From positions 10,699 through 74,698 of the forward strand of contig JAJCXZ010000091.1 of NCBI GenBank assembly GCA_029263175.1: a stretch of 64,000 nt of DNA, in the 5' to 3' direction. This DNA comes from Acidimicrobiales bacterium (GTDB taxonomy: Bacteria > Actinomycetota > Acidimicrobiia > Acidimicrobiales > Aldehydirespiratoraceae). A program made the position numbers and the translations under genes. This document shows positions 1 to 64,000 of the stretch, in pieces (position 1 is the first letter of the stretch; each line of letters starts with the position of its first letter). The notes under the pieces are model-generated. The model saw only the letters and a list, made by a program, of their open reading frames with translations, was not told the origin of the DNA and made no database searches.

Positions 1-1042
1 CGACGGCCGTCAAACCGCAGGTGGCGTGGATCACCGCGCCCAAGATGATCGGCTCGGGTCCGAACCGACGTTGGAGTTGGCCGGCGATGAACGCCGACAC
101 CGACCATGCCGATGACATCCACACGATCGAGAATGCGGCGGCGGCGGTGGACAGACCGCGCGCCCCGCGCAGGTAGACGGGCAGGAACGCATGGATCCCC
201 AGCGCGGTGCCAACCACGATGGCCGAGGTGAGGTGCACGGCTCGGAACTTCGAGGACACAATGTGCGCGATCCGTACAACCGGGTGCGGGGCTCGACGCT
301 CGTGTGGCAGGTAGAGCGCGGCCGCCACCAGCGTCACGGCCAGGCCCACGCCGACCAGCGCGAGTGACCCCTGAGCTGTGGCGAGTGCGGATGCAGTGAT
401 CACGGTGACGAGGGCGATACCTCGACCGTCGATCCTCGTCCTCTCGGCTTGTTCGCTGGCCGTCGGCATCTTGTTCCACGCGAGGTATGCGGCGATGAGC
501 GCCACCGGAACATTGATCAGAAAGACACCCTGCCAGCCGACGGTCGCCACCAGACCCGCTGCCGCCGTCGGCCCGGCCACGCTGGTGACGCCCCACACGG
601 TGGAGTTGGCGGCGAACACACGGGCCCGAGTCCGCTCCGGATACAGGATCCCGATCGCGGCCAGCACCACGGTCATCACAAGACCGGCGAACAGACCCTG
701 CAGTGCACGCGCGCCCACCAACGCCATCATCGACGGCGCCGCCGCACAGAGAATGGAGGTGACGATGAACCCCATCGCTCCGACGCGGAAGATTCGGCGC
801 GCGCCAATGCTGTCAATCAGCGGCCCGGCCGCGAGCATCGCCACGCCCGATGTGAGCAGCTCAACCGAGATCGTCCACGGCAACAGGGCGACGTCGCCGA
901 GGTCGTTGCCGACCTCAGGCAGGGCCGCGCTGACCGCCAAGTTGTTGTAGGCCACGATCCCGACGGCCGCCATGACCGCAATGGTTGTGCCCCGCCAGTT
1001 CGGGGAGAAGATCCCCTCCTCGGTCGCCGCGGTCGTGGTCAT
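1..1042 (-). CDS. MFS-type efflux transporter (DHA2/EmrB-like), partial; 3' end runs off the window
   Basis: Absent from the ORF track because there is no stop in the window. My reverse-strand translation from ATG 1042-1040 gives MTTTAATEEGIFSPNWRGTTIAVMAAVGIVAYNNLAVSAALPEVG... It contains an MFS motif-A-like GPLIDSIGARRIFRVG and serial hydrophobic helices, and stays open to position 1. Confidence 0.8.
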   Translation of the reverse strand, partial: MTTTAATEEGIFSPNWRGTTIAVMAAVGIVAYNNLAVSAALPEVGNDLGDVALLPWTISVELLTSGVAMLAAGPLIDSIGARRIFRVGAMGFIVTSILCAAAPSMMALVGARALQGLFAGLVMTVVLAAIGILYPERTRARVFAANSTVWGVTSVAGPTAAAGLVATVGWQGVFLINVPVALIAAYLAWNKMPTASEQAERTRIDGRGIALVTVITASALATAQGSLALVGVGLAVTLVAAALYLPHERRAPHPVVRIAHIVSSKFRAVHLTSAIVVGTALGIHAFLPVYLRGARGLSTAAAAFSIVWMSSAWSVSAFIAGQLQRRFGPEPIILGAVIHATCGLTAV

Positions 1043-1063
1043 CTGCTGACGCTACTGCTGAAT

Positions 1064-1096
1064 AACGCACGCTGGGGTCTGTCCCCAGTGTGCGTT
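1064..1096. repeat. 33-nt palindromic REP-like element, copy 1 (14-bp arms, loop TCTGT)
   Basis: AACGCACGCTGGGG-TCTGT-CCCCAGTGTGCGTT, with one G:T position. The core CTGGGGTCTGTCCCCAG is shared with the copies at 20297 and 29681. It lies between divergent gene starts at 1042 and 1178. Confidence 0.8.
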
Positions 1097-1177
1097 AGAG
1101 GCCTGACCTGACGCCGTGTTGCAGCGCTGGGACGTCCCAGAGGGGTAGTTCGAGGCGTGTGATCTACGCTCGGCGAT

Positions 1178-2221
1178 GTGAACATCGGCGCCATGATCCG
1201 CAAGGTCGCATCCCCCATCCTCTATCGGATTCGGGTTCGTCCGTATACCCGCGCCGTGAGTTCAGCGCTCGCCGCGTGGGATCTGACCCCTCGGCGAATC
1301 GACCTTCTCTCCTGGAGCGAGAATCTCGTATTCCGGGTCGACATCGGTCAACCCGCGCCCGTCGTGGCTCGGCTGCACCGCCCCGGCACCGCGACCGAGC
1401 AACAGCGCCATGCGGAGTCGCTCTGGCTTGCGGACCTGGCTGAAACGGGCGTCGCCGTCGGCAGGCCCCTTCTCGCTCGAGATGGTCGCAGCCACGTCTT
1501 GGCCACGGTGAGGAAGGACGATGAACGCAGCATCAGCGTGATGGCCTGGGTGGAGGGAATCCCGTTGGCCGACCTGATACAGAGCGAGCCAGGGGTAGCG
1601 CCAAAGTGGCGTCGGGCCCAGGGTGAGCTGCTCGCCGAAATTCACAACCATGCCGAGAAATGGGATCAACCTGCGGAGTTCGCGGCCCGACGCTGGGACC
1701 ACGAAGGTCTCGTCGGGGAGAGTCCGCTCTGGGGACGGTTCTGGGAAGTCGAGGTCGCCAGTGCCGATCAAGCGCGGGTGCTGGTCGACACAGTGACGGA
1801 GATTCGCCATCGACTACTCGCACTCGGCACCGACTCCGATGTATTCGGGCTGATCCACGCGGACTTGAGCGCCGCCAACTTGATGGTGGACGGTGCCGAC
1901 ATCGTGGCGATCGACTTTGACGACTTCGGCTACGGATGGCATGCCTACGACCTGGCGGCTGCCCTCTTCGAGGAAGCGGCGGAGGCGAGTTTTTCGTCCG
2001 ACCGCGACTCGCTCATCGCCGGATACCGAAACGTTCGGACACTGTCACCCGCTTCCGAAGCACACCTTCAGCTGTTTCTGCTACTGCGTGGCCTGGCGCT
2101 TATGGGCTGGTTGGCCTTCCGGCGTGACCTTGACCTCGACGGCAGTCGGACACAGTTCGAGCTGTTGGATCTTGTCGAGCGATGTGAACGCTTCCTGGGC
2201 GGCGAGGATCCGTATGGGTGA
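1178..2221 (+). CDS. Aminoglycoside-phosphotransferase-fold (APH/choline-kinase family) small-molecule kinase
   Basis: Track ORF of 347 aa. It has the catalytic loop LIHADLSAANLMV and the metal site VAIDFDDFGYG. Its stop overlaps the next start (ATGGGTGA). Confidence 0.85.
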   Translation: MNIGAMIRKVASPILYRIRVRPYTRAVSSALAAWDLTPRRIDLLSWSENLVFRVDIGQPAPVVARLHRPGTATEQQRHAESLWLADLAETGVAVGRPLLARDGRSHVLATVRKDDERSISVMAWVEGIPLADLIQSEPGVAPKWRRAQGELLAEIHNHAEKWDQPAEFAARRWDHEGLVGESPLWGRFWEVEVASADQARVLVDTVTEIRHRLLALGTDSDVFGLIHADLSAANLMVDGADIVAIDFDDFGYGWHAYDLAAALFEEAAEASFSSDRDSLIAGYRNVRTLSPASEAHLQLFLLLRGLALMGWLAFRRDLDLDGSRTQFELLDLVERCERFLGGEDPYG

Positions 2222-3452
2222 GACACTGGACCGACATCGGAGAATCTTTGGCGAGCGTGCGCCGCTCTTCTATGACGAGCCCCTGGAACTCATCCGAGGG
2301 GAAGGGGTGTGGCTCCTCGACGCGCACGGTCGCCGCTACCTCGACGCCTACAACAATGTGCCGTGTGTGGGTCATGCGAACCCCCGGGTTGTCGCAGCCG
2401 TCAGCGAGCAGATGGCGACGCTTCAGGTCCACAGCCGCTACGTCCATGGCGTGGTCGTGGACTACGCCGAGCGTCTTGCGGCACTCCACGCCGACCCGCT
2501 GTCGTCACTCGTGTTCGCATGCTCTGGAACCGAGGCCGACGAGATCGCCATGAGCATGGCCCGCCTCACCACCGGCAACCGGGGGTTCATCACCACCGAA
2601 GCGGCGTATCACGGCAACAACTCCGACGTCGGCCGACTCAACGACATCGGTGGCCGTGCTTCGGTCGGAAAGCCCGTCGACCCGGAGGTACGCGGTGTGC
2701 CGCTACCCGACGGCTCCCGCCGATTCGTCGAGGGGGTCGCCGCCGCAATCCGATCTCTCGACGAGGCGGGAATCGGGGTCGCTGGGGTGCTGATGTGCTC
2801 GATCCTGGCCAACGAGGGCCTGCCCCCACTCGCCGACGGTGAGATGGCGGAGGTGGCCGAGTTGGTTCACGCAGCCGGCGGTCTGATGATCGCCGATGAG
2901 GTCCAAGCCGGGTTCGCCCGCAGCGGCCGTTGGTGGGGGTACGAGTTCTCCGGTTTTGAGCCGGACATCGCCGTGATGGGCAAGCCGATGGGCGCGGGTG
3001 TTCCGTTCTCTGGCGTGGTCGCGGCCCCCGACGTGGTGGATCGGTTCCGGTCCTCGACTCGGTACTTCAACACCTTCGCGGCCACACCCGTGCAGGCCGC
3101 CGCCGGCATGGCCGTGATCGATGTCATCGAGGATGAGGGCCTGCTGGCGCAGACAACCCAGGTCGGCCGGCACCTCGCGGACGGTCTTCGCGGCCTGGGG
3201 ATCACCGATCGGCTCGGCGAGGTCCGCAATGTGGGTCTCTTCGTCGGAGCCGACTGGCTCGATGCTGACGGCGCGCCGGACGGGCAGGGTGCCAGGGCGG
3301 TTGTCAACGCGGCACGTCACGCCGGCGTCCTGATTGGGTTGGACGGCCCGCACGGTCACGTGCTGAAGCTCCGCCCTCCGCTGGTGTTCTCGGCGGCAGA
3401 CGCCGATCAACTCCTCGAGATCATCGCGGCAGTCTTCGCGTCGGCGACGTGA
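2214..3452 (+). CDS. Class III PLP-dependent aminotransferase-fold enzyme (aminotransferase or phospho-lyase type)
   Basis: Same frame as track ORF 1893..3452, trimmed to ATG 2214, which overlaps the upstream stop. Signatures: GEGVWLLDAHGRRYLDAYNNVPCVGHANPRVV, LMIADEVQAGFARSGRWWGYE, and the PLP-lysine context DIAVMGKPMGAG. Confidence 0.9.
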   Translation: MGETLDRHRRIFGERAPLFYDEPLELIRGEGVWLLDAHGRRYLDAYNNVPCVGHANPRVVAAVSEQMATLQVHSRYVHGVVVDYAERLAALHADPLSSLVFACSGTEADEIAMSMARLTTGNRGFITTEAAYHGNNSDVGRLNDIGGRASVGKPVDPEVRGVPLPDGSRRFVEGVAAAIRSLDEAGIGVAGVLMCSILANEGLPPLADGEMAEVAELVHAAGGLMIADEVQAGFARSGRWWGYEFSGFEPDIAVMGKPMGAGVPFSGVVAAPDVVDRFRSSTRYFNTFAATPVQAAAGMAVIDVIEDEGLLAQTTQVGRHLADGLRGLGITDRLGEVRNVGLFVGADWLDADGAPDGQGARAVVNAARHAGVLIGLDGPHGHVLKLRPPLVFSAADADQLLEIIAAVFASAT

Positions 3453-4471
3453 CTGCTGACGACCGCTGGCCTCGCGAAACCGCTGCGGTCCGTCGAGCAC
3501 TGGATGCCTGGCCGCTCGAGGTGGCCGCCATCGAACTCCTGTCGGTCAGTGAGAACCTTGTCTTTCGTGTCGAGCAAGTGACAGGCGGCCCCGTTGTGGC
3601 TCGCCTCCACCGTCCGGGTTACAACTCGCTCGTCGAGCTCGAATCCGAACACGCCTGGGTCACCTCGATAAACCGGAGCAGTTCAATCGCCGCGGCCCGA
3701 CCGATCGAGACGACCGACGGACGAAGTCACGTGGCGGTCGACGTGTCCGAGGACGACACTCGCTTCGTCGGTGTGGTGGATTGGGTCGGGGGCCAGACCC
3801 TTGGCCACATGCTGGACGGTGAGATCTCGTCCTCAGAGACGGTGGAGTGGTACCGGCGTACCGGCGCCCTTCTCGGTCAGATTCACAACCAAGCCGCAGT
3901 GTGGAAGCCCCCGTCGTGGTTCCGGCGACGGGCCTGGGATGTTGACGGCATGGTCGGCCCCGACCCCGAGTGGGGACGGTTCTGGGCAGTGCCCCTTGCC
4001 GACCCCGGCCAGCGCGAGGTGCTGACCAGAACAAGAGACGCCCTCCATGAGATTCTCTCCGGGTTCGGTACCGGCGTCGATCGCTACGGCCTGATCCACG
4101 CCGATCTCTACTGCGAGAACGTCTTCGTCGCTGATGACGAGCTTGTGATGATCGACTTCGACGACGCCGGCTTCGGCTGGCATCTCTATGACATCGCCGT
4201 CGCCGTCTATGACCAAGCGCGCGCGGCATGGTTCCCGGAGGTGAGGGATTCGGTTGTGGCCGGCTACCGACAAAGCCGACCTCTGGCTGCCGATCACGAA
4301 GCATTGCTCTCGACGTTCTTGCTGATGCGTTCCCTGGCGCTGCTCGGCTGGCTCGTGGACCGACCGGAGCTCGACCCGACCGGCACGCGGGTCGAGCGGA
4401 ATCTGGTTGCGGCTGTGGCTCACTGCATCACGTTCCTCAGCGGCGCTGACCCCTTCGGCGAGAACTATTGA
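3449..4471 (+). CDS. Second APH-fold kinase, paralogous to 1178..2221
   Basis: Track ORF of 340 aa with LIHADLYCENVFV and VMIDFDDAGFGWHLYD. Its GTG start overlaps the upstream stop by 4 nt. It is colinear with the first kinase (SENLVFRV..., ARLHRPG...). Confidence 0.85.
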   Translation: MTADDRWPRETAAVRRALDAWPLEVAAIELLSVSENLVFRVEQVTGGPVVARLHRPGYNSLVELESEHAWVTSINRSSSIAAARPIETTDGRSHVAVDVSEDDTRFVGVVDWVGGQTLGHMLDGEISSSETVEWYRRTGALLGQIHNQAAVWKPPSWFRRRAWDVDGMVGPDPEWGRFWAVPLADPGQREVLTRTRDALHEILSGFGTGVDRYGLIHADLYCENVFVADDELVMIDFDDAGFGWHLYDIAVAVYDQARAAWFPEVRDSVVAGYRQSRPLAADHEALLSTFLLMRSLALLGWLVDRPELDPTGTRVERNLVAAVAHCITFLSGADPFGENY

Positions 4472-4544
4472 TCAATCTGTTGCACTTTCAATACATTTCT
4501 GACATAGTCACTCTATCAAACATCATGAAACTTACTGAGAGGAA
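4472..4544 (+). promoter_or_regulatory. AT-rich intergenic patch with Shine-Dalgarno, probable promoter region of the WXG100/EccC pair
   Basis: This stretch is visibly AT-rich (ttgcactttcaatacatttctgacatagtcactctatcaaacatcatgaaactt) in an otherwise GC-rich window. GAGAGGAAG lies just before the candidate starts. Confidence 0.35.
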
Positions 4545-4829
4545 GTGAAGATCGTGGCTGGCGACATGTTGGTGATGAGCAAGAGTCAGATGGAGCAGCT
4601 GGCGGGAAACTTCGGCCGCCAACAGCAAGCAGTGCAGGATGTGATCCGGGCGATCCAAGGTGGGATCGACAGCACCACCTGGCAGGGCGCACGCGCCGAC
4701 CGGTTCCAAACTTTGTGGAACACCGAGTTCCGACCAAACCTCACGAACCTGGTCAACGCGCTGGGGGAGCACTCCACCTTCATCAGTCGTGAGCTCCAGG
4801 CCGGTGTCTCGGCCCTCGACACCGTCTGA
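4545..4829 (+). CDS. WXG100 (ESAT-6-like) family protein
   Basis: The ORF is 94 aa with a central W-x-G (DSTTWQGARADRF) between two helix-like halves. It sits immediately upstream of an FtsK/SpoIIIE ATPase. The start is ambiguous (GTG 4545, GTG 4554 or ATG 4566). Confidence 0.8.
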   Translation: MKIVAGDMLVMSKSQMEQLAGNFGRQQQAVQDVIRAIQGGIDSTTWQGARADRFQTLWNTEFRPNLTNLVNALGEHSTFISRELQAGVSALDTV

Positions 4830-4854
4830 CCACAAACGCCCGGAGGAATGGATC

Positions 4855-7800
4855 GTGCGTGGGCTCCGGGTGGTCGATCGCCTCGACCGTGAGGTTGAGG
4901 TATCTGTCTACGGCGAGGATCTCTCGGCGGATGACCTCGCCGGTGCACTGGAGCCCACCACACACTCCGCCACGATCGCTCTTCGTCGTGGCGTCATCGT
5001 CGATGGGCGGTGGCATCCCCCCACCACCCCCATCGACCAGCTCGACCTTCGCCAGGGATCGCTTGTCCACCCAAGCCCCACGCCCCCCGTGGTCCCGGCG
5101 AAACCAGCGGCCCGGGCTCTGTTGTCGGCGGACGACAGGGCTCGGGCTGATGGCTCGCCCGTTGCTGTGGTGGAGGGCATCGGCCTAATCGACGGCGTCG
5201 TGCCGTTCAACCGGCCACCGCGGCTCACCCCTGCAGTTGAGCCCGCAGCCATCTGCGTGCCCTCGGCCCCGCCCGACCCGCCGCCTCGCGAACCGCTGTC
5301 GATCGCGGGGATCGTCTTGCCGATTGTCGGTGGTGCGGTCATCGCGCTGCTGCTGTCACCCATGCTGGCCGTCTTCGCCGCCCTGGGTTCGTTCATCACC
5401 ATCGGGATGTGGTGGGAGCGTCGACACCGCGCCGATCGCGAACATCGTGAGGCCACCGTGCGCGAGCGCGAGGCCTGCGCCGCGCTCGAGGCCCGACTGC
5501 CGCTGCTCTGTGCCGCCGAGACCATCAGGCGGAGAGACCTCGTGCCGACGGTTGACGTGGTCGTCGACCGGGCTACCCGCCTTTCGTCGCGAATCTGGGA
5601 GCGCGGCGCGGATGATCTCGACGCATTTCTGGTGGGGATCGGCACCATCGTGGATCGATTTGCACCCACTCTTCAGGTGGAGGGGGATGGCGCGGATCCC
5701 GAGCCGAGCAGCCTGGCCATCGATGCCATCAACTCGACTTCGCCACTCGCTGGAGTTCCCTTGGTGATCGACCTCGCCCCTGGACGCATCGTGGGAATTG
5801 TCGGTCCGCGTGCTGCCGCGCAAGGTGCGGGGCGGGCGCTTGCCGCGCAACTCGTTGTCCACCACGGTCCGTCCGTTTCTCGCGTGGTCGTGGCGGCGTC
5901 GGCGTCAGCGGTTGCCGACTGGGCATGGTGTCGTTGGCTTCCGCACTGCGGCGACCCCGACGACGGCGAAGCAGGCGCACTTCTCGGCGTCACCACCGAA
6001 TCCACCATCGCCGATCGAGCCCTTGCCGGGCTCTCGCCGGAGTCGACCACCGCAGTGGTCGGGATCCTCGATGACCCTGGTGCGTTCCATGGTCGTGACA
6101 CGGTCGGCCGCCGTTTGGTCGTGCACGAGCGTGTGGCTCTGGTTGTCATTGCCCCAAGTGTCGACCGCCTTCCCGCCGGCTGCACCGATCTCTTGCAGAT
6201 CGATCGCGCCGGGCGAATTGTCCACCGTGATCCGCGCAGCGCCGAGGGAGCCACGACCGGCGCGGTGTGGGATCTCTCCATCTCGCAAGCCGCGGCCGCG
6301 GCCCGGCGCCTCGCTCAATTGGACGATCCCGCTCTTCGTCGTCGTGACGCCGGTGTGCCTGACACCGTGCCGCTGCTTCGAACCCTCGGCCTCAGCGGCG
6401 ATGACCCTGGCGAGATCGATGGTTCTTGGGGCCGCACCACGGGCACCGATGCGTTGACGGCGATCATCGGCGCCGACGCTCACGGCGCGGTCGAGCTCGA
6501 TCTCATCGCCGATGGGCCGCACCTTCTTGTCGGCGGCACCACCGGCTCGGGGAAGTCCGAGCTCCTCCGTTCGCTGATCGCCGGGTTGGCAGCCACCCAT
6601 GATCCGCACCACTGCGCCTTCGTGCTGATCGACTACAAGGGGGGCGCCGCCTTCGACTGTTGCCGCGAGCTGCCCCACATCGCTGGATTCGTCACCGATC
6701 TCGATCAATCGTTGGCGGCTCGTGCACTGCGATGCCTCGAAGCCGAATTGCGCCACCGCGAGCATCGTCTACGAGCGGCGGGCGCCCAAGACATTGCCGC
6801 CTTCCGGGCACTCTCCCTGCCTGGTCCGGCGCTGCCGCGGATGCTCGTCGTGGTCGACGAGTTCGCGACACTCGCATCCGAGCTCCCGGAGTTCCTCGAC
6901 GCACTCGTCGGCATCGCCCAGCGAGGTCGAAGCCTCGGTGTCCATCTCGTGCTCGCCACGCAACGCCCGGCGGGTGTGGTCACCGACGACATCCGGGCCA
7001 ATGCCGGTTGTCGCATCGCCTTGCGAGTGACCGACAGCCACGACTCCGTCGACGTGATCGGCACGCCCGATGCGGCTGCGATCCCGCGCTCGCGGCCGGG
7101 TCGGGCAATCGCTCGACTCGGTCCATCCGAGTTGATCGCGTTTCAGTCGGCCATCATCACAGGGCAGCAGGCTCGACAGGCCCCGATCGAGGTTCGAATC
7201 GTTGGGGATCGGGATGCATTGCGTCTCGACCCTGCCGACGACGAGTCGTCAGACCTTCAGCGCCTTGTCCACGTCATCGGCCTGGCGTGGGGCGATCGCC
7301 CCCGCCCCCGGTCTCCGTGGCCCGATGCGCTTCCCCCGGCCGCCGAGCGCGGCGCTGACGGATGGTGGCTGGTGGACGATCCCGAAGGTCAATGTCGGCG
7401 AGTGGAAGGCTGGACCCCGGCCGATGGTCACCTCGTGGTGGTCGGTGGACCCGGCAGTGGCGCCACCTCGACGCTCGTGGAGGCCGCGTTCAGCAGCATC
7501 GAGAGCGGCGGTCACGTCTACGTCATTGACCTGGATGCAGGTGACCTCGGCGCGCTCGAATCACTCGAGCCGGTCGGGCTCGTCGTCGGGCCAACGGACG
7601 CCGAGCGGCGACGTCGACTTCTGCGGCGACTTGATGCTGAGGTCGCCGATCGACGAGCAGCCGTTGCAAAGGGAGACGGGCCGATCCTTCTGGTGGTCGA
7701 CGACCTTGGCGGCTTCGACCGTGCTCACGATCCGATTCGAGACAGCGAGGTCCATGATCAGCTGGCTCGCATCTGGGCCGATGGCCCGACGGTGGGCGTC

Positions 7801-8685
7801 GTCGTGGCCACATCCCTTCGGCGGGCTGCTGAATTGCCGACTGCCATGGCTGCTACAGCCGGCACGGTGCTCCTTCACGGCACGGCTGACCCCGCCGATG
7901 CATTCCGATTCGGCCTGTCGAGCAACGAGGGTGTCCTGCCGCCGGGCCGAGCGCGCCGGACGAGCGATGGCGCGCTCCTGCACGTGATGCGCTCTGGGCG
8001 AAACCTCGAGGAGGCGACTTCCGCCTGGGCGAGCAGCCGCCCTGCGCAACCGCCGTTTGTGATCGGCACGCTGGCTCGGTCGATCGACGCTGCCGATGTG
8101 GGGGCCTCAGTCACCATGGAAGCGGCGGCAAGGCTTCACATCGCCGTCGCTGATTCCGACCTCGGCCTGACGTCGCTCACGCTGCATTCCGGTGAGCATG
8201 CGCTCGTGCTCGGCCCGGCTCGCAGTGGTCGCACCACGGCCTTGGTCACGATCGGTCGTCTCGCTCGGTCTGTGGTCGTGGTGGGCTCGGGATCTGCGGT
8301 GGCGGCAGCTCTCGAAATCGAGCCGATCGAGCCGCACGCGCTTGACGCGATGCTCGCCGATCGCGGACCCACACTGATCCTGGTCGATGACTGCCTCGGC
8401 GTGGAGGATCCGACCGGCGGCCTCGCCCGGCTGATTCGCATGCCGCCGGAAGGTGTTCACCTCGTGGCGACCGCGCAGCCCGGCCGGCTCCGTCAGGCCT
8501 ACGGCCATTGGGCCACCGACCTCGCGGCTTCGCGAGCCGGAATCCTCCTCCAGCCCGATTCGTTGGATGGTGACCTACTCGGCGCACCGCTCCCGAGCCG
8601 ACTCCGCCGCATCGACGTGCCGGGCCGAGGCTTCCTGGTCGCCGACGGTCATGCTCGTCTCGCTCAGCTGGTCCATCACGTCTGA
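4855..8685 (+). CDS. eccC: EccC/EssC-like FtsK/SpoIIIE-family type VII secretion ATPase (three P-loop domains)
   Basis: Track ORF 4660..8685 trimmed to GTG 4855, with GGAGGA 7 nt upstream. Two TM helices (IAGIVLPIVGGAVIALLLSPMLAVFAALGSFITIGMWW) are followed by three P-loop domains: D1 GGTTGSGKSELL / MLVVVDEFATL, D2 GGPGSGATSTL / ILLVVDDLGGF, and D3 GPARSGRTTAL / TLILVDDCLG. Confidence 0.9.
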   Translation: MRGLRVVDRLDREVEVSVYGEDLSADDLAGALEPTTHSATIALRRGVIVDGRWHPPTTPIDQLDLRQGSLVHPSPTPPVVPAKPAARALLSADDRARADGSPVAVVEGIGLIDGVVPFNRPPRLTPAVEPAAICVPSAPPDPPPREPLSIAGIVLPIVGGAVIALLLSPMLAVFAALGSFITIGMWWERRHRADREHREATVREREACAALEARLPLLCAAETIRRRDLVPTVDVVVDRATRLSSRIWERGADDLDAFLVGIGTIVDRFAPTLQVEGDGADPEPSSLAIDAINSTSPLAGVPLVIDLAPGRIVGIVGPRAAAQGAGRALAAQLVVHHGPSVSRVVVAASASAVADWAWCRWLPHCGDPDDGEAGALLGVTTESTIADRALAGLSPESTTAVVGILDDPGAFHGRDTVGRRLVVHERVALVVIAPSVDRLPAGCTDLLQIDRAGRIVHRDPRSAEGATTGAVWDLSISQAAAAARRLAQLDDPALRRRDAGVPDTVPLLRTLGLSGDDPGEIDGSWGRTTGTDALTAIIGADAHGAVELDLIADGPHLLVGGTTGSGKSELLRSLIAGLAATHDPHHCAFVLIDYKGGAAFDCCRELPHIAGFVTDLDQSLAARALRCLEAELRHREHRLRAAGAQDIAAFRALSLPGPALPRMLVVVDEFATLASELPEFLDALVGIAQRGRSLGVHLVLATQRPAGVVTDDIRANAGCRIALRVTDSHDSVDVIGTPDAAAIPRSRPGRAIARLGPSELIAFQSAIITGQQARQAPIEVRIVGDRDALRLDPADDESSDLQRLVHVIGLAWGDRPRPRSPWPDALPPAAERGADGWWLVDDPEGQCRRVEGWTPADGHLVVVGGPGSGATSTLVEAAFSSIESGGHVYVIDLDAGDLGALESLEPVGLVVGPTDAERRRRLLRRLDAEVADRRAAVAKGDGPILLVVDDLGGFDRAHDPIRDSEVHDQLARIWADGPTVGVVVATSLRRAAELPTAMAATAGTVLLHGTADPADAFRFGLSSNEGVLPPGRARRTSDGALLHVMRSGRNLEEATSAWASSRPAQPPFVIGTLARSIDAADVGASVTMEAAARLHIAVADSDLGLTSLTLHSGEHALVLGPARSGRTTALVTIGRLARSVVVVGSGSAVAAALEIEPIEPHALDAMLADRGPTLILVDDCLGVEDPTGGLARLIRMPPEGVHLVATAQPGRLRQAYGHWATDLAASRAGILLQPDSLDGDLLGAPLPSRLRRIDVPGRGFLVADGHARLAQLVHHV

Positions 8686-8689
8686 ACGG

Positions 8690-9244
8690 TCAAACGCGCT
8701 CGCCGCCGTAGCCGGCCACGAGAGCGTCGAGGACTGCATCGTGGTTGGCTTCGATCACATCGTCGGGCAGTGGGGGCAGGACCTGAGCCCAGATGTTGTT
8801 GCCCCAGCCGTAGAGTTCGAGCTGGCGGGCAGGGCGTCCTTGGAACCACACATGGAAGTGGGCCGCACCATCACCGAACCGATGAATGTGGACTCGGCCG
8901 ACCGATGGCAGCCCCCGGATCGCAGCCTCGAGGTGGCGAGTGATCACCCCGTACTCGGCGGCCATCTCGTCGTCGAAGTTCTCGAAGTCCATGTGCTCAA
9001 CGGTTTCCAGGAACAATCCGGCCGGGTTCGCTGACGGGAAGATCGGGGCCAGGGTCCACGCCCCCTTTCGCCAGAGGATTCCGTCGGCGTTCGTACAGCG
9101 GTGACACGGCTTGTCGCCTTCGCCGGAACGGCCCAGTTCCTCGTCCATCGGTGGGGCGAGTTCCTTGAGTCTGAACTCACCCTCGAAGGGGAACAGGGGC
9201 ATTCGAGTGAGCCGCTGAATGGCTCGTTCCTGATCAAAGGTCAT
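8690..9244 (-). CDS. HIT-like (histidine-triad-like) domain protein, function uncertain
   Basis: Track ORF of 184 aa with an N-terminal CHRC pair and a C-terminal AAHFHVWFQGRP (partial HxHxH-type motif). The family assignment rests on motifs only. Confidence 0.55.
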   Translation of the reverse strand: MTFDQERAIQRLTRMPLFPFEGEFRLKELAPPMDEELGRSGEGDKPCHRCTNADGILWRKGAWTLAPIFPSANPAGLFLETVEHMDFENFDDEMAAEYGVITRHLEAAIRGLPSVGRVHIHRFGDGAAHFHVWFQGRPARQLELYGWGNNIWAQVLPPLPDDVIEANHDAVLDALVAGYGGERV

Positions 9245-9297
9245 GGCGCCAACCTACGCGCCGCGCTCCCAGCTCGTATCTCGGGCAGTATCCGGGG

Positions 9298-11436
9298 ATG
9301 ACAAATCCGAGGTCGTTCCCTCGCCGCCAGGCGGTCACCCGACGCTTCACGCTCGGCGCCCCCCGTGACATCCGTGTCTCCGGTGATGGCGCGCGTATCG
9401 CGTTTCTGCGCTCGTCAGGGCCCGAGGACCCGGTCAACGGTCTCTGGGTGATCGATGTGGGAGCCGGCGGTGAGCACCTGGTCGTCGACCCCACCACACT
9501 TGGTGCCGACGATTCGAACCTTCCGGCGGAGGAACGGTCCCGCCGCGAACGGGCCCGCGAGTCGGGCGGCGGAATCGTGGCCTACGACACCACCAGCGAT
9601 CTCTCCGTTGCCGCCTTTGCCATCGGTGGGCAGGTCGCGCGAGTCGATCTCGGCACCGGCCGCATCGACATGCTGCCGACCGCTCCAGGTGCGTTTGGCC
9701 CTCGCCTGTCTCCAGACGGCGCTTCGGTTGCGTATGTTGCTGACGACTCGCTGCGCGTCGTCGACTCCGCCGGTGACCGACTTGTGATCGGCGAGGACGG
9801 TGACACGGTCTCGTGGGGGGCCGCGGAGTTCATCGCCGGAGAGGAGATGGGTCGCACCAGCGGCTTCTGGTGGGCGCCGGAGAGTGACCGCATTCTCGTC
9901 GAGCGGGTCGACGTTGCCCCGATTGATCAGTGGTGGATCGCCGCTCCGGTCGACCCCGCGGCCGAGCCCACGCCGATCCGCTACCCCGCCGCAGGCACAG
10001 CCAACGCTGACGTCGCGCTGGCGATCGTCGCCCTCGATGGAGCCCGCGTCGATGTCGCTTGGCACGGCGGGTCATCGTGGTCCGATCGCGAGTGGGAGTA
10101 CCTCGCCGACGCCTCTTGGTCGGCCGACGGGCTCATCCTCACCGTGCAGACGCGTGACCAGAAGACGCTTGCCGTGCTCGACGTCGACCCCGAGACGGGC
10201 ATCACCGCTGAGCGACACCGGATCTCCGATGAGCACTGGGTCGAGCTGGTTCCGGGCATGCCCCGGCTTCATGACGGCCGACTGATCACGGTCGAGGATC
10301 GCGGCGCCGCTCGGCGTCTGTGCATCGACGGTGAGGCCCTCACCGGTGACGAACTGCAAGTCCGTCGGGTGATCGACGCCAACGACGAGCGCATTTTGAT
10401 TGCGGGCTCGTTCGATTCCACCACGATCGATCTCATCGGTGTTTCGTGGGACGGCTCCGCCGAGAGGCTCACCACTATCAACGGGATTCACAGCGCCGTG
10501 GTGGGTGGTCGAACCGAGGTTCGCAGCCATCGTTCAATTGATGATGATGATCGACCACCCGAGATCAGGGTTGGCACCGAGGTCGTGGCGACGATCGCCG
10601 ACCATTCTGAATCGCCCGATCTCGAGCTGAATGTCTCGCTTCATCGTCTCGGTAGTCGAGCGTTGGCATCGGCGCTGCTGCTTCCGAAGGATCATGACGG
10701 ATCGGCGCTGCCGGTCCTGCTCGATCCCTACGGCGGACCTCATGCCCAGCGGGTTCAGCAGGCCGCGAGCTTGTTCCACGCCAGCCAATGGTTTGCCGAT
10801 CAGGGCTACGCCGTGCTCGTCACCGATGGACGGGGCACACCAGGTCGAGGTCCCGAGTTCGAGCGCGAGGTGCGAGGCGATCTCGCGGCGCCGGTGCTCG
10901 ATGACCAGATCGAGGCGCTTCACGCCGCCGCCGAGCTGAACCCGGCCCTTGACCTGTCTCGGGTCGCGATTCGTGGCTGGTCGTTCGGTGGCTACCTGGC
11001 TGCACTCGCGGTGCTTCGTCGCCCCGATGTCTTTCATGCTGCAATCGCCGGGGCGCCGGTTACCGACTGGCGTCTCTATGACACTCACTACACCGAGCGC
11101 TACCTCGGTCACCCCGCCACCGAGCCGGCGAACTACGAGGTTTCCGATCTCTGCACCGAGCCTGCTCATATGAGGGAGAAGCCAATGCGACCGTTGCTCC
11201 TGATCCATGGTCTGGCCGACGACAATGTCGTGGCGGCCCACACACTTCAGCTCAGTCGCGCACTCCTCGAGGCGGGCAAGCCCCACACGGTCCTGCCGCT
11301 ATCGGGAGTGACACACATGACGCCGCAAGAGGAGGTCGCCGAGAACCTGCTTCTGCTCCAGTTGTCGTTCCTGAGTGATGCTTTGGCCCCAGGAGTCGGT
11401 GGCATGCTCGCGGGTGAAAATTCGCCCACCCCTTGA
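9298..11436 (+). CDS. S9 family serine peptidase (dipeptidyl aminopeptidase / prolyl oligopeptidase type)
   Basis: The ORF is 712 aa. It has the nucleophile elbow GWSFGGYLA, LLIHGLADDNV and SGVTHM, plus a long N-terminal propeller-like region. Confidence 0.9.
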   Translation: MTNPRSFPRRQAVTRRFTLGAPRDIRVSGDGARIAFLRSSGPEDPVNGLWVIDVGAGGEHLVVDPTTLGADDSNLPAEERSRRERARESGGGIVAYDTTSDLSVAAFAIGGQVARVDLGTGRIDMLPTAPGAFGPRLSPDGASVAYVADDSLRVVDSAGDRLVIGEDGDTVSWGAAEFIAGEEMGRTSGFWWAPESDRILVERVDVAPIDQWWIAAPVDPAAEPTPIRYPAAGTANADVALAIVALDGARVDVAWHGGSSWSDREWEYLADASWSADGLILTVQTRDQKTLAVLDVDPETGITAERHRISDEHWVELVPGMPRLHDGRLITVEDRGAARRLCIDGEALTGDELQVRRVIDANDERILIAGSFDSTTIDLIGVSWDGSAERLTTINGIHSAVVGGRTEVRSHRSIDDDDRPPEIRVGTEVVATIADHSESPDLELNVSLHRLGSRALASALLLPKDHDGSALPVLLDPYGGPHAQRVQQAASLFHASQWFADQGYAVLVTDGRGTPGRGPEFEREVRGDLAAPVLDDQIEALHAAAELNPALDLSRVAIRGWSFGGYLAALAVLRRPDVFHAAIAGAPVTDWRLYDTHYTERYLGHPATEPANYEVSDLCTEPAHMREKPMRPLLLIHGLADDNVVAAHTLQLSRALLEAGKPHTVLPLSGVTHMTPQEEVAENLLLLQLSFLSDALAPGVGGMLAGENSPTP

Positions 11437-11530
11437 CGGAATGTGTGGAAGCGGCGCAACATATTGCCCGCTTACGTACTTCGACTCTTCGAGTACGTGC
11501 TGACCGAGGCCTAGTGCCTTGGAAGGCGGA

Positions 11531-11572
11531 GCGATGGTGTGCACCCATGGGGGAGGAGGTGCACACCATCGC
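11531..11572. terminator. Perfect 15-bp inverted repeat hairpin in a convergent intergenic region
   Basis: GCGATGGTGTGCACC - 12-nt loop - GGTGCACACCATCGC. There is no U-tract, so it is an I-shaped terminator or another structured element. Confidence 0.4.
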
Positions 11573-11594
11573 CGCCGCTCCACCACCTGTTGCT

Positions 11595-11643
11595 GAACTC
11601 GTGCAACGTCGTCCTTCTTCTCGTGACGAGAGTGCACGAGTTC
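11595..11643 (-). terminator. Hairpin 13 nt downstream of the SDR stop codon
   Basis: An 11-bp perfect outer stem (GAACTCGTGCA / TGCACGAGTTC) encloses an inner TCTCG-TGA-CGAGA hairpin. Confidence 0.45.
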
Positions 11644-11655
11644 GGAGACGTTTGG

Positions 11656-12432
11656 TCAGCTGATGGTCCAGCCGCCGTCGACGTGCAGGACCTGGCCGGT
11701 GACGAAGCTCGACGCATCGCTGGCCAAATACAGCATTGCGCCGTCCAGTTCGCCTTCGACACCGGGGCGACCCATGACGGCGCCGTCGCGCATGTAGGCC
11801 TCGCCACCGCCGTCGGCAAACATGTCGGAGTTCATCTCGGTCTCGAACCATCCCGGTGCGATGGCGTTGACTCGTACACCCTTGCGCGCCCATTGAGACG
11901 CCAGTTCGCGGGTGAGGTTGTGGATGCCGCCCTTGGCCGCGGCGTAGCCGGGCGCGCGGAGCTTGCCGCCGGCCACCGAACCGAGCACTGATCCGAGATT
12001 GATGATCGAGGCAGGTCGGCCGTCGGCGATCGCGGCCTTGGCAACCTCGCGGGCGACGGCGAACGGCGCGACCAAATCGATCTCGATCTCGTGGCGGAAG
12101 GTGTCGGTGCTCATGGTGAGCGCCGGTTCCACCTGCGAGATCCCGGCGTTGTTGAGGAGCACGTCGACCCGGTCGCAAGCGTCGAGCGCCGCCGCCACGC
12201 ATTCTTCCGGTCCACCCATCTCGCCGAGGTCGATCGGCACGGCAACGGCGTTGGGCAATTCGTCGACCAGAGCGTTGAGTCGCTCGACTCGGCGAGCGGC
12301 GAGCACAACTGTTGCGCCGGCGGCAGCCGCCACACGAGCGAATCGTTCGCCGAGTCCGGAGCTGGCCCCGGTGACAAGAACGACCTTGTCATCGAGTCGG
12401 AACGCGGCCGTGGGGTCGAGGTGGTCGCTCAT
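11656..12432 (-). CDS. Short-chain dehydrogenase/reductase (SDR) family oxidoreductase
   Basis: The ORF is 258 aa with VVLVTGASSGLGERFA (TGxxxGxG) and the YAAAKGG catalytic Y-x-x-x-K. Its start overlaps the modC stop by 4 nt. Confidence 0.9.
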   Translation of the reverse strand: MSDHLDPTAAFRLDDKVVLVTGASSGLGERFARVAAAAGATVVLAARRVERLNALVDELPNAVAVPIDLGEMGGPEECVAAALDACDRVDVLLNNAGISQVEPALTMSTDTFRHEIEIDLVAPFAVAREVAKAAIADGRPASIINLGSVLGSVAGGKLRAPGYAAAKGGIHNLTRELASQWARKGVRVNAIAPGWFETEMNSDMFADGGGEAYMRDGAVMGRPGVEGELDGAMLYLASDASSFVTGQVLHVDGGWTIS

Positions 12433-13088
12433 GGCTGCTCAGTCTGGCGGATGTCGCCGTCGGATACCGAGACGAGGCTGGCAGCCAACTCGGCATCATG
12501 GGGGTCGTGCGTCACCCAGACGGTGTAGCTCGATGACGACGATGTGAAGAGTTCGCGAAGGAGTGGTCGCCCGTCCGGGTCGACCGATGCCAGGGGCTCA
12601 TCGAGCAGGAGCACCGTCGGTTTGGCGGCGATGGCGCGGGCGATGGCAACCCGCTGGCTCTGACCGCCCGAGAGCGCACCGGGGCGAAGCGCGCCAACGG
12701 CGTCGGCCCCCACCGACTGGAGTGCGGCCGCGGCATGATGTCGAGCAGTCGGTCGGTCCTGGCCGCGGCGCCGGCATGGGTACGCCACGTTGTCGAGCGC
12801 GCTGAGATGGGGCATGAGCCGATGGTTCTGGAACGCCATGGCCATCATCCGCTCCTCCGCCGGGATGAACTTGCCGTCCGCGGGCGCATCGATGGTTCGG
12901 CCGTCGACCGTGAGCGTGCCCTCGTCGAGCGCCTCCAGTCCGGCAAGAAGGCGCAGGATGGTGGTCTTGCCCGCACCGTTGGGGCCGACGATCGCGGTGA
13001 GTCCTGCGGGAAGCTGCAGGTCGAGGCGAAGGTCGAGGTCGCCCCGGCGGATACGTCCGTCGATCGTGATCGTCATCGCATCAGCCAT
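12429..13088 (-). CDS. modC: Molybdate-type ABC transporter ATP-binding protein (short form, no C-terminal TOBE domain)
   Basis: C-terminal part of the fused track ORF 12429..13931. It has Walker A GPNGAGKTT, signature LSGGQSQR and Walker B LLLDEP. The start is ATG 13088, or ATG 13076, which would give an ATGA overlap with the modB stop. Confidence 0.8.
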   Translation of the reverse strand: MADAMTITIDGRIRRGDLDLRLDLQLPAGLTAIVGPNGAGKTTILRLLAGLEALDEGTLTVDGRTIDAPADGKFIPAEERMMAMAFQNHRLMPHLSALDNVAYPCRRRGQDRPTARHHAAAALQSVGADAVGALRPGALSGGQSQRVAIARAIAAKPTVLLLDEPLASVDPDGRPLLRELFTSSSSSYTVWVTHDPHDAELAASLVSVSDGDIRQTEQP

Positions 13089-13861
13089 CTGCCACGGAGC
13101 GCGACCAGGACTCCGAGGCTCACCGTCAACAACAGCACGCTGATGGCCAGTGCCGCCTCCGGGTCGGACTCGAGCGCGAGGAAGGTCTGCAGCGGCAGGG
13201 TGCGGGTCCGGCCGGCGAGATTGCCGGCGAACGTGACCGTGGCTCCGAATTCGCCCAGTGCGCGAGCCCAGGCGAGAGCGAAACCGGCCACAATCGATTC
13301 GCGAGACGCCGGCACCGTCACAGTGAGGAAGGCGACAAGTGGTCGAGCCCCCGATACCGCGGCGGCCTCTTCGAGGTCGGTGCCGTTTTGCCGAAGGGCA
13401 GCCTCGACCGTGGTGACGAAAAAGGGCAAGGCCACGAACGTGGCGGCGAGGATCGCTCCCGCGGTGGTGAACGGCAAGGTGATGCCGAACCAGCGGTCGA
13501 GCCACTGGCCGACGAGCCCGCGGCGGCCAAGCGCGAAGAGCAACGCGGTTCCTCCCACAACGGGCGGGAGCACCATCGGCAGCATGACGGCGGCGCGAAT
13601 CAGGCGCCCGCCTCTCAACTCGACCCGCGCCAGTGCCCACGCCAGGGGGAGGCCGAGGACGAGGCAGATCACCGCGCTGACGACACTCACGATCAGGGAC
13701 ACCGCGATCGCATCGAGGACGGCAGGTTCGGTGAGCTGCGCGGCCAACGATGACCATGGCGCCCGTTGAAGTAGTCCGACGATCGGGATGGCCACGACAA
13801 GCAAGCCGATCCCCGCGGGGATCAGCAGCGGTGCGGGAGCGTGACGTGCGGGTGGCCTCAC
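13073..13861 (-). CDS. modB: Molybdate ABC transporter permease
   Basis: The ORF is a 262-aa multi-TM protein. Its position between the binding protein and the ATPase, with 4-nt overlaps on both sides, supports the call. Confidence 0.8.
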   Translation of the reverse strand: MRPPARHAPAPLLIPAGIGLLVVAIPIVGLLQRAPWSSLAAQLTEPAVLDAIAVSLIVSVVSAVICLVLGLPLAWALARVELRGGRLIRAAVMLPMVLPPVVGGTALLFALGRRGLVGQWLDRWFGITLPFTTAGAILAATFVALPFFVTTVEAALRQNGTDLEEAAAVSGARPLVAFLTVTVPASRESIVAGFALAWARALGEFGATVTFAGNLAGRTRTLPLQTFLALESDPEAALAISVLLLTVSLGVLVALRGRWLMR

Positions 13862-14601
13862 GAGCCGAACCCGGCGGAACGCAAGATGGCCTGCCCGGCA
13901 TCGCTGAGCAGGAAATCGAGCACCGTGTCATCGCCGGTCAGAGTGCTGCCCCAGTACGTGGTGCGGTATTGCTCGATTCCCGGTACATCGATCGTGTCGA
14001 CCCCGGTGGCGAGTGCGTCGGTGCGATAGATCAATCCAGCGTCGAGTTCGCCCGCCATGAGTTTTGTCGACAGCGACCGAACGCTGGGCTCCTCGGTATC
14101 TGCGGAGACGGCAACTCCGAGCGCGTTGGTCATCTCGCTCGCTAGCTGACCGCAGGGAACGTCGATTGCGCACACGCCCACGAGCAGGGATGGGTCTGCG
14201 AGGTCGGCCAACTCGGTGACGCCGCCCGGGTTGCCCTCGGCGATCGCCAGCACGAGGTGGTTCTCCGTGAATGCGATCTCGGTCGGTCCGGTGACTCCGG
14301 CCTCAGAAGCTCGATCGAGCGTGACCTGACTGGCCGTGAGAAGCAGGTCGGCCGGGGCGCCATCGATCAGCTGCGCCACGATGGTCTGGCTGCCGGCGAA
14401 CACCCACTCGGGTTCGGGGATATCGCGCTGCGCGAACGCCGCATCGAGCTCATCTTGAACGACGGCAAGGGATGACGGAGCGAGGATCAGCGCTCGATCG
14501 GGGTCGTTGTCACCCGATGCCGCAAGTACGAGGGCAGCGATGGTTGGAATGGCGGCGCCGGCGACGAGGGCCAGGCGCGCCGCCAGTCGGGGTCGGCTCA
14601 T
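13858..14601 (-). CDS. modA: Molybdate-binding periplasmic protein (signal peptide)
   Basis: The ORF is 247 aa with the signal-like N-terminus MSRPRLAARLALVAGAAIPTIAALVLAASG. It has a ModA-like layout and operon context. Confidence 0.75.
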   Translation of the reverse strand: MSRPRLAARLALVAGAAIPTIAALVLAASGDNDPDRALILAPSSLAVVQDELDAAFAQRDIPEPEWVFAGSQTIVAQLIDGAPADLLLTASQVTLDRASEAGVTGPTEIAFTENHLVLAIAEGNPGGVTELADLADPSLLVGVCAIDVPCGQLASEMTNALGVAVSADTEEPSVRSLSTKLMAGELDAGLIYRTDALATGVDTIDVPGIEQYRTTYWGSTLTGDDTVLDFLLSDAGQAILRSAGFGS

Positions 14602-14990
14602 GTGGGTCGCTCCACCACCACGTTCGTCGACTTGATGGTGGCGACTGCGGGTACCCCCGGTTCGAGGCCGAGGTCGTCCACCGCCTCTGCGGAGATGAGC
14701 GAGACGACTCGGTGCGGGCCGGCCTGGATCTCCACTTGGGCCATCACGGTGTCGCGCACGACGCGAGTGACCAGGCCAGGGAATCGATTGCGGGCCGAAA
14801 CTGCCCGACCGTCGTCCACCGGACCCTCACCGAGTTCGATGGCGAAGCGCGCCAGCTCAGGACCCTCGATCTCTCGCTGCCCACCGTCGGTGCGCACGGT
14901 GGCGACTCGCCCATGATCGGCCCAGCGTCGAACGGTGTCGACGCTGACCCCTAGCATTTGCGCCGCTTGTCCGAGCCGATAGTGGTGCAT
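14598..14990 (-). CDS. MerR-type HTH fused to a TOBE/Mop (molybdate-binding) domain, probable molybdate-responsive regulator
   Basis: Track ORF 14598..15023 trimmed to the internal ATG 14990. That start gives MHHYRLGQAAQMLGVSVDTVRRWADHGRV, the HTH position expected for the family. The C-terminal NRFPGLVTRVVRDTVMAQVEIQAGPHRVVSLISAEAVDDLGL is TOBE-like. Confidence 0.75.
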   Translation of the reverse strand: MHHYRLGQAAQMLGVSVDTVRRWADHGRVATVRTDGGQREIEGPELARFAIELGEGPVDDGRAVSARNRFPGLVTRVVRDTVMAQVEIQAGPHRVVSLISAEAVDDLGLEPGVPAVATIKSTNVVVERPT

Positions 14991-14997
14991 GCAAGGA

Positions 14998-15033
14998 AAT
15001 ATAGCGAGAAAGCGTGCAAACACCCAATAGCGA
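14998..15033 (-). promoter_or_regulatory. Candidate leaderless promoter and TCGCTAT direct-repeat operator of the mod operon
   Basis: The coding strand reads gTCGCTATtgggtgtttgcacgctttcTCGCTATATTtccttgcATG. TATATT ends 7 nt before the ATG. The two TCGCTAT copies are 26 nt apart (plus-strand ATAGCGA at 15001-15007 and 15027-15033). Confidence 0.35.
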
Positions 15034-15075
15034 CCGATCCACCGCCGCCGGCGTCAGCACGAATAGCGTCCGGAT

Positions 15076-16158
15076 ATGCCGAGTTCGATGGCCCAAGTAT
15101 CAGATGATCCGCTTATCGACGCCTGTGGTGTCGACGGCACGTACACCTGCGAAAGGGTCTACGAATGGACCGAGAACGAGTTCGCCGCCACCGCGGCTGA
15201 CTGGCTCCTGGATCGACCCATTCGCATTGCCCTGATCGTGCTTCTCGCGATCATCGCGTCGAAGATTCTTCAGCGAGCCGTTTCCCGCTTTGTGAACACG
15301 GTTGCGGCGACGCCGAACGACATTCGTTTGCAGGCGCTGCGCGATCGCGCTCCGGCCAAGCTCTTGATGGAGAAGGAATCCAAGCGAGCCGAAGCCCGGG
15401 CCGAGACGATCGGTCTCGTGTTGCGCAGCATCGTCGTGGCAGTGGTGTGGACCTTCGCCGCGATGATGATTCTCGGGCAACTCGACATCGACCTGGGGCC
15501 GCTCATCGCCGGTGCCGGTATCGGCGGTATCGCGCTCGGCTTCGGTGCACAGTCGATCGTGAAGGACTTCCTCTCCGGCTTGTTCATGCTGATCGAGGAT
15601 CAGTACGGCGTCGGCGACGTCATCGATCTCGGGTCCGCAATCGGCACGGTAGAGAAGGTGTCGCTTCGCTCGACCGCGATTCGCGACGTCCAGGGAACGG
15701 TCTGGCACGTGCCAAACGGCGAGATCGCTCGCGTCGGCAACTATTCGCAGCTGTGGTCACGGGCGCTCCTCGACATCGAGGTCGCCTACGACGTCGACCT
15801 CAGATTCGCCCAGGGCGTCATCCAACGAGTTGCCGATGACTTCTGGGCGGACCCGGAGTGGGGTGGCGACGAACTCATGGAACGCCCCGAGGTCTGGGGT
15901 ATTCAGGATCTCGGTGCATCCGGCATTGCCATTCGTCTGGCCGTCAAGACCGAACCCTCGATGCAGTGGGCGACAGAGCGTGAACTCCGGCTTCGCGTGA
16001 AGGAAGCGTTGGACGAGGCCGGGATCGAGATCCCGTTCCCGCAGCAGACGGTATGGCTTCGTGATCAGGGCGAGCACCTAGTCGCTCCCGCCCCGAATCA
16101 GGCAGAAATCGAAACGCACGAGCCGCCCAAGCCCGAGGTCCTCGAACCCACCGAGTAG
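15076..16158 (+). CDS. Small-conductance mechanosensitive channel (MscS family)
   Basis: The ORF is 360 aa with TM helices. The conserved MscS core is FGAQSIVKDFLSGLFMLIEDQYGVGDVIDLG...GTVEKVSLRSTAIRD. Confidence 0.9.
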   Translation: MPSSMAQVSDDPLIDACGVDGTYTCERVYEWTENEFAATAADWLLDRPIRIALIVLLAIIASKILQRAVSRFVNTVAATPNDIRLQALRDRAPAKLLMEKESKRAEARAETIGLVLRSIVVAVVWTFAAMMILGQLDIDLGPLIAGAGIGGIALGFGAQSIVKDFLSGLFMLIEDQYGVGDVIDLGSAIGTVEKVSLRSTAIRDVQGTVWHVPNGEIARVGNYSQLWSRALLDIEVAYDVDLRFAQGVIQRVADDFWADPEWGGDELMERPEVWGIQDLGASGIAIRLAVKTEPSMQWATERELRLRVKEALDEAGIEIPFPQQTVWLRDQGEHLVAPAPNQAEIETHEPPKPEVLEPTE

Positions 16159-16168
16159 GACGGCGTCG

Positions 16169-16828
16169 TCAGCGCCGCCGCACCATGGTGACCCCATCGC
16201 CGATGGTCAACTGGACTGCCTCGGTGCGCGGATCGGCGTGCACATGATCGTTCAAGGCCCGTAGTGCAACGGTGTTGTCGTCGTCATCCTGGGATGGTGG
16301 TTCGGCGACTCGACCGCTCCACAATGTGTTGTCGATCAGGATCACGCCGCGCTCAGACAGCCGGGGAACGATTGCTTCGTAGTAGTCGAGGTAGCTCGTC
16401 TTGTCGGCGTCGATGAACGCCAGATCGATCTGCTGGCCCTCGGGAAGGCTCGAGAGCGTCTCGATGGCAGGGGCGATGACGAGATCGATACGGTCGGACA
16501 CCCCGGCCCGTTCCCAATGGGTGCGGGCGATGTCAGTCCACTCCTCGCTCACATCGCAGCACAGGAGCCGGCCTCCGTCGGGTAGAGAGCGGGCTACGGC
16601 CAGAGATGAGTAGCCGGTGAACGTGCCGATCTCCACGACGAACCGGGGCTGGAGCACGGCGGTGAGGATCGCCATGAACGCTCCCTGCTCAGGACCGATC
16701 TGCATGCCGGCGGCCCGGCCGAGCTCGGCGGTGGCCGCGATGAGGTCTCGTTGAATGTCGTCGGGTTGAGCGGAGTGCGCCTCGGCGTAGTCCCCGACGT
16801 TGTCGTCGATGTAGCTGCTTCGTCCCAT
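16169..16828 (-). CDS. Class I SAM-dependent O-methyltransferase (caffeoyl-CoA OMT-like)
   Basis: Track ORF 16169..17179 trimmed to ATG 16828 (MGRSSYIDDNVGDY...). It has the SAM motif VVEIGTFTGYSSL and AFIDADKTSY. Confidence 0.85.
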   Translation of the reverse strand: MGRSSYIDDNVGDYAEAHSAQPDDIQRDLIAATAELGRAAGMQIGPEQGAFMAILTAVLQPRFVVEIGTFTGYSSLAVARSLPDGGRLLCCDVSEEWTDIARTHWERAGVSDRIDLVIAPAIETLSSLPEGQQIDLAFIDADKTSYLDYYEAIVPRLSERGVILIDNTLWSGRVAEPPSQDDDDNTVALRALNDHVHADPRTEAVQLTIGDGVTMVRRR

Positions 16829-16839
16829 GAGTTGTCCTG

Positions 16840-17535
16840 TCAGTGCTTTGCAGGGCCCGCGCCGGTGTGTTGCGTGCCGGGTGGATCGGTGGCCCAAGCC
16901 GGCGAGGTGCCCCACGTGCCGTCGTAGACAAAGTGAGCGAGCGGCTGGCGACGAACGGGGCCGTGGCTGCCGGCCGGCTTGCCGAGCGTGACCGTGGCCG
17001 CCACGAATACCCCGTCGGGAATCTCCAGCAGCTCGGACAGTTGGGTTTCGACAGCCATGTGCCACATGGTGACCACGCCGCCGTAGCCACGCGAGCGCGC
17101 CGCAAGCAGAAGGTTCTGCATCGCCGGGTAGACCGAGGCTCCCTCGGTCGACGTCGGGGCGCGGTAGCGAATCAGGCACGGAAAAATGAGTGCCGGCACG
17201 AGCGGCAGCTTCTCGATGTAGACGTCCATCGACCGAGCCATGCGGGCCTTGGGGGATGTGTCGTCGGTGCCGCTGCCGCCCTCGTAGCCATCGTTGCGCC
17301 GCTTCTCGGCCCAGATCCCGTGGGCGGCCGTCGCCACGAGCTGCTTGGCCGCTTCCGCCACCGGGCCATCAGTGAGCACGATCATGCGGAAATTCTGCCG
17401 GTTGGATCCGCTCGGCGCCCGGCTGGCGGCAAAGCAGATGTCTCGCAGTACGTCCTCAGGCACGGGCTCGTCGAGATAACGTCGGATGGACCGGGTTGTG
17501 GAAATGGCATCCATGACGCCGAGTTCGTGGGTCAT
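16840..17535 (-). CDS. Nitroreductase family protein
   Basis: The ORF is 231 aa. AISTTRSIRRYLDEPVPEDVLRDICFAASRAPSGSNRQNFRMIVL is typical of the family. Confidence 0.85.
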   Translation of the reverse strand: MTHELGVMDAISTTRSIRRYLDEPVPEDVLRDICFAASRAPSGSNRQNFRMIVLTDGPVAEAAKQLVATAAHGIWAEKRRNDGYEGGSGTDDTSPKARMARSMDVYIEKLPLVPALIFPCLIRYRAPTSTEGASVYPAMQNLLLAARSRGYGGVVTMWHMAVETQLSELLEIPDGVFVAATVTLGKPAGSHGPVRRQPLAHFVYDGTWGTSPAWATDPPGTQHTGAGPAKH

Positions 17536-18509
17536 GAGAGCGGCGCCAGGGGAGCGCTCTCGAAGTACGCCCGCGGGTTGTCGTCGGTCAGCCTCGCGAT
17601 CGCAGCGTCATCCACGCCCGCATCGATCAGCTTCGGCACGATCTCCCGATCGAACAGCGTGGGCACAAAGCGTTCGGCAACTCTCGACCGAAGCTTGGGC
17701 GGCCAGGGCTGACCCTTCCAGCACCAAACCGAGTCATGGCTGACCACAACTCGGTCTCCGGCTCCTGCCTCGATGACCCGGGCAAGCGCAGCGACGCGGT
17801 CGTCGTCGCTCACCATGGGGATCCCGAATCGATCGAAGCCGAGATAGCTTCCGCCGCGGGCAATGCCCAGGTGATAGTCGGTGTTGGTGCTGCCGCAGCT
17901 GTGGCCGATCACAATCCGATGCGCCGCCACGCCGGCATCGGTGAAGACCTGCTGCTGAAGATCGCCGAGCGTTCCTTCGTCGGTGTGGGTGGTGATCGGT
18001 GTGTCGGTGGCGATCGCCGCCGCGGCCGCGGCCGCCAGGGTGACCAGCTCGTAGTCGGTTGCTTGCTGCGGTCCAGTGGCTGCTTTGATGATCCCCGGCT
18101 TGATTCCGGTCGAGCCGATGCCGTTGCTCAGCTCGTCCACGTAGAGGTCGGTGAGCACCGGCGTGAGGTCTTCGAATCGGGACCGGAAGTGCCAGTGTCT
18201 GCTTCCCTCGGCCTCGTGATAGAGCCCGACGGCGCAGATGATGTTGAACCCGGTGGCCTCGGCGGCCGCAACCATGAGCTCAGGATCGCGACCGAGATCG
18301 CTCGGGCATGGATCGACCAGCGACGCATAGCCCAGCTCCTTGAGCTCTTCGAGATGGTCGATACTGACTTTCAGCATCTCTGAGTGGCTGAGTTGGTCGT
18401 TGGTGGCTGACTCCCAGCCGGGATAGCCCACCGCCAGGTGTTCGTGCATGAGCACGCGGCCGAGCCGGCTGCTGTCGATGGGTCCGGTGACGGTCTGCAC
18501 GGTGGCCAT
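17532..18509 (-). CDS. Phosphotriesterase-related (PTE/PHP, amidohydrolase superfamily) protein
   Basis: The ORF is 325 aa with the N-terminal GRVLMHEHL metal motif. The rest is colinear with the PTE family (ITTHTDEG, IGHSCG). Confidence 0.8.
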   Translation of the reverse strand: MATVQTVTGPIDSSRLGRVLMHEHLAVGYPGWESATNDQLSHSEMLKVSIDHLEELKELGYASLVDPCPSDLGRDPELMVAAAEATGFNIICAVGLYHEAEGSRHWHFRSRFEDLTPVLTDLYVDELSNGIGSTGIKPGIIKAATGPQQATDYELVTLAAAAAAAIATDTPITTHTDEGTLGDLQQQVFTDAGVAAHRIVIGHSCGSTNTDYHLGIARGGSYLGFDRFGIPMVSDDDRVAALARVIEAGAGDRVVVSHDSVWCWKGQPWPPKLRSRVAERFVPTLFDREIVPKLIDAGVDDAAIARLTDDNPRAYFESAPLAPLS

Positions 18510-18563
18510 CCGCCGACACTAGTCAGCGGTTGTGACACGGCCTCCAGTACCGGGCAGTCAGTG

Positions 18564-18833
18564 TCAGGCCGGCCGTTCCAGGACGGGCTCGAGATGGCTG
18601 GGCTCGGTGCCCCTGACGAGAGCGTCGCGGTCGCCGGCCTCGAGGCAGCGATGGAGGCGGTGGATCTGTTCGCTCGCGGTGGTCTTGTGGAATCCCGGCA
18701 AGATCGCGTGAATCAGCGCCGCCGCGGCGGCGCCGGCCAGCTTGCGGGAGATGCCGAAGGCCACCCGACTGTGCTCGCGGTAGGTCTCGCCGGCGGACTC
18801 GGGATGATCAGTCAGGAAACGGGGCAGGGCCAT
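18564..18833 (-). CDS. Small hypothetical protein
   Basis: Track ORF 18564..18902 trimmed to ATG 18833 (MALPRFLTDHPESAGETYREHSRVAFGISRKLAG...). I cannot assign a family with confidence. Confidence 0.5.
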   Translation of the reverse strand: MALPRFLTDHPESAGETYREHSRVAFGISRKLAGAAAAALIHAILPGFHKTTASEQIHRLHRCLEAGDRDALVRGTEPSHLEPVLERPA

Positions 18834-18946
18834 GGAGACCACCGTACGAAATCTGGCGCGCAAGTATCTCGCTGATTTGTGGCAGATCGGTGATGATGGC
18901 AACGGAACGGCCTCCGCTGGAGCGATCTCTGCAATAATCTTCGATT

Positions 18947-19435
18947 GTGGACGAAATCGATCGGGAAATACTGCTTTTGCTCCAGCATGACGCGTCGCTG
19001 ACCGCCAGGGAGCTTGCCGACCATGTTGGGCTCACCCCGACGCCGTGCTGGCGACGGGTTCAGAACCTGGAGAAGGCCGGCATCATCCGCCAACGGGTGG
19101 CGTTGCTCGACCCCCAGAAGCTCGGGCTGACAGTGACCGCAATCGTGCAGATTCGCACCAACGATCACAGCGCCGCATGGCTCGAACGCTTCTCGGCGGC
19201 GCTGGTGGAGCTTCCCGAGATCATGGAAGCGCATCGCACCAGCGGCGAGATCGACTACATGTTGAAGGTCGTTGTGCCCTCGATCGAGGCCTACGACGAC
19301 TTCTACAAGCGCCTGATCTCCATGGTCGATCTGTATGACGTACGAACCGTGTTCGTCATGGAGGAGATGAAGCACACGACGGCGCTTCCTGTTTCGGCCC
19401 GGGCGAGTTCCCCGACACCGCAGCGGGCGGGTTAG
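18947..19435 (+). CDS. Lrp/AsnC family transcriptional regulator
   Basis: The ORF is 162 aa. DEIDREILLLLQHDASLTARELADHVGLTPTPCWRRVQNLEKAGII is followed by a RAM-like C-terminal domain. Confidence 0.9.
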   Translation: MDEIDREILLLLQHDASLTARELADHVGLTPTPCWRRVQNLEKAGIIRQRVALLDPQKLGLTVTAIVQIRTNDHSAAWLERFSAALVELPEIMEAHRTSGEIDYMLKVVVPSIEAYDDFYKRLISMVDLYDVRTVFVMEEMKHTTALPVSARASSPTPQRAG

Positions 19436-19449
19436 GTAGGTTCGCGCCA

Positions 19450-20295
19450 ATGGATTACGAGCTTCGCCAACGGTTCTCGGTCGGCGGCTTCGACCTCGCC
19501 TGGGATGAGTGGGGCTCGGGTCCCAGCGCTCCGCTGGTGCTTCTGCACGGCTTCGGAGGGTCGGTGTTCGACTTCGCCGGCCAGATCGAACCGCTCTCGG
19601 CCTCTCGTCGAGTTCTTGCCATCGAACACCGTGGTCACGGCCGGTCCTCGAAGTCGGGTGACGAGGAGTCGTACACCATCGACCACATCGTCGACGACCT
19701 GGCGGCGTGGCTACCCAACGTGGTCGACGAACCGATTCATCTTCTCGGTCACTCGCTGGGTGGTCGCGTCGCCATGCGCTTCGAGTTCATCCGCCGCGAC
19801 CTGATCCGTTCACTGACGCTCGCCGACACCACCGCGTGGGAGTTCGGCAAACCCGACCGGGTCGCCCATCAGATGATGCTGGCGTTCTTGCGGTCGATCC
19901 GACCTGATACTCCGATGGGGGCGCAGGAGTCGGACGAAACTCCGCTGGTCCTGGCGGCCAACTCGCCCGAAATGCTGGCCCGGCGTCGAGAAGTCAACGA
20001 TTCGCTCGATCCGATGGCATGCAGGGCGCTGGGGTTGGCGTTGTTCGACAACGGGCTCCAGCCCATCGACCATCTGCTCGGAGACATCGATGCGCCCGTG
20101 TTGGTAATCGCCGGCGAACACGATCACCCCTACGTCGATCACGCCGCTGATCTCGCTGGTGCCGTCTCCGACGGCTCGGTGATGACCATCGCCGGCGCGT
20201 ACCATTCGCCCCACCTGACCCACGGCTCCGAGTGGCGGACCGCGGTCCTCGCTCACCTCGACATGGCGGACCGAGGCGACGGTGTTCGGCCCTGA
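19450..20295 (+). CDS. Alpha/beta-fold hydrolase
   Basis: The ORF is 281 aa with HGFGGS and the nucleophile elbow GHSLGG, plus a C-terminal H in GAYHSPHL. Confidence 0.85.
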   Translation: MDYELRQRFSVGGFDLAWDEWGSGPSAPLVLLHGFGGSVFDFAGQIEPLSASRRVLAIEHRGHGRSSKSGDEESYTIDHIVDDLAAWLPNVVDEPIHLLGHSLGGRVAMRFEFIRRDLIRSLTLADTTAWEFGKPDRVAHQMMLAFLRSIRPDTPMGAQESDETPLVLAANSPEMLARRREVNDSLDPMACRALGLALFDNGLQPIDHLLGDIDAPVLVIAGEHDHPYVDHAADLAGAVSDGSVMTIAGAYHSPHLTHGSEWRTAVLAHLDMADRGDGVRP

Positions 20296-20296
20296 C

Positions 20297-20329
20297 AAGA
20301 CACCCTGGGGACAGACCCCAGCGTGACTT
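20297..20329. repeat. 33-nt palindromic REP-like element, copy 2 (loop inverted, arms imperfect)
   Basis: AAGACACCCTGGGG-ACAGA-CCCCAGCGTGACTT. It lies between the convergent stops at 20295 and 20342. Confidence 0.75.
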
Positions 20330-20341
20330 GCTTGTCGCATC

Positions 20342-20872
20342 TCAGCGCCGACGGCGTAGTCGACTGATCAGACCCAGGCCGATGACCGCCGGTGCGGCGA
20401 CCACAACCGGAAGTACACCTTCCGGGTTGATCGAGCGTTGCTCATTGACCACGAGGGCGATCCCGTCGGAGGTCCAGATGTCGGTTCCAGGTGCTTCTGG
20501 CAGGACGACGACATAGGCGCGGAAATCGCCGCCGCTGATCGGTTTCACGTCCCAACTGATGGTGCGGACGGCGCCGGGGGCGAGCGTGCCGATCTGGCGG
20601 GTGAGTGTCGACGACCAGTCCTCCGGATCGACTGAACCCACCCCGGTCGGGTCGGTGATGTCGAGGTGGACGGCGAGCGCGGACGTCTCCGTATCGCCGG
20701 TGTTGGTGACAACGATCTCGAGCGTGAAGTCGCCGCCGACTTCGACGGCCGATGTGGATGGTGTCACATCGATCGTGACGTGCCCGTCGGTGGTAGCGGC
20801 CAAGGGCTGAGCGAGCGCAAGCAGAAGAACGGCGGCCGCCACGAGGACAAAGCGAACGGAGCGGCGGATCAT
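20342..20872 (-). CDS. Secreted, C-terminally anchored beta-rich protein encoded in the ABC-2 operon
   Basis: Track ORF 20342..21304 trimmed to ATG 20872, which makes an ATGA overlap with the upstream permease. It has the signal peptide MIRRSVRFVLVAAAVLLLALAQPLAA and a C-terminal TM helix plus RLRRRR. Confidence 0.7.
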   Translation of the reverse strand: MIRRSVRFVLVAAAVLLLALAQPLAATTDGHVTIDVTPSTSAVEVGGDFTLEIVVTNTGDTETSALAVHLDITDPTGVGSVDPEDWSSTLTRQIGTLAPGAVRTISWDVKPISGGDFRAYVVVLPEAPGTDIWTSDGIALVVNEQRSINPEGVLPVVVAAPAVIGLGLISRLRRRR

Positions 20873-21657
20873 CGGGAGTCTCCGAGTTCGAGGCGAGAGG
20901 ACATTCGGATGGCGAGGGCAGTGAGGAGCACGGCAGCGATCGCCGGTGAGACGAGCAGGGTCCACTCCGACGACCAGCCGGTTTGCTTGACGAGTACCTG
21001 GTTGGTCAGACGGAGGCCAGCCGCGACCGGGTTGGCCTTGATGAGGACCGATCCGACGGCACCCTTCGCGGTGATCGAGGGAAGTTGGCTTGGGGCGGCC
21101 AGCACCAGCAGCAAACCGACCGACGCGGCAAGGCTGGTGCGGTTTGACATTGATACCGCGCTGACGGCCAACCCGAGCGCGGTGAGTGCCGCGGCGACCA
21201 ACGAGCCGGCAACCACGATGACGAGCACCGCGTCGAGAACGACACCGGGACCGTCCGCCATGACGGCGAGGTACGGCAGCGAGACAAGGAGAGCGGCGAC
21301 CCACATTGTCGTGGCGGCGAGGAGCTTGCCGAGAACGAGGTCGCGGCGCGGGAGCGGTGTGACGAGGATCATCTCGAGTGTTCCGCGTTCTCGTTCACCG
21401 GAGATCGCGTCGGCCGACACCACGAGTGCGGCGAGTGTGCCGAGCCCGATGGCGGCCTGCCCGACGATTCCGACCGACTCGCGGGCGTCGAGCAGATTGA
21501 GGTCGGCGTCGCTGGCAGCGGCGTACGCCATCACGCTGAGGAGCAGCGTGTAGGCGAAGAGAACCGAGAGGCCCTTGGCACTCAGCCACAGGTCGCGCAG
21601 TTCCTGGCCGGCTACGAGGCGCCACGAACCGGATGCGGGAAGCGTTTCGCTGGTCAT
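20869..21657 (-). CDS. ABC-2 type transporter permease
   Basis: The ORF is 262 aa and multi-TM. It overlaps both the ATPase gene and the downstream gene by 4 nt. Confidence 0.8.
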   Translation of the reverse strand: MTSETLPASGSWRLVAGQELRDLWLSAKGLSVLFAYTLLLSVMAYAAASDADLNLLDARESVGIVGQAAIGLGTLAALVVSADAISGERERGTLEMILVTPLPRRDLVLGKLLAATTMWVAALLVSLPYLAVMADGPGVVLDAVLVIVVAGSLVAAALTALGLAVSAVSMSNRTSLAASVGLLLVLAAPSQLPSITAKGAVGSVLIKANPVAAGLRLTNQVLVKQTGWSSEWTLLVSPAIAAVLLTALAIRMSSRLELGDSR

Positions 21658-22661
21658 GTCGTGATAACCCCTGGGTCCTTGGTGGTGAGTTGGAGGAAGG
21701 CGTCGCTCAGGCGAGCCCCCCGAGCCTCCAGGGCGATGAACGGCAGCCGATGAGAGCCGAGGACTTCGGCGACGTCGATGATCGAGGTCTGCCCCGGTCG
21801 GAGGTCGATGTCCACCCGGCTCGGTAGGGCCGGCGAGATGACGGCACGGAGATCGGGATGCTCGTTGAGTGTGGCCAATACCCGGCTCGTGTCGCGAGGA
21901 TCGATGTCGAGGCGAGCGCCGGCGATCACGCTCGCACTGCTCACCACTTCTGCAACGGTGCCGCTGGTGACGAGCTTGCCGTCATCCATGATCGCCACAC
22001 GATCGCAAACCCTTTCGACCTCGTCGAGCAGATGGCTGCACAACACAACGGCGGTGCCGTTGGCGGCGGCGGTCGCACGAAGCCGATCGAGGATCTCTTG
22101 TTTGCCTGCGGGGTCGAGTCCGAGGGTGGGCTCGTCGAGGAACACCACTCTTGGTTCGTTGACCAGCGCGCGAGCGATTCCCAGCCGCTGCCGCATCCCG
22201 CGACTGAACGTGCGGATCAGGTCGGCCCCGTGGTCGGCCAGCCCGACGTCGTTCAACAGAACCTCGGCTCGTTCGGATGCGGCCCGCTTGTCGGCGCCGA
22301 ACAACCGGCCATGGAAGATGAGGTGTTCGATCGCTCGTTGTGTTCCCGGATATCCCGTGCTCTCGGGCAGGACCCCGATGTTGGCTCGCACCGCGGTGGG
22401 ATCGGTCAACGGACTGCCGCCGATGACGGCTGTACCGCTATCGGCTTCAAGGATCGTGGTGAGCGCCCGAATGGCCGACGTCTTGCCTGCTCCGTTGGGC
22501 CCCAGCAGACCGTAGACCTCGCCGGGTTCGACCCCGAACGAGAGCCGATCTACGGCTGTCTTGGCGCCGTATCGCACCGTCAGATTTTCGCATCTCAGTA
22601 GCACGTCGCCCACCCTGCGCCCAGGCGCCTGACAGCCTCCTGACTCGCTCGACCGGCTCAT
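21654..22661 (-). CDS. ABC transporter ATP-binding protein (ABC-2 exporter type, with C-terminal extension)
   Basis: The ORF is 335 aa with GPNGAGKTS, FSRGMRQRLGIA and VVFLDEPTLGLD. An alternative GTG start at 22604 is possible. Confidence 0.85.
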   Translation of the reverse strand: MSRSSESGGCQAPGRRVGDVLLRCENLTVRYGAKTAVDRLSFGVEPGEVYGLLGPNGAGKTSAIRALTTILEADSGTAVIGGSPLTDPTAVRANIGVLPESTGYPGTQRAIEHLIFHGRLFGADKRAASERAEVLLNDVGLADHGADLIRTFSRGMRQRLGIARALVNEPRVVFLDEPTLGLDPAGKQEILDRLRATAAANGTAVVLCSHLLDEVERVCDRVAIMDDGKLVTSGTVAEVVSSASVIAGARLDIDPRDTSRVLATLNEHPDLRAVISPALPSRVDIDLRPGQTSIIDVAEVLGSHRLPFIALEARGARLSDAFLQLTTKDPGVITT

Positions 22662-22700
22662 TCAGCGGGGGTTCAGGAAGGCGGGCCACACTGGTGTGAC

Positions 22701-23396
22701 GTGAAACTCCTGATGGTTGAGGACGACGAGAAGATTGCCGCCGCGGTCAAGCGCGGGCTCGAGGCCGAGGGATTCTCGGTTGAGGTCGCGGGAGACGGCG
22801 TCGATGGGCTGTGGCGCGCTACGGAGGGTTCCTACGACCTGATCCTGTTGGACATCATGTTGCCGGGCCGCAACGGTTATCAGATCTGCGCCGACATTCG
22901 TGCCGCCGGGGACTGGACCCCGATCCTCATGCTGACGGCGAAGGACGGTGATCTCGACGAGGCCGAGGCGCTCGACACCGGGGCTGACGACTACCTGGTG
23001 AAGCCGTTCAGCTTTCCCGTCTTGGTGTCGCGGATCCGGGCCTTGCTCCGTAGGACCGCCGGGCGAGAAGTGGTGGCCGGCGCAGTCGACGATCTGCAAA
23101 TCGACGCCGTGGCGCGACGAGTTTGGCGAGACGGGACGGAGATCGAACTCACGACGCGGGAGTTCGATGTCCTCGAGTACTTTGTGCGTCGCCCTGAAGA
23201 AGTGTTGTCCAAGCAGCAGATCCTCGCTGGTGTGTGGGCCGATGACTTCGAGGGCGACCCGAACATCGTCGAGGTCTACGTCGGCCGGATCCGTCGCAAG
23301 ATCGATGCGCCGTTCGGTCGGCTGTCACTCGAGACGGTGCGCGGGGCCGGCTACCGCCTGAGTGCTGCCATGGACGGCGCGGGGCCGCATGGCTGA
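22701..23396 (+). CDS. OmpR/PhoB-family response regulator
   Basis: The ORF is 231 aa with MKLLMVEDDEKIA and the phospho-acceptor context DLILLDIMLPG. The C-terminal winged helix reads LTTREFDVLEYFVRRPEEVLSKQQIL. Confidence 0.95.
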   Translation: MKLLMVEDDEKIAAAVKRGLEAEGFSVEVAGDGVDGLWRATEGSYDLILLDIMLPGRNGYQICADIRAAGDWTPILMLTAKDGDLDEAEALDTGADDYLVKPFSFPVLVSRIRALLRRTAGREVVAGAVDDLQIDAVARRVWRDGTEIELTTREFDVLEYFVRRPEEVLSKQQILAGVWADDFEGDPNIVEVYVGRIRRKIDAPFGRLSLETVRGAGYRLSAAMDGAGPHG

Positions 23397-24726
23397 CCGG
23401 TCGTGGTGGCGGCGGCGTTCGGTACGAGCCCGGGTCACGTCGATTGCTGGAGTGGCGTTCGCATTCGTCCTTGCGCTGGCATCGGTGGCCCTGGTTGTCG
23501 CGCTTCGCGAGCTGCGCATCGACGGCGTCGACACCAATCTCCGCATCCGCGCCGACGACCTGCAGTCGCTGGTGGAATCCGAACCACAGTTGGAGGCGGC
23601 CGCCCTGGCGTCGGTCCGCGACACGGTGGCGCAGATCGTGGGCCCGGGCGGTGAGGTGATCGCAGCCACCCACGCAAGCATCAGCAGCGTGCGCTTGGCG
23701 CCGAATCCAGAGAACGAGCACACCTTCACCAGCACCGACATCATCGTCGACGACGATGTCTTCCGGGTCTACAGCCGTGCTCTCTCCGACGGCGGCGTGA
23801 TCCATGTTGCGCAGAGCATCGACGACGTCAACGAGGCGCAGGCGATCCTGATCGGCGTGCTTGTCGTCTCGGTTCCGGTGGTGACGGCGATTCTCGCCGC
23901 CGGCGTTTGGATACTGGTCGGCCGCACCCTCGACCCTGTCGAACAGATGCGTGCTGAAGTGGCGTCCATCGGTGCCGATCGACTCGATCGCCGTGTGCCC
24001 GTGCCCGTCGGCGACGATGAGATTTCGCGCCTTGCTCGCACCATGAACGAGATGTTGGCCAGGGTGGAAGATGCGCACCGCCGCCAACTGGACTTCACGG
24101 CTGATGCGAGCCATGAGCTTCGCAGCCCGCTCACCCGCATTCGTTCTGAGCTCGAGGTCGATCTCGCGCACCCCGATGGGGCCGACCCCACTGCCACCCA
24201 TGAGAGTGTGCTCGAAGAGGTGGGGATCCTGCAGCGAACCATCGACGGCCTGCTGCTCCTGGCGCGAGGGGAGTCATCGTCGGTCGGCGTTCCGGTTGAT
24301 CTCGATGACATCGTGCTTCGCGAGGTCGGTGCGCTTCGCGCCCAGGCGGCGATCGGGTTTGACGTGCGGGGAGTTGGGGCGGCGCAGGTGATCGGTGACG
24401 AACTGGCTCTCACCCGGCTGATCCGAAACCTGCTCGACAATGCCGCTCGCCACGCGGATCAGACGGTGCGCGTTGAAGTGCGAACCGGCGAGGCTGAGTC
24501 CGTGGCGTTCGTGGTCGTGGCCGATGATGGCCCCGGCGTGGCGCTCGAGGACAGCGAACGTATCTTCGAACGATTTGTTCGCCTCGACGAGGCGCGCCAA
24601 CGAGGCGGCGCCGGGTTGGGGCTCGCCATCGCCCGGTCTGTGGCCGAAGGCCACGGCGGCACGGTCGTATTGCGGCCGGGCAGTCCCCCTGGAGCGACGT
24701 TCGAGGTCCGTCTCCCGGTCCGCTGA
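23389..24726 (+). CDS. Sensor histidine kinase (2 TM, HAMP, HisKA, HATPase_c)
   Basis: Track ORF 23362..24726 trimmed to ATG 23389, which overlaps the RR stop. It has the H-box FTADASHELRSPLT, the N-box LIRNLLDNAARH and the G-box DDGPGV...GGAGLGLAIA. Confidence 0.9.
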   Translation: MADRSWWRRRSVRARVTSIAGVAFAFVLALASVALVVALRELRIDGVDTNLRIRADDLQSLVESEPQLEAAALASVRDTVAQIVGPGGEVIAATHASISSVRLAPNPENEHTFTSTDIIVDDDVFRVYSRALSDGGVIHVAQSIDDVNEAQAILIGVLVVSVPVVTAILAAGVWILVGRTLDPVEQMRAEVASIGADRLDRRVPVPVGDDEISRLARTMNEMLARVEDAHRRQLDFTADASHELRSPLTRIRSELEVDLAHPDGADPTATHESVLEEVGILQRTIDGLLLLARGESSSVGVPVDLDDIVLREVGALRAQAAIGFDVRGVGAAQVIGDELALTRLIRNLLDNAARHADQTVRVEVRTGEAESVAFVVVADDGPGVALEDSERIFERFVRLDEARQRGGAGLGLAIARSVAEGHGGTVVLRPGSPPGATFEVRLPVR

Positions 24727-24739
24727 AGCGGCGATCCCA

Positions 24740-25936
24740 TCAGGTTCCGCTGCGCAGGGAATCGACGGGCTCCATGGATGCGGCTCGGAGTGCCGGGTAG
24801 AGGCCGGCGACCAGCCCGGTCACGGCGCCGACGAGTGGCGCAAGCAGGGGAAGCTCGGGGTCGAGAACCGGGGTCCACTGCTGTGCGGCGGCGACGCCGA
24901 CAACCACGAGGGTGCCGAGGCTTGCGCCGATGACACCGCCCACGGTGCCCATCGTGGCGCTCTCGGCCAGGAACTGCACGGCGATATGGCGGCGATGCGC
25001 ACCAAGTGCACGGCGGAGGCCGATCTCGCCCGTTCGTTCCATCACCGAGACAAGCGTGACGTTGGCAATCCCGATCGCGCCGACGAGGAGAGAAATCCCG
25101 CCGAGGAACAGGAACAGGAGTTCGAGATCACTCTCGACGTTGTCGCGGACCCTGCGCTGCTCCGCTGGTGCCGCGACCTTGATGACGTGTGCAGCATCTG
25201 GGCGCACTGCCAATGGCGCCATCTGAGCGATGAGCTGCGTGGCGCCGATATCGGTCTCCACGAGCAACAGCTCAGGCGAGGCGAGTCGATAGTCCGCCGC
25301 GGCGGTGCCCTCCGGGATCATCACCGAGGCCAGGAGTTCGTGTTGACGGGTGACGTCCTCGACGATCCCGATCACGGAGAACACATCGTCGCCGATGGCG
25401 AGAGCCGGCTGGTTCGAGACGGTCGCTATCCCCAGGCGGGCGGCGGCGGTCCGCCCCAGGACCACGACGCGGTCGCCACGAGCGCTGTGGCCCTCATCGA
25501 ACAGGCGCCCGTTCGCGACATCGGCGTGGATCGCCTCGAACAGTCCGGGCGATACCGCCTGTACGGCGAGCCGAAACTCGGTCTGGCGAATCGGATCACG
25601 AACGGGAGCGGTCCGGATGAGCGCGTCTCCGGTGTCGACGGCGGTGGTGTTCCCCGCCGCGGCGACACCCTCGAGCCTGCGAATCAAGGAGGGTCCGTTC
25701 CACGGGAGCGCAGGATCGATTTCGCCCAGCGCCTGAGGACGCGACGTGAGCTGGATTTCGGTGGCGGCAACCTCGTCGAAGCGGCCGACGATGCGATTGC
25801 TGGCCGTGCGTGAGAGGCCGAGCGTTGCGACAAGCGCCCCGAGACCGATCACGGTGCCGAGGATGGTGAGCGCTGTTCGCCCCGGTCGGGTGACAAGGCC
25901 GGCCAGCGACTCGTCGAGCAGATCACCGGCGCGCAT
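24740..25936 (-). CDS. MacB/FtsX-type ABC transporter permease
   Basis: The ORF is 398 aa. An N-terminal TM helix is followed by a large extracytoplasmic domain and a C-terminal FtsX-like three-TM bundle. Confidence 0.85.
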   Translation of the reverse strand: MRAGDLLDESLAGLVTRPGRTALTILGTVIGLGALVATLGLSRTASNRIVGRFDEVAATEIQLTSRPQALGEIDPALPWNGPSLIRRLEGVAAAGNTTAVDTGDALIRTAPVRDPIRQTEFRLAVQAVSPGLFEAIHADVANGRLFDEGHSARGDRVVVLGRTAAARLGIATVSNQPALAIGDDVFSVIGIVEDVTRQHELLASVMIPEGTAAADYRLASPELLLVETDIGATQLIAQMAPLAVRPDAAHVIKVAAPAEQRRVRDNVESDLELLFLFLGGISLLVGAIGIANVTLVSVMERTGEIGLRRALGAHRRHIAVQFLAESATMGTVGGVIGASLGTLVVVGVAAAQQWTPVLDPELPLLAPLVGAVTGLVAGLYPALRAASMEPVDSLRSGT

Positions 25937-26625
25937 CAGCAGACCTCGGCGAGCGTGCCGTCGACCATTGTCACTTGTCGTTGCGCGGCCCGAGCGACCG
26001 TCTCGCTGTGAGTGATCATCACAATCGTGATGCCCGAAGCGTGCAGGTCGGCCAGTAGCTGCATGATCGATCCGGTGGTGACGGAGTCGAGATTGCCCGT
26101 GGGTTCGTCGGCCAGGAGCACATGTGGTCGACCGAGCAGTGCGCGGGCGACCGCGACGCGCTGGCGCTCGCCGCCCGACAGCCGGGTCGGGAGATAGTCG
26201 ACGCGGCCGCCGAGACCCACCCGTTGGAGTTCCTCGGCGGCTCGCTCCCGGCGGCCGCGTCTCGGCTCACCTCGGTAGACCTCGGCCAGCATCACGTTCT
26301 CCAACACCGTTCGGTGGGCGAGGAGGTGAAAAGACTGGAAGACGAAACCGAGTTCGCGGGCACGAATGTTGGCCCGGTCGCCGTCGTCGAGCTGCCCCAC
26401 ATCTTGACCGCGTAGCTCGAGTCGCCCCGCGGTCGGCCGATCGAGGCAGCCGATCACGTTGAGCAACGTCGACTTTCCCGAGCCGGAGGGTCCCACAATG
26501 GCGAGCCACTCTCCAGCCCCGATGCTGAGATCAACCCCTCGAAGGGCGTGGATCGGAGGGTCCTCGCCGAACGTACGCCACACGTCGGTGAGCTGCACTT
26601 CAGTTGTTGTAGGGATTGCGATCAC
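25936..26625 (-). CDS. MacB/LolD-type ABC transporter ATP-binding protein
   Basis: The ORF is 229 aa with GPSGSGKST, LSGGERQRVAVARAL and LLADEPTGNLD. Confidence 0.9.
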   Translation of the reverse strand: MIAIPTTTEVQLTDVWRTFGEDPPIHALRGVDLSIGAGEWLAIVGPSGSGKSTLLNVIGCLDRPTAGRLELRGQDVGQLDDGDRANIRARELGFVFQSFHLLAHRTVLENVMLAEVYRGEPRRGRRERAAEELQRVGLGGRVDYLPTRLSGGERQRVAVARALLGRPHVLLADEPTGNLDSVTTGSIMQLLADLHASGITIVMITHSETVARAAQRQVTMVDGTLAEVC

Positions 26626-27785
26626 GATGCCTCGAATCCGACAACGACCTCGTCGCCGACGGCGAGTAGAGGCGTGCTTTCGACGACTTCGACCCAGCCC
26701 TGAGCGGAAAGACCGGGAACGATCACGATCACCTCGGCGCCTGTCGGCGTGGATCGCTCCACCCGGGCTGACCCGTCGCTGCCGAGCGAGAGGGCGCCCA
26801 CGGGCACGGCGAGGACCGATTCGGTTGTCCGCTCGATCGGCACGGTGATGCGGACCGATGCGTTGATCAGGTTGGTCGGAGCGTCGTCGACGGCGATCTC
26901 GACGTAGACATGGAACCCGTCAACACCGTTCGTTCCCGGATTGGAAGCAACGCTGGAGATCACCCCGGCGGCCGAGATCCCGAGGTCGGGCTCGTCGATG
27001 ACCACAGTCATTCCGGCAGCCAGGAGCCCGGCCTCCTCGACGGGCACGCTCGTGTCGATTGAGACGGTGGCATCCGTGACCGTCATCAGCTCTCCGTCCA
27101 CCGGGCTTCCAACGGGAGTGGCCATCTCGGCGATGCGGAGGGGGAGCTGGGCCACGAAGACGATCTCGTCGACGGGAACCTGAACACCAGCGCCGGCGCT
27201 GGATCCGAGGAGGGCAGCGGCCGCGGGAGGGCGGCGCTCGGCGAGGGTGTCGTCATCGGCGGTCCAGGGCGCGAAGCCCCTGCTGCGGTAGAGGTCGGTG
27301 ACTCCGGCCTCGGTCAAGGCGTCGAATATCCCGTCGATCGGCCCGGGATCGTGGCCAAGACGGCTCAGCGCTGCCTCCAGCTGGGCCACGTCGGCGCCTG
27401 ACATCCCCGGTCCGAGGTCACGATGGTTCGGAACCGCTCCGGCCAGGATCAGGACGGGCCGCCCTGACAGTGTGGCGAGTACATCACCTTCACCGATCGG
27501 AAGCGACGGGTCGGCGATCGATGTGACGATCCGAATCGTGTCCTTGAGTCCGCTCTCGGGCGGGATCAGCGTCTGCGGCGCGCCGAACCGTCCGGTCCCC
27601 CTGGTCACGACGTTGGTGGAAAGATCACGCTGCTCGACGGACGCGCTGATCGTGCTGGGTTCCGGCGCGGCGCTCCGCGCCGCCTCCTCGGCCGGTGTGC
27701 TGACAGTCGCTCCCAGCCCATACCCGCCGACTCCGACGCCAACAACGGCAACCAGTGCCGCAACGACTTTGGTACCTCTTCTCAT
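26622..27785 (-). CDS. Periplasmic adaptor (HlyD/MFP-like) with peptidoglycan-binding domain
   Basis: The ORF is 387 aa with an N-terminal TM helix. It has the PG_binding_1-like motif GMSGADVAQLEAALSRLGHDPGPIDGIFDALTEAGV and a beta-rich C-terminus. It overlaps the ATPase gene by 4 nt. Confidence 0.75.
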   Translation of the reverse strand: MRRGTKVVAALVAVVGVGVGGYGLGATVSTPAEEAARSAAPEPSTISASVEQRDLSTNVVTRGTGRFGAPQTLIPPESGLKDTIRIVTSIADPSLPIGEGDVLATLSGRPVLILAGAVPNHRDLGPGMSGADVAQLEAALSRLGHDPGPIDGIFDALTEAGVTDLYRSRGFAPWTADDDTLAERRPPAAAALLGSSAGAGVQVPVDEIVFVAQLPLRIAEMATPVGSPVDGELMTVTDATVSIDTSVPVEEAGLLAAGMTVVIDEPDLGISAAGVISSVASNPGTNGVDGFHVYVEIAVDDAPTNLINASVRITVPIERTTESVLAVPVGALSLGSDGSARVERSTPTGAEVIVIVPGLSAQGWVEVVESTPLLAVGDEVVVGFEAS

Positions 27786-27902
27786 GTTGCGATGATCCGC
27801 ACTTCGCCTGACGCCCTGCTGAACGACCTGCCGACAATGTCAGGACCGGTTCAGGCGCCCTTCGGTACTCCAACAGGAGACATCGATCAGGAGTAGACGC
27901 CA

Positions 27903-28820
27903 ATGTCGCGCCAACAATCTCAGCTCACCTGCCCGCTCGTTCGTCACCTCGTAAAAGCTCTCGGCTTCCTCCTGGTCCTCGCGCTGGGAGCGAGCGCGTG
28001 CGGCGGATCGAGCTCGACCGGCGAAGCGGGATCCGGTTCGTCGACGCCTGACGACATCCCGGGGACGGAGGCGTTTGGCCTGACCGAAGAGGAGTTCACT
28101 CAGCACGTCGAGGGCGTGGAGAGCTCGATTGCCGCCTGCATGGCGGAGGCAGGATTCGAATACATCCCGCTCGACGTGCAGACCATCCACAGCGTCAGCG
28201 ACTGGCTGCGTACCGAGCCCGGCGTTTCTCGGCTCGACTACAAAACCGAGTGGGGCTTCGCGGCGAGCACTCGATTCGACGACCCCGCGGTCGAGGTCAG
28301 CCGCGGCGAACAGAACATCGCCATCTTCGACACGCTCACCGAGGCCGATCAGGCCGCGTACGAGCGCACCCTTTGGGGCGACGATGCTGACGCCACGTTC
28401 GGCATCCTGCTCGACGACGAGGGATTCGACGCGGCCGGCGGCTGCACTCTCACCGCAGTCGAGGAGATATTCGATGCGGACATGATCCAGGACTCGTTCA
28501 TCAATCCGAAAGACGTGCTGATCGAAGCCGACCCTCGCGTGATCGCCGCTGACGAGGCATGGGTGGGGTGCATGCTCGACGCCGGGTACGACTACGGCGA
28601 CCAGGACGAAATCATCGACGAGTATGAAGAGCGCCTCGATGCACTGCTCGATGGTGACGAGCCCGACGAGCTCGACGCTGCAAAGACCGACGCACTGGCC
28701 GCGCTCCAACGCGAGGAAATCGAGGCGGCGCTTGTCGACTACAAATGCCAGTCGGATCACGTCGACGACGTCATCCGTGAAGTCGAGATCGAGGTCTTCG
28801 GCTTCGCGGTGAGCAACTGA
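27903..28820 (+). CDS. Acidic lipoprotein of unknown function (paralog 1)
   Basis: The ORF is 305 aa with the lipobox-like LALGASAC-GG. Four Cys are conserved with the next gene. Confidence 0.75.
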   Translation: MSRQQSQLTCPLVRHLVKALGFLLVLALGASACGGSSSTGEAGSGSSTPDDIPGTEAFGLTEEEFTQHVEGVESSIAACMAEAGFEYIPLDVQTIHSVSDWLRTEPGVSRLDYKTEWGFAASTRFDDPAVEVSRGEQNIAIFDTLTEADQAAYERTLWGDDADATFGILLDDEGFDAAGGCTLTAVEEIFDADMIQDSFINPKDVLIEADPRVIAADEAWVGCMLDAGYDYGDQDEIIDEYEERLDALLDGDEPDELDAAKTDALAALQREEIEAALVDYKCQSDHVDDVIREVEIEVFGFAVSN

Positions 28821-29680
28821 TGCGTTTCCACCAGGCCCCAACGGTCGCCGGCGTGGTGGTGTCCCTTGCCATGCTGGCGGCCGGCTGCGGTGGGTCGGCC
28901 GGCTCGGGTCCCGTCTCCGAGTCGGCCGCCATCGGTGGCGAAGAGTTCGGGCTCACGATGGGTGAACTCTCCGAGCGTGCGGAGGACGCCGAGCGGTTGA
29001 TCGGCGAGTGCATGTCAGTCGCCGGCTTTGAGTATGTGCCGGTCGACTTCTCCACCATCCGCGACGCAATGACGAGCGACAAGACCGCCGCCGGCATGAG
29101 TGGTGCGGAGTTCCGCGCCGAGTTCGGGTACGGGATCTCGACACAAGAGGCCAAGCCCATCGTCGAGCTCGGGCGTGGCGCAGAGAACATCGTCATCTTC
29201 GAAGCGCTCTCCGCCGCCGATCAGGCCGCCTACCAGCGCACGCTCTATGGCACTGACCTGGAAGCGACTTTGGCGTACTCGCTCGAGCTCGAAGATCTCA
29301 GCCGGACCGGTGGCTGCACCCGGGAGGCGCTCACCTTGCTGTTCACCTCCGAAGAGTTGGCCGTCACGTACCTGAACCCAGGTGACGCATTGGTCGAGTC
29401 AGACCTGCGAGTGCTCGCGGCCGGAGAGGCGTTTGCGGCGTGTATGCAGGCCGCCGGCTTCGAATACGCCCATCCCGACGGGGTCGAGGACTCGATCTAC
29501 GAACGCTATATGGCGATCACCGACGGTGAACCGATCGACTCGCTGACGGCCGCAGCGCAGGCTGAGCTACAGACATTGCAGGATCACGAACGTGCTGTTG
29601 CTCCTGTTGCCCAGCAGTGCGAGATCGATGTCTTCGAGCCGGTCGCAGATCTGGTCGAACGAGAGGTCTTCGGGTCCTGA
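28820..29680 (+). CDS. Acidic lipoprotein of unknown function (paralog 2)
   Basis: The ORF is 286 aa with the lipobox MLAAGC-GG. It is colinear with paralog 1: CM..AGFEY appears twice, with QAAY.RTL.G and GGCT. Confidence 0.75.
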   Translation: MRFHQAPTVAGVVVSLAMLAAGCGGSAGSGPVSESAAIGGEEFGLTMGELSERAEDAERLIGECMSVAGFEYVPVDFSTIRDAMTSDKTAAGMSGAEFRAEFGYGISTQEAKPIVELGRGAENIVIFEALSAADQAAYQRTLYGTDLEATLAYSLELEDLSRTGGCTREALTLLFTSEELAVTYLNPGDALVESDLRVLAAGEAFAACMQAAGFEYAHPDGVEDSIYERYMAITDGEPIDSLTAAAQAELQTLQDHERAVAPVAQQCEIDVFEPVADLVEREVFGS

Positions 29681-29721
29681 AAGTCACGCTGGGGTCTGTC
29701 CCCAGCGTGACTTGCTCAGGA
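29675..29721. repeat. 33-nt palindromic REP-like element, copy 3 (perfect 14-bp arms plus 6-bp outer stem); probable bidirectional terminator
   Basis: TCCTGA-AAGTCACGCTGGGG-TCTGT-CCCCAGCGTGACTT-gc-TCAGGA. The outer arms contain the stop codons of both convergent genes (29678-29680 and 29716-29718). Confidence 0.85.
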
Positions 29722-30687
29722 CCGCCGGCGAAGGTGAGCAGGGATTGCAGTTCCCAGCTCTGCTGCGATCGACTCCAGTCGGTCGTCGATAGGCGCGCCG
29801 ATCGCGGCAAGGGCGCAGTTCAAAATCGAGAAGTTGCCGGCGCCCATCGCGATTCCGTCGGCGCCCACGCGGCCGAGCGCGAACTCTGCTCTGACCCGGC
29901 AGTCCGGGTACTCATCGTCATCTCGGAGCGCGACCGCATCGGCGAACGCACGGATCACGTCGCCCTTGGCCACGCCACAGTTGCCCAATCCGGAAGTGAT
30001 CGTGGGGCAGATCAGCTCGCTCCCTTCGATGGTCTTGATGCTCGCACGGAGCATCGCGGTGTGGGAGAGCAGTCAATAGAAGCAGTCGTTGAGCCAGCTG
30101 GTTCGAGCTGCCGTCAGCTCGATCTGCGTGCGGTGAATGCCGTCGCGAACGATCTCGTTGTCACCCATCTGTTCGAGCGACAGGTAGAGCACGCCGTGGA
30201 CGTCGAACATGGCTTCGACTTCGTCGGGAACCGCCGAAAGTGACCCGGGCGCCCATGCCGGCCCGACGGTGGGGACCCAGCCATCGCTGACGACGGCATC
30301 ATCGGGACGCGTGCGTGACGGTTCGCCTGGTTGCGGGTCGGGGAGCGGTCGCTCGTCGAAGCCAAGGCCGAAGCCGGTGACGTCGATTGCCGCCAGCCGC
30401 GAGACGACACTGACCAACTCGACGTAGGCGAACGGGTCGAGGCCATCGTCGGCCCAACGGTCGATGTCGACTTGTCGGATCGTCGAGGCTTCAACGGAAA
30501 CCCGTCGCGCTGCTTCTGTCGCCGCGTCCGGCAGGCCCCCGGTGGTCGGCGCACCGAGGTGCGCACGGCGAGCTTCGTCGGCGATCGCCACCCGTTCGGC
30601 CCCGGTCCACCATGTGCCGGCGTTGGCCAGGCGATCCCACTCTCGGTCGACCAGAGCGTCGAACTCGGCGGTGAGAGTGGTGCTCAC
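29716..30687 (-). CDS. AhpD/carboxymuconolactone-decarboxylase-like protein with in-frame TGA (candidate selenocysteine) at 30075-30073
   Basis: Track ORFs 30073..30744 and 29716..30054 are in the same frame, separated only by a TGA. The joined sequence reads ...TSWLNDCFY-[TGA]-LLSHTAMLRASIK..., which is the family motif N-x-C-x-Y-C-x-x-x-H with TGA at the second Cys. GC-rich third codon positions continue for 339 nt after the TGA. The start is taken as GTG 30687, 7 nt after the qor stop. Confidence 0.6.
30015..30070 (-). promoter_or_regulatory. SECIS-like stem-loop downstream of the in-frame UGA
   Basis: The upper stem GAUGCUC-CGUGC-GAGCAUC (30055..30037) starts 17 nt after the UGA and has GU in its loop. 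A possible lower helix pairs GCUCUCCC (30070-30063) with GGGAGCGAGC (30024-30015). Confidence 0.4.
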
Positions 30688-30694
30688 TGCTCGC

Positions 30695-31666
30695 TCATGG
30701 GCGAAGTAGCAACTTGCCGGTGGTCTGGCGGGCTTCCAGTGCACGATGCGCCTCGGCCGCCTGGGCCAGAGGAAGTTCGAGGCCGATTCGGACCTCGAGT
30801 TCGCCGGACTCGACCCAGCCGACGATCTCGTTCCACCGTCCGTCGCGCTCCTCCGGTGTGATCACGAAGTCGAACAACTTCGGCCTGGTCAGGAACAGGG
30901 ACTTTGCCATCAGCGCGATCGGAGCAACGGGAGGGACCGGGCCTGATGCGTTGCCGAACGTGGCCATGGTGCCGCGGATTCGAAGAACGGCGAGTCCGGC
31001 TTCGAAGGTGCTGGCGCCGACTCCGTCGTACACAACATCGATGGCGTTCTTGCCAACAGCAGCCTCCACGCCTTCGACGATGTCGACTCTCTCGTAGTTG
31101 ATGACATGGTCAGCCCCGGCGGAGCGCGCCAGCTCGGCCTTTGCGTCTGTGCCGACGGTGGCCACGACCTCGGCGCCGCGCAGCTTGGCCATCTGCACAA
31201 GCAGTCGTCCGGTGCCTCCCGCCGCGGCGTGAATCAGGCAACGATCACCGGGGCCGAGCGGGTAGACGGAATCGATGAGGTAGTGAGCGGTCATTCCCTG
31301 GAGCGGCAACGCCGCGGCGGCGGTGAGCGACATCGATTCTGGGACGTTGAGCGCGACTGCCGCGGAGACGGAGACCTGGCTTGCGTACGAGCCGGGTCCT
31401 CCTGCCCACGCAACAGCGTCGCCGACTGCGAAACCGGAGACTCCGTCGCCGAGCGCGGTGATCGTACCGGAGCCCTCGGAACCGGGGATCAGCGGCAGCT
31501 CCATCTCGTAGAGACCCGAGCGGTGATAGGTGTCTATGAAGTTGACGCTGGCCGCATGGACGTCGATCAGGAGCTCGCCTGCGGTGGGTTCGAGATCCGG
31601 GAGCTCACGAAGCCGAAGAACGTCTGGCCCACCGTGTTCGTCGATTTGGACAACAGTTCGTGACAT
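30695..31666 (-). CDS. qor: NADPH:quinone oxidoreductase (zeta-crystallin / MDR family)
   Basis: C-terminal 323 aa of the fused track ORF 30695..33325, starting at ATG 31666 (MSRTVVQIDEHGGPDVLRLRELP...). It has AAAGGTGRLLVQMAKLRGA and typical Qor colinearity. Confidence 0.9.
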   Translation of the reverse strand: MSRTVVQIDEHGGPDVLRLRELPDLEPTAGELLIDVHAASVNFIDTYHRSGLYEMELPLIPGSEGSGTITALGDGVSGFAVGDAVAWAGGPGSYASQVSVSAAVALNVPESMSLTAAAALPLQGMTAHYLIDSVYPLGPGDRCLIHAAAGGTGRLLVQMAKLRGAEVVATVGTDAKAELARSAGADHVINYERVDIVEGVEAAVGKNAIDVVYDGVGASTFEAGLAVLRIRGTMATFGNASGPVPPVAPIALMAKSLFLTRPKLFDFVITPEERDGRWNEIVGWVESGELEVRIGLELPLAQAAEAHRALEARQTTGKLLLRP

Positions 31667-31720
31667 GAGATCTCCCAGGGGTCGAAGCGTGTTATGTAAC
31701 CACAGAACCGGAGGAGGCCT

Positions 31721-33166
31721 GTGGCCCACAGTCTTGCTGATGTAGTGGTCGCCTGTCCGATCGACCGGGCGCGCGGCCGACGATGGGTGGGCCTGCTCGT
31801 CATGCTCTGCGGTGTGGCGGCGAGTTGCACCGCGGCGACGGAATCGGCGGATCCGATTGTCGAGTCGACGGCTACGACATCGAGCACGACTACTGTCGCG
31901 CCGACCACCACGACCGAGCCTCCACCTGCGGTGACCGTCGGCGCCGAAGTACTCGCTGATCGGGGCTTCGATCTTCTTGATGGCAAACGGGTCGGGGCGA
32001 TCGTCAACCAGACCTCGCTCGTGCGGGGCGAACACCTCATCGACTTGCTGCACGCTGCCGCCAACGTGGAGCTGGCGGCTGTCTTTGCCCCGGAGCACGG
32101 TGTGCGCGGCACGGCCGGCGCAGGGGATCTGATCGACGACGAGATCGACTCGGCCACCGGCGTCACGATCTTCTCGCTCTACGGCGAGACTCGGATGCCG
32201 ACCACCGAGATGTTGGTGGGCCTGGACGTGCTCGTGTACGACCTGCAGGATGTTGGCGGTCGCTTCTACACCTATGTTTCGACGATGGGTCTCGCCATGC
32301 AGGCGGCCGCAGCTGCCGGGGTCGAGTTCGTGGTGCTCGATCGGCCCGATCCATCCGGTGGGGTGACGCCGGCTGGATATGTTCTCGAGGAGGAGCAGCT
32401 TTCGTTCATCGGCCAGTACCCGGTGCCGGCGGCGTATGCGATGACAGCGGGCGAGTTGGCCCTCGCGATCGTGGCTGAGGGTTGGCTCGAGGGTCTCGAC
32501 GAACTGGTTTTGACCGTGGTGGAGATGCGCGGCTGGCTCCGCGGGATGACCTGGCAGGAAACCGGGCTGACATGGGTTCCGCCGAGTCCGGGTCTCCAGA
32601 CCGCCGAATCCGCCGTTGCCTACCTGGGCACGGTTCTCTTCGAAGCGACGTCCATCAGCTACGGCGGCGGCACCGTCGAGACGTTTGAGGTGATCGGTGC
32701 CGAGTGGGCCGACGAAATTTCGGTGTCCGCTCATCTGAATGGTCATCAACTCCCTGGAGTCGTCTTCGTCCCGGTGACGTTCACGCCGGGGCCGCTTCCG
32801 GGGCGCACCGACAATCCGCGCCTCAATGGCATCGAAATGCGTGGTGTTCGCATTCAAGTGACCGACCCTGCGCTTTTCGAACCGGTCAGCACTGCTGTCT
32901 ACGTCCTTGACGAGTTCGCTCGGGCTCACGCCGAGGCCGAGCTCGCATTCGAGCCGCCGTCGGGTACCGAAGGTGATGAGGCGGGGGACGAGGACGCGGC
33001 GGTCGAGCCGTTCGTGAACAGAGAACAGGTCATGGACCTGCTCGCAGGAACCGATGCCCTGGTTGCGGCGCTCGAGGGTGGTCTCAGCGCAGAGGAGATC
33101 GTGGCGTCGTGGGCCGCCGACCTCCAGAATTTCGGCCGGCTTCGTCTCCAGTACCTGCTTTACTGA
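31721..33166 (+). CDS. DUF1343 family protein (NamZ-like exo-beta-N-acetylmuramidase family), secreted or lipoprotein
   Basis: The ORF is 481 aa with a signal/lipobox-like LLVMLCGVAASC. The core reads GKRVGAIVNQTSL...FAPEHGVRG...TIFSLYGETRMPT...LVYDLQDVGGRFYTYVSTM. Confidence 0.8.
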   Translation: MAHSLADVVVACPIDRARGRRWVGLLVMLCGVAASCTAATESADPIVESTATTSSTTTVAPTTTTEPPPAVTVGAEVLADRGFDLLDGKRVGAIVNQTSLVRGEHLIDLLHAAANVELAAVFAPEHGVRGTAGAGDLIDDEIDSATGVTIFSLYGETRMPTTEMLVGLDVLVYDLQDVGGRFYTYVSTMGLAMQAAAAAGVEFVVLDRPDPSGGVTPAGYVLEEEQLSFIGQYPVPAAYAMTAGELALAIVAEGWLEGLDELVLTVVEMRGWLRGMTWQETGLTWVPPSPGLQTAESAVAYLGTVLFEATSISYGGGTVETFEVIGAEWADEISVSAHLNGHQLPGVVFVPVTFTPGPLPGRTDNPRLNGIEMRGVRIQVTDPALFEPVSTAVYVLDEFARAHAEAELAFEPPSGTEGDEAGDEDAAVEPFVNREQVMDLLAGTDALVAALEGGLSAEEIVASWAADLQNFGRLRLQYLLY

Positions 33167-33170
33167 CGGC

Positions 33171-33716
33171 GTGACTGCAGCGCAGCGAAACGCAGCCCCG
33201 AGAAGTATTGTGCTCACCGGCTTCATGGGAACCGGAAAGAGCACGGTCGGCCGACTCCTGGCGGCTGAACTCGGTCGCGAGTTCGTCGACACCGACGAAC
33301 TGATCGTGTCTCGCCACGGACCCATCGACGAGATTTTCGCCGACCATGGCGAGCCGTATTTCCGTTCGATCGAATCCGCTCTGGCGCATGAGCTTGCCGC
33401 CCGAGGCGGATTGGTCGTGGCGACGGGTGGCGGGATGCTGCTGCAGGACGATGTCCGTGACGCGCTCGCCGGTGATTCGGTGTTCTGTCTGACCGCAGCG
33501 TCGGATGTGATCGTGGCCAGGGTTCTTGCCGATCAATCCGGCGCTGTGCGCCCGTTGTTGGCCGGGGTCGATGCTGAGGCGAACGTGCTTCGATTGCTCG
33601 CGGCGCGAGCTGCGCGCTATCGCGAGTTCGAGCAGGTGATCACCGATGGGCTCACGCCGACGGAGGTCGCGGCGGAGATTCTGCGGCGACTCAGCTCGGG
33701 AGCCGACAACGGTTGA
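33171..33716 (+). CDS. aroK: Shikimate kinase
   Basis: Track ORF 33054..33716 trimmed to GTG 33171, just after the upstream stop. It has IVLTGFMGTGKSTVGRLLA, FVDTDELI and VVATGGG. Confidence 0.85.
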   Translation: MTAAQRNAAPRSIVLTGFMGTGKSTVGRLLAAELGREFVDTDELIVSRHGPIDEIFADHGEPYFRSIESALAHELAARGGLVVATGGGMLLQDDVRDALAGDSVFCLTAASDVIVARVLADQSGAVRPLLAGVDAEANVLRLLAARAARYREFEQVITDGLTPTEVAAEILRRLSSGADNG

Positions 33717-34509
33717 CGGTTTCGCCGATGCCCTCGATCGAGCATCGCACGACCGTGCCGTCGGCCATCCACTCCGGGGGCGTTCGAGCCGCGCCCACAC
33801 CCCCCGGGGTGCCGGTGGCGATCACGTCGCCCGGCTCGAGAGTGATGATACGGCTCAGATCCTGAACGATGTCGATGCAGTTGAAGCAGAGTTCGGACGT
33901 GTTTGACGACTGCTTCACGACCCCGTCGATTTCGGAGCTGATGGCGAGTCCCGATCCATCGCCGAGTTCGTCGCGAGTGACCACGACGGGCCCGAGCGGG
34001 GTCATGCCCTCGAACGTCTTGCCGGCGAGGAACTGAGTCGTACGGCGTTGATAGTCGCGCACCGACACATCGTTCAGGACGGTGTAGCCACCGATGGCCG
34101 CCAGCGCCTCATCCGCGGACGCGGCTCGCACCGTGGCTCCGATGACGATCGCCAGCTCGGCTTCCCAATCGATGTGTGTGGAGATGCCGGGGGACGGGAG
34201 AGCGATGTCGTCGCGAGCGCCGATGAGGGCCGCCCGGTACTTCGCGAAGTAGGTCGGGGCGGAGGGCCGGTCGCGGCCCATCTCGGCGATGTGATCGAGA
34301 TAGTTGACGCCAACGCACACGATCTTGTCGGGGGCGAGCACCATCGGCGCCAGCCGAGAATCGACGAAGGCGATGGACCTTCCCGTCTCGGCGGCACCAT
34401 CTCGTGCGAATACCGCACCAACGTCGGGTGCGTCGAGGAGCACGATCTCGTCGCCTTCGACGCGACCGGCGCTGGTCGAGCCATCAATGATCACGGTGGT
34501 GAGTTGCAT
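33691..34509 (-). CDS. Fumarylacetoacetate hydrolase (FAH) family protein
   Basis: The ORF is 272 aa with KIVCVGVNYLDHIAEMG, WEAELAIVIG and ITLEPGDVIATGTPGGVG. Confidence 0.9.
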   Translation of the reverse strand: MQLTTVIIDGSTSAGRVEGDEIVLLDAPDVGAVFARDGAAETGRSIAFVDSRLAPMVLAPDKIVCVGVNYLDHIAEMGRDRPSAPTYFAKYRAALIGARDDIALPSPGISTHIDWEAELAIVIGATVRAASADEALAAIGGYTVLNDVSVRDYQRRTTQFLAGKTFEGMTPLGPVVVTRDELGDGSGLAISSEIDGVVKQSSNTSELCFNCIDIVQDLSRIITLEPGDVIATGTPGGVGAARTPPEWMADGTVVRCSIEGIGETVNRCRLPS

Positions 34510-34513
34510 ACGC

Positions 34514-35671
34514 TCAGTATGTCGCGAGCCGAACGCCGAGTTCGTCGATCTCAGCAGGTGTGAGGTTGGCGAAGCTGAAGCGAAGCATTCCCTCGTCGGT
34601 CGGGGTGAACGCGCTGCCGGGGATGACGAGCGTGTCGAACTCCACGATCAGCCGCCGGACGGTCTCCTCCGTTGAGCGATGGTCAGTCGAGCGAACCCAG
34701 CCGAAATAGGCACCGCTGGTCACAAGCTCGAAGCCGCCTGGTGCGGTCGCCATCACCTTTGCGAAGTGGTCCTGGAGACGAGCGATCCGTTGGGCTTGCT
34801 CCCGCCGCCAACCGCCGGCGTGGCGCAGCCCCGTGATCGCCGCCTCTTGTCCGATGCGCGGCGCGCTGATTGCCACACAGTCCAGAATCTTCAACGTCTC
34901 TCGCTGAACTTCCGCTCCGCTCACGATCGCTCCGACCCGATAACCGGGAATGGCGAGGTCCTTCGAGAAGGAGTGCAGACTGATCAGAGTTCTGCGCCAG
35001 CTCGGGTTGTCGAACACGGCGTGGGCGGGCGCCTCTGTCGGTCGAAACGTTCGGTAGGTCTCGTCGAGGATCAGCGCGATGTCGCTTCGATCTGCGAGCT
35101 CGACGAAGTCCGCGATCAGCTCGGGAGGAATGGTGACGCCGGTTGGGTTGCCTGGGGACACCAGAAGAATGGCCCGGGTGGTGTGGTCGATCAGTTCGTT
35201 CGCGTGCTGAAGGTCGGGCAGGAGTTCGTCGCTGCTTCCGAGGTGGCGGACCTCGATTCCCTCGGCCTGAAGCCACATGTCGTGGTTGAAGTAGAACGGC
35301 GTGGCGACGATGATCGAATCGCCGGGTTGAGCGAGGGCGTTGGCCGTCGCGCAGAAGGCCTGGTTGCAGCCGGCGGTGATCGTCACATCGCCGGCGCTGA
35401 CGTCGCTGGCGGAGTAGCTACGTCGAAGGTCAGCAGCGAATTCGTCGCGCAACTCCGGCAATCCCGCGGCCGGCGCGTACCGCGACGTGTTGGGCTCGCC
35501 GGCGGCTTGGGCGATACGGTCGGCCACGACTGGCGCGGGGGAGTACCCGGGCGCCGCCTGAGACAGGTCGAGCAGAGGACGGTTGTTCACCCGATGATCG
35601 AGCATGGCGAACGCGGCGCCGATGGGCGAGTCAATGAGATCGGACGTACGGGCCGCAAACTTCATGGCCAT
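34514..35671 (-). CDS. Class I/II PLP-dependent aminotransferase
   Basis: Track ORF 34514..35701 trimmed to ATG 35671 (MAMKFAARTSD...). It has LVSPGNPTG and the PLP-lysine context HSFSKDLAIPGYRVG. Confidence 0.85.
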   Translation of the reverse strand: MAMKFAARTSDLIDSPIGAAFAMLDHRVNNRPLLDLSQAAPGYSPAPVVADRIAQAAGEPNTSRYAPAAGLPELRDEFAADLRRSYSASDVSAGDVTITAGCNQAFCATANALAQPGDSIIVATPFYFNHDMWLQAEGIEVRHLGSSDELLPDLQHANELIDHTTRAILLVSPGNPTGVTIPPELIADFVELADRSDIALILDETYRTFRPTEAPAHAVFDNPSWRRTLISLHSFSKDLAIPGYRVGAIVSGAEVQRETLKILDCVAISAPRIGQEAAITGLRHAGGWRREQAQRIARLQDHFAKVMATAPGGFELVTSGAYFGWVRSTDHRSTEETVRRLIVEFDTLVIPGSAFTPTDEGMLRFSFANLTPAEIDELGVRLATY

Positions 35672-35730
35672 GAGTGTGGCCCCTGCATCGTGCTGACGCA
35701 CGGAGGAGCACTGCGGTCGAAAGGATCTTT

Positions 35731-36489
35731 GTGATCTCGGCTCACGACTATCTCGCTCGAATCGGCTTCGACGGAGCCGTCAATCTCGACGTCGCCACCC
35801 TCGAACGGCTCCAGCGAGCTCACCTGACAGCAGTGCCATTCGAGAACCTGAACGTGTTCCACCGCGCCGGCGTTCGCACTGATACCGAGTGGTCGACGAC
35901 GAAGATCGTCGAAGGCGGCCGGGGCGGCTGGTGCTTCGAGAACAATGGGGCGTTTGGATGGCTGCTGGAGGAGCTTGGTTTCACCGTTCGACGACTGGGT
36001 GCGGCCGTTCTCCTCGGCGGTCCGAACCAGGTGATCGATCATCTCTGCATCGAGGTCGAACTCGACCAGCCCTATCTCGTCGACGTCGGCTTCGGCGACT
36101 CCTTCATCCGCCCTCTCGTGCTGAATCAGCCCGGCGAGCAGGATGGCGGCACTGGCAGCTTCGAGTTCTTGAACAGCCCGCAGGGTCTGACCCTGACCGA
36201 GCATGAGGATGGTGTGCCTGCCGCGCGCTACCGCTTCAAGCGGGTCGCTCACCGGCAGTCCGACTTCGACTCCGCCAGCGAGCGGTTGTCGACCGATGAG
36301 TCCGGTCATTGGCTTCAGAATCCATTCGCCACGCGGCTCATCGATGGTGGCCCCGACCGTGTCACTCTCTTGGGCGATCGGCTGAAGTTCACGCGCGCCG
36401 GAGTCGTGACCGAGACACCCGTTGCTCAGGAAGACTGGGACGACCTGTTGTGGGAGTGGTTCGCTATGCGGAGTCCGGCTTCGGGCTGA
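35731..36489 (+). CDS. Arylamine N-acetyltransferase (NAT)
   Basis: Track ORF 35674..36489 trimmed to GTG 35731, preceded by GAAAGGA. It has YLARIGFDG, VPFENLNV and the catalytic Cys context GRGGWCFENNG. Confidence 0.85.
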   Translation: MISAHDYLARIGFDGAVNLDVATLERLQRAHLTAVPFENLNVFHRAGVRTDTEWSTTKIVEGGRGGWCFENNGAFGWLLEELGFTVRRLGAAVLLGGPNQVIDHLCIEVELDQPYLVDVGFGDSFIRPLVLNQPGEQDGGTGSFEFLNSPQGLTLTEHEDGVPAARYRFKRVAHRQSDFDSASERLSTDESGHWLQNPFATRLIDGGPDRVTLLGDRLKFTRAGVVTETPVAQEDWDDLLWEWFAMRSPASG

Positions 36490-37765
36490 AGTCGAAGGTC
36501 AGTGGCGCGACGGTGCGCTCGAAGCCTTCGGCATTGAAGAGTGCGAACCGCCGGGGGTCCGCCCACCGGGCAACAAGGAGACCTGGGAATGTGCGACGTC
36601 GGTCTTGCAGGATCATGACGGCGTTGTTGTAGTACGTCCGCGTGCCTGCGATTCGATTCTCGGAGTCGGCGAGCTGATGCTGAAGGTCGGACATGGCCTC
36701 ACTCGCCATCAGATCCGGATACGCCTCAACGACTGCGAGGAGTTTCCGGATGCGGTCCGTCTGCTCACGAGCCTCATGATCGGCCTGGGCCACGGTTGTG
36801 GCATTCGGTGCGTCGTCGATCAGCGCCGAACGAACGATCGAGATGCTTTCGAACACCACCCGTTCGTGGTCGGTGGCGGCCCGTGCCACCGACGCCAGCC
36901 GGGGGATCAGGTCATGTCGTCGGGCGAGCTGAATGTCGATGAGACTCCAGGCTCGAGCCGCCTGTTGAACCAGGAGCTGGAGCCGGTTGAACACAACCAC
37001 GGTGATAGCGGCGGTGATGATGGCCATGACCGCGGCCACGCCGGCGATGGCTCCGGGGGTCTCGGCTGCCACCTTTCCGGCGACTCCGGCAAGCCCGATG
37101 GCGGCAAGGAGAAACACCGGCACCAGGAACCCGAGCGTCTGGCGATGCGACTCCTCCGACCGGGTCGAGATCACGAAGGGCGTTCCGCCGGCGATCTGCG
37201 GCTCGACGATGTCGTCGCGCAGCGAGGCCTCGCCAACCACGTACAGGATGTCACCAACGGCGATGAGATTCTCCGTCTCGCGGTACCGGCCCGTGCGATT
37301 GTCCAGCGACAAGAACTTCTGGAGGAAGCCGCGACGATCTTCTTCCTCGAAGGTCTCGCGGTGACTCTGGCGGTCAGTGATTGACGCCCCTTCGACAACG
37401 ATCCGAACCGAGCCGCTGTCGTCGACGAGATCGAAGTGACTGTGCCCGCCGCTCTTGCGATCGAGTGAGTGCCACTCTCGGTACGTCTCGGTTCGGGTGG
37501 AGGTGTGTCCCTCCGCGTCTGTCGACGACACGGTGCGGGTGTGTTCGCGCTCCTCTTCCAGCTCGTAGTCCCAACGAACCGACGGTGTGCGCGTGAGATG
37601 GCTGACGAGTGGTTCGGGGTGCCAGGCCCGGCCCTTTACCTCGTTGCGGCCGGCGTACACCGCCGCCGCCGGGGTGGTGCCGAGATCCGCATAGATCCGC
37701 CGTCGGCGGTCGATCATCCATGCGATGCCCAACATGGCCGCCGCGACGATGATCAGAATCGGCAT
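36464..37765 (-). CDS. Membrane protein fusing an N-terminal GIDE-like domain to a C-terminal LemA domain
   Basis: The ORF is 433 aa. An N-terminal TM helix and a beta-rich segment are followed by central TM helices. The LemA-like tail reads FNRLQLLVQQAARAWSLIDIQLARRHDLIPRL...EAYPDLMASEAMSDLQHQLADSENRIAGTRTYYNNAV. Confidence 0.7.
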   Translation of the reverse strand: MPILIIVAAAMLGIAWMIDRRRRIYADLGTTPAAAVYAGRNEVKGRAWHPEPLVSHLTRTPSVRWDYELEEEREHTRTVSSTDAEGHTSTRTETYREWHSLDRKSGGHSHFDLVDDSGSVRIVVEGASITDRQSHRETFEEEDRRGFLQKFLSLDNRTGRYRETENLIAVGDILYVVGEASLRDDIVEPQIAGGTPFVISTRSEESHRQTLGFLVPVFLLAAIGLAGVAGKVAAETPGAIAGVAAVMAIITAAITVVVFNRLQLLVQQAARAWSLIDIQLARRHDLIPRLASVARAATDHERVVFESISIVRSALIDDAPNATTVAQADHEAREQTDRIRKLLAVVEAYPDLMASEAMSDLQHQLADSENRIAGTRTYYNNAVMILQDRRRTFPGLLVARWADPRRFALFNAEGFERTVAPLTFDFSPKPDSA

Positions 37766-37767
37766 CC

Positions 37768-38088
37768 TCAGCCGGTGACGAAGCTCGCCGACTCGCGCAG
37801 CAGTTCTTCCGCCCGCTCATCACTGAAGCTCGCCACCAGAACCCACTCCCGAAAGACCTTCCCGGCGGGGGCGAAGGACGCTCCCTCGCCGTCGGCGATC
37901 AACTCGTCGACGCGTTCACGAGCAAGCTTCACAACGAGACCCGGGCCTTTGTGATGCGGCATCCCGACGAATTCCTTGCCCGCCCGCACACACGGGCCGC
38001 CCATGAGCGTGCCTTCACTGAGGAGTCCCTCGGCCAGGAGGGGCGCCGCCGCATCCCAGAACGCTTCGTTGCCCGAATCCCTGCTCAC
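37768..38088 (-). CDS. Small TfoX-N-like / unknown-function protein
   Basis: Track ORF 37768..38226 trimmed to GTG 38088, which makes a GTGA overlap with the tetR stop. The family call is tentative. Confidence 0.5.
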   Translation of the reverse strand: MSRDSGNEAFWDAAAPLLAEGLLSEGTLMGGPCVRAGKEFVGMPHHKGPGLVVKLARERVDELIADGEGASFAPAGKVFREWVLVASFSDERAEELLRESASFVTG

Positions 38089-38642
38089 GCGTGCCGCCCA
38101 TTGGCGAGACGCATCGACAGCTTCGATACTCGGTCCCGGAGGTCCTGCAGATCGATTTCGTAGGAGGCGAGACCGCCGATGATCTCGGGCTCGAATGCCC
38201 CCCAACCGAACTGGAGGGCGGCACACAACGCCACCTCGGCGAGAAGATCCTTGTCGGTGGTCTCGCGGCCCTGGGCCTCGGCCTGACCGACGACGATTCG
38301 CTCGAGTAGGTCCTTGACCGGCGAGTCGTCATCCTCGAGTTCGAGCTTCGAGAATGTGCGGTAGCTGGCGGCTTCATCTGAGGTGTTGAGTGGGAGAAGT
38401 CCGGCCACAGCCCATCGGCGCGCCATCTCCTCGGTCGCCTCCGTGACCGCCGCGGCGAACACCGCGTCCTTCGATCCGAAGTAGTGATGGATCAAGCCGT
38501 AGTTGACCCCGGCGGTTTTGGCGAGCTCGCGGCCCGAGATCTGGCGAGGCGAACGCATCGACATCAACTGGAGAGCGGCATCGATCAGCGAACGCCGGAC
38601 CGCCTCGGGCCCACGCACAGAGGAACGGGACTCATCGCTCAT
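38085..38642 (-). CDS. TetR/AcrR family transcriptional regulator
   Basis: Track ORF 38085..38972 trimmed to ATG 38642, which makes an ATGA overlap with the ilvD stop. The HTH reads [27 protein letters not shown]. Confidence 0.85.
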
Positions 38643-40495
38643 CGGTGAATCTGGCTGACGTCGCGTACCGCACCCTTGTCCGCCGATGTGGTCATGGCGG
38701 CATACGCCCGCAGGGCGGCGCTGACCTTCCGGGTGCGGTGCTCGGCCGGTTGCCAGCCATCTGCGCCCTTGGCGTCCATCGCCGCTCGTCGCTGCGCGAG
38801 TTCGTCGTCGGTAATGCGAAGCGAGATCGAACGGTTGGGGATGTCGATGTCGATCATGTCGCCGTCCTGGATGAGGCCGATGGCGCCACCCTCCGCCGCC
38901 TCCGGCGAGGCGTGGCCGATGGAGAGGCCGCTGGTGCCGCCGGAGAATCGGCCGTCGGTCAGGAGCGCGCACTCCTTCCCGAGGCCGCGGCTCTTGATGT
39001 AGCTCGTGGGATAGAGCATCTCCTGCATGCCGGGGCCGCCCTTGGGGCCCTCGTAGCGGATGATGATCACATCACCCGCGTTGATTCGGGACTCATCGAG
39101 AATCCCGTCGCAGGCCGAATCCTGGCTTTCGAACACACGCGCCGGGCCGGAGAAGGAGAAGATCGAGGGGTCGACGCCTGCGGTCTTCACGATGCACCCG
39201 TCCTCGGCGATGTTGCCGAACAGCACGGCGAGTCCGCCGTCCCTGAAGTACGGGTTCTCGCACGTGCGGATGCAGCCGCCTTCACGGTCGGTGTCGAGCG
39301 TGTCCCACCGCGTGCTCTGGCTGAAGGCGGTCTGGGTCGGGATCCCGGCCGGGCCGGCGCGGAAGAACTCGGCCACCTCGGCCGAGGGGTCGCGCATGAT
39401 GTCCCACTGATCGAGCGCGGCCGCCATGGTTTCGCTGTGGATGGTGGGGAGCGAGGTGTCGAGCAGTCCGCCGCGGTCGAGTTCGCCGAGAATGGCCATG
39501 ATGCCGCCCGCCCGATGGACGTCCTCCACGTGGTATTCGGGAGTCGACGGCGCCACCTTGCAGATGGCCGGGGTCGTGCGGCTCAGTCGATCGATGTCGG
39601 CCATCGTGAAGTCGATCTCGCCTTCGCGGGCCATGGCGAGGATGTGCAGCACCGTGTTGGTGGATCCGCCCATCGCGATGTCGAGGGTCATCGCGTTCTC
39701 GAACGCGGCCTTGCTGCAGATCGAGCGGGGGAGGACCGAGTAGTCGTCTTTCTCGTAGTGCTTGCGGGCGATGTCGACGATGCGGCGGCCGGCTTCGAGG
39801 AAAAGATGCTCGCGGTCGCTGTGGGTGGCCACGACGGTGCCGTTTCCGGGAAGCGACAGGCCGAGCGCTTCGGTGAGGCAGTTCATCGAGTTGGCCGTGA
39901 ACATGCCGGAGCAGGACCCGCAGGTCGGGCAGGCCGAGCGCTCCATTTGGAGCACGTCTTCATCACTGACCGAGGTATCGCCGGCCTTGATCATGGGATC
40001 GATCAGGTCGAGCTTCACCTCGACACCGGCGAGGCGGGTCTTGCCGGCTTCCATCGGTCCGCCGGTGACGAAGATCGTCGGGATGTTGAGCCGCATCGTG
40101 GCCATCAACATGCCGGGGGTGATCTTGTCGCAATTGGAAATGCAGACGAGTGCGTCGGCGCAATGCGCGTTGACCATGTATTCGACGCTGTCGGCGATGA
40201 GGTCACGCGACGGAAGGCTGTAGAGCATCCCGTCGTGGCCCATGGCAATGCCGTCATCGACGGCGATGGTGTTGAACTCTTTGGCGATGCCACCGGCCGC
40301 CTCGATTTCACGAGCAACGAGCTGACCGAGGTCTTTCAGATGCACGTGACCGGGCACGAACTGGGTGAAGGAGTTGGAGATTGCAATGATCGGCTTTTCG
40401 AAGTCGTCATCGGTCATTCCCGTGGCGCGCCAGAGCGCTCGGGCTCCGGCCATGTTGCGGCCTTGGGTGGTGGTGCGGGAGCGGTACTCAGGCAT
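38639..40495 (-). CDS. ilvD: Dihydroxy-acid dehydratase
   Basis: The ORF is 618 aa. [27 protein letters not shown]...[11 protein letters not shown]...[16 protein letters not shown] is diagnostic. Confidence 0.97.
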
Positions 40496-40553
40496 GGATT
40501 CAGCCTAGGTCTGATTTAGCCAGCGGGCAGATTCCTGCCGATAGGGTGCCGCG

Positions 40554-41018
40554 ATGCTTCTCGCAGCCGTTGGCGACACGCCATACAACATCATGCTTTT
40601 GCTCCACATCCTTGCGTTTGTGGTTGCACTCGCCCCGGCGTTCGTCGGGCGCACGATCAACGCCGGCACTCAAGGCAACTCGGCCCGCAGTTCCGTCTAT
40701 GAAGCCATCGCCAAGAACTCCATGCGGATTCATGGCTCGGCGCTGGTCGTCGGTGGTCTGTTGGGCTTTGGTGTCGCCGGGATGTCCAAGGACCTGAACG
40801 ACGAGCTGGTGTATGAGGTCAAGGATGGCTGGCTCATTGCCGCCGTCGTTGTCTGGATCGCCATGAACGGCGTGCTCCACGCCATGGTAATGCCCGGTGA
40901 GAAGGCGGTCGCCGCCGGCGATGAATCCGCTACCGGCAGAATGCTCCTCGGCAGCCAGGTGCTCAGCGGGCTGTTTCTCGTGAGTCTCTACCTGATGATC
41001 TTCAAGCCCGGCGCCTGA
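40554..41018 (+). CDS. Integral membrane protein of unknown function (4 predicted TM helices)
   Basis: The ORF is 154 aa with hydrophobic helices. No family was recognised. Confidence 0.65.
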   Translation: MLLAAVGDTPYNIMLLLHILAFVVALAPAFVGRTINAGTQGNSARSSVYEAIAKNSMRIHGSALVVGGLLGFGVAGMSKDLNDELVYEVKDGWLIAAVVVWIAMNGVLHAMVMPGEKAVAAGDESATGRMLLGSQVLSGLFLVSLYLMIFKPGA

Positions 41019-41064
41019 TCAAGCGGGTTCTGGGCCGATGACACGCCAGGGATAGGGTCGAGCG

Positions 41065-42162
41065 ATGTTCGCACCGTTTCGACTCCTCGCCACGCTGCGA
41101 GGCACGGTCGAAACAGGCCTCGTTCTTGCCACGGCTGTCGCCACGACGACCTTCGTGGCGACTCCGCTGATCCTTCCGTCCATCTCGGAGCGCTTCGACA
41201 TCGGAACAGGTCGAGCCGGCGCGTTCTCGGCAGCCCAGCTCGGGGCGTTTGTGATTGGATCATGGACGTCAGGACGACTCGTCGAGCCCAGCCGCCGGTT
41301 GTTCGTGTTGTCGCTGGTTGTCCTGGCATCGGCGAACGTGGCCAGCACCGAGGTTTCATCGTTTTGGGCCTTTGTCAGCGCCCGCGGGGTTGCCGGCCTC
41401 GCCCTCGGTGTCCTGACCTGGTTGGCCTACTCACAGGTCTTCGGCGACTCCGACCGCACGGGCGACATCGCGGTCATCGGTCCGCTCACCGGCGTCGCCG
41501 CGGCACCACTACTCGGGGTGGTTCTGGCGGCGGCTGATGACCAGGCGGTCTTCTGGCTTCTTGCCGGACTGGCGCTCATCCCACTGGTGGCCATCCCGCA
41601 GTTCGTCACGCCGCCGCCGAAGGAGACGAGTCGAACCCGAGCGGTGCCCCAGGCCTTCGTCCTCATCGCCGCGCTCGGCTTCGTGATGTTCGGAGGGTCG
41701 GCGGTCTTCGTGTATGTCGGCGCCATGGGTGTCGAGCAATACGGGTTGGATCCGTTTGTGATCTCCCTCGTGTTCTCCGCCAACGCCGCCGCAGGAATTC
41801 CGTCGGCTCGGTGGCGAGGACGGCGACCACTTGCCGGTGCCTGGATGCTGCTCCCGGCTGTCTTCGCCGGGATGCTCGGCTTCTTGGATCAGCCGTCGGT
41901 GTTCTGGGTTCTCATCACCGCCTGGGGGTTCTGCTTCTGGATGTCGGTTCCAGGCATCTATGCGTTGTTGGCCGAGCGATCGAGGCATCCGTCCGAACGG
42001 GCCGGTGATGCCCAGGCCGCCATGGCGGCGGGACGTTCACTCGGTCCCCTCCTCGGTGGAGGGTTGGTGGGTGCCGGCGGATTCGAGCTGTTGGGTGCGT
42101 TTGGTGGCGCTGTCATCGCTGCCGCTGCGCTGACGATCGTGGTCGTGGAACTACGGCACTAG
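41065..42162 (+). CDS. MFS transporter
   Basis: The ORF is 365 aa with about 10-12 hydrophobic helices and an MFS-like layout. Confidence 0.75.
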   Translation: MFAPFRLLATLRGTVETGLVLATAVATTTFVATPLILPSISERFDIGTGRAGAFSAAQLGAFVIGSWTSGRLVEPSRRLFVLSLVVLASANVASTEVSSFWAFVSARGVAGLALGVLTWLAYSQVFGDSDRTGDIAVIGPLTGVAAAPLLGVVLAAADDQAVFWLLAGLALIPLVAIPQFVTPPPKETSRTRAVPQAFVLIAALGFVMFGGSAVFVYVGAMGVEQYGLDPFVISLVFSANAAAGIPSARWRGRRPLAGAWMLLPAVFAGMLGFLDQPSVFWVLITAWGFCFWMSVPGIYALLAERSRHPSERAGDAQAAMAAGRSLGPLLGGGLVGAGGFELLGAFGGAVIAAAALTIVVVELRH

Positions 42163-42182
42163 GCGAGCGCTAACGTCGCGTC

Positions 42183-43196
42183 ATGCCGAGCCTCAAGGAA
42201 GATCCCGTCATTTTGGAGCTCGACGGCGTCGAGGCGCGGGTCACGAGTCCAAGCAAGGTGTTCTTCCCCAAGCGCGGGGAAACCAAGCTCGATCTCGTCA
42301 ACTACTACCTGGCGGTGGGCGAGCCCTTCCTGCGAGCCGTCGGTGGACGCCCGCTTCTGATGGAGCGCTACCCGGACGGCGCTCGCGGCAAGTCGTTCTT
42401 CCAGAAACGGGTGCCCAAGGGTGCGCCGGCATGGCTTCGGACAGTGACCGTGAGCACACCAAACGGCACGACCTCAAACGCTCTCGTCGCGGCAGACATG
42501 GCCCACATCGTGTGGGCCGTGAACATGGGCTGTCTCGGCTTTCACGTGTGGCCGAATCGGGCCGCCGCCCCGAGCATCACCGACGAGATGCGCATCGACC
42601 TCGACCCCCAGCCGGGCACGAACTTCGAACACATTCGCGAGTCGGCCTACGAGGTCAAGGCCGTACTGGATGAGCTCGGCATCCTCAGCTTCCCGAAGAC
42701 GTCGGGGAGCAAGGGCATCCACATCCACGTTCGGTTGCAGACAAGGTGGGACGGGATGGCCGTGCGTTATGCGGCAGTGGCCCTCGCTCGCGAGATGCAA
42801 CGGCGGCGTCCCGACCTGTTGACCTGTGAGTGGTGGAAGGAAGATCGTGGCGAACGAGTCTTCGTCGACTTCAACCAGAACGCGCCGCACAAGACGATGT
42901 TCGGCGCCTGGTCGGTGCGCCCACGCGTCGGTGCCCAGGTCTCCACGCCGATCACATGGGACGAGGTGGCCACGGTTCAACACGAGGAGCTCACGATTGC
43001 CACGGTGCCCGCCAAGCTCGCGGCTGACGGCGACGCATGGGCAGCCATCGACGACGACCTTCAATCATTGGCCCCGTTGCTCGAGTGGCACGACCGCGAC
43101 TGGGCCAACGGGCTTCCGGATGCTCCCTGGCCACCCGTGTACCCCAAGATGCCCAACGAGCCGCCGCGGGTGGCTGCAAGTCGCGCCAAGTCCTAG
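42183..43196 (+). CDS. Stand-alone LigD-type NHEJ polymerase/primase domain protein
   Basis: The ORF is 337 aa with KVFFPKRGETKLDLVNYY, RYPDGARGKSFFQKR, DEMRIDLDP, KTSGSKGIHIHV and RVFVDFNQNAPHKT, which are archaeo-eukaryotic primase motifs. No ligase or Ku gene is adjacent. Confidence 0.85.
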   Translation: MPSLKEDPVILELDGVEARVTSPSKVFFPKRGETKLDLVNYYLAVGEPFLRAVGGRPLLMERYPDGARGKSFFQKRVPKGAPAWLRTVTVSTPNGTTSNALVAADMAHIVWAVNMGCLGFHVWPNRAAAPSITDEMRIDLDPQPGTNFEHIRESAYEVKAVLDELGILSFPKTSGSKGIHIHVRLQTRWDGMAVRYAAVALAREMQRRRPDLLTCEWWKEDRGERVFVDFNQNAPHKTMFGAWSVRPRVGAQVSTPITWDEVATVQHEELTIATVPAKLAADGDAWAAIDDDLQSLAPLLEWHDRDWANGLPDAPWPPVYPKMPNEPPRVAASRAKS

Positions 43197-44146
43197 TCGA
43201 CTGATTCCTGCGCCCAGAGGGCGGCACCGAGGGCGCCGGCGTCGTCCCCGAGCTCGGCGAGAACGACCGCGACAGACGGGCGGTACTGCCCACCGAGGAT
43301 CAGTTCGTCCAGATGGCCGGAGACCCCGGTCCGAAGCGGTTCGCCGACGCTCACCAGTCCACCGCCGAGGACAATGCGTTCTGGGTCGAAGATCAGGACG
43401 AGGTTCGCCAGGCCCAATGCGACGTGGCCGCAGAACTCGGCGAACACTTCTTCCGCGTTGTGGTCGCCGCGGCCGAGCGCTTCCGCCACGGTGAACCCAG
43501 TGATGTCGGCCGGCGAGCCGGCATCGGCGAGAGCGGCAGGGAACCTCCCAACCTCGGCGGCGGCACGGCCGAGCCGCCCGAGTCCGTCGCCGGAGGCGAA
43601 GTATTCCCACGGACCCCGCTGACCCGTGTGATGGATCGGGCCGTGGGCATCGACGACCATGTGGCCCGACTCGCCGGCGAAACCGTTGTGTCCGCCGAGC
43701 AAGCGACCGCCGCAGACAAAGCCAGTACCGATACCGGTGCCGAGCGTGACCAGGATGAAGTCATCGCTGCCTCGACCCGCACCGAGTCGCGCTTCAGCCC
43801 ACGCGCCCGCCGATGCGTCGTTCATGATCTCGACCGGCACGCCGAGTCGTTCGGCCAGTTCCGGGCCGACCGGGTACTCGAGCACGCCCGGAAGATTCGG
43901 GGAGAAGTGCACGACTCCCGAACGATGGGCGAGGCCGGCCACGCCACAACCGACAGCCGACAGGCTGCATGAGTTGCGGGTGACGAGGCGCTCAGCCATC
44001 TGCGCCAGCGTGGCGACGAGGTCCTCGCCGCTTCCCCTGCTCGGCTCGCGGTCACGGTCAACGACGTCGCCTGTCGCAGCGTCGATCAATAGTGCTCGTG
44101 CGTTCGTTCCGCCGACGTCGAATCCCAGCAGCATCGTGGGCAACAC
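43193..44146 (-). CDS. ROK family sugar kinase (glucokinase-like)
   Basis: The ORF is 317 aa with LGFDVGGTNARALL, ND.SAGAWAE, GTGIGTGFV and GHNGFAGESGHM. Confidence 0.9.
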   Translation of the reverse strand: MLPTMLLGFDVGGTNARALLIDAATGDVVDRDREPSRGSGEDLVATLAQMAERLVTRNSCSLSAVGCGVAGLAHRSGVVHFSPNLPGVLEYPVGPELAERLGVPVEIMNDASAGAWAEARLGAGRGSDDFILVTLGTGIGTGFVCGGRLLGGHNGFAGESGHMVVDAHGPIHHTGQRGPWEYFASGDGLGRLGRAAAEVGRFPAALADAGSPADITGFTVAEALGRGDHNAEEVFAEFCGHVALGLANLVLIFDPERIVLGGGLVSVGEPLRTGVSGHLDELILGGQYRPSVAVVLAELGDDAGALGAALWAQESVD

Positions 44147-44180
44147 TACGATCCTGCAATCGCACTGGAGAGGACCATCG

Positions 44181-45104
44181 ATGGCTGAACGGATCTATGT
44201 CGACCGCGAGCTGCCCCCGTACCTGACTGAACTCTTCGGCTCCGATTGGGAGGTGGTCGGGCCCGACGAGTCTCTTTTGCCGAGCTGCCGTGCTGCGATC
44301 GCCGGGTCGGCCCCATGGGACGTCGATCGGATCGCCCGGGCAACGTCGATCGAAGTGATCTCACGAAGCGGGATCGGCTACGACACCGTGGATCTGGACG
44401 CCGCCACCACCGCTGGCATCGTGGTGTGCAACACGCCGGATGCGCCGACCATCTCCACTGTCGAGCACACGATGAGCCTGCTGCTCGCAGCCACCAAGTT
44501 CACGGCCAGCAACACAGCTCGGCTACGGGCCGGGCGGCAGGATTTCTATGCAGCCAACGAGGCGATCGAGCTCTCCGGGCTGACGATCGGCGTCGTGGGT
44601 CATGGCCGGATCGGTAGCCGCGTCGCCAGGATCGTGGCAGCGATGGACATGCAGGTGATCGTCTGTGACCCCTATGTCGAGGTCACGGCGCATGAACAGG
44701 TCGACTTCGCCACGGTGCTCTCTGAGAGCCACGTGATCACGATGCACACTCCACTGACCGATGAGACTCGGAACCTGCTCGACGCGTCTGCCTTTGCCGC
44801 AATGAGGGATGGAGTGGTGATCATCAACGCCGCTCGAGGTGGTGTGATCGACACTGACGCGCTGGCCGACGCGCTCGACTCGGGCAAGGTCTACGCGGCC
44901 GGGCTGGATGTCACCGCTCCTGAGCCGCTGAACCCGAGCCACACCCTGCTCAACCGTGACAACGTCGTGGTGACCCCCCATGTTGCGTCCGCAACCGACA
45001 AGGGTCGGGTTCGGATGTACTCCGGAGCCATCGAAAATGCCCGCCAAGTTCTGGCCGGCCAGCGGCCGATCAATGTGGTGAATCCAGACGTCTATCCGGT
45101 GTGA
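44181..45104 (+). CDS. D-isomer-specific 2-hydroxyacid dehydrogenase (PGDH-like)
   Basis: Track ORF 43659..45104 trimmed to ATG 44181 (MAERIYVDRELPP...). It has the NAD motif GVVGHGRIGSRVA, then INAARGGVID and VVTPHVAS. Confidence 0.9.
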   Translation: MAERIYVDRELPPYLTELFGSDWEVVGPDESLLPSCRAAIAGSAPWDVDRIARATSIEVISRSGIGYDTVDLDAATTAGIVVCNTPDAPTISTVEHTMSLLLAATKFTASNTARLRAGRQDFYAANEAIELSGLTIGVVGHGRIGSRVARIVAAMDMQVIVCDPYVEVTAHEQVDFATVLSESHVITMHTPLTDETRNLLDASAFAAMRDGVVIINAARGGVIDTDALADALDSGKVYAAGLDVTAPEPLNPSHTLLNRDNVVVTPHVASATDKGRVRMYSGAIENARQVLAGQRPINVVNPDVYPV

Positions 45105-45370
45105 TCGCTGACCCCCTCGCCAGGTGAGGGATCGGGGCGAAATGCCCGACAATGGAAGGCGTGGAAGCCTCGATCTCCCCCTTGGTTCGACAGTTGGAAG
45201 GTGTCGGCGGTTTGTCGCGTCAAGGCGTCATTGCAAATCGGGATCGGGCTTCAGGCCTTCGAGGATCACCGTGTCGGCCGAGAACTCCGGCTGTTCGCCG
45301 TTTCGACCAAGAGCGAGCAAGGAGCCTGCTCGTCTGGCAGGATTCGGTCGAACACGAGGGGGATTTCACC

Positions 45371-45784
45371 ATGAGCGGAATGAACATCCGGGATCACGAG
45401 CTGTTTGCGGGGCTTGGCAAGAAGGAACTCCGAGAGGTCGAACGGCTCTCAACGCCGATCTCCATCTCGGCCGGGCGGAAGGTGACCGTCGAGGGAACCC
45501 GCGGCCGCGAGTGCTTCGTGGTCATGAACGGCACCGTCGAGGTTGCCCGCCACGGCGAGAAGGTTGCCGAGATCGGGCCCGGGGGACTCGTGGGCGAGAT
45601 TGCCCTCCTCGACACGTCGGACCACACCCGCACCGCCACGGCAACCGCCTTGACCGACGCTGATGTGCTGGTGTTCTCCGCCGACGAGTTCCGGACACTG
45701 ATCACCCAACACCCGACGATCGCCGAGCGGATTGAGCGGACCGCTGTGCAGCGTCTGATCGACGACCTCTCCGCCGAGGATTAA
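45371..45784 (+). CDS. Stand-alone cyclic-nucleotide-binding (CAP-effector) domain protein
   Basis: Track ORF 45152..45784 trimmed to ATG 45371, preceded by GAGGGGGA. It has the phosphate-binding-cassette-like GPGGLVGEIALLD..HTRTATATA and the preceding beta-roll pattern. Confidence 0.75.
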   Translation: MSGMNIRDHELFAGLGKKELREVERLSTPISISAGRKVTVEGTRGRECFVVMNGTVEVARHGEKVAEIGPGGLVGEIALLDTSDHTRTATATALTDADVLVFSADEFRTLITQHPTIAERIERTAVQRLIDDLSAED

Positions 45785-46797
45785 CCGGCTACGAGTTCGG
45801 AGAACGTGCGGATCGTTGTCTCGACCTCGTCTTTGCTGACGTCGAGATGGCACACGAGCCTCGCCAACGAGCGGCGCGGGCCCGTCGTGATCATGGTCTG
45901 CACCCCGCGCTCGAGCAGCTGATCCTGAAGGGTCGGCTCGTCGCCGTCGACCTCGATGAACACCATGTTGGTGGCTTGATCCACCACCGTGATTCCGTCG
46001 ATGTTGCCGAGACCCTCGGCGAGGCGGGCGGCGTTGGCGTGATCGTCGGCCAACCGCTCGACATGATGGTCGAGGGCATGGAGCCCGGCGGCCGCGAGCA
46101 CGCCCGCTTGGCGCATCGCTCCACCGGTCATCTTGCGCCATTTGTGGGCCTCATGGATGAGCTCGGCGGGTCCGCTCAGCACTGAGCCGACCGGTGCGCC
46201 GAGTCCCTTCGACAAACACATCGAGACAGTGTCGAACTCGGAGGTGAACTCCTCGGCCGAGATGCCGAGGGCGACCACGCCGTTCCACATCCGTGCGCCG
46301 TCGAGGTGGATCGACAGGTTGTGCTTACGGCCGACGAGCGTGGCCTCACGCATCCGGTCGACTGACTGCACGTGGCCGTCCTTGGTGTTCTCCAGGCAGA
46401 GAAGCCTGGTGCGAGCAAAGTGATGGTCGTCGGGTTTCACCGATGCGTCGACGATGTCGGGGTCGATCAGACCGTCAGCGTGCATCGGGATCGGCTGGGG
46501 TTGGATGCCGCCGAGCACGGCGGCGCCGCCGCCTTCCCAGCGATAGGCATGAGCCATGTCGCCGACGATGTATTCGTCGCCGCGACCGCAGTGGGCGAGC
46601 AGCGCGCACAGGTTCGACTGAGTGCCACTGCTGACAAACAGAGCGGCCTCTTTCCCCAGTCGTTCGGCCACCGTGTCTTGCAACAAGTTGACGGTCGGGT
46701 CGTCACCGAAGACGTCATCGCCCACCTCCGCGCTCGCCATTGCAGCGCGCATGGCGTCGGTCGGACGGGTCACGGTGTCAGAACGGAGATCGATCAC
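45781..46797 (-). CDS. ltaE: Low-specificity L-threonine aldolase
   Basis: The ORF is 338 aa. [40 protein letters not shown] is diagnostic of the family, and the PLP lysine context is [12 protein letters not shown]. Confidence 0.9.
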
Positions 46798-46819
46798 CTG
46801 CCCATTGTGGCCTACCCCG

Positions 46820-46884
46820 CGGGCTTTTCTGCCACCTGCCGCACAGTTGGCGAGCGCGAGGTGGCAGAGATCGCCGGTTGGGGA
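46820..46884 (+). repeat. ~65-nt structured interspersed repeat, copy A
   Basis: CGGGCTTTTCTGCCACCTGCCGCACAGTTGGCGAGCGCGAGGTGGCAGAGATCGCCGGTTGGGG. It aligns with the copies at 47835 and 59075, all in the same orientation. Confidence 0.85.
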
Positions 46885-46908
46885 GCGCTGTCACACCCGG
46901 GTGGTTCG

Positions 46909-47826
46909 ATGACGGGCATGCGAGACATGACGAGTCTCGTTCGGACGGCCGCGAGCCAATATGGCCTCCTCTCAACCCGACAACTCCGCGAGGAAGGGGT
47001 CAGCAGGTCGAGCCAAGCCTCCATGGTCCGCTGTGGGATTCTGGAAAGCGTGCGACCGGGAGTCGTCCGTCTCATGGGCGCGCCTGAGAGCTGGGAGCAA
47101 CGTTTGCTTGCGGCGATACTGACGCCAGGGACGCAGGTCGTCGCGAGCCACCGAAGTGCACTACGTCTCTGGGGACTTCGCACTCGGTTCGACGGCATCG
47201 AGTTGGCTATCAGAGCGCCGGCAAACCGGCGCATCGGGAGCGCCCGGGTTCATCGATCGGTGGACCTTTGTCGCAGCGATATCACGGTCGTTTCCGGCAT
47301 CCGGGCAACAACGGTGGCGCGGACGATTTGCGACGCCGGCCTCATTTTCCCGGAGCGTGAGGTGCGACGACTTCTCGACCATGCCATCGGCGCCGGTCTG
47401 GTGAGCGTTCCTGAGGTCGAAGCGGTTCGGCACCGCGTCGGCGAGCACGGGCGGAACGGCGTGGTCAAGCTCGATCTCGCCGTGGACAGCCTCCCCGCGG
47501 GCGCTTCCGACGCCGAGTCGGGCCCCGAGGTTGATCTACTCCGGATTCTCGAGGAGGCCGGTCTGCCGACACCGGCCCGGCAGCACAACCTGACTGCCCA
47601 GGGCAACCGCTACCGGATCGATCTGGCCTTTCCAGCGGTCAAACTCGCCCTGGAATACGACGGCCGCGACATCCACACCCGGTTCGACCGTTTCACCGAC
47701 GATCGGCGCCGCCAAAACGACCTGGTCTGCGCGGGCTGGACGGTCCTTCGCTATACAAACGAGGACCTTCGCGACCGACCCGGGGTGATCGTCCATCAAG
47801 TCCGCCAACACCTGTCGCCCCGCTGA
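46909..47826 (+). CDS. AbiEi-like N-terminal domain + DUF559 (Vsr-like endonuclease fold) protein
   Basis: Track ORF 46372..47826 trimmed to ATG 46909. The N-terminus reads [39 protein letters not shown]. The C-terminus reads [51 protein letters not shown]. Confidence 0.8.
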
Positions 47827-47834
47827 CCCCAACC

Positions 47835-47898
47835 CGGGCTTTTGCGCCACCTGCCGCGCGGTGAACGAGCGCGAGGTGTCAGAGATCGGTGGGGGTGG
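47835..47898 (+). repeat. ~65-nt structured interspersed repeat, copy B (overlaps the 3' end of the giant gene)
   Basis: CGGGCTTTTGCGCCACCTGCCGCGCGGTGAACGAGCGCGAGGTGTCAGAGATCGGTGGGGGTGG. Confidence 0.85.
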
Positions 47899-50800
47899 TT
47901 CGGGTGAGCTCTTCGAAGCGCGACTGCGCCTGAGCGAAGTCAGCTGTGTCGAAGAGCTCGGCGGCCGCCAGCATCTCTTCCTCGAACGAGAACACAGCCA
48001 GGGCGTGCCATTCGTTTCCATCGCGGTCGCCGAACTCCGGCTCGACGAAGAGCACCGTGTCCGACATGGCGTGGACGGCCACCAGACGGTTGTGGAACCC
48101 GTCGGCGACCTCGGGGAAGGCCGTTTGAAGCTCGATCCATCCAGCGGCGTCGACGGTTCCGAAGCTGGCGGACCGGTGGTCGACAGCGACAAAGTCAGCC
48201 GCGAGGACGGACGAGTTCAGCTCGGCGTTGCCCCTCTCTTGCGCGGCCATCGCCCGCCCGAGTGCTAGCCACGACTCCGCTCCCGTGGTGGTGAGCGACT
48301 CAGCGAACCAGCGGTCGAGTATTTCGTATGCCCCGGATTCGGCTTCGGGTTCGAAGACTGCGGCCCTACGTATGAGCCCGGCGTCGTCGACCTCAACAAC
48401 GGTGAGTCGGGGCTCGGTGAACCCATCAACTGTGAAGTGGATCGTGTCGCCGGCCAGGCACAGATGGTCGAGCCTTGTGGCGCGCAGGCCCCTGGTTGCA
48501 CGGGCAACCATCTTGTGGTCGAGAACGTCGCGGAGCAGCTCACGCATGTCGTCGATGGTCCGCCGACCTGCAGAGATGAGCGTGTGGTCCTCCAAGACAC
48601 CCTGCGGGTGCCAGAGGGCGAGTGCGGCCTCGAGATCGTGATCCTCGAAGAGCGCCTTGCCGTAGGCGCTCATCGCTTGAAGGGCTCGATTCTGTAGCGC
48701 CGGAGCGGCGATGGCGAGCTCGTCGAAGCGCGCCAGGGCAGCGTCAAGATCGTCAAGGTCGTAGAACTCGGCGGCTGAGAGAGATCCCGACCTGCTCAAC
48801 GAGAAGACGGCAACGAAGCGCCACTCGTTGTCGGAGCTATCGCCGAATTGCAGCTCGAGCACGAAACCATTGGCGGAGATCGAGTGGACGGCATTCAGAC
48901 GGTTCCAAAAGCCCTCCGTTTCGCTGTGGAAGCTGTGTTGGAGGTCGATGTAGTCATCGAGGTCGACCGTTCCCCACCCACCAAGTCGATGATCGATGGC
49001 TCGAAAATCGGGCCCGGCAAGATCTCGCAGAAGGGGTTCCACCTCGTCAGCTCGGGTGAGATCGACGCTCGTCAGCAGCAGCTCGAAAATCGCCAGCACC
49101 TCAGGGTCGAGAGTGTCGGCGAACCACTCGTCGAGATGCACCATGGCATGGTCCAGTTGGTCGAGATCGAGGCTCATCAGCCGCGACACCGCGCCGCTGG
49201 GTACGACCTGTGACAGGACCAACGACTCGAGGGCGAACTCCGGCTCGGGCCCAAATCGCCATTGTTGGAGGATCAGGTCCTCTCCACGCGTGGCGATGGT
49301 CGTGACCTGTGGTTCACCGTTCGAGCGGATGAGCTCGAGCGTGGCGTCGATCATTTGTCGGGCCGTGACGATCCCGAGACCGAGACGGCGGGTCGAGGAG
49401 AACTCAGTATCGGCACCGTAGATCTCCGCCAGACCCGCCTCATCGAGGGCGGCCATGCAGGAGCGGACCTTCTCCATCGCGCGTCCAGCGTGCGTGTTCG
49501 CCAGCCCACACAGCTCATGGAACCGCGCAAGAGCCATGTCGAACGCCGTGGTCTCGTAGAACTCGGCGGTGCGGCCCATCGCCTCCCGATAGGAGAAGAC
49601 GCCGAGGAAGCTCCACTCGTTGCCGCTGTCATCGGCGATCTGCATCTCAGCGAGCAAGGCCGTCGGCGAAATTGCCCCGACCGTGACCAGACGATTCCGT
49701 AGCCCAGTGGTCAGGCGGTGGAATCCAAGCTGAAGCTCCACCCAGCCGTCCACACCGACTCGGCCCCACCCTGCCGGTCGGTGATCGGTGGCGCTGAAGT
49801 CCTGATGCAGCTGGGCGCGTATCGCCGTCTCGTCCCCCAATTGTTGGGCCCGCATTCCTTCTCGATGTGCCTCGAAGACCGTTCCCTCGTCTGCGGTCAG
49901 TGAATCGGCGAACCAGCCGTCGAGAAGCGCGAAGGCATCGTCGCTCTGCTCGGGCTCGAAGTAGGCGTAGCGAGTGATCAGGCTGGCGTCGTTGACCTCA
50001 CAGATGGTGAGCCGCTCGTGCACGAACCCTTCGACTGAAAGCTCGCTCGTGGTGCTGAGGAGGCAGACATGCTGGCCGCGAGTTGCCAGAACCTCGGTCA
50101 GGGACGCGGCAAAGTCCTCGTTGTCCATCAGATCAGCGGCGACGGCCCGCCACTGCTCGACCGTATAGGTCGTGTCGAAGAGCGCTCGACGATCCTGCAT
50201 GACGGCGTTTGACGCGTACTGCTCCAACATCGTTTCGATGTCGCGAGCGAAGAACGCATCTCGGGCTCGGGCGGCCGTCGCCGAGGCTCGGTTCGACAGG
50301 CGGTCTGTCGGGACTGTCAGCTCGTCGAATCGGGCGAGCGCTGCGTCGATACTGTCGACGTCGAATTCCTCCCAGCGCATGACGAGGCTGTCATGCACTT
50401 CGACGAGCAGAAGCGACCGCCACTCCGTCTCGGTGCCCAACGCATCGACGGCGCGTGGTTCGGTGTCGAGCACGCACACGGTCTCGGAAATGGCGAGGAC
50501 GCCGTGGGAAACGGCGGTTACGTCTCCCGCGAGTTCCAACCAGGTGCGCATGCTCTCGATGAAGCCGTCGGCGTCCTGTTCGTGGCCGATCACGCTCTTG
50601 TTGACGCTGAGGGCGAAGTCCGGCGCCAGCGCGGCTCGGGCTCGTTCCCAATCGTGGGCGTAGAGGGCATCAATGAGATCCAAGAGCGGGTCGACGACGC
50701 TCCGAGCTCGAGCGCCATCCAGATCCGACTCGTACCAGAGCTCGATCGCGTGGCGCTGCGCTTCATAGAACTCGGCGTAGTCGAATGCCCTTGCTCCATC

Positions 50801-53800
50801 AGGTGATCCGATTCGGACGCGAGATCGATCGCGGTCGAGCTCGATGGTCACCGGCTGGGTCGAACCGAGCTGGCAGACCAGCTCCCATCGAGGGGCCGTG
50901 AGCTCGTCGAACCGACCGACAGCGGCGTCCACGGCATCGACGTCGAACCACTCCATGCGGTCGACGAGTTCGCCATCGAGGATGAAGAGGACAAGACGAG
51001 GCCCCTCGACGTTGACACCGGTTTCGCCCTTGACCGTGCTCACGAGCTCGAGCAACACACCCTCCTCTGTCACGCGGAGATAGCTACTCGGGCTGGTTCG
51101 CCATGAACCCTGACCCTGAATGTCGGCGAGCGAATCGAGGTATTGGTCGATCGTCAACTCGCCGAAGCCGATCGAACGGCGGTCGACGAGCGTGAACGAG
51201 TCGGTGAGGCTCTCGCGCATGCCTTCACCATCGGTGCGGCGCAACGCAGCGCCGACCCGATCGGTCGTCTCGATCGCAGCGCGGAATGGCGCAGCCTCAC
51301 CTTCGAGCCACCACTCACGAAGGAGGCGCAGCGCCTCAGCCATCTGGGTGGTGTCGAATGCGGTGAGGCGCTTCTGCAGGCCGGCATCGTCGACTTCTAG
51401 GACGGCGAGGAACTCGATTTCGTCGTCATTCCCGGTGGCGAACCGGATCGTGGCCAGGATGAGCTGTTCACCTCGAAACGCGATGACCGCGGTGTCGAAG
51501 CGATCGAAGCCGACGGCGACGAACGCGTTGATGACATCTAGGTGTTCGGCCAGAGCGAAAACACGAGCGCCGCCGGTGCTGTGTCGAAGAGATGTGTCGA
51601 CATAGTCCGATCGGAGGAGCGCCGCATAGCTGTCGATATCGCCTGCTGTCAGTGCCGCGATTGCCTTTGCGTGCGACTGCTCGGCGAGCGTTTGGTGCTG
51701 TCTTCGATCGATGCCGGAAGCGCGGTCGGGGGGAGTGTTCTTGTCGGCCACATATCCGGTTAGTTCGTCAAAGCGAGCGAGGGCCCGATCGAGCTCGTGA
51801 CCGTCGAACCATTCACCGCGGGCGATCTTGCCGTCACGAACCACCGTCATGAAGACCAGCTCTGATTCGGCCTCGAACCCGTCGTTGGTGCGGGTGACGT
51901 GGCGGCCTGTGGCCACCGTGCCAGATCCGGTGAGCCGGTGGAATTCCGTGGCGAAGACTTGCTCGCTGCTCTGGCCGTCGGTCCACTCGCCGACGAGGTC
52001 AGCCGCGTCCGACCGGTCCATGGTTGGCAATCCGAGCTCCCGATGGTCGACGAACTCTGCGTCCGCGAGCATGTCCGCGGCGAGCTCCTCCGCCCTGCCG
52101 TGCTCGAGGTTGTGTGAGGTGCGGGTCAGCAGTCGGATGATTTCGGCGTGCTCCGGCGTCTCGCCCTCCGCCCACCAGTCGCTGAGGCGGTCGACTGCCT
52201 CGCCCATCGCTTCGGGGTCGAGCAACTCGGCGCGCGTCACGAGCCCGGCAGAGTCGATCTGTGCGACGGCGATCATCTGGCTGACGTAGCCATTGGACGG
52301 CCGGTCCATGTCCGCCGTGAATAGGGCCAAGTCGTCCCCTCGAATCGCCTGAAGAGTGAGCGAGATGCCGACCACATCGGCGTCCTTCATCCTGTGGACG
52401 TGCTCCTCGGGCGTGTAGATCTCGTGGCGCAGCTGCCGACTGTCGTGGATGAATGCTGCCGGACTGAAGCTCGCAATCACCGCCTCCCAGTCTTGAGCGT
52501 TGATGGCCGCGACCTGGCGCGCCCAAACGGCAGACGCACGATTGCCGAATCGGTCGGCCGGTTCGCGCGTCAACTCGTCGTACCGGGCTATGGCGCGATC
52601 GAGATCGTCGACGTCGAACAGCTCGATGCGGGTGGCGAGACCGTCGGTACCGAGGACGAGCGTGTACATCTGCCACTCGACGTGGCCGCCCGCCTCGTCG
52701 AATTCGAGGGTCTGCACGTGGACCAGGATCGACTCGCCGGCAATGCGTACGTAGTCGCGGACGATGACTTGGTTCTGGTCGGCCTCGTAGCTGGCTGCCA
52801 GGTTTGCGCTTCCCTCGCGATTCATCGTGCCGAAACCCAGGCGGCGATGGTCGACGAAGACAAGATCGTCTGCCATCCGGTCGCGGTGGGCGTCGGCGCG
52901 ATCCCCAGCATTGCTTTCACCGGCAATGCTGAACGACCATGCCAACTCGATGATCTCTCGGTACGGTGCTCCCTCGCCCTCGAGGTAGAGCTGGTTGAGC
53001 TTGTCGAGCGCGCCGCGAAGATCATCGGCCGGGTACGCAACTGTCGTCTCGACCTGGCCACCGGTATCGAGACGGATCACTCGATAGCGGGCCGCTTCGG
53101 CGCTGCCCACACGTGAGGCGACACAACGCTGACCTCGTCGCGCGACGGTCTCAACGGTGAGTCCTTTCGCCGCCGCTTCGGTCCGGGCGACCTGTTCGGC
53201 CGCAGTGAGGTCGACCGCCGGACTCCCGGACACGTCCTCGAATCGGCGAATGGCCCGGTCGAGGTCGTGGAAGTAGAAGAGTTCCATCCGGGTGAGCCGG
53301 CCAGCGGCGAAACTCATCAGCGAGAGGCCCGGCTCCTGTTCGATGTGGCGGCCGTCAGTATTCGAATGGGCGCGGTAGTCAAGAAGGATGGCTGTGGGAC
53401 TGATGCGGAGATAGCGGCGAGCGACGATGAGGAATCCGGCGGCTGAGGCGGTCTCCACAAGCATGGCAAGGAGCGGAACCTCGATCTTGAGCCGCTGGTG
53501 GTCGACGAAGACCCCATCGGGATCGACCAGCCTCTCAACTGTCGCGACATCGCCGTCCACGTTCGCCTGCCGGAATCTGGTGCTGATATCGATCGGCTCG
53601 GCGAAGTCCGCGCCCTCGCCCTCGAGATAGAGGCGATTCAGCTCGTCGAGTGCCGGGCGAATGTCGTCCTCCCCCAAGAACACGCCGTAGTCGGACAATC
53701 CGTTTGCCGCCGTCCGCGAGACGATCAGCGATGTGTTGACGAAGCCGTTTTCGGCTTCCATCCGCCAGGAGACGAGCGCAAGCCGGTCGCCGCGGATGGC

Positions 53801-56800
53801 GATCGGCTTGGCCGTGACGGTGAGGCCGAACTCGGCCCGAGAGCGCATGGCATCGATTCGATCCTTTGCGCCGACCGACGGGTGCCCCATCTGACGGGTG
53901 TCGACGCTGTCGTAGTCCTCGGCGAACTGCTCCAAGGCTTCGTCCCAACCCTTGGCGTTGACCAGGTCGCACACGCGGAGGATGCCTCGGGTCGCCGCGT
54001 TGTCGAGCGCGAAGTGATCTGGATTGGTGGGGTCCCTGGTGGCAAGAACTCGCGCCTCCAGCTCCTCCCAGGCGGCACGCAGTCGGGCCTCGTCCGGCGA
54101 GAGTGCGAGCGTGTCGAACATCGCCAGCGCCTCGGATTCGGTATCAAACACCCAGCAGCGTTGCAGTCTGGCGCGGTCCGACAGCTGGTTGACCTGGAAC
54201 CACTGGACTGTTCCGCTGCCGTCGGTGGCAGCGAGGGATGACTCGACGAGGACGATGTCTTCGCCACGCGTCGCGATGACCACGACTCGATGGCCGAAGT
54301 CCGGCAGGCCCTCCATCGCCGTAATGAACGCCTCCTGCATCTGGTCGGTGCCGGCGAGGACGCTTTGCATCCCCTGGCGACAGTCTTCGAAACGCACGTC
54401 GGGCTCGCTGAGCCCCGTGAAGCTCGGATCGCCGCTCCAGACGAGGCGGGATATCAGTCGGGCTGATCGGGCACAGACATTGTCCGGAACGACCGATTCG
54501 ACGGCATTCGACGCTGTCGCCGCCGGGGCATCGGCGGCCGTTGGCGGCTGTGCGCCCTTCGCCTCATAGAGGCTCGCCGCTTGACGTGATGCGCCGTCGG
54601 CCGAGGCTGCGTTGCCGGCGCGGGCATGCACGACGGCAAGCGTCGACACGGCCCGAGCGTGATCGATCGTGAGGTCGGTGCCTCCGGCGATCTCGACGGC
54701 GGCCTCCGCCAATGCGATCGCTTCGTCGAACCGGCCCTGTTCCGCGGCGATCTCCGCGCCGGCGGCCCGTGAGGCGATCGCCGTTTGGAGATTCTGGCCC
54801 GCCAGTTCCTGCGACTCGACCGCAAGGGGAGCGGCCTGGTCGACACGGCCCTGCAGGACGAGTGCCCGCGAGAGCAAGGCGGCCGCCTGGCCGGCATCAG
54901 CACCAATCCCGAGATTGCCGAGCCCGGCATAGGCACGACGGAGGAACGGTTCGGCCGCCGCCGGGTCGTCGGCGAAGAGCTCGATCACGCCGGCGAACAT
55001 GTCGGTCTCGAGGATGCCGTGGCGCAGACCGAGCTCTTCGACCGTCCCACGGGCTCGCTCGATCAGCTCTCGGGCCTGATCGAACCGTCCCCTCATCGCT
55101 TCCAGCACAGCCTGGCACCGCACCGAGGTGGCCTCGACCATCGGCGAGGCAGACGTGATGCGGAGGAGACGAATGATGTCGAGGCAGCGGCCGCCGGCGC
55201 GGGCAACCGGGGAAGGACCCCAGAGAGCGGCGAGGGGCGCGGCGCCGAGGACGGCGGTGATACGACGGCGGTCGTCGGCCGCGCGGGCGGCCGTGAGCGC
55301 GGCGTCGAGTTCGGTCTCGGCGTCGCCGACGCGGCCGAGACGAGCGAGCACAATTGCCCGCACGAGGCGGGCCTTGGCGACGCCGGCTTGGTCATCGAGG
55401 GCATCGAGCAGCGAAGCGGCGTTGTCGAGCTGTGGTTCGACCGCGCCGAGTCGCTCCGGTTCGGCGAGCCACGCACGATGGCCGGCGAAGGCGTCGGCCC
55501 ACGCCGTCAATCGAACGTCATCGAGTGCAACTTCGCGGAGCTCATCGAAGTGAGGATCGGCCTCTCGGACATTGCCCGAGGAGAAGAACGCCTCGCAGGC
55601 GACGACCAACAGGTCGGCTCGTTCCGGAGCGTCGTTGGGGAGTCGGGCGAGCGCCCGTTGGGCCAACGAACCAGCCGCAGTGAGGTCGTCCTGGGCCAGG
55701 GCTCGCTCACCGGCGATCTGGAAGAGCTGCGCCGCTTTGCCGCCCAGCTCTTCGGCGTCGTCGTCCATTGCGCCGAGCTGGCTTCGAAACTCGTGCGCCT
55801 GTTCGTAGTGAAACCCGATGGTGATCTCGTGCTCGCCGCCGAAGCGCTCCGCGGCATCGGAGGTCCATTCGGCCACCTGCTCATGGAGAGCGGCTCGGCG
55901 TTGCTTCAGGATGCGGCGGTAGCTCGCGTCGCGGATGAGGACGTGGTGGAAGCGAAGGATCGGCTCATCGCCCCAGTAGGTGCCGGTCGGGTCGATGATC
56001 TCCTTGCGGCGGAGACGCTCGAGGATGGCATCGAGCCCTGCTCGCTCGGCGGCCGGGAGGAGAGCAGCGACGGCGCCGCGGGCGAACTCGGATCCGACGA
56101 TCGCCGCCATCTCGACCACGCGCCGTTCGTCGGCCGGCATGCGCTCGACGCGGCTGGCCAGCAAGGACTGGATCGTCGGGGGGACTTCGATCGCTTCCGG
56201 GTCGATCGCCAGTTCCCACCGGCCATCTCGTTCGTGGATCACACCGTCGTCGACCAGCATTCGCACCAACTCACGCACGAAGAGCGGGTTGCCGTCCGTG
56301 GACTCGGGCAGGCGGGCGACGAGTTCGGTCGGGAGGGCTGCGCCGAGGAGGCCGGCGGCGAGTTCCTCGGTGGCAGCTGCGCCGAGGCCCTCGAGCGAGA
56401 CCACCTCGCTGACTCGGCGGCCGACCTCGGCCAGGGCCGGGCGGATCTCTCGGATCTCGGGTCGGGCCAGGCAGATGAGCGCCACGGGTCCTGCCACCCA
56501 TTCGGTCAGGTGGTCGAGGAGGTCGAGGAAAAGCGGCTGAGCCCACTGGATGTCGTCGACCACGATGACCGTGGGGCGCCGGCTAGCGAGGATTTCGAGG
56601 AGACGGCGGCTGGCCCAGAACGACTCCTCGGTACTCCGGGCAGGCGATGCGCCGACGAAGGTGGCCAGCAGGGGAGCGAGGACTCCCACATCGCCGTCGT
56701 TGCCGATCCATGTCTCGATCGCCGTGATCGTTGTCCCTGAATCGCTGCCTTCGAGATCCACTACTTGACGAAGTAGGTCACCGACGGGGCCGAACGAGGC

Positions 56801-57754
56801 CGTGCCGGCGCGGTCCACGCGCAGGTCGAACGACTGGGCGTGGGGTGCCGCGATCGCCCGGGTCTCGGCGGCAAGGCGTGTCTTGCCCACGCCGGGCGAC
56901 CCGACCACCGTGACCAGTATCGGTGCTCGCTCGGTGATGGCCTTGTCGATGGCGGCCGTCAACGTCTCGATCTCGTCTCCGCGGCCAACGAAAGGGGTGC
57001 CGGCGTCGTGATCTACTCCGGCTGCGGGTGCTTCGACGACTTGGAACGTGGCGATCGCTTCGTCCTTTCCCTTGACGTGGACTTCACCGAGCACCTCGTA
57101 GGTGATGTTCGATCGAGTGAGGCGCCAGGTCTGCTCACCGACGAGTACGCGGCCGGGAGTGCATTCGCCTTCGATGCGAGCGGCCGTGTTGAGGGCATCG
57201 CCGAACATGTCGTCGTCGGAGTCGGCCATCACGATCTCGCCGGTGTTGATGCCGACCCGGAGATCGACGTCGGCGTTGTGGACATCGAGGATGCGCTCGG
57301 CGAAGCCGGCGAACTCGGTCTGCAAGTCGACTCCGGCGCGTACCGCTCGCTCGGCGTCGTCCTCGGCGATGTCGGGGATACCGAACACGGCCATCACGCC
57401 GTCGCCGATGAACTTGGCGACGGTGCCGTCATGGCGTTCGATCACCACCTGGGCAAGGCGCTGGTAGTCGCTCATTTCGGCGCGTGCGGTCTCGGCGTCG
57501 ATCTTCTCGCCGAACGCCGTCGACCCGACGAGGTCGGCGAACATCACCGTGACCGTCTTGCGCGTGGCTCCGCCATCGTCCTCGGTGGGCTTCGGGGCGG
57601 CGTGGTCGACGGGTGTCCCACACTGGTCGCAGAACTTGGCGGTCGCCATGAGTGGTGCGGCGCAAGTAGCGCACGAACGACTTAGCGCGGCCCCACAGCC
57701 CGCGCAGAAGTTTGCGGTCGTCCGGTTCTCAGTCCCGCAGGCGCTGCAATCCAT
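47879..57754 (-). CDS. Giant multidomain protein: double zinc ribbon, class III adenylate/guanylate cyclase, P-loop STAND-type NTPase, TPR-like region and ~17 tandem uncharacterised modules
   Basis: A single 3,291-aa ORF. By residue number: aa 1-50, four CxxC pairs; aa ~65-240, FADLVGST, VAKFIGDGVMAVF, RVGINTGE and GDALNTAARIEG; aa 285-292, GSPGVGKT with Walker B TVIVVDDIQW; aa ~640-1065, an Ala/Leu-rich helical region; aa ~1086-3291, repeats ending in R-F-D-E-L-T-like motifs. Confidence 0.9.
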   Translation of the reverse strand: MDCSACGTENRTTANFCAGCGAALSRSCATCAAPLMATAKFCDQCGTPVDHAAPKPTEDDGGATRKTVTVMFADLVGSTAFGEKIDAETARAEMSDYQRLAQVVIERHDGTVAKFIGDGVMAVFGIPDIAEDDAERAVRAGVDLQTEFAGFAERILDVHNADVDLRVGINTGEIVMADSDDDMFGDALNTAARIEGECTPGRVLVGEQTWRLTRSNITYEVLGEVHVKGKDEAIATFQVVEAPAAGVDHDAGTPFVGRGDEIETLTAAIDKAITERAPILVTVVGSPGVGKTRLAAETRAIAAPHAQSFDLRVDRAGTASFGPVGDLLRQVVDLEGSDSGTTITAIETWIGNDGDVGVLAPLLATFVGASPARSTEESFWASRRLLEILASRRPTVIVVDDIQWAQPLFLDLLDHLTEWVAGPVALICLARPEIREIRPALAEVGRRVSEVVSLEGLGAAATEELAAGLLGAALPTELVARLPESTDGNPLFVRELVRMLVDDGVIHERDGRWELAIDPEAIEVPPTIQSLLASRVERMPADERRVVEMAAIVGSEFARGAVAALLPAAERAGLDAILERLRRKEIIDPTGTYWGDEPILRFHHVLIRDASYRRILKQRRAALHEQVAEWTSDAAERFGGEHEITIGFHYEQAHEFRSQLGAMDDDAEELGGKAAQLFQIAGERALAQDDLTAAGSLAQRALARLPNDAPERADLLVVACEAFFSSGNVREADPHFDELREVALDDVRLTAWADAFAGHRAWLAEPERLGAVEPQLDNAASLLDALDDQAGVAKARLVRAIVLARLGRVGDAETELDAALTAARAADDRRRITAVLGAAPLAALWGPSPVARAGGRCLDIIRLLRITSASPMVEATSVRCQAVLEAMRGRFDQARELIERARGTVEELGLRHGILETDMFAGVIELFADDPAAAEPFLRRAYAGLGNLGIGADAGQAAALLSRALVLQGRVDQAAPLAVESQELAGQNLQTAIASRAAGAEIAAEQGRFDEAIALAEAAVEIAGGTDLTIDHARAVSTLAVVHARAGNAASADGASRQAASLYEAKGAQPPTAADAPAATASNAVESVVPDNVCARSARLISRLVWSGDPSFTGLSEPDVRFEDCRQGMQSVLAGTDQMQEAFITAMEGLPDFGHRVVVIATRGEDIVLVESSLAATDGSGTVQWFQVNQLSDRARLQRCWVFDTESEALAMFDTLALSPDEARLRAAWEELEARVLATRDPTNPDHFALDNAATRGILRVCDLVNAKGWDEALEQFAEDYDSVDTRQMGHPSVGAKDRIDAMRSRAEFGLTVTAKPIAIRGDRLALVSWRMEAENGFVNTSLIVSRTAANGLSDYGVFLGEDDIRPALDELNRLYLEGEGADFAEPIDISTRFRQANVDGDVATVERLVDPDGVFVDHQRLKIEVPLLAMLVETASAAGFLIVARRYLRISPTAILLDYRAHSNTDGRHIEQEPGLSLMSFAAGRLTRMELFYFHDLDRAIRRFEDVSGSPAVDLTAAEQVARTEAAAKGLTVETVARRGQRCVASRVGSAEAARYRVIRLDTGGQVETTVAYPADDLRGALDKLNQLYLEGEGAPYREIIELAWSFSIAGESNAGDRADAHRDRMADDLVFVDHRRLGFGTMNREGSANLAASYEADQNQVIVRDYVRIAGESILVHVQTLEFDEAGGHVEWQMYTLVLGTDGLATRIELFDVDDLDRAIARYDELTREPADRFGNRASAVWARQVAAINAQDWEAVIASFSPAAFIHDSRQLRHEIYTPEEHVHRMKDADVVGISLTLQAIRGDDLALFTADMDRPSNGYVSQMIAVAQIDSAGLVTRAELLDPEAMGEAVDRLSDWWAEGETPEHAEIIRLLTRTSHNLEHGRAEELAADMLADAEFVDHRELGLPTMDRSDAADLVGEWTDGQSSEQVFATEFHRLTGSGTVATGRHVTRTNDGFEAESELVFMTVVRDGKIARGEWFDGHELDRALARFDELTGYVADKNTPPDRASGIDRRQHQTLAEQSHAKAIAALTAGDIDSYAALLRSDYVDTSLRHSTGGARVFALAEHLDVINAFVAVGFDRFDTAVIAFRGEQLILATIRFATGNDDEIEFLAVLEVDDAGLQKRLTAFDTTQMAEALRLLREWWLEGEAAPFRAAIETTDRVGAALRRTDGEGMRESLTDSFTLVDRRSIGFGELTIDQYLDSLADIQGQGSWRTSPSSYLRVTEEGVLLELVSTVKGETGVNVEGPRLVLFILDGELVDRMEWFDVDAVDAAVGRFDELTAPRWELVCQLGSTQPVTIELDRDRSRVRIGSPDGARAFDYAEFYEAQRHAIELWYESDLDGARARSVVDPLLDLIDALYAHDWERARAALAPDFALSVNKSVIGHEQDADGFIESMRTWLELAGDVTAVSHGVLAISETVCVLDTEPRAVDALGTETEWRSLLLVEVHDSLVMRWEEFDVDSIDAALARFDELTVPTDRLSNRASATAARARDAFFARDIETMLEQYASNAVMQDRRALFDTTYTVEQWRAVAADLMDNEDFAASLTEVLATRGQHVCLLSTTSELSVEGFVHERLTICEVNDASLITRYAYFEPEQSDDAFALLDGWFADSLTADEGTVFEAHREGMRAQQLGDETAIRAQLHQDFSATDHRPAGWGRVGVDGWVELQLGFHRLTTGLRNRLVTVGAISPTALLAEMQIADDSGNEWSFLGVFSYREAMGRTAEFYETTAFDMALARFHELCGLANTHAGRAMEKVRSCMAALDEAGLAEIYGADTEFSSTRRLGLGIVTARQMIDATLELIRSNGEPQVTTIATRGEDLILQQWRFGPEPEFALESLVLSQVVPSGAVSRLMSLDLDQLDHAMVHLDEWFADTLDPEVLAIFELLLTSVDLTRADEVEPLLRDLAGPDFRAIDHRLGGWGTVDLDDYIDLQHSFHSETEGFWNRLNAVHSISANGFVLELQFGDSSDNEWRFVAVFSLSRSGSLSAAEFYDLDDLDAALARFDELAIAAPALQNRALQAMSAYGKALFEDHDLEAALALWHPQGVLEDHTLISAGRRTIDDMRELLRDVLDHKMVARATRGLRATRLDHLCLAGDTIHFTVDGFTEPRLTVVEVDDAGLIRRAAVFEPEAESGAYEILDRWFAESLTTTGAESWLALGRAMAAQERGNAELNSSVLAADFVAVDHRSASFGTVDAAGWIELQTAFPEVADGFHNRLVAVHAMSDTVLFVEPEFGDRDGNEWHALAVFSFEEEMLAAAELFDTADFAQAQSRFEELTRTTPTDL

Positions 57755-57904
57755 CTATTCCCCCGCACCATTGTCCCGCGGCGGCGCGAATACAGCCAGT
57801 GGTCAGCCGTCACCCACCTTGCGTGACCCCCATCACAGAGCTCCAATACCGAAAAGCGTTGGCGCCAGGGTGCCGAAGTGCGGGTCTGGGCGTCAGACTG
57901 AGGC

Positions 57905-59014
57905 ATGGCTGATCACAGTGCTTCCATAGTCGACGGGTGTGTCGTGCTCGACCGAGATCTCGCCGTGCCGAGCCGCTGGCTGCGAGATCACGGCGACGAC
58001 GCCGGAAGTCTCAATCCGGTCTCGAAGCAGCGCCTGACCGACACCTTCGCCATCGATCGCGACATCGCCCCGCTCGCAGTGGCTCTCGACAGGGATTGGC
58101 TCGACGTGGACTGGAGCGACGGAGCCCGCACGGGTCACGACGTGGCGGCGCTGCGCAAGCTGGCGTCGTCCCGCCGTCGTCCGGCCGTCCGCTCGGACGC
58201 CGGGTTCACAATTCCCCCCGAGCTGGAGCTCTGGGGCGAGCCTCCGGCGGTGACGTGGTTCGATGCCGAGGTGATCGAGGATGACGATCGTTGGGTCGAT
58301 GCGCTCAGCCATCTCCGCACGTTCGGTTGGGTGGCATTCGACGGTGCCGCTTTGGGCGAGACACCAACGCGGAAGCTCGCCGCCCGAATCGGCTATCCCC
58401 GAAATTCGATCTTCGGCGATCTCTGGGAGATGAAGTCGGGCGCCACCGAACACATGGACTCGGCGTACGAGACGTTCGCCCTTGACGTCCACACCGACGG
58501 CACCTACAGCCATGATGCGCCCGGCACGATCCTTTTCGCCCAGCAGATCCGCACCGGTGATGGGGGCGACAGTGTTCTGATCGACGGTTTCGCCGCGGCC
58601 CGTGACTTCCGGGCAGCCAACCCCGAGGCGGCTCATCTCCTCACGCGGTTCGCTATCCGAGCGCACTACATCGAACCGGGTGTGCACCTCCTGGCGGAGC
58701 GTCCCCCGATCCGAGTGGACGAGGACGGCAAGCTCGTGCAGTTGTCGTTCAACAACTACGACCGTGCGCCGCTGCTGCCCGCTGACGGTCTCGTCGACGA
58801 GGTGATCGATGCCTACAACGATTTCCGGGCGGTCTTCAGCGATCCGGCGCGGGCGTTGCGGCACGACTGGAAGCCGGGGCGCATTCTGGTCTTCGACAAC
58901 TGGCGCTGCTTCCACGGCAGAACCGCGTTCACCGGCAGCCGTACGTTCTTGGGCTGCTACACCAATCATGAGGATCTCGAAGGCGCATACCGGGTGGCGG
59001 GTCTGACCCTTTGA
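57905..59014 (+). CDS. Gamma-butyrobetaine-hydroxylase-like / TauD-family Fe(II)/2-oxoglutarate dioxygenase
   Basis: The ORF is 369 aa. An N-terminal small domain is followed by the TauD core with the HxD triad context ALDVHTDGTYSHDAPG and FDNWRCFHGRTAF. Confidence 0.8.
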   Translation: MADHSASIVDGCVVLDRDLAVPSRWLRDHGDDAGSLNPVSKQRLTDTFAIDRDIAPLAVALDRDWLDVDWSDGARTGHDVAALRKLASSRRRPAVRSDAGFTIPPELELWGEPPAVTWFDAEVIEDDDRWVDALSHLRTFGWVAFDGAALGETPTRKLAARIGYPRNSIFGDLWEMKSGATEHMDSAYETFALDVHTDGTYSHDAPGTILFAQQIRTGDGGDSVLIDGFAAARDFRAANPEAAHLLTRFAIRAHYIEPGVHLLAERPPIRVDEDGKLVQLSFNNYDRAPLLPADGLVDEVIDAYNDFRAVFSDPARALRHDWKPGRILVFDNWRCFHGRTAFTGSRTFLGCYTNHEDLEGAYRVAGLTL

Positions 59015-59074
59015 ACGAAGCAGCGCGGACTCGAGCCGACGATCGCCTTCGACCCCTGAACTCGAGTCCCATCT

Positions 59075-59136
59075 CGGGCTTCTGCGCCACCTGCCGCGCG
59101 TTTGACGGGCGCGGGGTGGCAGAGATCGGGGTGGGG
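59075..59136 (+). repeat. ~65-nt structured interspersed repeat, copy C
   Basis: CGGGCTTCTGCGCCACCTGCCGCGCGTTTGACGGGCGCGGGGTGGCAGAGATCGGGGTGGGG. It lies between the convergent stops at 59014 and 59146. Confidence 0.85.
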
Positions 59137-59145
59137 TCGGTGGGG

Positions 59146-59709
59146 CTATGCACGCCTCGCGATGAGGTGGGCTTCGTGGCGGTTGTTCGAGCGCCAGGTT
59201 TCGGTGTGGTGGACGACGTCGAGACCGTCGACCAGGGCCAGGATCTCGTCCTGTTCGACCAGGAACGGGCGGGCGGGTTTCGGCGAGCGTTCCAAATTGG
59301 TGACCGTTGCGATGACCACGGCCAGCACGCCGCCCGGGCCCAGCGCGTCGACCAGCGATGAGAAGAGGTCGCGGTTCAAGTAGTTGGCGACCGTGATGAC
59401 GTCCCACGGACCCGCCGGCAGGGGTTCGGTGTCGAGGTCGACCTCGACCGTCGAGATGATCACGTCCTCCGCGAGGGCTCGCTGGCGGGACTGGATCAGG
59501 CCGACGTCGCTCACGTCGCACACCGTGGCGTCGAGACCCAACCGGGCGAACGTCAACGAGTCGGTCGATCCACCGCCGGCCACGTCGAGCAGACGGCCCG
59601 ACTCAGGCAGATGCGGCACCACGAGTTCAACGAGCTGCGACCCGTGGCTGGTGCCGACTCGCCGTTCAGCCCACTTGTCGTTCCAGCGATCACGATCGCC
59701 GGCACCCAT
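59146..59709 (-). CDS. Class I SAM-dependent methyltransferase
   Basis: Track ORF 59146..60207 trimmed to ATG 59709 (MGAGDRDRWNDKWAER...). It has the SAM motif LLDVAGGGSTDS and starts 2 nt after the valS stop. Confidence 0.8.
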   Translation of the reverse strand: MGAGDRDRWNDKWAERRVGTSHGSQLVELVVPHLPESGRLLDVAGGGSTDSLTFARLGLDATVCDVSDVGLIQSRQRALAEDVIISTVEVDLDTEPLPAGPWDVITVANYLNRDLFSSLVDALGPGGVLAVVIATVTNLERSPKPARPFLVEQDEILALVDGLDVVHHTETWRSNNRHEAHLIARRA

Positions 59710-59711
59710 GA

Positions 59712-62315
59712 CTATTCCTCGACCGGTTCGGGCTCGAGTTCGGCGGCGACGGTGATCTCGGATCCTTCGGTGGCGACCCCCGGCGCAACGGCGGCAACCA
59801 TGCCGGCAGCCTTGACGTCGTCGATGACGAGGTCGAGCAATGCGAGCTGTGCCGCGGTAGCGGAGAACGTGGCTGAGCCGACCGGGGTGCGCAACTTGCG
59901 TTTGGCCTCGCTCTTGACTCGGCGGACGACAGAGAGCGCCTCGGCGGCAACGTCGGCGGCGTCGCCGTCGACGCCGGCGGCCGCGGTGCGCAGTTGGTCG
60001 GCCTCGGGCCACGCTGAAACATGGATCGAACCGTCCTGCCACCAGTTCCAGCACTCCTCGGTGACGAAGGGAAGGAACGGGGCGAACAGGCGATGAATGG
60101 TCGAGAGCGCAATCCGCAGTGAGTGATGCGCCGACGCGGCACGGTCGTCGCCGTACTCGCCGTAGGCGCGGGCCTTGACCAGCTCCATGTGATTGTCGGT
60201 GAACCACCAGAAGAACGCTTCGGTGCGCTCCAACGCGCGGGCGTAGTCGAATGCCTCGAAGGCACGAGTGGTGTCATCGACGAGGTCGGCCAGCTTGGCC
60301 AACATCGATTGGTCGAGCGTCTCGGTGACCGCCGACGGATCGGCCCCGGCGAGACCCTCGCCGAAGCCCAGGACGAACTTGGAGGCGTTGAGCAGTTTGA
60401 TCGACAAACGACGGCCGATTTTCATCTGGCCCTCGTCGAAAGCGGTGTCGGTGCCGGGACGACCAGAGGATGCCCAGTAGCGAACGGCGTCGGACCCGTA
60501 GTGCTCGAGAAGGTCGGTCGGGACGACGACGTTGCCCTTCGACTTCGACATCTTCTTACGGTCGGGATCGAGGATCCAACCGGAGAGCGCGGCGTTGCGC
60601 CACGGCGCGGTGTCGGCGTCGAAGTGGGCACGTACGACCGTGGAGAACAGCCAGGTGCGAATGATGTCGTGAGCTTGCGGCCGCATGTCCATCGGGAAGG
60701 TGGCGGCGTAGAGTGCGGGGTCGGTGCGCCAACCACACGCGATCTGCGGCGACAGTGACGACGTGGCCCAGGTGTCCATGATGTCGGGCTCGCCGATGAA
60801 GCCTCCGGCTACGCCACGCTGATCGGCCGAGTAGCCGGCGGGGACGTCGGTCGACGGGTCCATCGGCAGCTGATCCTCGGAGGGAACGAGCGGGTTGTCC
60901 CAGATCGGCTCGCTGTCGGTGTCGAGCCGGTACCACAGTGGGATCGGGACCCCGAAGAAACGTTGGCGGGAGACCAGCCAATCGCCGTTGAGGCCTTCGA
61001 TCCAGGATGCGAACCGGGACTGCATGTAGGTGGGGATCCAGTTGATCTCGTCACCTCTGGCAACCAGGGCCTCGCGGAGATCGGTGTCGCGACCACCGTT
61101 GCGTATGTACCACTGCCGGGAGCTGACGATCTCGAGCGGTTTGTCGCCCTTTTCGAAGAACTTGACCGGATGGGTGATCTTGCGGGGCTCACCCTCCGTC
61201 TCGCCGGTCTCGCTGAAGATCCTGACGATCTCTTCCTGGGCCTGGGCGACCTTCTTGCCGGCGAGACGCTGGTACGCCTCACCTGCGGCATCGCCGACGA
61301 TCCACTCCGGCGTCTCGGCGGCAAAGCGCCCATCACGACCGATGACGGTACGAACGGGTAGTTGGAGCTCGCGCCACCAGGTGACGTCGGTGGTGTCGCC
61401 GAACGTGCAGATCATGGCGATGCCGGTGCCCTTCTCAGGATCGGCGAGGGTGTGGGCCAGGACCGGAACCTGAACACCGAAGACCGGCGAGACAACAGAG
61501 GCGGTTTCGAAGTAGGGCTGGTAGCGCTCGTCGTCGGGGTGGGCGACCAGAGCGACGCATGACGGAACGAGTTCCGGGCGGGTGGTGTCGATCCAGATGT
61601 CGGGGCGGCCTTCGGTGCCGGCGAATCGGAGCTTGTGGTACGCGCCGGGGATTTCCTTGTCTTCCAGCTCGGCCTGGGCGACAGCGGTTTGGAAGGTGAC
61701 GTCCCACAGGGACGGCGCTTCGACCTGGTAGGCCTGCCCCCTGGCGAGGTTGTCGAGGAACGCCAGCTGCGAGATGCGACGGGACTGGTCGTTGATCGTC
61801 TCGTAGGTGCGGCTCCAGTCGACCGACAGACCAAGGCGGCGGAAGAGCCCTTCGAAGGCCTTCTCGTCCTCAACCGTCAGCGTGGTGCACAGTTCGATGA
61901 AGTTGGGGCGGCTGATCGAGATCTCACGACGCTTCTTGATCGCGCCGGGATCACCCGCATCTTCGGGAATCTCGAAGGTCGGGTCGTATGGAAGCGATGG
62001 GTCGCAGCGGACGCCGTAGTAGTTTTGGACTCGCCGCTCGGTGGGAAGGCCGTTGTCATCCCACCCCATGGGGTAGAAGACCTCTTTGCCGGCCATGCGT
62101 TGGTAGCGGGCAATGGTGTCGGTGTGGGTGTAGGAGAAGACGTGGCCGACATGCAGCAACCCGCTGACCGTCGGCGGGGGTGTGTCGATCGAGAAGACCT
62201 CTTCACGCGACTTCGAGGCATCGAAGTGGTAGATGCCCGAGTCGTCCCATACCGCGTCCCACTTGTCCTCGAGTCCGGAGAGGTCGGGCTTTTCGGGAAT
62301 CGACGCGGTGCTCAT
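59712..62315 (-). CDS. valS: Valine--tRNA ligase
   Basis: Track ORF 59712..62360 trimmed to ATG 62315 (MSTASIPEKPDLSGLEDKWDAVW...). It has the HIGH-type motif PTVSGLLHVGHV and the KMSKS motif. Confidence 0.95.
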   Translation of the reverse strand: MSTASIPEKPDLSGLEDKWDAVWDDSGIYHFDASKSREEVFSIDTPPPTVSGLLHVGHVFSYTHTDTIARYQRMAGKEVFYPMGWDDNGLPTERRVQNYYGVRCDPSLPYDPTFEIPEDAGDPGAIKKRREISISRPNFIELCTTLTVEDEKAFEGLFRRLGLSVDWSRTYETINDQSRRISQLAFLDNLARGQAYQVEAPSLWDVTFQTAVAQAELEDKEIPGAYHKLRFAGTEGRPDIWIDTTRPELVPSCVALVAHPDDERYQPYFETASVVSPVFGVQVPVLAHTLADPEKGTGIAMICTFGDTTDVTWWRELQLPVRTVIGRDGRFAAETPEWIVGDAAGEAYQRLAGKKVAQAQEEIVRIFSETGETEGEPRKITHPVKFFEKGDKPLEIVSSRQWYIRNGGRDTDLREALVARGDEINWIPTYMQSRFASWIEGLNGDWLVSRQRFFGVPIPLWYRLDTDSEPIWDNPLVPSEDQLPMDPSTDVPAGYSADQRGVAGGFIGEPDIMDTWATSSLSPQIACGWRTDPALYAATFPMDMRPQAHDIIRTWLFSTVVRAHFDADTAPWRNAALSGWILDPDRKKMSKSKGNVVVPTDLLEHYGSDAVRYWASSGRPGTDTAFDEGQMKIGRRLSIKLLNASKFVLGFGEGLAGADPSAVTETLDQSMLAKLADLVDDTTRAFEAFDYARALERTEAFFWWFTDNHMELVKARAYGEYGDDRAASAHHSLRIALSTIHRLFAPFLPFVTEECWNWWQDGSIHVSAWPEADQLRTAAAGVDGDAADVAAEALSVVRRVKSEAKRKLRTPVGSATFSATAAQLALLDLVIDDVKAAGMVAAVAPGVATEGSEITVAAELEPEPVEE

Positions 62316-62439
62316 ATGGATGTCGAGGATACCGGCCCTCCCGACGGGCTGATCGCCCATTTACCCGAGAGGCCGACGTATTCAGGGCGACGAGAGTGGT
62401 TCCCTGGACAACGAACAGAATACAAGTACAATACAAGTT

Positions 62440-63171
62440 GTGAGTGAATCCGAACTCGTCATCTTGGCCATGGCGGCCGTTGTCACTGCGGCAATCACCG
62501 CGGTGGCCGGCGCCGGTGGCGGGTTGATCCTGCTCATCACGATTCTTCAGTTCGTTGATCCGCTGGTCGCCATCCCTGCTCATGGCGTCATCCAACTCGC
62601 CTCGAACGGAACTCGAGCAGCGACCCTTCGTGACAAGGTCGACGCGTCGGTTCTGCGGTGGTATGTCGTCCCGCTGCTGCCGGCGATCGGAATCGGATTT
62701 CTGATCGCCGACGCAATCCCTCGCGACGGGGGACGGGCGCTGATCGGCGTGTTCGCCCTCGTCGCCGTGTGGTGGCCGGCGGCCACGAACTGGCTCGCTC
62801 CTCGACCAGGCGGCGGCAAGCGCTTTGCCCTCGTCGGCGTCGTTGCCGGTGTCACCAACCCGCCGATCGGCGCAGTCGGTCCGCTCATCGCACCTGCGTT
62901 CAAGACCGCCACCCGGGACCACATCACGTTCGTCGCCACCTTCGCTGTTGCTCAGGTGATGAACCACACAGCGAAGATCCTTGTCTTCGGAATCGCGGGG
63001 TTCGCGTTCCGCGAACACACACCCATGATCCTGGTGGGCGTCGTCGGTGTGATCGTCGGCACGAGGGTCGGGGCCAAGCTTCTCCATCGAGCCAAGCCCG
63101 GGATGCTCAACTGGCTCTTCAAAGGAGCCGTCACGCTCGGTGCCGCACGGCTGATCGCGTCGTTGCTGTAG
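62440..63171 (+). CDS. TauE/SafE (TSUP) family anion exporter
   Basis: The ORF is 243 aa and multi-TM, with AVAGAGGGLILL and the internal duplication typical of the family. Confidence 0.8.
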   Translation: MSESELVILAMAAVVTAAITAVAGAGGGLILLITILQFVDPLVAIPAHGVIQLASNGTRAATLRDKVDASVLRWYVVPLLPAIGIGFLIADAIPRDGGRALIGVFALVAVWWPAATNWLAPRPGGGKRFALVGVVAGVTNPPIGAVGPLIAPAFKTATRDHITFVATFAVAQVMNHTAKILVFGIAGFAFREHTPMILVGVVGVIVGTRVGAKLLHRAKPGMLNWLFKGAVTLGAARLIASLL

Positions 63172-64000
63172 CCCGTCGGCGCAGCCACTTTCGGACCTCG
63201 GCAATCCAGAGCACCGAGCTCGCCATCGCCACCGCGATGACCCAGTCGGCCGCCGAGAGGCTGGCCGTGCCCATGGCCTCTTGCAGGAACGGCACGTAGA
63301 CAACCGCGAGTTGGAGGACCACCGATCCGGCGACGGCGAGGAGCAACCAGCGATTGATCGCCCAGTGGTGAAATGCACTCACCGTGTCGGACCGGGCACT
63401 GAAGCAGTTGAACAGTTGGGCGAGCACCAGCACCGTGAACGCTGCGGTACGTGCTTTGTCGAGGCTCGAGGAGCCGTCGATCAGGCCGCCGGGCAAGTAG
63501 GCGTCGAGCGTGGCGAGTGTGGCGACCGCCATCATCAGGCCGACGAGCACGATCCCGTGTTGCATCGGGACGTCGATCACCCGGGACCCCAGCGCTCGGG
63601 GCGGGCGTTGCATCAGATCCGGTTCGCCGGGATCGACGCCGAGTGCAAGTGCCGGGCCGGTGTCGGTCAGCAGATTGATCCACAGGATCTGTGTGGCCGT
63701 GAGCGGGGCGATCACCGCGGCATTGCCGGTCAAGCCGAGCACTCCCGCGAGCACGACACCGAAGAAAACGGTGAACACTTCACCGATGTTGGAGGAGAGC
63801 AAGTAGCGCAGAAAGCTCTTGATGTTGTGGAAGATGCTTCGCCCCTCCGCCACCGCGGCGGTGATGGTGGCGAAGTTGTCATCAGTCAGAACCATGTCTG
63901 ATGCCTCACGGGCCACATCGGTGCCAGTGATGCCCATGGCGGTTCCGATATCGGCTGCCTTCAACGCCGGCGCGTCGTTGACTCCATCGCCGGTCATGGC
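63131..64000 (-). CDS. P-type cation-transporting ATPase (type II-like), C-terminal part; 5' end runs off the window
   Basis: The hinge motif MTGDGVNDAPALKAADIG is followed by C-terminal TM helices. The frame stays open to position 64000. Confidence 0.9.
   Translation of the reverse strand, partial: AMTGDGVNDAPALKAADIGTAMGITGTDVAREASDMVLTDDNFATITAAVAEGRSIFHNIKSFLRYLLSSNIGEVFTVFFGVVLAGVLGLTGNAAVIAPLTATQILWINLLTDTGPALALGVDPGEPDLMQRPPRALGSRVIDVPMQHGIVLVGLMMAVATLATLDAYLPGGLIDGSSSLDKARTAAFTVLVLAQLFNCFSARSDTVSAFHHWAINRWLLLAVAGSVVLQLAVVYVPFLQEAMGTASLSAADWVIAVAMASSVLWIAEVRKWLRRRATATTRSAVRHRA

What the first reader, a model, noticed from the sequence alone, without database searches (positions are those of the whole stretch)
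29716..30687. AhpD-like gene with TGA at the second Cys of the CxxCxxxH motif: candidate selenoprotein split by gene callers
Seen directly: two track ORFs (30073..30744 and 29716..30054) are in one frame and are separated only by the TGA at 30075-30073. The joined translation reads SWLNDCFY-[TGA]-LLSHTAML.

Established: the AhpD/carboxymuconolactone-decarboxylase fold carries a redox motif N-x-C-x-Y-C-x-x-x-H. AhpD-like proteins are among the bacterial families reported to have selenocysteine-containing members, with Sec replacing a redox Cys.

The TGA falls exactly on the second Cys, with the His four residues later. Coding-type GC3-rich codons continue for 339 nt after it. A hairpin GAUGCUC-CGUGC-GAGCAUC starts 17 nt downstream with GU in its loop, and a possible lower helix spans 30070-30015. 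This fits the general bacterial SECIS geometry.

Inference: the protein is a C-x-x-U selenoprotein co-transcribed with the upstream quinone oxidoreductase. The alternative is a Cys-to-stop pseudogene or a sequencing error.
Basis: partly seen in the sequence, partly recalled or inferred. Interest (0 to 1): 0.7.

Follow-up and report, generated by a model that had tools for sequence, protein, structure and literature searches.

The report
Known AhpD-related selenoprotein gene, split

Summary
A single minus-strand frame runs from GTG 30687 to TGA 29716. It has one in-frame TGA at 30075-30073, inside ...NDCFY-[TGA]-LLSH.

The joined protein scores 222 bits (cut-off 175) on NCBIfam NF041238, [quoted passage not shown]. 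A 2026 review equates this family with "hypothetical protein 1" of the 2005 Sargasso Sea selenoproteome.

The same column is TGA in all 80 species genomes retrieved, never TGC, TGT, TAA or TAG. The frame stays open for 106-159 further codons in every one. Downstream dN/dS is 0.11-0.16 against the closest relatives, the same as upstream.

A hairpin 17 nt after the UGA (7 bp, loop CGUGC, -10.4 kcal/mol) meets the published bacterial SECIS constraints. Its synonymous sites are frozen across the family. Glu190, Cys202, Sec205 and His209 reproduce the AhpD catalytic pattern.

Not shown: selA, selB, selD and tRNA-Sec are absent from the 64-kb window, and the rest of the genome could not be read. The quinone oxidoreductase is a neighbour only in close relatives. 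This copy has seven lineage-unique substitutions in codons 274-294, unexplained. Novelty: already known.

The parts
29716..30687 (-). Complete selenoprotein gene: 323 residues (Sec at 205) plus terminal TGA. Member of NCBIfam NF041238 (AhpD_rel_CFYUT).
   Evidence: frame; 222.3 bits against cut-off 175, E 1e-65, residues 7-312 on profile positions 3-347 of 357; Met at the aligned start position in relatives.
30073..30075 (-). In-frame UGA read as selenocysteine (residue 205), at the second position of the C-x-x-U redox motif.
   Evidence: TGA at this column in 80 of 80 species genomes; 118 of the 120 best homologues are truncated exactly here; the column aligns with the second Cys of CxxC in solved AhpD-like proteins.
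30037..30055 (-). SECIS-type hairpin: 7-bp stem GAUGCUC/GAGCAUC with apical loop CGUGC (loop at 30048-30044). There are 24 nt between the UGA and the loop.
   Evidence: fold.: -10.4 kcal/mol, meets all four bSECIS constraints quoted in PMC13188914, as do 73 of 81 sequences; the 5-bp core and loop G29 are invariant; pair 22-38 is AU 25, CG 18, GC 2; synonymous sites are frozen.
30082..30084 (-). Cys202 codon (TGC), the partner of Sec205 in the C-x-x-U motif.
   Evidence: Invariant in alignments A1, A2 and A6.
30061..30063 (-). His209 codon (CAC), four residues after Sec. It lies between the TGA and the first downstream ATG.
   Evidence: His in 81 of 81 sequences. Aligns with the His of CxxCxxxH in PDB homologues.
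30118..30120 (-). Glu190 codon (GAG), 12 residues before Cys202. This is the same spacing as the catalytic Glu of M. tuberculosis AhpD (spacing recalled from my own knowledge).
   Evidence: Invariant in A1, A2 and A6. Aligned with the conserved Glu of solved AhpD-like proteins.
30695..31666 (-). Upstream zinc-type alcohol dehydrogenase / quinone oxidoreductase family gene. Its stop codon lies 7 nt before the selenoprotein start, so it is probably the operon partner in this lineage.
   Evidence: ADH_N, ADH_zinc_N; directly upstream only in the closest relatives (L001-L003, L008, L083, L084).
29674..29722 (-). Very stable hairpin overlapping the gene's own stop codon, between convergent genes. 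It is probably a transcription terminator.
   Evidence: -38.7 kcal/mol, z = -8.2 against 200 shuffles. The simple terminator scan did not flag it because it has no T-run.
29806..29868 (-). Codons 274-294: a cluster of seven amino-acid changes unique to this copy (D274V, R278G, V282G, M288I, M289L, R291C, D294A).
   Evidence: R291 is R or K, and D294 is D, in all 80 other sequences.

Best explanation
Window 30687-29716 (minus strand) is one gene for a 323-residue selenoprotein of the AhpD-related family NF041238.

The UGA at 30075-30073 would be decoded as selenocysteine by SelB·GTP·Sec-tRNA(Sec). SelB would be recruited by the hairpin at 30055-30037 that lies inside the coding sequence. That decoding step is inferred from the element's geometry and conservation and was not tested.

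The product is an all-helical protein. Its C-terminal half (about residues 150-305) has the AhpD/carboxymuconolactone-decarboxylase fold. Cys202 sits just before a helix and Sec205 in its first turn. His209 is one turn later, and Glu190 is on the preceding helix.

By analogy with AhpD, the selenolate of Sec205 is the attacking nucleophile and Cys202 resolves the intermediate into a selenenylsulfide, which is then re-reduced. This makes the protein a thiol/selenol-dependent peroxidase or disulfide reductase of unknown substrate. That mechanism is inferred.

In this lineage the gene follows a quinone-oxidoreductase gene by 7 nt and ends at a strong hairpin, so the two genes are probably one transcript. 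That is also inferred.
For: Family: NF041238 equivalog, 222.3 bits against cut-off 175. [quoted passage not shown]

Recoding:
- TGA in 80 of 80 species genomes from several phyla.
- the 120 best N-terminal hits include 118 that end at C-x-[YF], and the 120 best C-terminal hits are all orphan fragments of 109-158 aa.
- the frame stays open for 106-159 codons in 80 of 80. Downstream dN/dS is 0.11-0.16 with dS about 1 against the three closest genomes, the same as upstream.
- His209 lies between the TGA and the next ATG and is invariant.

SECIS:
- conserved hairpin.
- Leu+8 is CTC in 81 of 81 (background 43%). Arg+9 is CGT or CGG in 74 of 81 and never CGC (background 41%). Codon +10 is always NNG although its amino acid varies. 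Ser+11 is AGC or AGT in 77 of 81 and never TCN (background 69%).
- the bSECIS constraints are met.

Fold and active site:
- profile against the PDB matches 6k40 at 3e-14, then 2pfx, 3c1l, 2prr and 2oyo, and MtAhpD 1gu9 at 7.6e-4.
- Q188, E190, C202, U205 and H209 are invariant.
- an AlphaFold model of the 52%-identical full-length homologue P0011 has pLDDT 96.5. Its best PDB matches are AhpD/CMD structures.
Against: No selA, selB or selD homologue and no tRNA is present in the 64-kb window. The rest of the 96-kb contig and of the genome could not be read, so the organism's Sec trait is not shown.

Folded alone, the 66-nt stretch is no more stable than shuffles (z = -0.15). No Rfam family matches.

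This copy carries seven lineage-unique substitutions in codons 274-294, including the only non-basic residue at 291 and the only non-Asp at 294 among 81 sequences. The copy may therefore be altered or beginning to decay.

No member of the family has been characterised biochemically, as far as the papers read here show. The chemistry is therefore an analogy.
Confidence: 0.9

Rival explanations
1. A relic selenoprotein gene. The lineage inherited the Sec gene but has recently lost, or is losing, Sec decoding. The part after the UGA would then no longer be translated and would be starting to decay.
For:: there are 8 lineage-unique amino-acid changes in the 118 codons after the UGA against 4 in the 203 before it (Fisher p = 0.036). 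Seven are clustered in 21 codons and hit two otherwise invariant or near-invariant positions. No sel genes are in the window.
Against: There is no frameshift or extra stop in the 118 downstream codons. Downstream dN/dS against L001-L003 is 0.11-0.16. Codon-level parsimony on the window branch gives similar nonsynonymous to synonymous counts on both sides of the UGA: 4 to 10-14 downstream and 5-7 to 16-20 upstream. The SECIS hairpin is perfect here, with a 7-bp stem. The p-value is marginal and was computed after noticing the cluster.
Confidence: 0.05
2. Two real genes. The TGA is a true stop, and a second protein starts at ATG 30054 (MLRAS...), as the gene callers have it.
For:: callers annotate a 204-aa and a 112-aa ORF. 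The ATG is conserved in the Acidimicrobiia clade (57 of 81 sequences).
Against: That codon is CTG or another non-ATG codon in 24 of 81 sequences. The 18 nt between the TGA and this codon are in frame and encode the invariant His209. The stop is TGA in 80 of 80, while the real terminators are mixed. The AhpD fold and its CxxC...H motif would be cut in the middle of a helix.
Confidence: 0.03
3. A Cys-to-stop pseudogene or a sequencing/assembly error at this one codon.
For: TGA is one substitution away from TGC or TGT. The record is a metagenome-assembled contig.
Against: The same TGA is present in 80 independent species genomes and in metagenomic contigs L083 and L084 from independent samples. 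No Cys-codon orthologue was found. The few sense variants carry Ser, Gly or Arg.
Confidence: 0.01

Closest known systems
NCBIfam NF041238 'AhpD_rel_CFYUT', alkylhydroperoxidase-related (seleno)protein. This is 'hypothetical protein 1' of the Sargasso Sea selenoproteome (PMC1088965; equated in PMC13188914).
   Same: Full-length match above the curated cut-off. C-x-x-U motif, about 320-360 residues, hairpin directly after the UGA.
   Different: The residue after Sec is Leu (CFYUL) in the Acidimicrobiia clade, not Thr as in the family's name. The Thr form is seen in the more distant clades, for example Alpha- and Gammaproteobacteria, Myxococcota and Binatia. This copy has unique R291C and D294A changes.
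AhpD-like selenoproteins ('AhpD-like 1', COG2128/TIGR01926; 'AhpD-like 2' or CMD-like, PF02627) of marine metagenomes (PMC1088965, PMC2398784).
   Same: Same superfamily fold, same C-x-x-U motif with Sec at the second position, and marine bacteria.
   Different: Those are single-domain proteins of about 180 residues with many Cys homologues (299 Sec against 902 Cys in the GOS data). This protein has an extra N-terminal half of about 140 residues, scores 27.3 against a cut-off of 81.8 on TIGR01926, and only 23.1 against 23 on PF02627.
Mycobacterium tuberculosis AhpD (TIGR00777; PDB 1knc, 1gu9).
   Same: The pattern Glu-x11-Cys-x-x-Cys/Sec-x-x-x-His on the same helices. It is the likely model for the chemistry.
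   Different: AhpD uses Cys, not Sec. It has 177 residues and works with AhpC and lipoamide (my own knowledge). The window protein scores 16.8 against a cut-off of 191.95. No ahpC gene is adjacent.
E. coli fdhF-type bacterial SECIS and the bSECIS consensus model (PMC13188914, Fig. 2).
   Same: Hairpin inside the coding sequence just after the UGA. Small apical loop with G followed by U in positions 2-3. Spacing of 24 nt, within the 16-37 nt range. Energy below -7.5 kcal/mol.
   Different: No sequence similarity to fdhF. No Rfam model matches. SelB binding was not tested.
Sestrin2 (PDB 5dj4, 5t0n).
   Same: Weak whole-chain structural match of the P0011 model (TMq 0.34-0.42 over about 375 columns). 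This hints at two AhpD-like halves in one chain.
   Different: The rmsd is 12-16 Å. An HMM-HMM comparison of the N-terminal and C-terminal halves is not significant (E 0.078). This is a lead, not a finding.

Membership tests
NCBIfam NF041238 (AhpD_rel_CFYUT) | Whole-protein HMM score at or above the curated cut-off of 175 bits | tested here: met
   222.3 bits, E 1e-65, residues 7-312 on profile positions 3-347 of 357 (Sec entered as Cys).
NCBIfam NF041238 (AhpD_rel_CFYUT) | C-F-Y-U-T type motif with the UGA at the fourth position | tested here: met
   the window reads C-F-Y-[TGA]-L. The fifth residue is L, M or V in the Acidimicrobiia clade and T in the more distant clades.
Bacterial selenoprotein gene | In-frame UGA at a column that is UGA (or Cys) in homologues, with the reading frame conserved beyond it | tested here: met
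   TGA in 80 of 80. 106-159 open codons follow in every case. Downstream dN/dS is 0.11-0.16.
Bacterial selenoprotein gene | bSECIS: 3-9 nt apical loop, 4-16 bp stem, G in the first two loop positions, 16-37 nt from the UGA, MFE of -7.5 kcal/mol or lower (PMC13188914) | tested here: met
   loop CGUGC, 7 bp, 24 nt spacing, -10.4 kcal/mol. 73 of 81 family sequences also pass; synonymous sites are frozen.
Bacterial selenoprotein gene | selA, selB, selC and selD present in the same genome | not testable with these tools
   None are in the 64-kb window. The source contig is 96 kb and could not be fetched.
Bacterial selenoprotein gene | Selenium actually incorporated (75Se labelling or mass spectrometry) | not testable with these tools
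   Experimental.
AhpD/CMD superfamily (Pfam PF02627) | Domain score at or above the gathering threshold, and the AhpD fold | tested here: met
   23.1 bits against 23, which is borderline; the family profile hits solved AhpD-like proteins at 3e-14; the best structural matches are AhpD/CMD structures (TMt 0.55-0.71).
Peroxidase-related enzyme / AhpD-like selenoprotein (TIGR01926) | Score at or above 81.8 bits | tested here: not met
   27.3 bits, local match to residues 183-230 only.
AhpD proper (TIGR00777) | Score at or above 191.95 bits | tested here: not met
   16.8 bits.

The most novel reading that the evidence does not exclude
In this family selenocysteine may be effectively irreplaceable. 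No Cys-codon form appeared among the 80 genomes or among the roughly 260 listed protein hits, and the five sense-codon variants found carry Ser, Gly or Arg. The protein may also be a two-domain, sestrin-like double AhpD fold with a dedicated substrate that is still unknown.

Separately, the window's copy has lost the superfamily-conserved Arg291 and the family-invariant Asp294. It may therefore be a neofunctionalised or decaying variant.
Probability: 0.15. Interest if true: 0.4.

Novelty: already known. Interest (0 to 1): 0.15.

Why it matters
This matters mainly for annotation. The record carries two unnamed fragments of 204 and 112 aa where there is one 323-residue selenoprotein. The same split occurs in hundreds of public gene calls for this family.

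The gene also marks its organism, a marine Acidimicrobiia-like actinobacterium to judge from its closest relatives, as a probable user of selenocysteine.

The family has no known substrate, so it remains a reasonable target for biochemistry. Its existence and its Sec codon are not new.

Tried and rejected
- Rfam, at gathering thresholds and at permissive E-values on the region, gave nothing relevant.
- ARAGORN found no tRNA in the window. Among 60 related loci it found only a tRNA-Ser in L018.
- tblastn with E. coli SelA, SelB and SelD against the window and 80 loci gave no window hit. The 'SelB' hits in L025 and L028 are TypA/BipA-type GTPases. SelD hits occur only in L054 and L056, as Ndh-SelD fusions.
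- Exact look-ups of the window's two fragments to fetch the rest of the contig failed.
- A search for a family-wide conserved neighbour found none beyond the two halves of the gene itself.
- A scan of the window for other TGA-joined coding pairs found only this one with a redox-like motif.
- The lower SECIS helix is not conserved.
- Internal duplication of the N-terminal and C-terminal halves is not significant by hhalign (E 0.078).
- Mixed alignments of N-terminal and C-terminal fragments were misaligned by MAFFT (A5, A7). Full-length anchor sequences were needed to fix this.
The 52%-identical natural full-length homologue P0011 was modelled instead.
- The simple terminator scan missed the strong hairpin at the 3' end because it lacks a T-run.

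Full report
**Observation**

On the minus strand a single reading frame runs from GTG 30687 to the terminal TGA at 29718-29716. It has 324 codons and one internal stop, TGA at 30075-30073, in the context ...RTSWLNDCFY-[TGA]-LLSHTAMLRA. The frame is open immediately after the TGA, so 118 sense codons follow it. GC3 is 0.77-0.79 on both sides. The start at 30687 is supported by homology, because the closest relatives begin with Met at the aligned position.

**What the protein is**

With Sec entered as Cys, the 323-residue product matches NCBIfam NF041238, [quoted passage not shown]. This is an equivalog model. The score is 222.3 bits against a curated cut-off of 175, over residues 7-312.

- It fails the cut-offs of the classical families: TIGR01926 gives 27.3 against 81.8, and TIGR00777 gives 16.8 against 191.95.
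- It touches the Pfam CMD threshold only just: 23.1 against 23.
[quoted passage not shown] That family was reported in 2005 with four Sec sequences and a CXXU motif (PMC1088965).
- AhpD-like CxxU selenoproteins in general are among the most abundant marine selenoprotein families (PMC2398784).

The kind of thing, and this family in particular, are therefore already described and curated.

**Is the TGA really a sense codon?**

- Of the 120 best protein homologues (40-91% identity), 118 are about 204 aa long and end exactly at C-x-[YF].
- Searching with the C-terminal part returns only orphan fragments of 109-158 aa among the 120 best hits.
- A scan of one genome per species found 256 genomes with a relative. 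In the 80 loci kept, the column is TGA in every one, never TGC, TGT, TAA or TAG. These loci are mostly Acidimicrobiia, with others labelled Thermoanaerobaculia, Myxococcota, Binatia, Alpha- and Gammaproteobacteria, Spirochaetales and Entotheonella.
- The real terminators of the same 80 genes are TGA 52, TAG 18 and TAA 10.
- The frame stays open for 106-159 further codons in all 80.
- Against the three closest genomes, dN/dS downstream of the TGA is 0.11-0.16 with dS near 1. This is indistinguishable from the upstream part, at 0.11-0.15.
- His209 lies in the 18 nt between the TGA and the next ATG and is invariant in 81 sequences.

These results exclude a pseudogene, a sequencing error, and two separate genes.

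**SECIS**

A hairpin begins 17 nt after the UGA, at window 30055-30037. It has the stem GAUGCUC/GAGCAUC and the loop CGUGC. In an ungapped alignment of 81 sequences, the core UGCUC-loop-GAGCA and loop G29 are essentially invariant. The next pair outward covaries: A-U 25, C-G 18, G-C 2.

The strongest evidence is at synonymous sites:

| Codon after the UGA | Observed | Background in the same genes |
|---|---|---|
| Leu +8 | CTC in 81 of 81 | CTC 43% |
| Arg +9 | CGT or CGG in 74 of 81, never CGC | CGC 41% |
| +10 | always NNG, although the amino acid varies (A, E, G, W, V, S) | not applicable |
| Ser +11 | AGC or AGT in 77 of 81, never TCN | TCN 69% |

The nucleotides are thus more conserved than the protein needs, as expected for an RNA element. 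The window hairpin has a 7-bp stem, a 5-nt loop with G then U at positions 2-3, 24 nt between the UGA and the loop, and an energy of -10.4 kcal/mol. It meets all four constraints of the published bacterial SECIS model (PMC13188914), as do 73 of 81 family sequences.

There are caveats. The 66-nt stretch alone is not more stable than shuffles (z = -0.15). No Rfam model matches.

**Fold and likely chemistry**

A profile of 17 full-length family members matches solved AhpD-like, peroxidase-related proteins over residues about 150-305. The best hits are 6k40 at 3e-14, then 2pfx, 3c1l, 2prr and 2oyo. M. tuberculosis AhpD (1gu9) matches at 7.6e-4. The TGA column falls on the second Cys of C-x-x-C-x-x-x-H. 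Q188, E190, C202, U205 and H209 are invariant.

The joined window sequence could not be submitted for modelling. I therefore modelled P0011, a natural full-length homologue that is 52% identical and has Arg at the Sec column.

- The model has pLDDT 96.5 and pTM 0.93 and is all-helical.
- The Cys sits just before a helix and the Sec position is in its first turn.
- The best PDB matches are AhpD/CMD structures (2gmy, 6k40, 2ijc, 2prr), with TM 0.55-0.71 over 150-165 columns.
- There is a weak whole-chain resemblance to Sestrin2.
- An HMM-HMM comparison of the two halves of the protein is not significant.

By analogy with AhpD, I infer a redox cycle between a selenolate/thiol pair and a selenenylsulfide. 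In AhpD, as I recall it, the second Cys is the nucleophile, activated through His and Glu. The substrate of this family is unknown and nothing here tests it.

**Context**

A zinc-type ADH / quinone-oxidoreductase gene (30695-31666) ends 7 nt before the start. A very stable hairpin (29674-29722, -38.7 kcal/mol, z = -8.2) overlaps the gene's stop codon, between convergent genes. Co-transcription is therefore plausible. The oxidoreductase is directly upstream only in the nearest relatives, and no neighbour is conserved across the family.

**What is not shown**

The window has no tRNA and no selA, selB or selD homologue. The window is part of a 96,072-bp NCBI contig, where the two fragments are unnamed. 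That contig could not be fetched. The Sec trait of this organism is therefore inferred only from the gene itself.

Supporting context is indirect:

- An Ndh-SelD fusion gene lies 3-5 kb from the family gene in two loci.
- Sec machinery is reported as universal in Actinomarina, which belongs to the Acidimicrobiia (bioRxiv 10.64898/2026.04.03.716425).
- SelA and SelB co-occur in most sponge-symbiont bins (PMC5649159).

**An oddity of this copy**

Compared with its four closest relatives, the window protein has 8 unique amino-acid changes in the 118 residues after Sec, against 4 in the 203 before it (Fisher p = 0.036). Seven of them lie within codons 274-294. They include R291C (R or K in the other 80) and D294A (D in the other 80). 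There is no frameshift or stop, and codon-level counts do not show a clear excess of nonsynonymous change. I read this as a lineage-specific change or a consensus artefact, and I give early decay a low probability.

**Verdict**

The feature is a member of a selenoprotein family first reported in 2005 and now curated in NCBIfam, which gene callers mis-split. It is of annotation value and low novelty.

Noticed in passing
window 29806-29868 (- strand, codons 274-294 of the gene): Seven amino-acid changes unique to this copy are clustered in 21 codons. They include R291C and D294A, at positions that are R/K and D in all 80 other family sequences. The cause is unknown: adaptation, decay or an assembly consensus error.
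   Followed up: partly
window 29674-29722: A hairpin with about 21 base pairs (-38.7 kcal/mol, z = -8.2) overlaps the gene's stop codon, in the 35-nt gap between convergent genes. It is probably a terminator without a T-run. The consensus scan missed it.
   Followed up: partly
window 47879-57754 (- strand): A 3291-residue ORF with an N-terminal zinc ribbon, an adenylate/guanylate cyclase domain, an AAA_16 ATPase domain and a SnoaL-like domain. Most of its length has no Pfam match.
   Followed up: no
window 4660-8685 (+ strand): A 1341-residue FtsK/SpoIIIE-family ATPase with a weak nSTAND NTPase match near the C-terminus.
   Followed up: no
window 27903-28820 and 28820-29680 (+ strand): Two adjacent ORFs of about 300 residues with no Pfam hit. 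They have lipoprotein-like N-termini (..ACGGS / ..GCGGS) and share repeated 'C-M-x-x-A-G-F-E-Y' motifs. They look like tandem paralogues.
   Followed up: no
proteins P0011, P0246, P0254, P0260, P0267 (family homologues): The only full-length, sense-codon forms found carry Arg, Gly, Gly, Ser and Ser at the Sec column, all consistent with a single-base change from TGA, and none carries Cys. P0011 and P0246 have an extra Cys near the motif.
   Followed up: partly
L054 4321-6723 and L056 6828-9107: Genes for an NADH-dehydrogenase-like / SelD fusion (Cys form, ...ECGGCAAK...) lie 3-5 kb from the family gene in two Spirochaetales-labelled MAGs.
   Followed up: partly
alignment A6, columns 62-78 (loci such as L058, L060, L061, L073, L074): The more distant clade of the family (Proteobacteria, Binatia, Entotheonella) has an insertion of about 17 residues in the N-terminal half. 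It carries a second C-x-L-C motif that is absent from the window protein.
   Followed up: no

What the first reader, a model, noticed from the sequence alone, without database searches (positions are those of the whole stretch)
47879..57754. Giant 3,291-aa protein: zinc ribbon, class III cyclase, STAND NTPase, TPR and a repeat array
Seen directly: one uninterrupted 9,876-nt ORF on the minus strand.
- aa 1-50 carry four CxxC pairs (CSAC, CAGC, CATC, CDQC), forming a double zinc ribbon.
- aa ~65-240 have the class III nucleotidyl cyclase hallmarks: both metal Asp (FADLVGST, IGDGVMAVF), the purine-contact Lys (VAKFIGDG) and the transition-state Asn (GDALNTAARIEG).
- aa ~255-620 form a P-loop NTPase, with Walker A GSPGVGKT at aa 285-292 (nt 56879-56902) and Walker B TVIVVDDIQW.
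- aa ~640-1065 are Ala/Leu-rich helical repeats.
- aa ~1086-3291 are a long module array, reported as a separate finding.

Established knowledge: cyclase-ATPase-TPR proteins exist in actinobacteria (the mycobacterial Rv0386 type), but those end in a LuxR-type HTH. Effector / STAND NTPase / repeat-sensor is also the layout of NLR-like switches, including antiviral Avs proteins.

Inference: I see no HTH here. Two thirds of the protein is an array of an unassigned module, so this looks like a cyclic-nucleotide-generating STAND switch with an unusually large, possibly multivalent, sensor arm. Its neighbours fit a signalling or defence-type island but do not prove one. They are an AbiEi/DUF559 gene, flanking interspersed repeats and a small cNMP-binding protein 2 kb away.
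Basis: partly seen in the sequence, partly recalled or inferred. Interest (0 to 1): 0.85.

Follow-up and report, generated by a model that had tools for sequence, protein, structure and literature searches.

The report
Giant cyclase–STAND protein with NTF2-domain array
A real 3,291-residue gene of a Microthrix-like actinobacterium joins a cAMP-making enzyme and an ATP-driven switch to 17 NTF2-type domains; it belongs to a large family that is in the databases but that no paper I found has studied, and nothing points to phage defence.

Summary
The layout is:
- double zinc ribbon (aa 3-46)
- class III cyclase with a complete catalytic residue set and an adenine-type Lys/Asp pair (aa 62-241)
- STAND NTPase of the MalT/PH0952 type (aa 254-615)
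- TPR arm (aa 617-1066)

The "unassigned" C-terminal module is a divergent NTF2-like (SnoaL_2-like) domain. There are 17 copies (15 full, 2 truncated), arranged as alternating A-B pairs. A 534-aa stretch was modelled at pLDDT 89 and matches ketosteroid isomerase and tandem NTF2 epoxide hydrolases.

The protein is not unique. More than 1,500 protein clusters carry this array, with up to 29 modules, in Mycobacterium, Acidimicrobiia and other groups. In mycobacteria an N-terminal SARP DNA-binding domain replaces the zinc ribbon.

The gene keeps the same housekeeping neighbourhood (ValRS ... threonine aldolase, ROK, LigD) across Acidimicrobiales. No defence model matches its NTPase.

Best reading: a cytoplasmic ligand-gated STAND switch whose oligomerisation activates adenylyl cyclase. 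The function is inferred, not tested, and I found no paper on this architecture.

The parts
47879..57754 (-). Whole gene: 3,291 codons plus stop codon (47879-47881)
   Evidence: ORF list and translation. An identical protein is in NCBI, annotated 35 aa shorter (P0001).
57617..57748 (-). Double zinc ribbon, aa 3-46 (eight Cys in four CxxC pairs)
   Evidence: Pfam DZR 8.6e-9 and Zn_Ribbon_1. The Cys are invariant or nearly invariant in 21 homologues.
57032..57571 (-). Class III nucleotidyl cyclase catalytic domain, aa 62-241. Key residues are D74, K114, D118, D182, N189, R193 and K230.
   Evidence: Pfam PF00211 at 76.8 bits. PDB sequence hits Cya2 and CyaB. Residue census in homologues. Fold TM 0.91-0.92 to Ma1120 and Rv1900c.
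55910..56995 (-). STAND nucleotide-binding oligomerisation module, aa 254-615 (P-loop domain, helical domain with GNP 488-490, winged helix with HH 603-604)
   Evidence: Pfam AAA_16 1.9e-17. The motifs are invariant in 21 homologues. AF2 model and Foldseek best hit PH0952, 6mfv, E 2.8e-12.
56879..56902 (-). Walker A, GSPGVGKT, aa 285-292
   Evidence: Read directly. G285-K291 are invariant.
56552..56569 (-). Walker B, VIVVDD, aa 396-401
   Evidence: Read directly. D401 is invariant and D400 nearly so.
54557..55906 (-). TPR-like helical-hairpin arm, aa 617-1066, with an invariant stretch at aa 836-890
   Evidence: Pfam TPR_12 is weak. AF2 gives helices 617-1066 with pLDDT mostly above 85. The region aligns with the TPR sensor of 6mfv.
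47882..54499 (-). Array of 17 NTF2-like modules, aa 1086-3291, in the order B0, A1, B1, A2(truncated), B2, A3, B3, A4, B4, A5(truncated), B5, A6, B6, A7, B7, A8, B8. A-type modules end in L..W[WF].E; B-type modules end in ALARFDEL.
   Evidence: Self-BLAST, module alignment, module HMM with 17 hits, Pfam SnoaL_2.
48713..50314 (-). Modules A6-B6-A7-B7 (aa 2481-3014), the stretch that was modelled
   Evidence: AF2 pLDDT 89, pTM 0.69: four alpha+beta cone domains, each followed by a linker helix. Foldseek matches Lsd19/MonB, iota-carbonic anhydrase and ketosteroid isomerase.
45371..45784 (+). Small stand-alone cNMP-binding protein (about 137 aa from M74 of the listed ORF). It is a possible reader of the signal but is not shown to be linked.
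   Evidence: Pfam cNMP_binding 3.3e-16. 70% identical and syntenic in the Microthrix MAG L001. Not seen in the Acidimicrobiales locus L004.

Best explanation
This is a cytoplasmic, vertically inherited signalling protein of a Candidatus Microthrix-like actinobacterium.

**Shown: the anatomy**
- a double zinc ribbon
- a class III (IIIc-like) cyclase domain with a full catalytic residue set and the Lys/Asp pair typical of adenylyl cyclases
- a MalT/PH0952-type STAND NTPase with intact Walker A, Walker B, GxP and winged-helix His motifs
- a TPR arm
- 17 divergent NTF2-like modules in A-B pairs

**Inferred: the mechanism**
1. At rest the NTPase holds ADP, and the TPR and NTF2 arm keeps the protein monomeric and closed.
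2. One or more ligands bind the arm. NTF2-like cones usually hold small hydrophobic molecules; a protein partner is also possible. Binding releases the autoinhibition.
3. The NTPase takes up ATP and multimerises.
4. Multimerisation brings the N-terminal cyclase domains into the head-to-tail dimers that class III cyclases need to form active sites.
5. The cAMP made is then read by cNMP-binding proteins, such as the small one 2 kb away or CRP-type regulators.
For: **Cyclase**
- Pfam 76.8 bits.
- K114 aligns with the base-specifying position of Cya2, which is Glu in the guanylyl cyclase and Lys in the engineered adenylyl form 6fht.
- Of the seven key positions, the Asn and Arg are invariant, the two metal Asp are kept in 27 of 28 zinc-ribbon-type homologues, and the Lys/Asp specificity pair in 20 of 28 (Gln in the other 8 at the Lys position).
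- Fold TM 0.91-0.92 to the mycobacterial cyclases Ma1120 and Rv1900c.

**STAND and TPR**
- AAA_16.
- Motifs invariant in 21 homologues.
- The best PDB fold match over 822 columns is PH0952 (6mfv, E 2.8e-12).

**Array**
- High-confidence NTF2-like model.
- Modules retained between close orthologues are 59-87% identical. The N-terminal collinear block is 72-80% identical. So individual modules look constrained rather than being mere spacer.

**Not defence, and vertically inherited**
- Conserved position next to ValRS, threonine aldolase, ROK and LigD in L001 and L004.
- The mycobacterial homologues are likewise syntenic with each other.
- The neighbours in eight sampled loci are diverse metabolic genes.
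- No PADLOC STAND hit.

That class III cyclases are active only as dimers is established knowledge of the family, not tested here.
Against: - No activity, ligand or oligomer was measured.
- No conserved partner gene was found that would name the pathway.
- The pockets of the NTF2 modules could not be inspected because the tools return no coordinates. A ligand-binding role for them is therefore an analogy.
- The loop just before D182 is 6 residues shorter than in Cya2, which makes the D182 assignment less certain.
- The N-terminal 1,070 aa are much better conserved across the order (64% to P0023) than the modules (27-44%). The TPR arm could therefore be the real sensor, with the array doing something else.
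- The cNMP-binding neighbour is syntenic only within Microthrix.
Confidence: 0.55

Rival explanations
1. The NTF2 array is not a small-molecule sensor. It is a structural or avidity element: a long rod or scaffold that spaces, tethers or self-assembles the switch, or that binds a repetitive or polymeric target. Sensing would be done by the TPR arm alone.
For: - The most conserved features of every module are the boundary helices (ALARFDEL and L..W.E motifs) and hairpin turns. That fits conservation of architecture.
- Whole A-B pairs are gained and lost between close relatives.
- Module number ranges up to 29 in the family.
- The N-terminal 1,070 aa, including an invariant TPR stretch at aa 836-890, are far better conserved than the modules.
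- The closest solved STAND uses its TPR as the sensor.
Against: - Orthologous modules are kept at 59-87% identity, about as well as the catalytic part.
- NTF2-like domains in characterised proteins are typically pocket-bearing enzymes or binders (hits).
- Conserved charged residues (D-x-R after strand 1, E in strand 5) recur inside the modules, not only at their boundaries.
Confidence: 0.2
2. It is an antiviral STAND (Avs-like or Pycsar-like) defence protein. The repeat arm recognises phage proteins and the cyclase makes a cyclic nucleotide that triggers an abortive-infection effector.
For: - The effector / STAND / repeat-sensor layout resembles Avs proteins.
- The cyclase domain gives PycC hits in PADLOC (best 9.7e-16), and the small cNMP-binding neighbour hits the cNMP-binding part of Pycsar effector models.
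- An AbiEi-type gene lies next door.
- Module turnover could reflect an arms race.
- One homologous locus has toxin-antitoxin pairs nearby (L008).
Against: - The PycC hits are weaker than the generic Pfam cyclase hit (55.9 against 76.8 bits) and cover only the shared catalytic fold.
- No PADLOC model matches the NTPase or the array.
- The cNMP-binding neighbour has no TIR, membrane or other killing domain.
- The base-specifying pair is Lys/Asp, the adenine type.
- The gene keeps its place among housekeeping genes across the order. In mycobacteria it is fused to a SARP DNA-binding domain, which marks a transcription regulator.
- The AbiEi gene lacks an AbiEii partner and lies elsewhere in a sister genome.
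Confidence: 0.07
3. The NTF2-like modules are enzymes (isomerase, epoxide hydrolase or polyketide-cyclase type). The protein would then be a multi-enzyme assembly coupled to a regulator.
For: The best tandem fold matches are the polyether epoxide hydrolases Lsd19 and MonBI/MonBII, and iota-carbonic anhydrase, which are themselves built of repeated NTF2-like domains. One homologous locus (L005) lies among lipid or steroid-type catabolic genes.
Against: - Sequence identity to those enzymes is 8-20% and their relative domain orientation is not reproduced (rmsd about 12 A).
- No enzyme-family Pfam or NCBIfam model is matched above threshold.
- No biosynthetic gene cluster surrounds the gene in nine loci.
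- The residues conserved among modules do not correspond to a known catalytic set. This last point is my inference and was not tested structurally.
Confidence: 0.05
4. The long ORF is an assembly artefact or a decaying pseudogene.
For: The orthologue in the Microthrix MAG L001 is broken into two overlapping ORFs. The M. flavescens homologue is split in two genes.
Against: - Here the frame is open for 9,876 nt.
- The repeats are too diverged at DNA level to mis-assemble.
- All catalytic and NTPase motifs are intact.
- Intact orthologues exist (P0002, P0003).
Confidence: 0.02

Closest known systems
Mycobacterial cyclase-ATPase-TPR-LuxR proteins (Rv0386, Rv1358, Rv2488c type)
   Same: An N-terminal class IIIc-type cyclase domain followed by a P-loop ATPase of the AAA_16/MalT kind and helical repeats, and an actinobacterial host. 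The architecture of Rv0386 is as described in bioRxiv 10.1101/2024.03.06.583649.
   Different: There is no C-terminal LuxR HTH here. This protein has an N-terminal double zinc ribbon and a 2,200-aa NTF2-like array that those proteins lack. From memory, Rv0386 has Gln/Asn at the substrate positions; here they are Lys/Asp.
PH0952 of Pyrococcus horikoshii and MalT: STAND NTPases with a TPR or superhelical sensor (PDB 6mfv; PMC6468293, PMC4381067)
   Same: Best structural match of aa 1-1085 over 822 aligned columns. It shares the NOD-arm-TPR order and, presumably, the ADP-closed to ATP-open multimerisation switch.
   Different: Sequence identity is only 13%, and no sequence-level PDB hit exists for aa 245-1085. 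The output here is a fused cyclase rather than a DNA-binding or unknown output, and the NTF2 array is an extra arm.
Giant SARP-cyclase-AAA_16-NTF2-array proteins of Mycobacterium (database names 'BTAD domain-containing putative transcriptional regulator', 'class 3 adenylate cyclase', 'nuclear transport factor 2 family protein')
   Same: The same cyclase-STAND-TPR-NTF2 A-B array backbone, 3,000-3,900 aa. The array is homologous at E values down to 1e-181.
   Different: They carry an N-terminal SARP (Trans_reg_C + BTAD) domain instead of the zinc ribbon. Their cyclase has Glu at the second metal position and Leu in place of the last Lys, so it may be catalytically different. They are only about 25% identical in the array. 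I found no publication on them either.
SnoaL_2 extensions of actinobacterial ECF sigma factors (the ECF56 SigG1 type; ECF41 from memory)
   Same: An NTF2-like/SnoaL_2 domain is used as a regulatory appendage of a cytoplasmic signalling protein in Actinobacteria (PMC7730460, abstract seen).
   Different: Those have a single domain fused to a sigma factor. This has 17 tandem domains fused to a STAND cyclase.
Tandem NTF2-like proteins Lsd19, MonBI/MonBII and iota-carbonic anhydrase
   Same: They are the best multi-domain fold matches of the modelled A-B-A-B stretch (E about 2e-11 to 1e-8). They also string NTF2-like domains together.
   Different: They have two to four domains and are enzymes. 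Identity is 8-13% and the domain packing is different (rmsd about 12 A or more).
Pycsar and Avs anti-phage systems
   Same: A class III-type cyclase (Pycsar), or the effector-STAND-sensor order (Avs).
   Different: There is no adjacent effector with a killing domain, no Avs model hit and no defence-island context.

Membership tests
Class III nucleotidyl cyclases (Pfam PF00211) | Profile match above the curated threshold | tested here: met
   76.8 bits against a cut-off of 21.9, aa 66-237. PDB cyclase hits down to 2e-18. Fold TM 0.85-0.92.
Class III nucleotidyl cyclases (Pfam PF00211) | Two metal-binding Asp, transition-state Asn and Arg, phosphate-binding Lys | tested here: met
   D74, D118, N189, R193 and K230 sit in the aligned columns. 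N and R are invariant in 28 zinc-ribbon-type homologues, the two metal Asp are present in 27 of 28, and the last Lys is Lys in 16 and Arg in 11.
Class III nucleotidyl cyclases (Pfam PF00211) | Adenine-specifying Lys/Asp pair (as against Glu/Cys-type for guanine) | tested here: met
   K114 aligns with the Cya2 specificity Glu and with the Lys of the ATP-converted 6fht. D182 lies two residues before the FGD motif, and Asp is at that column in 20 of 28 homologues. The D182 assignment is less certain because the preceding loop is 6 residues shorter.
Class III nucleotidyl cyclases (Pfam PF00211) | Cyclase activity as a dimer | not testable with these tools
   Needs an enzyme assay.
STAND NTPases, MalT/PH0952-like (AAA_16) | P-loop NTPase with Walker A and Walker B (hhhhDD) | tested here: met
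   GSPGVGKT 285-292 and VIVVDD 396-401. AAA_16 1.9e-17. Invariant in homologues.
STAND NTPases, MalT/PH0952-like (AAA_16) | Helical domain with a GxP motif and a winged-helix domain with a conserved His, followed by a repeat sensor | tested here: met
   GNP 488-490 and HH 603-604 are invariant. The AF2 model shows the NBD, helical, winged-helix and TPR order. Foldseek best hit is 6mfv, E 2.8e-12 over 822 columns. TMq is only 0.25, so the relative domain positions differ or are uncertain.
STAND NTPases, MalT/PH0952-like (AAA_16) | Inducer- and ATP-dependent multimerisation | not testable with these tools
   Needs biochemistry.
Rv0386-type cyclase/LuxR regulators | C-terminal LuxR-type HTH | tested here: not met
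   No HTH or GerE family among the Pfam or NCBIfam hits at E<=0.1. The C-terminus is an NTF2-like module.
NTF2-like superfamily (SnoaL_2, PF12680) | Profile match | tested here: met
   The whole protein scores 44.8 bits against a cut-off of 27. Scanned singly, 6 of 15 modules hit SnoaL_2 at E 2e-4 to 0.02, all below the cut-off. It is therefore a divergent subfamily without its own model.
NTF2-like superfamily (SnoaL_2, PF12680) | Alpha+beta cone fold | tested here: met
   AF2 pLDDT 89. Foldseek to ketosteroid isomerase gives TM 0.70-0.76, and limonene epoxide hydrolase, SnoaL-like CatM and SgcJ are also matched, all with probability 1.00.
Antiviral STAND (Avs) / defence NLR-like | NTPase or sensor matches a defence-system model | tested here: not met
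   PADLOC gives no STAND, Avs or NLR hit for aa 1-1060 and no hit at all for the modelled array stretch.
Antiviral STAND (Avs) / defence NLR-like | Location in variable defence islands | tested here: not met
   Same position among ValRS, threonine aldolase, 2-hydroxyacid dehydrogenase, ROK and LigD in L001 and L004. Nine loci is a small sample, so no statistics were possible.
Pycsar | Cyclase gene next to an effector that has a cNMP-binding domain plus a TIR or membrane domain | tested here: not met
   The nearest cNMP-binding protein is about 137 aa with no second domain. It is separated by two genes and lies on the other strand.

The most novel reading that the evidence does not exclude
The array is a combinatorial chemosensor. 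Each of the 15-17 NTF2-like cones would bind its own small (probably hydrophobic) metabolite, and all of them would gate one STAND switch that writes the result into cAMP. Birth and death of A-B pairs would retune the ligand repertoire between species. That would make it a many-input cytoplasmic receptor of a kind not described for bacteria, present in thousands of actinobacterial and other genomes.
Probability: 0.15. Interest if true: 0.8.

Novelty: new variant of a known kind. Interest (0 to 1): 0.5.

Why it matters
Fusions of a cyclase to a STAND NTPase are known in mycobacteria, but what they sense is not. This protein belongs to a large branch of that group in which the switch carries 10-29 NTF2-like domains: at least 1,500 sequence clusters and proteins up to 5,200 aa. 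My literature searches found no paper on that branch.

Showing what the array binds would identify an input to cAMP signalling in Mycobacterium and in the sludge-bulking filament Microthrix. It would also explain why bacteria maintain some of their largest cytoplasmic proteins.

For this window alone the result is more modest. It is a well-supported annotation, and it corrects the "unassigned module" and "defence island" readings.

Tried and rejected
- **Exact-sequence look-up of P0001 for its source contig:** not on record. The organism was inferred from the nearest genome hit, an uncultured Candidatus Microthrix MAG at 74%.
- **Sequence-only PDB search of the NTPase and TPR part (aa 245-1085):** no hit even at E<=1. 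A family profile found only cyclases among the 60 matches listed, of 69 at E<=0.1. The STAND assignment therefore rests on Pfam AAA_16, the motifs and the fold search.
- **Tandem Repeats Finder and DNA repeat search inside the ORF:** nothing that could cause mis-assembly.
- **PADLOC:** only generic cyclase and AbiEi hits.
- **Six literature searches plus reading within four papers:** no paper on a cyclase-STAND protein with NTF2/SnoaL arrays. The library lacks most subscription journals, so this is absence of evidence only.
- **Fast-evolving spacer idea:** I first read the poor DNA-level and BLAST alignment of the middle of the array with the orthologue P0003 as rapid divergence. The module-by-module comparison showed instead that retained modules are 59-87% identical and that whole A-B pairs come and go, so I dropped that reading.
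- **68-nt flanking repeat:** absent from the sister locus and not unusually structured. I left it as a side note.
- **Second paralogue upstream of ValRS (as in L004):** not present in this window. That region encodes the C-terminus of a P-type ATPase.

Full report
**1.
The window has one uninterrupted ORF at 47879-57754 on the minus strand, 3,291 aa with an ATG start.
- Four CxxC pairs lie in aa 3-45.
- FADLVGST, VAKFIGDG, IGDGVMAVF and GDALNTAARIEG lie in aa 72-196.
- Walker A GSPGVGKT is at aa 285-292 (nt 56879-56902).
- Walker B is within TVIVVDDIQW.

Pfam confirms DZR (aa 3-46, 8.6e-9), Guanylate_cyc (aa 66-237, 2e-21), AAA_16 (aa 254-418, 1.9e-17) and weak TPR_12. It adds SnoaL_2 (2e-11) in the C-terminal part. 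NCBIfam adds only a partial match to the cyclase/ATPase part of TIGR03903, far below its cut-off.

**2. It is not an artefact.**
- Inside the ORF there are no tandem DNA repeats. The best dispersed repeat is a 45-nt motif at 60-76% identity.
- The protein modules are 22-45% identical to each other.
- An identical protein is in NCBI. It is annotated from M36, which cuts off the first zinc ribbon (P0001).
- The longer start is supported. The orthologue P0003 aligns from residue 1, and C3, C6, C17 and C20 are nearly invariant in 21 homologues.

**3. The cyclase.**
- The closest solved sequences are Cya2 (2w01, 2e-18) and CyaB.
- K114 aligns with the base-specifying residue. That residue is Glu in the guanylyl cyclase Cya2 and Lys in the ATP-converted chimera 6fht.
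- D74 and D118 (metal), D182, N189 and R193 (transition state) and K230 are present. In the 28 zinc-ribbon-type homologues the Asn and Arg are invariant, the two metal Asp are kept in 27, and Lys/Asp occupy the two specificity positions in 20.
- The loop before D182 is six residues shorter than in Cya2.
- The best structural matches are the mycobacterial enzymes Ma1120 and Rv1900c, with TM 0.91-0.92.
- Both points fit subclass IIIc. That subclass label is my reading from knowledge of the family. The enzyme looks competent and adenine-specific, but neither property was tested.

**4. The NTPase and the helical arm.**
- Walker A, Walker B, a GNP motif (aa 488-490) and a winged-helix HH (aa 603-604) are invariant in 21 homologues.
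- Sequence searches of PDB with this part find nothing.
- An AF2 model of aa 1-1085 has pLDDT 84.5 and pTM 0.55. Its best fold match is PH0952, the STAND protein with a TPR sensor (6mfv, E 2.8e-12, 822 aligned columns).
- Aa 617-1066 are a run of helical hairpins. They contain a strikingly invariant stretch at aa 836-890.
- No HTH of any kind is found.

**5. The "unassigned module" is an NTF2-like domain.**
- Self-comparison, a module alignment and a module HMM give 17 modules between aa 1086 and 3291. Fifteen are full and two are truncated (aa 1510-1598 and 2287-2348).
- The modules alternate between an A type, ending L..W[WF].E(GE), and a B type, ending ALARFDEL.
- I modelled A6-B6-A7-B7 (aa 2481-3014) with an alignment of 16 such four-module units. 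The result was pLDDT 89 and pTM 0.69. It shows four alpha+beta cones, each closed by a linker helix that carries the conserved boundary motif.
- Foldseek finds the tandem NTF2 epoxide hydrolases Lsd19 and MonBI/II (E about 2e-11), iota-carbonic anhydrase, and ketosteroid isomerase for single modules (TM 0.70-0.76).
- Scanned one by one, the modules stay below the SnoaL_2 gathering score: best 22.4 against 27 bits, with 6 of 15 giving weak hits. This explains why a reader without tools could not place them. It also shows that no dedicated family model exists.

**6. The protein belongs to a large family.**
- A search with aa 1061-3291 returned 223 proteins. Two close relatives have the same layout: P0002 (2,745 aa) and P0003 (3,641 aa).
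- About twenty more zinc-ribbon/cyclase/AAA_16/NTF2 proteins come from Acidimicrobiales and other Actinomycetota MAGs.
- Dozens of 3,000-3,900-aa Mycobacterium proteins replace the zinc ribbon with a SARP DNA-binding domain. The databases name them "BTAD domain-containing putative transcriptional regulator", "class 3 adenylate cyclase" or "nuclear transport factor 2 family protein".
- A few array proteins come from Kofleriaceae, Eisenbacteria and Binatia.
- The four-module profile hits 4,372 clusters at 50% identity, 1,525 of them at E<=1e-30, with lengths up to 5,200 aa.
- Module counts reach 29, so 17 modules is ordinary for this family.
- The SARP branch has Glu at the second metal site and Leu instead of the last Lys, so its cyclase may behave differently.

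**7. Organism and context.**
- The nearest genome hit is an uncultured Candidatus Microthrix MAG at 74% (L001). Its lineage is Acidimicrobiia, Microthrixaceae.
- In the window the order is ValRS, TauD, the giant gene, AbiEi/DUF559, threonine aldolase, small cNMP-binding protein, 2-hydroxyacid dehydrogenase, ROK, LigD.
- L001 keeps ValRS ... giant ... threonine aldolase, the same small cNMP-binding gene (70% identical), 2-hydroxyacid dehydrogenase and ROK. The genes immediately flanking the giant gene differ, and the AbiEi homologue lies on the other side.
- A more distant Acidimicrobiales genome (L004, P0023) has ValRS, a methyltransferase, the giant gene, threonine aldolase ... TauD, ROK, LigD, plus a second paralogue upstream of ValRS.
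- The mycobacterial genes are also syntenic with each other: phosphodiesterase, giant gene, ArsR/AHSA1, two DUF899.
- Other loci show unrelated metabolic neighbours.
- This is a vertically inherited stand-alone chromosomal gene, not a defence-island gene.
- PADLOC gives only generic PycC matches to the cyclase fold, weaker than the Pfam match, and nothing for the NTPase or the array.

**8. How the array evolves.**
- Against P0003, aa 1-1509 are collinear at 80%. Against P0002, aa 1-1999 are collinear at 72%.
- Module by module, most modules have a clear orthologue at 59-87% identity.
- A3, A7 and B7 have none in either relative. B3 has none in P0002, and A2t/B2 have none in P0003. So A-B pairs are gained and lost while retained modules stay constrained.
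- Against the positional orthologue P0023 the N-terminal part is 64% identical but no module exceeds 44%.

**9. Mechanism.**
The anatomy above is shown. The mechanism is inferred from the STAND paradigm of an ADP-closed monomer, inducer binding to the sensor arm and an ATP-open multimer (PMC6468293 and PMC4381067, seen), and from the established need of class III cyclases to dimerise:
- Ligand binding to the TPR/NTF2 arm would release autoinhibition.
- The NTPase would multimerise and the N-terminal cyclase domains would pair and make cAMP.

What the arm binds is unknown. NTF2-like cones usually hold small hydrophobic molecules. Both Microthrix and Mycobacterium are lipid specialists (my background knowledge), and one homologue lies among lipid or steroid-type catabolic genes. 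These are leads, not evidence.

The main rival is that the TPR arm is the sensor and the array is structural or an avidity element. Defence, enzymatic and artefact readings are less likely, for the reasons given under each rival.

**10. Comparison and novelty.**
- It works like the MalT/PH0952/AfsR class of STAND switches.
- It resembles the Rv0386 group in its cyclase-ATPase-TPR core, but it fails that group's defining LuxR HTH.
- It is a member of class III cyclases, of AAA_16-type STANDs and of the NTF2-like superfamily.
- It is not a member of Avs or Pycsar by the features I could test.
- Six literature searches found no description of a STAND cyclase with an NTF2 array. Two broad surveys of STAND or conflict systems do not mention it: one search has no "cyclase" or "NTF2" in the text, and mentions NTF2 once in another context.
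- I therefore rate it a new variant of a known kind. The variant is already abundant in sequence databases under automatic names, and this copy is a typical member.

**11. Verdict.**
- Interest is moderate (0.5). The annotation is solid and the family is large, giant and unstudied, but nothing about this particular copy is exceptional and its function remains inferred.

Noticed in passing
window 46813-46880, 47828-47895, 59068-59135: A 68-nt interspersed direct repeat occurs three times (75-84% identity to the reference copy). A 24-nt core is found 3 times where 0 are expected by chance. Copies 1 and 2 bracket the AbiEi/DUF559 gene. Copies 2 and 3 bracket TauD plus the giant gene. Copy 2 overlaps the giant gene's stop codon. 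The repeat is absent from the sister locus L001, where the AbiEi homologue lies on the other side of the giant gene. Its RNA fold is not unusual (z = -0.4). It may mark recombination or insertion points.
   Followed up: partly
window 57650-57754 (aa 1-35): The public NCBI copy of this protein (P0001, 3,256 aa) starts at M36 and so lacks the first zinc ribbon. Conservation in homologues supports the upstream ATG at 57754.
   Followed up: yes
window 46372-47826 (+): The listed 484-aa ORF matches AbiEi only from aa 180 and DUF559/MTES_1575 at aa 411-481. Its first third overlaps the threonine aldolase gene on the other strand, so the real gene is probably about 46887-47826. No AbiEii toxin gene is adjacent.
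   Followed up: partly
L001 9893-21008: The Microthrix MAG orthologue is split into two overlapping ORFs (1,128 and 2,792 aa). This is a frameshift or an assembly error in that MAG.
   Followed up: no
L007 5152-17540 (Mycolicibacterium flavescens): The homologue is encoded as two adjacent genes: SARP-cyclase-AAA_16 (904 aa) and an NTF2 array alone (3,179 aa). This may explain some of the 'NTF2-only' giant proteins in the hit list.
   Followed up: no
L004 1-4614: An Acidimicrobiales genome has a second zinc-ribbon/cyclase/AAA_16/NTF2 paralogue immediately upstream of ValRS, in addition to the positional orthologue. The window has no such copy; a P-type ATPase end lies there instead.
   Followed up: yes
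L011 1752-3858; L008 20157-24416: Shorter relatives lack the cyclase and NTPase. One is a 50-aa zinc-ribbon ORF directly followed by a 650-aa NTF2 array, probably one gene. The other is a 1,419-aa array-only gene near a full-length giant. Zinc ribbon and array may therefore work together independently of the switch.
   Followed up: no
window 55085-55249 (aa 836-890): An almost invariant stretch lies inside the TPR arm (LGAAPLAALWGPSPVARAGGRCLDIIRLLRIT...), conserved across 21 homologues that are only 45-88% identical overall. It is a candidate ligand or autoinhibition site.
   Followed up: no
L005 (P0044 locus): This homologue is embedded among lipid or steroid-type catabolic genes: FadD, lipase, WS/DGAT, enoyl-CoA hydratase, P450, TetR, ChsH2-like and thiolase. 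It is a single case, but worth a family-wide check given the ketosteroid-isomerase-like fold of the modules.
   Followed up: no

Follow-up and report, generated by a model that had tools for sequence, protein, structure and literature searches.

A C-terminal array of alternating NTF2-like modules in a STAND-type class III nucleotide cyclase from an Acidimicrobiales bacterium

Analysis of the window (the whole stretch of 64,000 nucleotides) has shown that positions 47894-54481 encode the C-terminal arm of a class III nucleotide cyclase of the STAND type, and that this arm is built of 17 tandem modules of ~130 aa, 15 of them full-length and two truncated. The array is real, folded and uncharacterised. 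We lean towards the view that it is a sensing or regulatory arm controlling STAND oligomerisation and cyclase activation, by analogy with known STAND proteins.

The only long ORF spanning the region (47879-57754, minus strand) encodes a protein of 3291 aa with a zinc ribbon, a class III cyclase, an AAA_16/STAND ATPase, a TPR region and 17 NTF2-like modules, in this order; the Pfam families matched by the whole protein are DZR, Guanylate_cyc, AAA_16, TPR_12 and SnoaL_2. The original prediction of a cyclase/STAND protein is supported by the Guanylate_cyc and AAA_16 matches and by the presence of metal and transition-state motifs of the cyclase (FADL at 72, GDG at 117, NTAAR at 189 and KGK at 228) as well as Walker A (GSPGVGKT at 285) and Walker B (VVDD at 398) of the STAND domain. 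The cyclase domain also matches PDB cyclases (E 2e-18). A database protein (P0055) is identical to the window protein from residue 36 on; as it begins at M36, half of the double zinc ribbon is missing from the deposited form. The N-terminal features are as follows.

47879..57754, minus strand: whole gene, 3291 aa and stop (ORF list and translation, Pfam domains)
57617..57748, minus strand: double zinc ribbon, aa 3-46 (Pfam DZR, E 8.6e-9; same N-terminus in homologs)
57044..57559, minus strand: class III adenylate/guanylate cyclase catalytic domain, aa 66-237 (Pfam PF00211, 76.8 bits)
56501..56995, minus strand: AAA_16/STAND nucleotide-binding domain, aa 254-418 (Pfam PF13191, 64.7 bits)
54500..56500, minus strand: remaining STAND core and helical/TPR region, aa 419-1085 (weak TPR_12 match at aa 1000-1065); last segment conserved with the Microthrix ortholog (L001; 74% identity up to aa 1073)

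About 17 modules of ~130 aa had been predicted at 47882-54499, and the boundaries found here (nt 47894-54481, aa 1092-3287, approximately the C-terminal two thirds of the protein) agree closely with this. The periodicity is significant: when 130-aa chunks were compared with the complete protein by BLASTP, many off-diagonal matches appeared (21-46% identity, E-values down to 5e-30), and a module HMM seeded with the last three B modules alone recovered the remaining modules in the first pass, with independent E-values from 1e-13 to 1e-5, and converged at 16 modules, the seventeenth being a 58-aa remnant (aa 2290-2347). Within the 64-kb window the modules are confined to this single gene. Subtype HMMs typed the array as A A B (a) B A B A B (a) B A B A B A B, where (a) is a truncated A; these are eight A+B super-repeats of ~265 aa after one leading A, consistent with the two alternating flavours and the super-repeat length proposed originally. 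All motifs listed in that prediction were found, each 2-6 residues from its hand-counted position: the B-type ends RRFEDV (1503), RYDELT (1724), RFDELT (1994, 2281 and 2475), RFHELC (2744), RFDELA (3009) and RFEELT (3279), and the A-type ends L..W/L[WYF].E (1369, 1583, 1854, 2142, 2610, 2873 and 3145). The additional motifs DHR..GWG.V, NRL..V and [GD]NEW were located in the last three B modules, and the last three super-repeats are mutual closest relatives (36-46% identity).

54095..54481, minus strand: module 1, divergent leading A-type, aa 1092-1220 (family A HMM, E 2.5e-16); the AAB array start is also present in relatives
53618..54007, minus strand: module 2, type A, aa 1250-1379 (module and subtype HMMs)
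53219..53611, minus strand: module 3, type B, aa 1382-1512 (module and subtype HMMs)
52976..53212, minus strand: module 4, truncated type A, aa 1515-1593 (HMM, profile positions 69-135 only); C-terminal half only, with the A-type end motif LDKLNQLYLEGEG
52559..52969, minus strand: module 5, type B, aa 1596-1732 (module and subtype HMMs)
52163..52549, minus strand: module 6, type A, aa 1736-1864 (module and subtype HMMs)
51749..52156, minus strand: module 7, type B, aa 1867-2002 (module and subtype HMMs)
51299..51697, minus strand: module 8, type A, aa 2020-2152 (module and subtype HMMs)
50888..51292, minus strand: module 9, type B, aa 2155-2289 (module and subtype HMMs)
50714..50887, minus strand: module 10, 58-aa A-type remnant, aa 2290-2347 (position and alignment to A-type C-termini; matched by no HMM); last strands and C-terminal helix only (…HAIELWYESDLDG)
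50306..50713, minus strand: module 11, type B, aa 2348-2483 (HMM; best single-module SnoaL_2 match)
49901..50299, minus strand: module 12, type A, aa 2486-2618 (module and subtype HMMs)
49499..49894, minus strand: module 13, type B, aa 2621-2752 (module and subtype HMMs)
49112..49501, minus strand: module 14, type A, aa 2752-2881 (HMMs; part of ABAB structure model)
48704..49105, minus strand: module 15, type B, aa 2884-3017 (HMMs; ABAB structure model)
48296..48697, minus strand: module 16, type A, aa 3020-3153 (HMMs; AlphaFold pair model, pLDDT 96.5)
47894..48289, minus strand: module 17, type B, aa 3156-3287 (HMMs; AlphaFold pair model); the protein ends four residues on

The modules are NTF2-like domains (SnoaL_2 / ketosteroid-isomerase fold), each with an extra C-terminal helix, which bears out the NTF2/SnoaL-like alpha+beta cone fold suggested originally. 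Pfam SnoaL_2 matches the whole protein with 44.8 bits (cut-off 27) and eight of the 17 modules individually at E<0.1, and the module profile matches designed NTF2 proteins, MonBI/MonBII and ketosteroid isomerase (KSI) in the PDB. The A+B pair formed by modules 16-17 is predicted by AlphaFold to be folded (pLDDT 96.5, pTM 0.91), and Foldseek aligns each of its domains with KSI at TM 0.7-0.8. A four-module ABAB model has a pTM of 0.68, which may in part be caused by its shallower alignment (17 sequences versus 32 for the pair), and a dip in pLDDT at the B-to-A junction. The models thus predict that an A module and the B module after it make up a rigid pair of cones, and that successive pairs are joined less rigidly. 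Both subtypes retain conserved polar residues, D-x-R in the first strand and a Glu in one of the later strands, and the extra helix, absent from KSI, carries an invariant Ala. The modules are plausibly of the small-molecule-binding type. A KSI-type enzyme was considered and rejected: the conserved Asp of the family aligns with the catalytic Asp38, but the position of the oxyanion-hole Tyr14 is not conserved in the modules. As further differences, the region around Asp99 could not be aligned, and KSI is a homodimer of separate chains, whereas the modules form a fused heteropair.

A comparison of the subtype profiles by hhalign shows A and B to be homologous (probability 99.5%), with an identity of just 15%. 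At the nucleotide level, TRF identified no repeat with a period above 15 nt, and the direct-repeat search detected nothing but stretches of 21-59 nt at 60-83% identity. Both observations support the earlier claims that long exact nucleotide repeats and recent slippage are absent and that the array is old and maintained. A and B, which alternate strictly, are anciently diverged subtypes. The syntenic Microthrix ortholog shares 74% identity over aa 1-1073, while its modules are 29-47% identical and its array comprises 19 modules not colinear with those of the window. Among nine sequences of the Mycolicibacterium komanii cluster, the fraction of variable columns is 4.8% in the cyclase, 7.7% in the NOD, 14.3% in the TPR region and 22.2% in the array, where substitutions show a fairly even spread over the module and no obvious hot spot. 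The array thus evolves faster than the rest of the protein (cyclase, ATPase and TPR region). Its copy number changes in steps of one A+B unit: exactly one such unit separates two mycobacterial proteins with 86-97% identity throughout.

A search with the A+B pair profile yielded 6485 cluster representatives, with arrays of up to 29 modules. Dozens of full-length representatives have the zinc ribbon-cyclase-NOD-TPR-(AB)n architecture, with 4 to 29 modules, and this N-terminus is near-universal among full-length proteins, in which arrays begin with A and finish with B; strict ABAB alternation is seen in the window protein and more than 150 relatives, and some relatives additionally carry a SARP (Trans_reg_C+BTAD) domain. 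RefSeq members (for example, WP_090279083.1 from Mycolicibacterium komanii) are labelled only "nuclear transport factor 2 family protein", and our literature search found no paper on the architecture. The original expectation that such an array on a cyclase/STAND protein would be unusual therefore does not hold by occurrence: the architecture is common in Actinomycetota databases and unusual only in apparently lacking a description.

By domain order, the window protein resembles mycobacterial cyclase-ATPases of the Rv0386 / Rv1358 / Rv2488c type, MalT and AfsR, all with a cyclase or other effector, a STAND/AAA_16 ATPase and a helical TPR-type region; in Rv0386 a catalytically active cyclase is joined to a regulator of the LuxR type (PMC3466318), and the SARP wHTH and BTAD of AfsR recur in some relatives of the window protein. 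These proteins terminate in a LuxR helix-turn-helix or a TPR sensor, whereas the window protein has no DNA-binding end and continues beyond the TPR region with 2200 residues of alternating NTF2-like domains. The Pfam family of the modules (PF12680) is also found at the C-terminus of the ECF sigma factors SigJ and SigG1, where SnoaL_2 is used, likewise on a signalling protein of actinobacteria, as an appendage that regulates without catalysing (PMC5766207 and PMC7730460); there a single domain is attached to a sigma factor, in contrast to the many alternating copies on a STAND cyclase. Since the cyclase-NOD-TPR N-terminus is common to full-length relatives, the array would be coupled to the STAND cyclase, and its fast evolution in the Microthrix ortholog and the Mycolicibacterium komanii cluster fits the expectation for a sensor, although it could also reflect relaxed constraint. 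The conserved D-x-R and Glu could be a marker of catalysis instead of binding. The two truncated modules imply that an intact domain is not required at every position, which counts against the sensor reading. Between Microthrix and Mycolicibacterium the genes around the locus are not conserved, and hence give no contextual hint to the signal.

A possible, if doubtful, alternative is a structural or oligomerisation scaffold that senses no ligand, the chain of pseudo-dimers serving as a spacer, filament-forming or clustering element for the cyclase. Dimerisation and hub functions are classic roles of NTF2-like domains, and the rigidity of the A+B unit, predicted with high confidence, the tight packing suggested by the invariant Ala, the tolerance of truncated modules and the even spread of substitutions would all suit such a role. 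However, the Asp and Arg at pocket positions are kept family-wide in both subtypes, which is unexpected for a pure spacer, and the fact that two subtypes have been strictly maintained through long divergence points to a role beyond bulk.

It is unlikely that the protein is an NLR-like immune sensor, in which a hypervariable, expandable array would recognise phage or other foreign proteins and the cyclase would make an alarm nucleotide (Pycsar/Avs-type). The STAND architecture, the variable copy number and fastest evolution of the array, the match of the cyclase domain to PADLOC PycC models (E 4e-15), an adjoining AbiEi-like ORF and a gene for a small cNMP-binding protein 2 kb away, syntenic in the Microthrix MAG, are in line with this. 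Yet the PycC matches are limited to the generic cyclase domain, the cNMP-binding protein lacks any killing domain, TIR and TM included, and the locus is surrounded by housekeeping genes, both here and in Mycolicibacterium, rather than lying in a defence island. The family is also kept across many chromosomes of free-living Actinomycetota, and neither NTF2 nor cyclase is mentioned in a recent survey of defence STAND sensors.

That the modules are enzymes (SnoaL-type cyclases, epoxide hydrolases or isomerases) in an assembly line is very improbable: the conserved Asp at the KSI general-base position, the Arg and Glu, and the best two-domain Foldseek matches, the polyether epoxide hydrolases Lsd19 and MonBI-MonBII (fused NTF2 pairs with two cones of different subtype per functional unit, as in A+B; E about 1e-11), which the module profile search recovers as well, speak for it, but their relative domain orientation differs (TM about 0.4, rmsd 11-12 Å), they are single pairs encoded in polyketide clusters whereas the window protein has eight pairs, a signalling context and no biosynthetic gene cluster around its gene, the KSI-type Tyr is not conserved, and we know of no NTF2-fold enzyme that occurs as 4-29 copies on the same chain as a signalling ATPase and a cyclase.

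The sensing or regulatory arm thus remains our preferred reading, with small hydrophobic molecules in the cone pockets as likelier putative ligands than substrates for turnover. In STAND proteins such as MalT and AfsR the C-terminal repeats keep the ATPase autoinhibited pending a signal, and class III cyclases require dimers. By analogy, the array would hold the ATPase autoinhibited in the resting state; binding of a putative ligand, or some other alteration of the array, would free the nucleotide-binding domain, and the protein may then oligomerise, which would pair the N-terminal cyclase domains as dimers and allow cyclic nucleotide to be made.

The modules form the C-terminal arm of a single large gene product, whose N-terminal part carries a predicted cyclase and a predicted ATPase. 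The features of the gene (nt, window coordinates; aa, residues of its product) are:

47879-57754, minus strand, whole gene, an ORF of 3291 aa
aa 3-46, double zinc ribbon (Pfam)
aa 66-237, class III adenylate/guanylate cyclase domain, PF00211 (Pfam, 76.8 bits, cut-off 21.9)
aa 254-418, AAA_16 STAND-type ATPase (Pfam, 64.7 bits, cut-off 32.6)
about aa 1000-1065, weak TPR_12 match (Pfam, 24 bits, under the cut-off of 30.1)
aa 1092-3287 (nt 47894-54481), array of 17 modules
aa 1515-1593, a module present as its C-terminal half alone (iterative HMM)
aa 2290-2347, a 58-aa remnant filling the sole gap and bringing the total to 17 modules
three stretches in the array, SnoaL_2, PF12680 (Pfam, 44.8 bits for the whole protein, cut-off 27)

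A motif search of the protein located Walker A (GSPGVGKT) at 285 and Walker B (VVDD) at 398. The cyclase domain matches PDB cyclases (E 2e-18), and the FADL, GDG, NTAAR and KGK motifs were found, which we presume to have the roles generally known for class III cyclases. With a P-loop bearing Walker A and B, then a helical/TPR region, and an effector domain at one end, the protein is classified from its sequence as a putative STAND NTPase; with PF00211 and the motifs for the two metal-binding Asp residues and the transition-state Asn and Arg, it is a predicted class III nucleotidyl cyclase. The only contribution of NCBIfam was a partial match below the threshold (aa 63-663) to the TOMM system kinase/cyclase fusion (TIGR03903), an assignment that we rejected: the match scores 192 bits where 705.75 are required, it covers only positions 283-894 of the 1267 in the model, and there is no kinase domain. 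The NCBI copy of the protein (P0055) is called from Met36. With the first 35 codons of the gene (57650-57754, minus strand), starting with the ATG at 57754, the double zinc ribbon is complete, as it is in full-length homologs, and the start in the deposited record probably lies 35 codons too far downstream.

Self-BLAST of the whole protein returned the identity match alone. BLASTP in chunks gave a dense off-diagonal lattice from aa 1239 to the C-terminus, with 21-46% identity and E-values down to 5e-30; an HMM built from three seed modules recovered the rest in round one (independent E-values from 1e-13 to 1e-5), and iteration converged on 16 modules of 129-137 aa, one of them the C-terminal half. 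The periodicity is significant by both approaches, in agreement with the original prediction of some 17 modules in two alternating flavours, the quoted motifs of which are all present within a few residues of the positions given. At the nucleotide level nothing was found beyond stretches of 21-59 nt at 60-83% identity, as expected from the same prediction, which had noticed no long exact repeats and taken the array to be old. Within the 64-kb window, an HMM scan found modules in the big gene alone.

Typed with HMMs specific for the two subtypes, A and B, the array reads A-A-B-(a)-B-A-B-A-B-(a)-B-A-B-A-B-A-B, (a) being a truncated A: one divergent leading A is followed by eight A+B units, A being truncated in two of the eight. 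The family-wide consensus is NAAtR…ARDW…DRR…ATRGdRLAL…EVDadGR…FDpDD…AELdaRYaAGE for A and …PDfV.vDHR…G…GT…GG.fEw…dGr..R.E.FD.dDlDaALARFdEL for B. The two profiles are homologous over the full length (hhalign probability 99.5%, E 3e-23) at only 15% identity, and therefore the alternation is ancient and not a pattern of recent duplication.

Single modules score at best 22.3 bits with SnoaL_2, under the cut-off, and eight of the 17 match it at E<0.1, while relatives carry precomputed PF12680, PF07366 and PF14534 matches. A search of the PDB with the 17-module profile retrieved designed NTF2 proteins, MonBI/MonBII, Lsd19 and many ketosteroid isomerase entries. The AlphaFold2 model of the last A+B unit (aa 3020-3287, 268 aa), based on an alignment of 32 A+B sequences from the window protein and its relatives, has a mean pLDDT of 96.5 and a pTM of 0.91; the predicted topology of a module is a1-a2-b1-a3-b2..b5, then an additional C-terminal helix. 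In Foldseek searches, single domains matched ketosteroid isomerase and other NTF2 folds (TM 0.7-0.8, E about 1e-6). Profile and model agree in assigning the modules to the NTF2-like superfamily, with a predicted alpha+beta cone of three helices on a curved sheet, so that the NTF2/SnoaL-like fold originally guessed from residue patterns proved correct and the region is predicted to be folded. Two-domain matches were limited to the fused NTF2 pairs Lsd19 and MonBI-MonBII with TM of about 0.4 and rmsd of 11-12 Å, and therefore the A+B arrangement in the model differs from theirs. In a model of four modules (aa 2752-3287), the pLDDT is 88.6 and the pTM 0.68, and confidence dips at the B-to-A junction; together the two models suggest rigid A+B units with less defined links between them, with the caveat that the alignment for four modules was shallower than that of the pair.

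The expectation that such a protein would be unusual was not borne out. A word-indexed search with the last 1272 residues of the window protein yielded 35 proteins of 750-2170 aa made of the same A/B modules, several with the N-terminal zinc ribbon, cyclase, AAA_16 and TPR. An exhaustive search with the A+B profile yielded 6485 cluster representatives at E<=1e-3, 1665 of them at E<=1e-30, with up to 16 matched A+B stretches; one protein of 5200 aa has 29 modules. N-termini of large relatives were compared by phmmer with the N-terminal pieces of the window protein. Among the best 150 of the 6485 representatives, those clearly complete at the N-terminus mostly match the cyclase, NOD (the AAA_16/STAND ATPase part) and TPR pieces, and a few have short unmatched N-terminal stretches; representatives without these pieces mostly start with a module at or near residue 1, and most of them are therefore contig-end fragments. 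According to Pfam, a few relatives have a SARP-type wHTH+BTAD ahead of the cyclase. In the family thus defined, which has at least 1665 representatives (E<=1e-30), one conserved cyclase-ATPase-TPR core is followed by two to about 14 A+B units.

Most of the named sources belong to Actinomycetota (Mycobacterium, Mycolicibacterium, Acidimicrobiales, Microthrix), and some relatives come from MAGs labelled Binatia, Myxococcota and Sericytochromatia. A scan of genome contigs found the ortholog in a Candidatus Microthrix MAG and two fragments; close relatives were not found in a scan of metagenome contigs. The arrays rank with the largest NTF2-like tandem arrays found, and the names in public annotation are generic ("nuclear transport factor 2 family protein" in RefSeq; JGI also provides a name). 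A description of a cyclase-STAND-NTF2 array was not found in the open-access literature searched, absence there being no proof. The protein is best filed as a STAND cyclase, a known kind, with a C-terminal arm of alternating NTF2-like pairs, and the array belongs to a large, unnamed and apparently unstudied family.

The array evolves at an elevated rate and gains or loses whole A+B units. Two mycobacterial proteins match each other at 86-97% identity per segment and differ by exactly one A+B unit: WP_090279083.1 from Mycolicibacterium komanii has 3289 aa and 16 modules, and WP_067089836.1 has 3018 aa and 14 modules. Synonymous sites between paralogous modules are saturated because protein identity is only 21-46%, and protein variability by region took the place of dN/dS. 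Across nine sequences from the M. komanii cluster, variable columns make up 4.8% of the cyclase, 7.7% of the NOD, 14.3% of the TPR region and 22.2% of the array; no sharp hot spot of variability was seen inside the module in these nine. The Microthrix MAG gene is a positional ortholog: its first 1073 codons and the threonine aldolase and cNMP-binding genes downstream share 74-75% identity with the window, and similarity ends at the boundary between the TPR region and the array. The Microthrix array has 19 full modules, the best identity between modules of the two species is 29-47%, the order is not colinear, and the nearest match of many modules is a paralog in the same protein. The Microthrix gene (locus L001) is split within the TPR region into overlapping ORFs, 5893-9279 and 8630-17008 (plus strand; 1128 and 2792 aa), either by a frameshift error in the MAG assembly or as a pseudogene.

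The downstream (lower-coordinate) neighbours are an AbiEi-like/DUF559 ORF, threonine aldolase, a cNMP-binding protein, 2-hydroxyacid dehydrogenase, ROK kinase and LigD primase-polymerase. Three genes around the big gene are:

46372-47826, plus strand, ORF with an AbiEi antitoxin-like domain (PADLOC, E 2e-28, aa 180-360) and a DUF559/MTES_1575 endonuclease-like C-terminus
45152-45784, plus strand, small stand-alone cNMP-binding protein (Pfam cNMP_binding, E 3e-16)
57905-59014, plus strand, TauD/TfdA-family dioxygenase with a GBBH-like N-terminus, upstream of and divergent from the cyclase gene

The AbiEi-like ORF is convergent with the big gene and overlaps the threonine aldolase gene with its 5' part, so it probably starts further downstream than annotated here; in the matching 1-kb spacer of the Microthrix MAG nothing similar was found by blastn. 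About 150 nt separate the start codons of the dioxygenase and the big gene, and a valyl-type tRNA synthetase lies beyond the dioxygenase. The Arg/Pro-rich ORF 57893-59521 (minus strand, 542 aa), considered as a partner gene, has no family match and is a shadow of the dioxygenase, the real gene. In Mycolicibacterium sp. BK634 the homolog lies between an EcKL-family kinase gene and truB, among housekeeping genes. The EcKL-family (small-molecule kinase-like) gene (loci L004/L005, 4934-6001, plus strand) ends exactly at the start of the array-cyclase gene, an arrangement suggestive of translational coupling; in the window no gene of this kind adjoins the cyclase gene. As the neighbours in BK634 differ from those in the window, the context is not conserved and provides no clue to function.

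The cNMP-binding protein, which probably starts at Met73/76 (about 45368), could be a receptor for the cyclase product. Its gene lies 2 kb, or two genes, from the cyclase gene on the opposite strand; the position is kept in the Microthrix MAG (L001, 19205-19616), and the gene is absent from the Mycolicibacterium locus. PycC matches and the cNMP-binding gene close by prompted a comparison with Pycsar systems, in which a cyclase gene is adjacent to an effector with a cNMP-binding domain and a TM or TIR killing domain. Membership was rejected: the PycC models of PADLOC match the generic cyclase domain only, the cNMP-binding protein resembles PycTIR in the cNMP part alone and lacks an effector domain, and the gene arrangement is not conserved.

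We consider it somewhat probable that the array serves a STAND switch as its sensing or autoinhibitory arm. The state of the array would control oligomerisation of the protein, and oligomerisation would in turn switch the dimerisation-dependent cyclase. A pure scaffold or oligomerisation element is a rather unlikely alternative. An NLR-like immune sensor seems unlikely. As for enzymes, the DRR/DHR motif contains a conserved Asp that aligns with Asp38, the general base of ketosteroid isomerase; the isomerase sequence used was checked at nine positions against PDB mutant names. At the Tyr14 (oxyanion hole) position the family consensus has Leu/Val, and the Asp99 region is unalignable; of the triad Tyr14/Asp38/Asp99, only the Asp38 equivalent is conserved, and a ketosteroid isomerase-type enzyme was rejected. 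An epoxide hydrolase of the Lsd19/MonB type was likewise rejected: the two-domain arrangement is different, and, whereas Lsd19/MonB, two fused NTF2 domains, belong to a polyether biosynthetic cluster, the neighbours of the window gene are housekeeping or metabolic with no PKS nearby. An array of enzymes is very improbable.

The reading as a sensing arm of the STAND switch has a bolder and doubtful extension, in which the alternating NTF2 pairs would be an unrecognised class of expandable STAND sensor repeat made of small-molecule-binding cones. The A+B units would differ in the hydrophobic metabolite that each of them binds, many cues would converge on one cyclic-nucleotide output, and new specificities would arise by duplication, loss and rapid divergence of units. 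The LRR, WD40 and TPR arrays of NLRs would then be a functional parallel, although the window array is built from cones. The niches of Mycobacteria and Microthrix are rich in candidate metabolites (lipids, steroids, polyketide-like compounds).

STAND cyclases are a large and poorly understood signalling group in Actinomycetota, and mycobacteria alone have many cyclases without known input signals. From our analysis the A+B NTF2 pair emerges as a clear structural unit, together with its family. Should the cones bind ligands, the proteins would act as multi-input chemical sensors and offer a natural collection of pockets in the NTF2 fold, which is now popular in de novo binder design; if they bind none, the array would be a scaffold of a new kind, made of rigid repeat units. 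In both cases the pair, with 268 aa, is small and confidently predicted, making direct expression and testing feasible.
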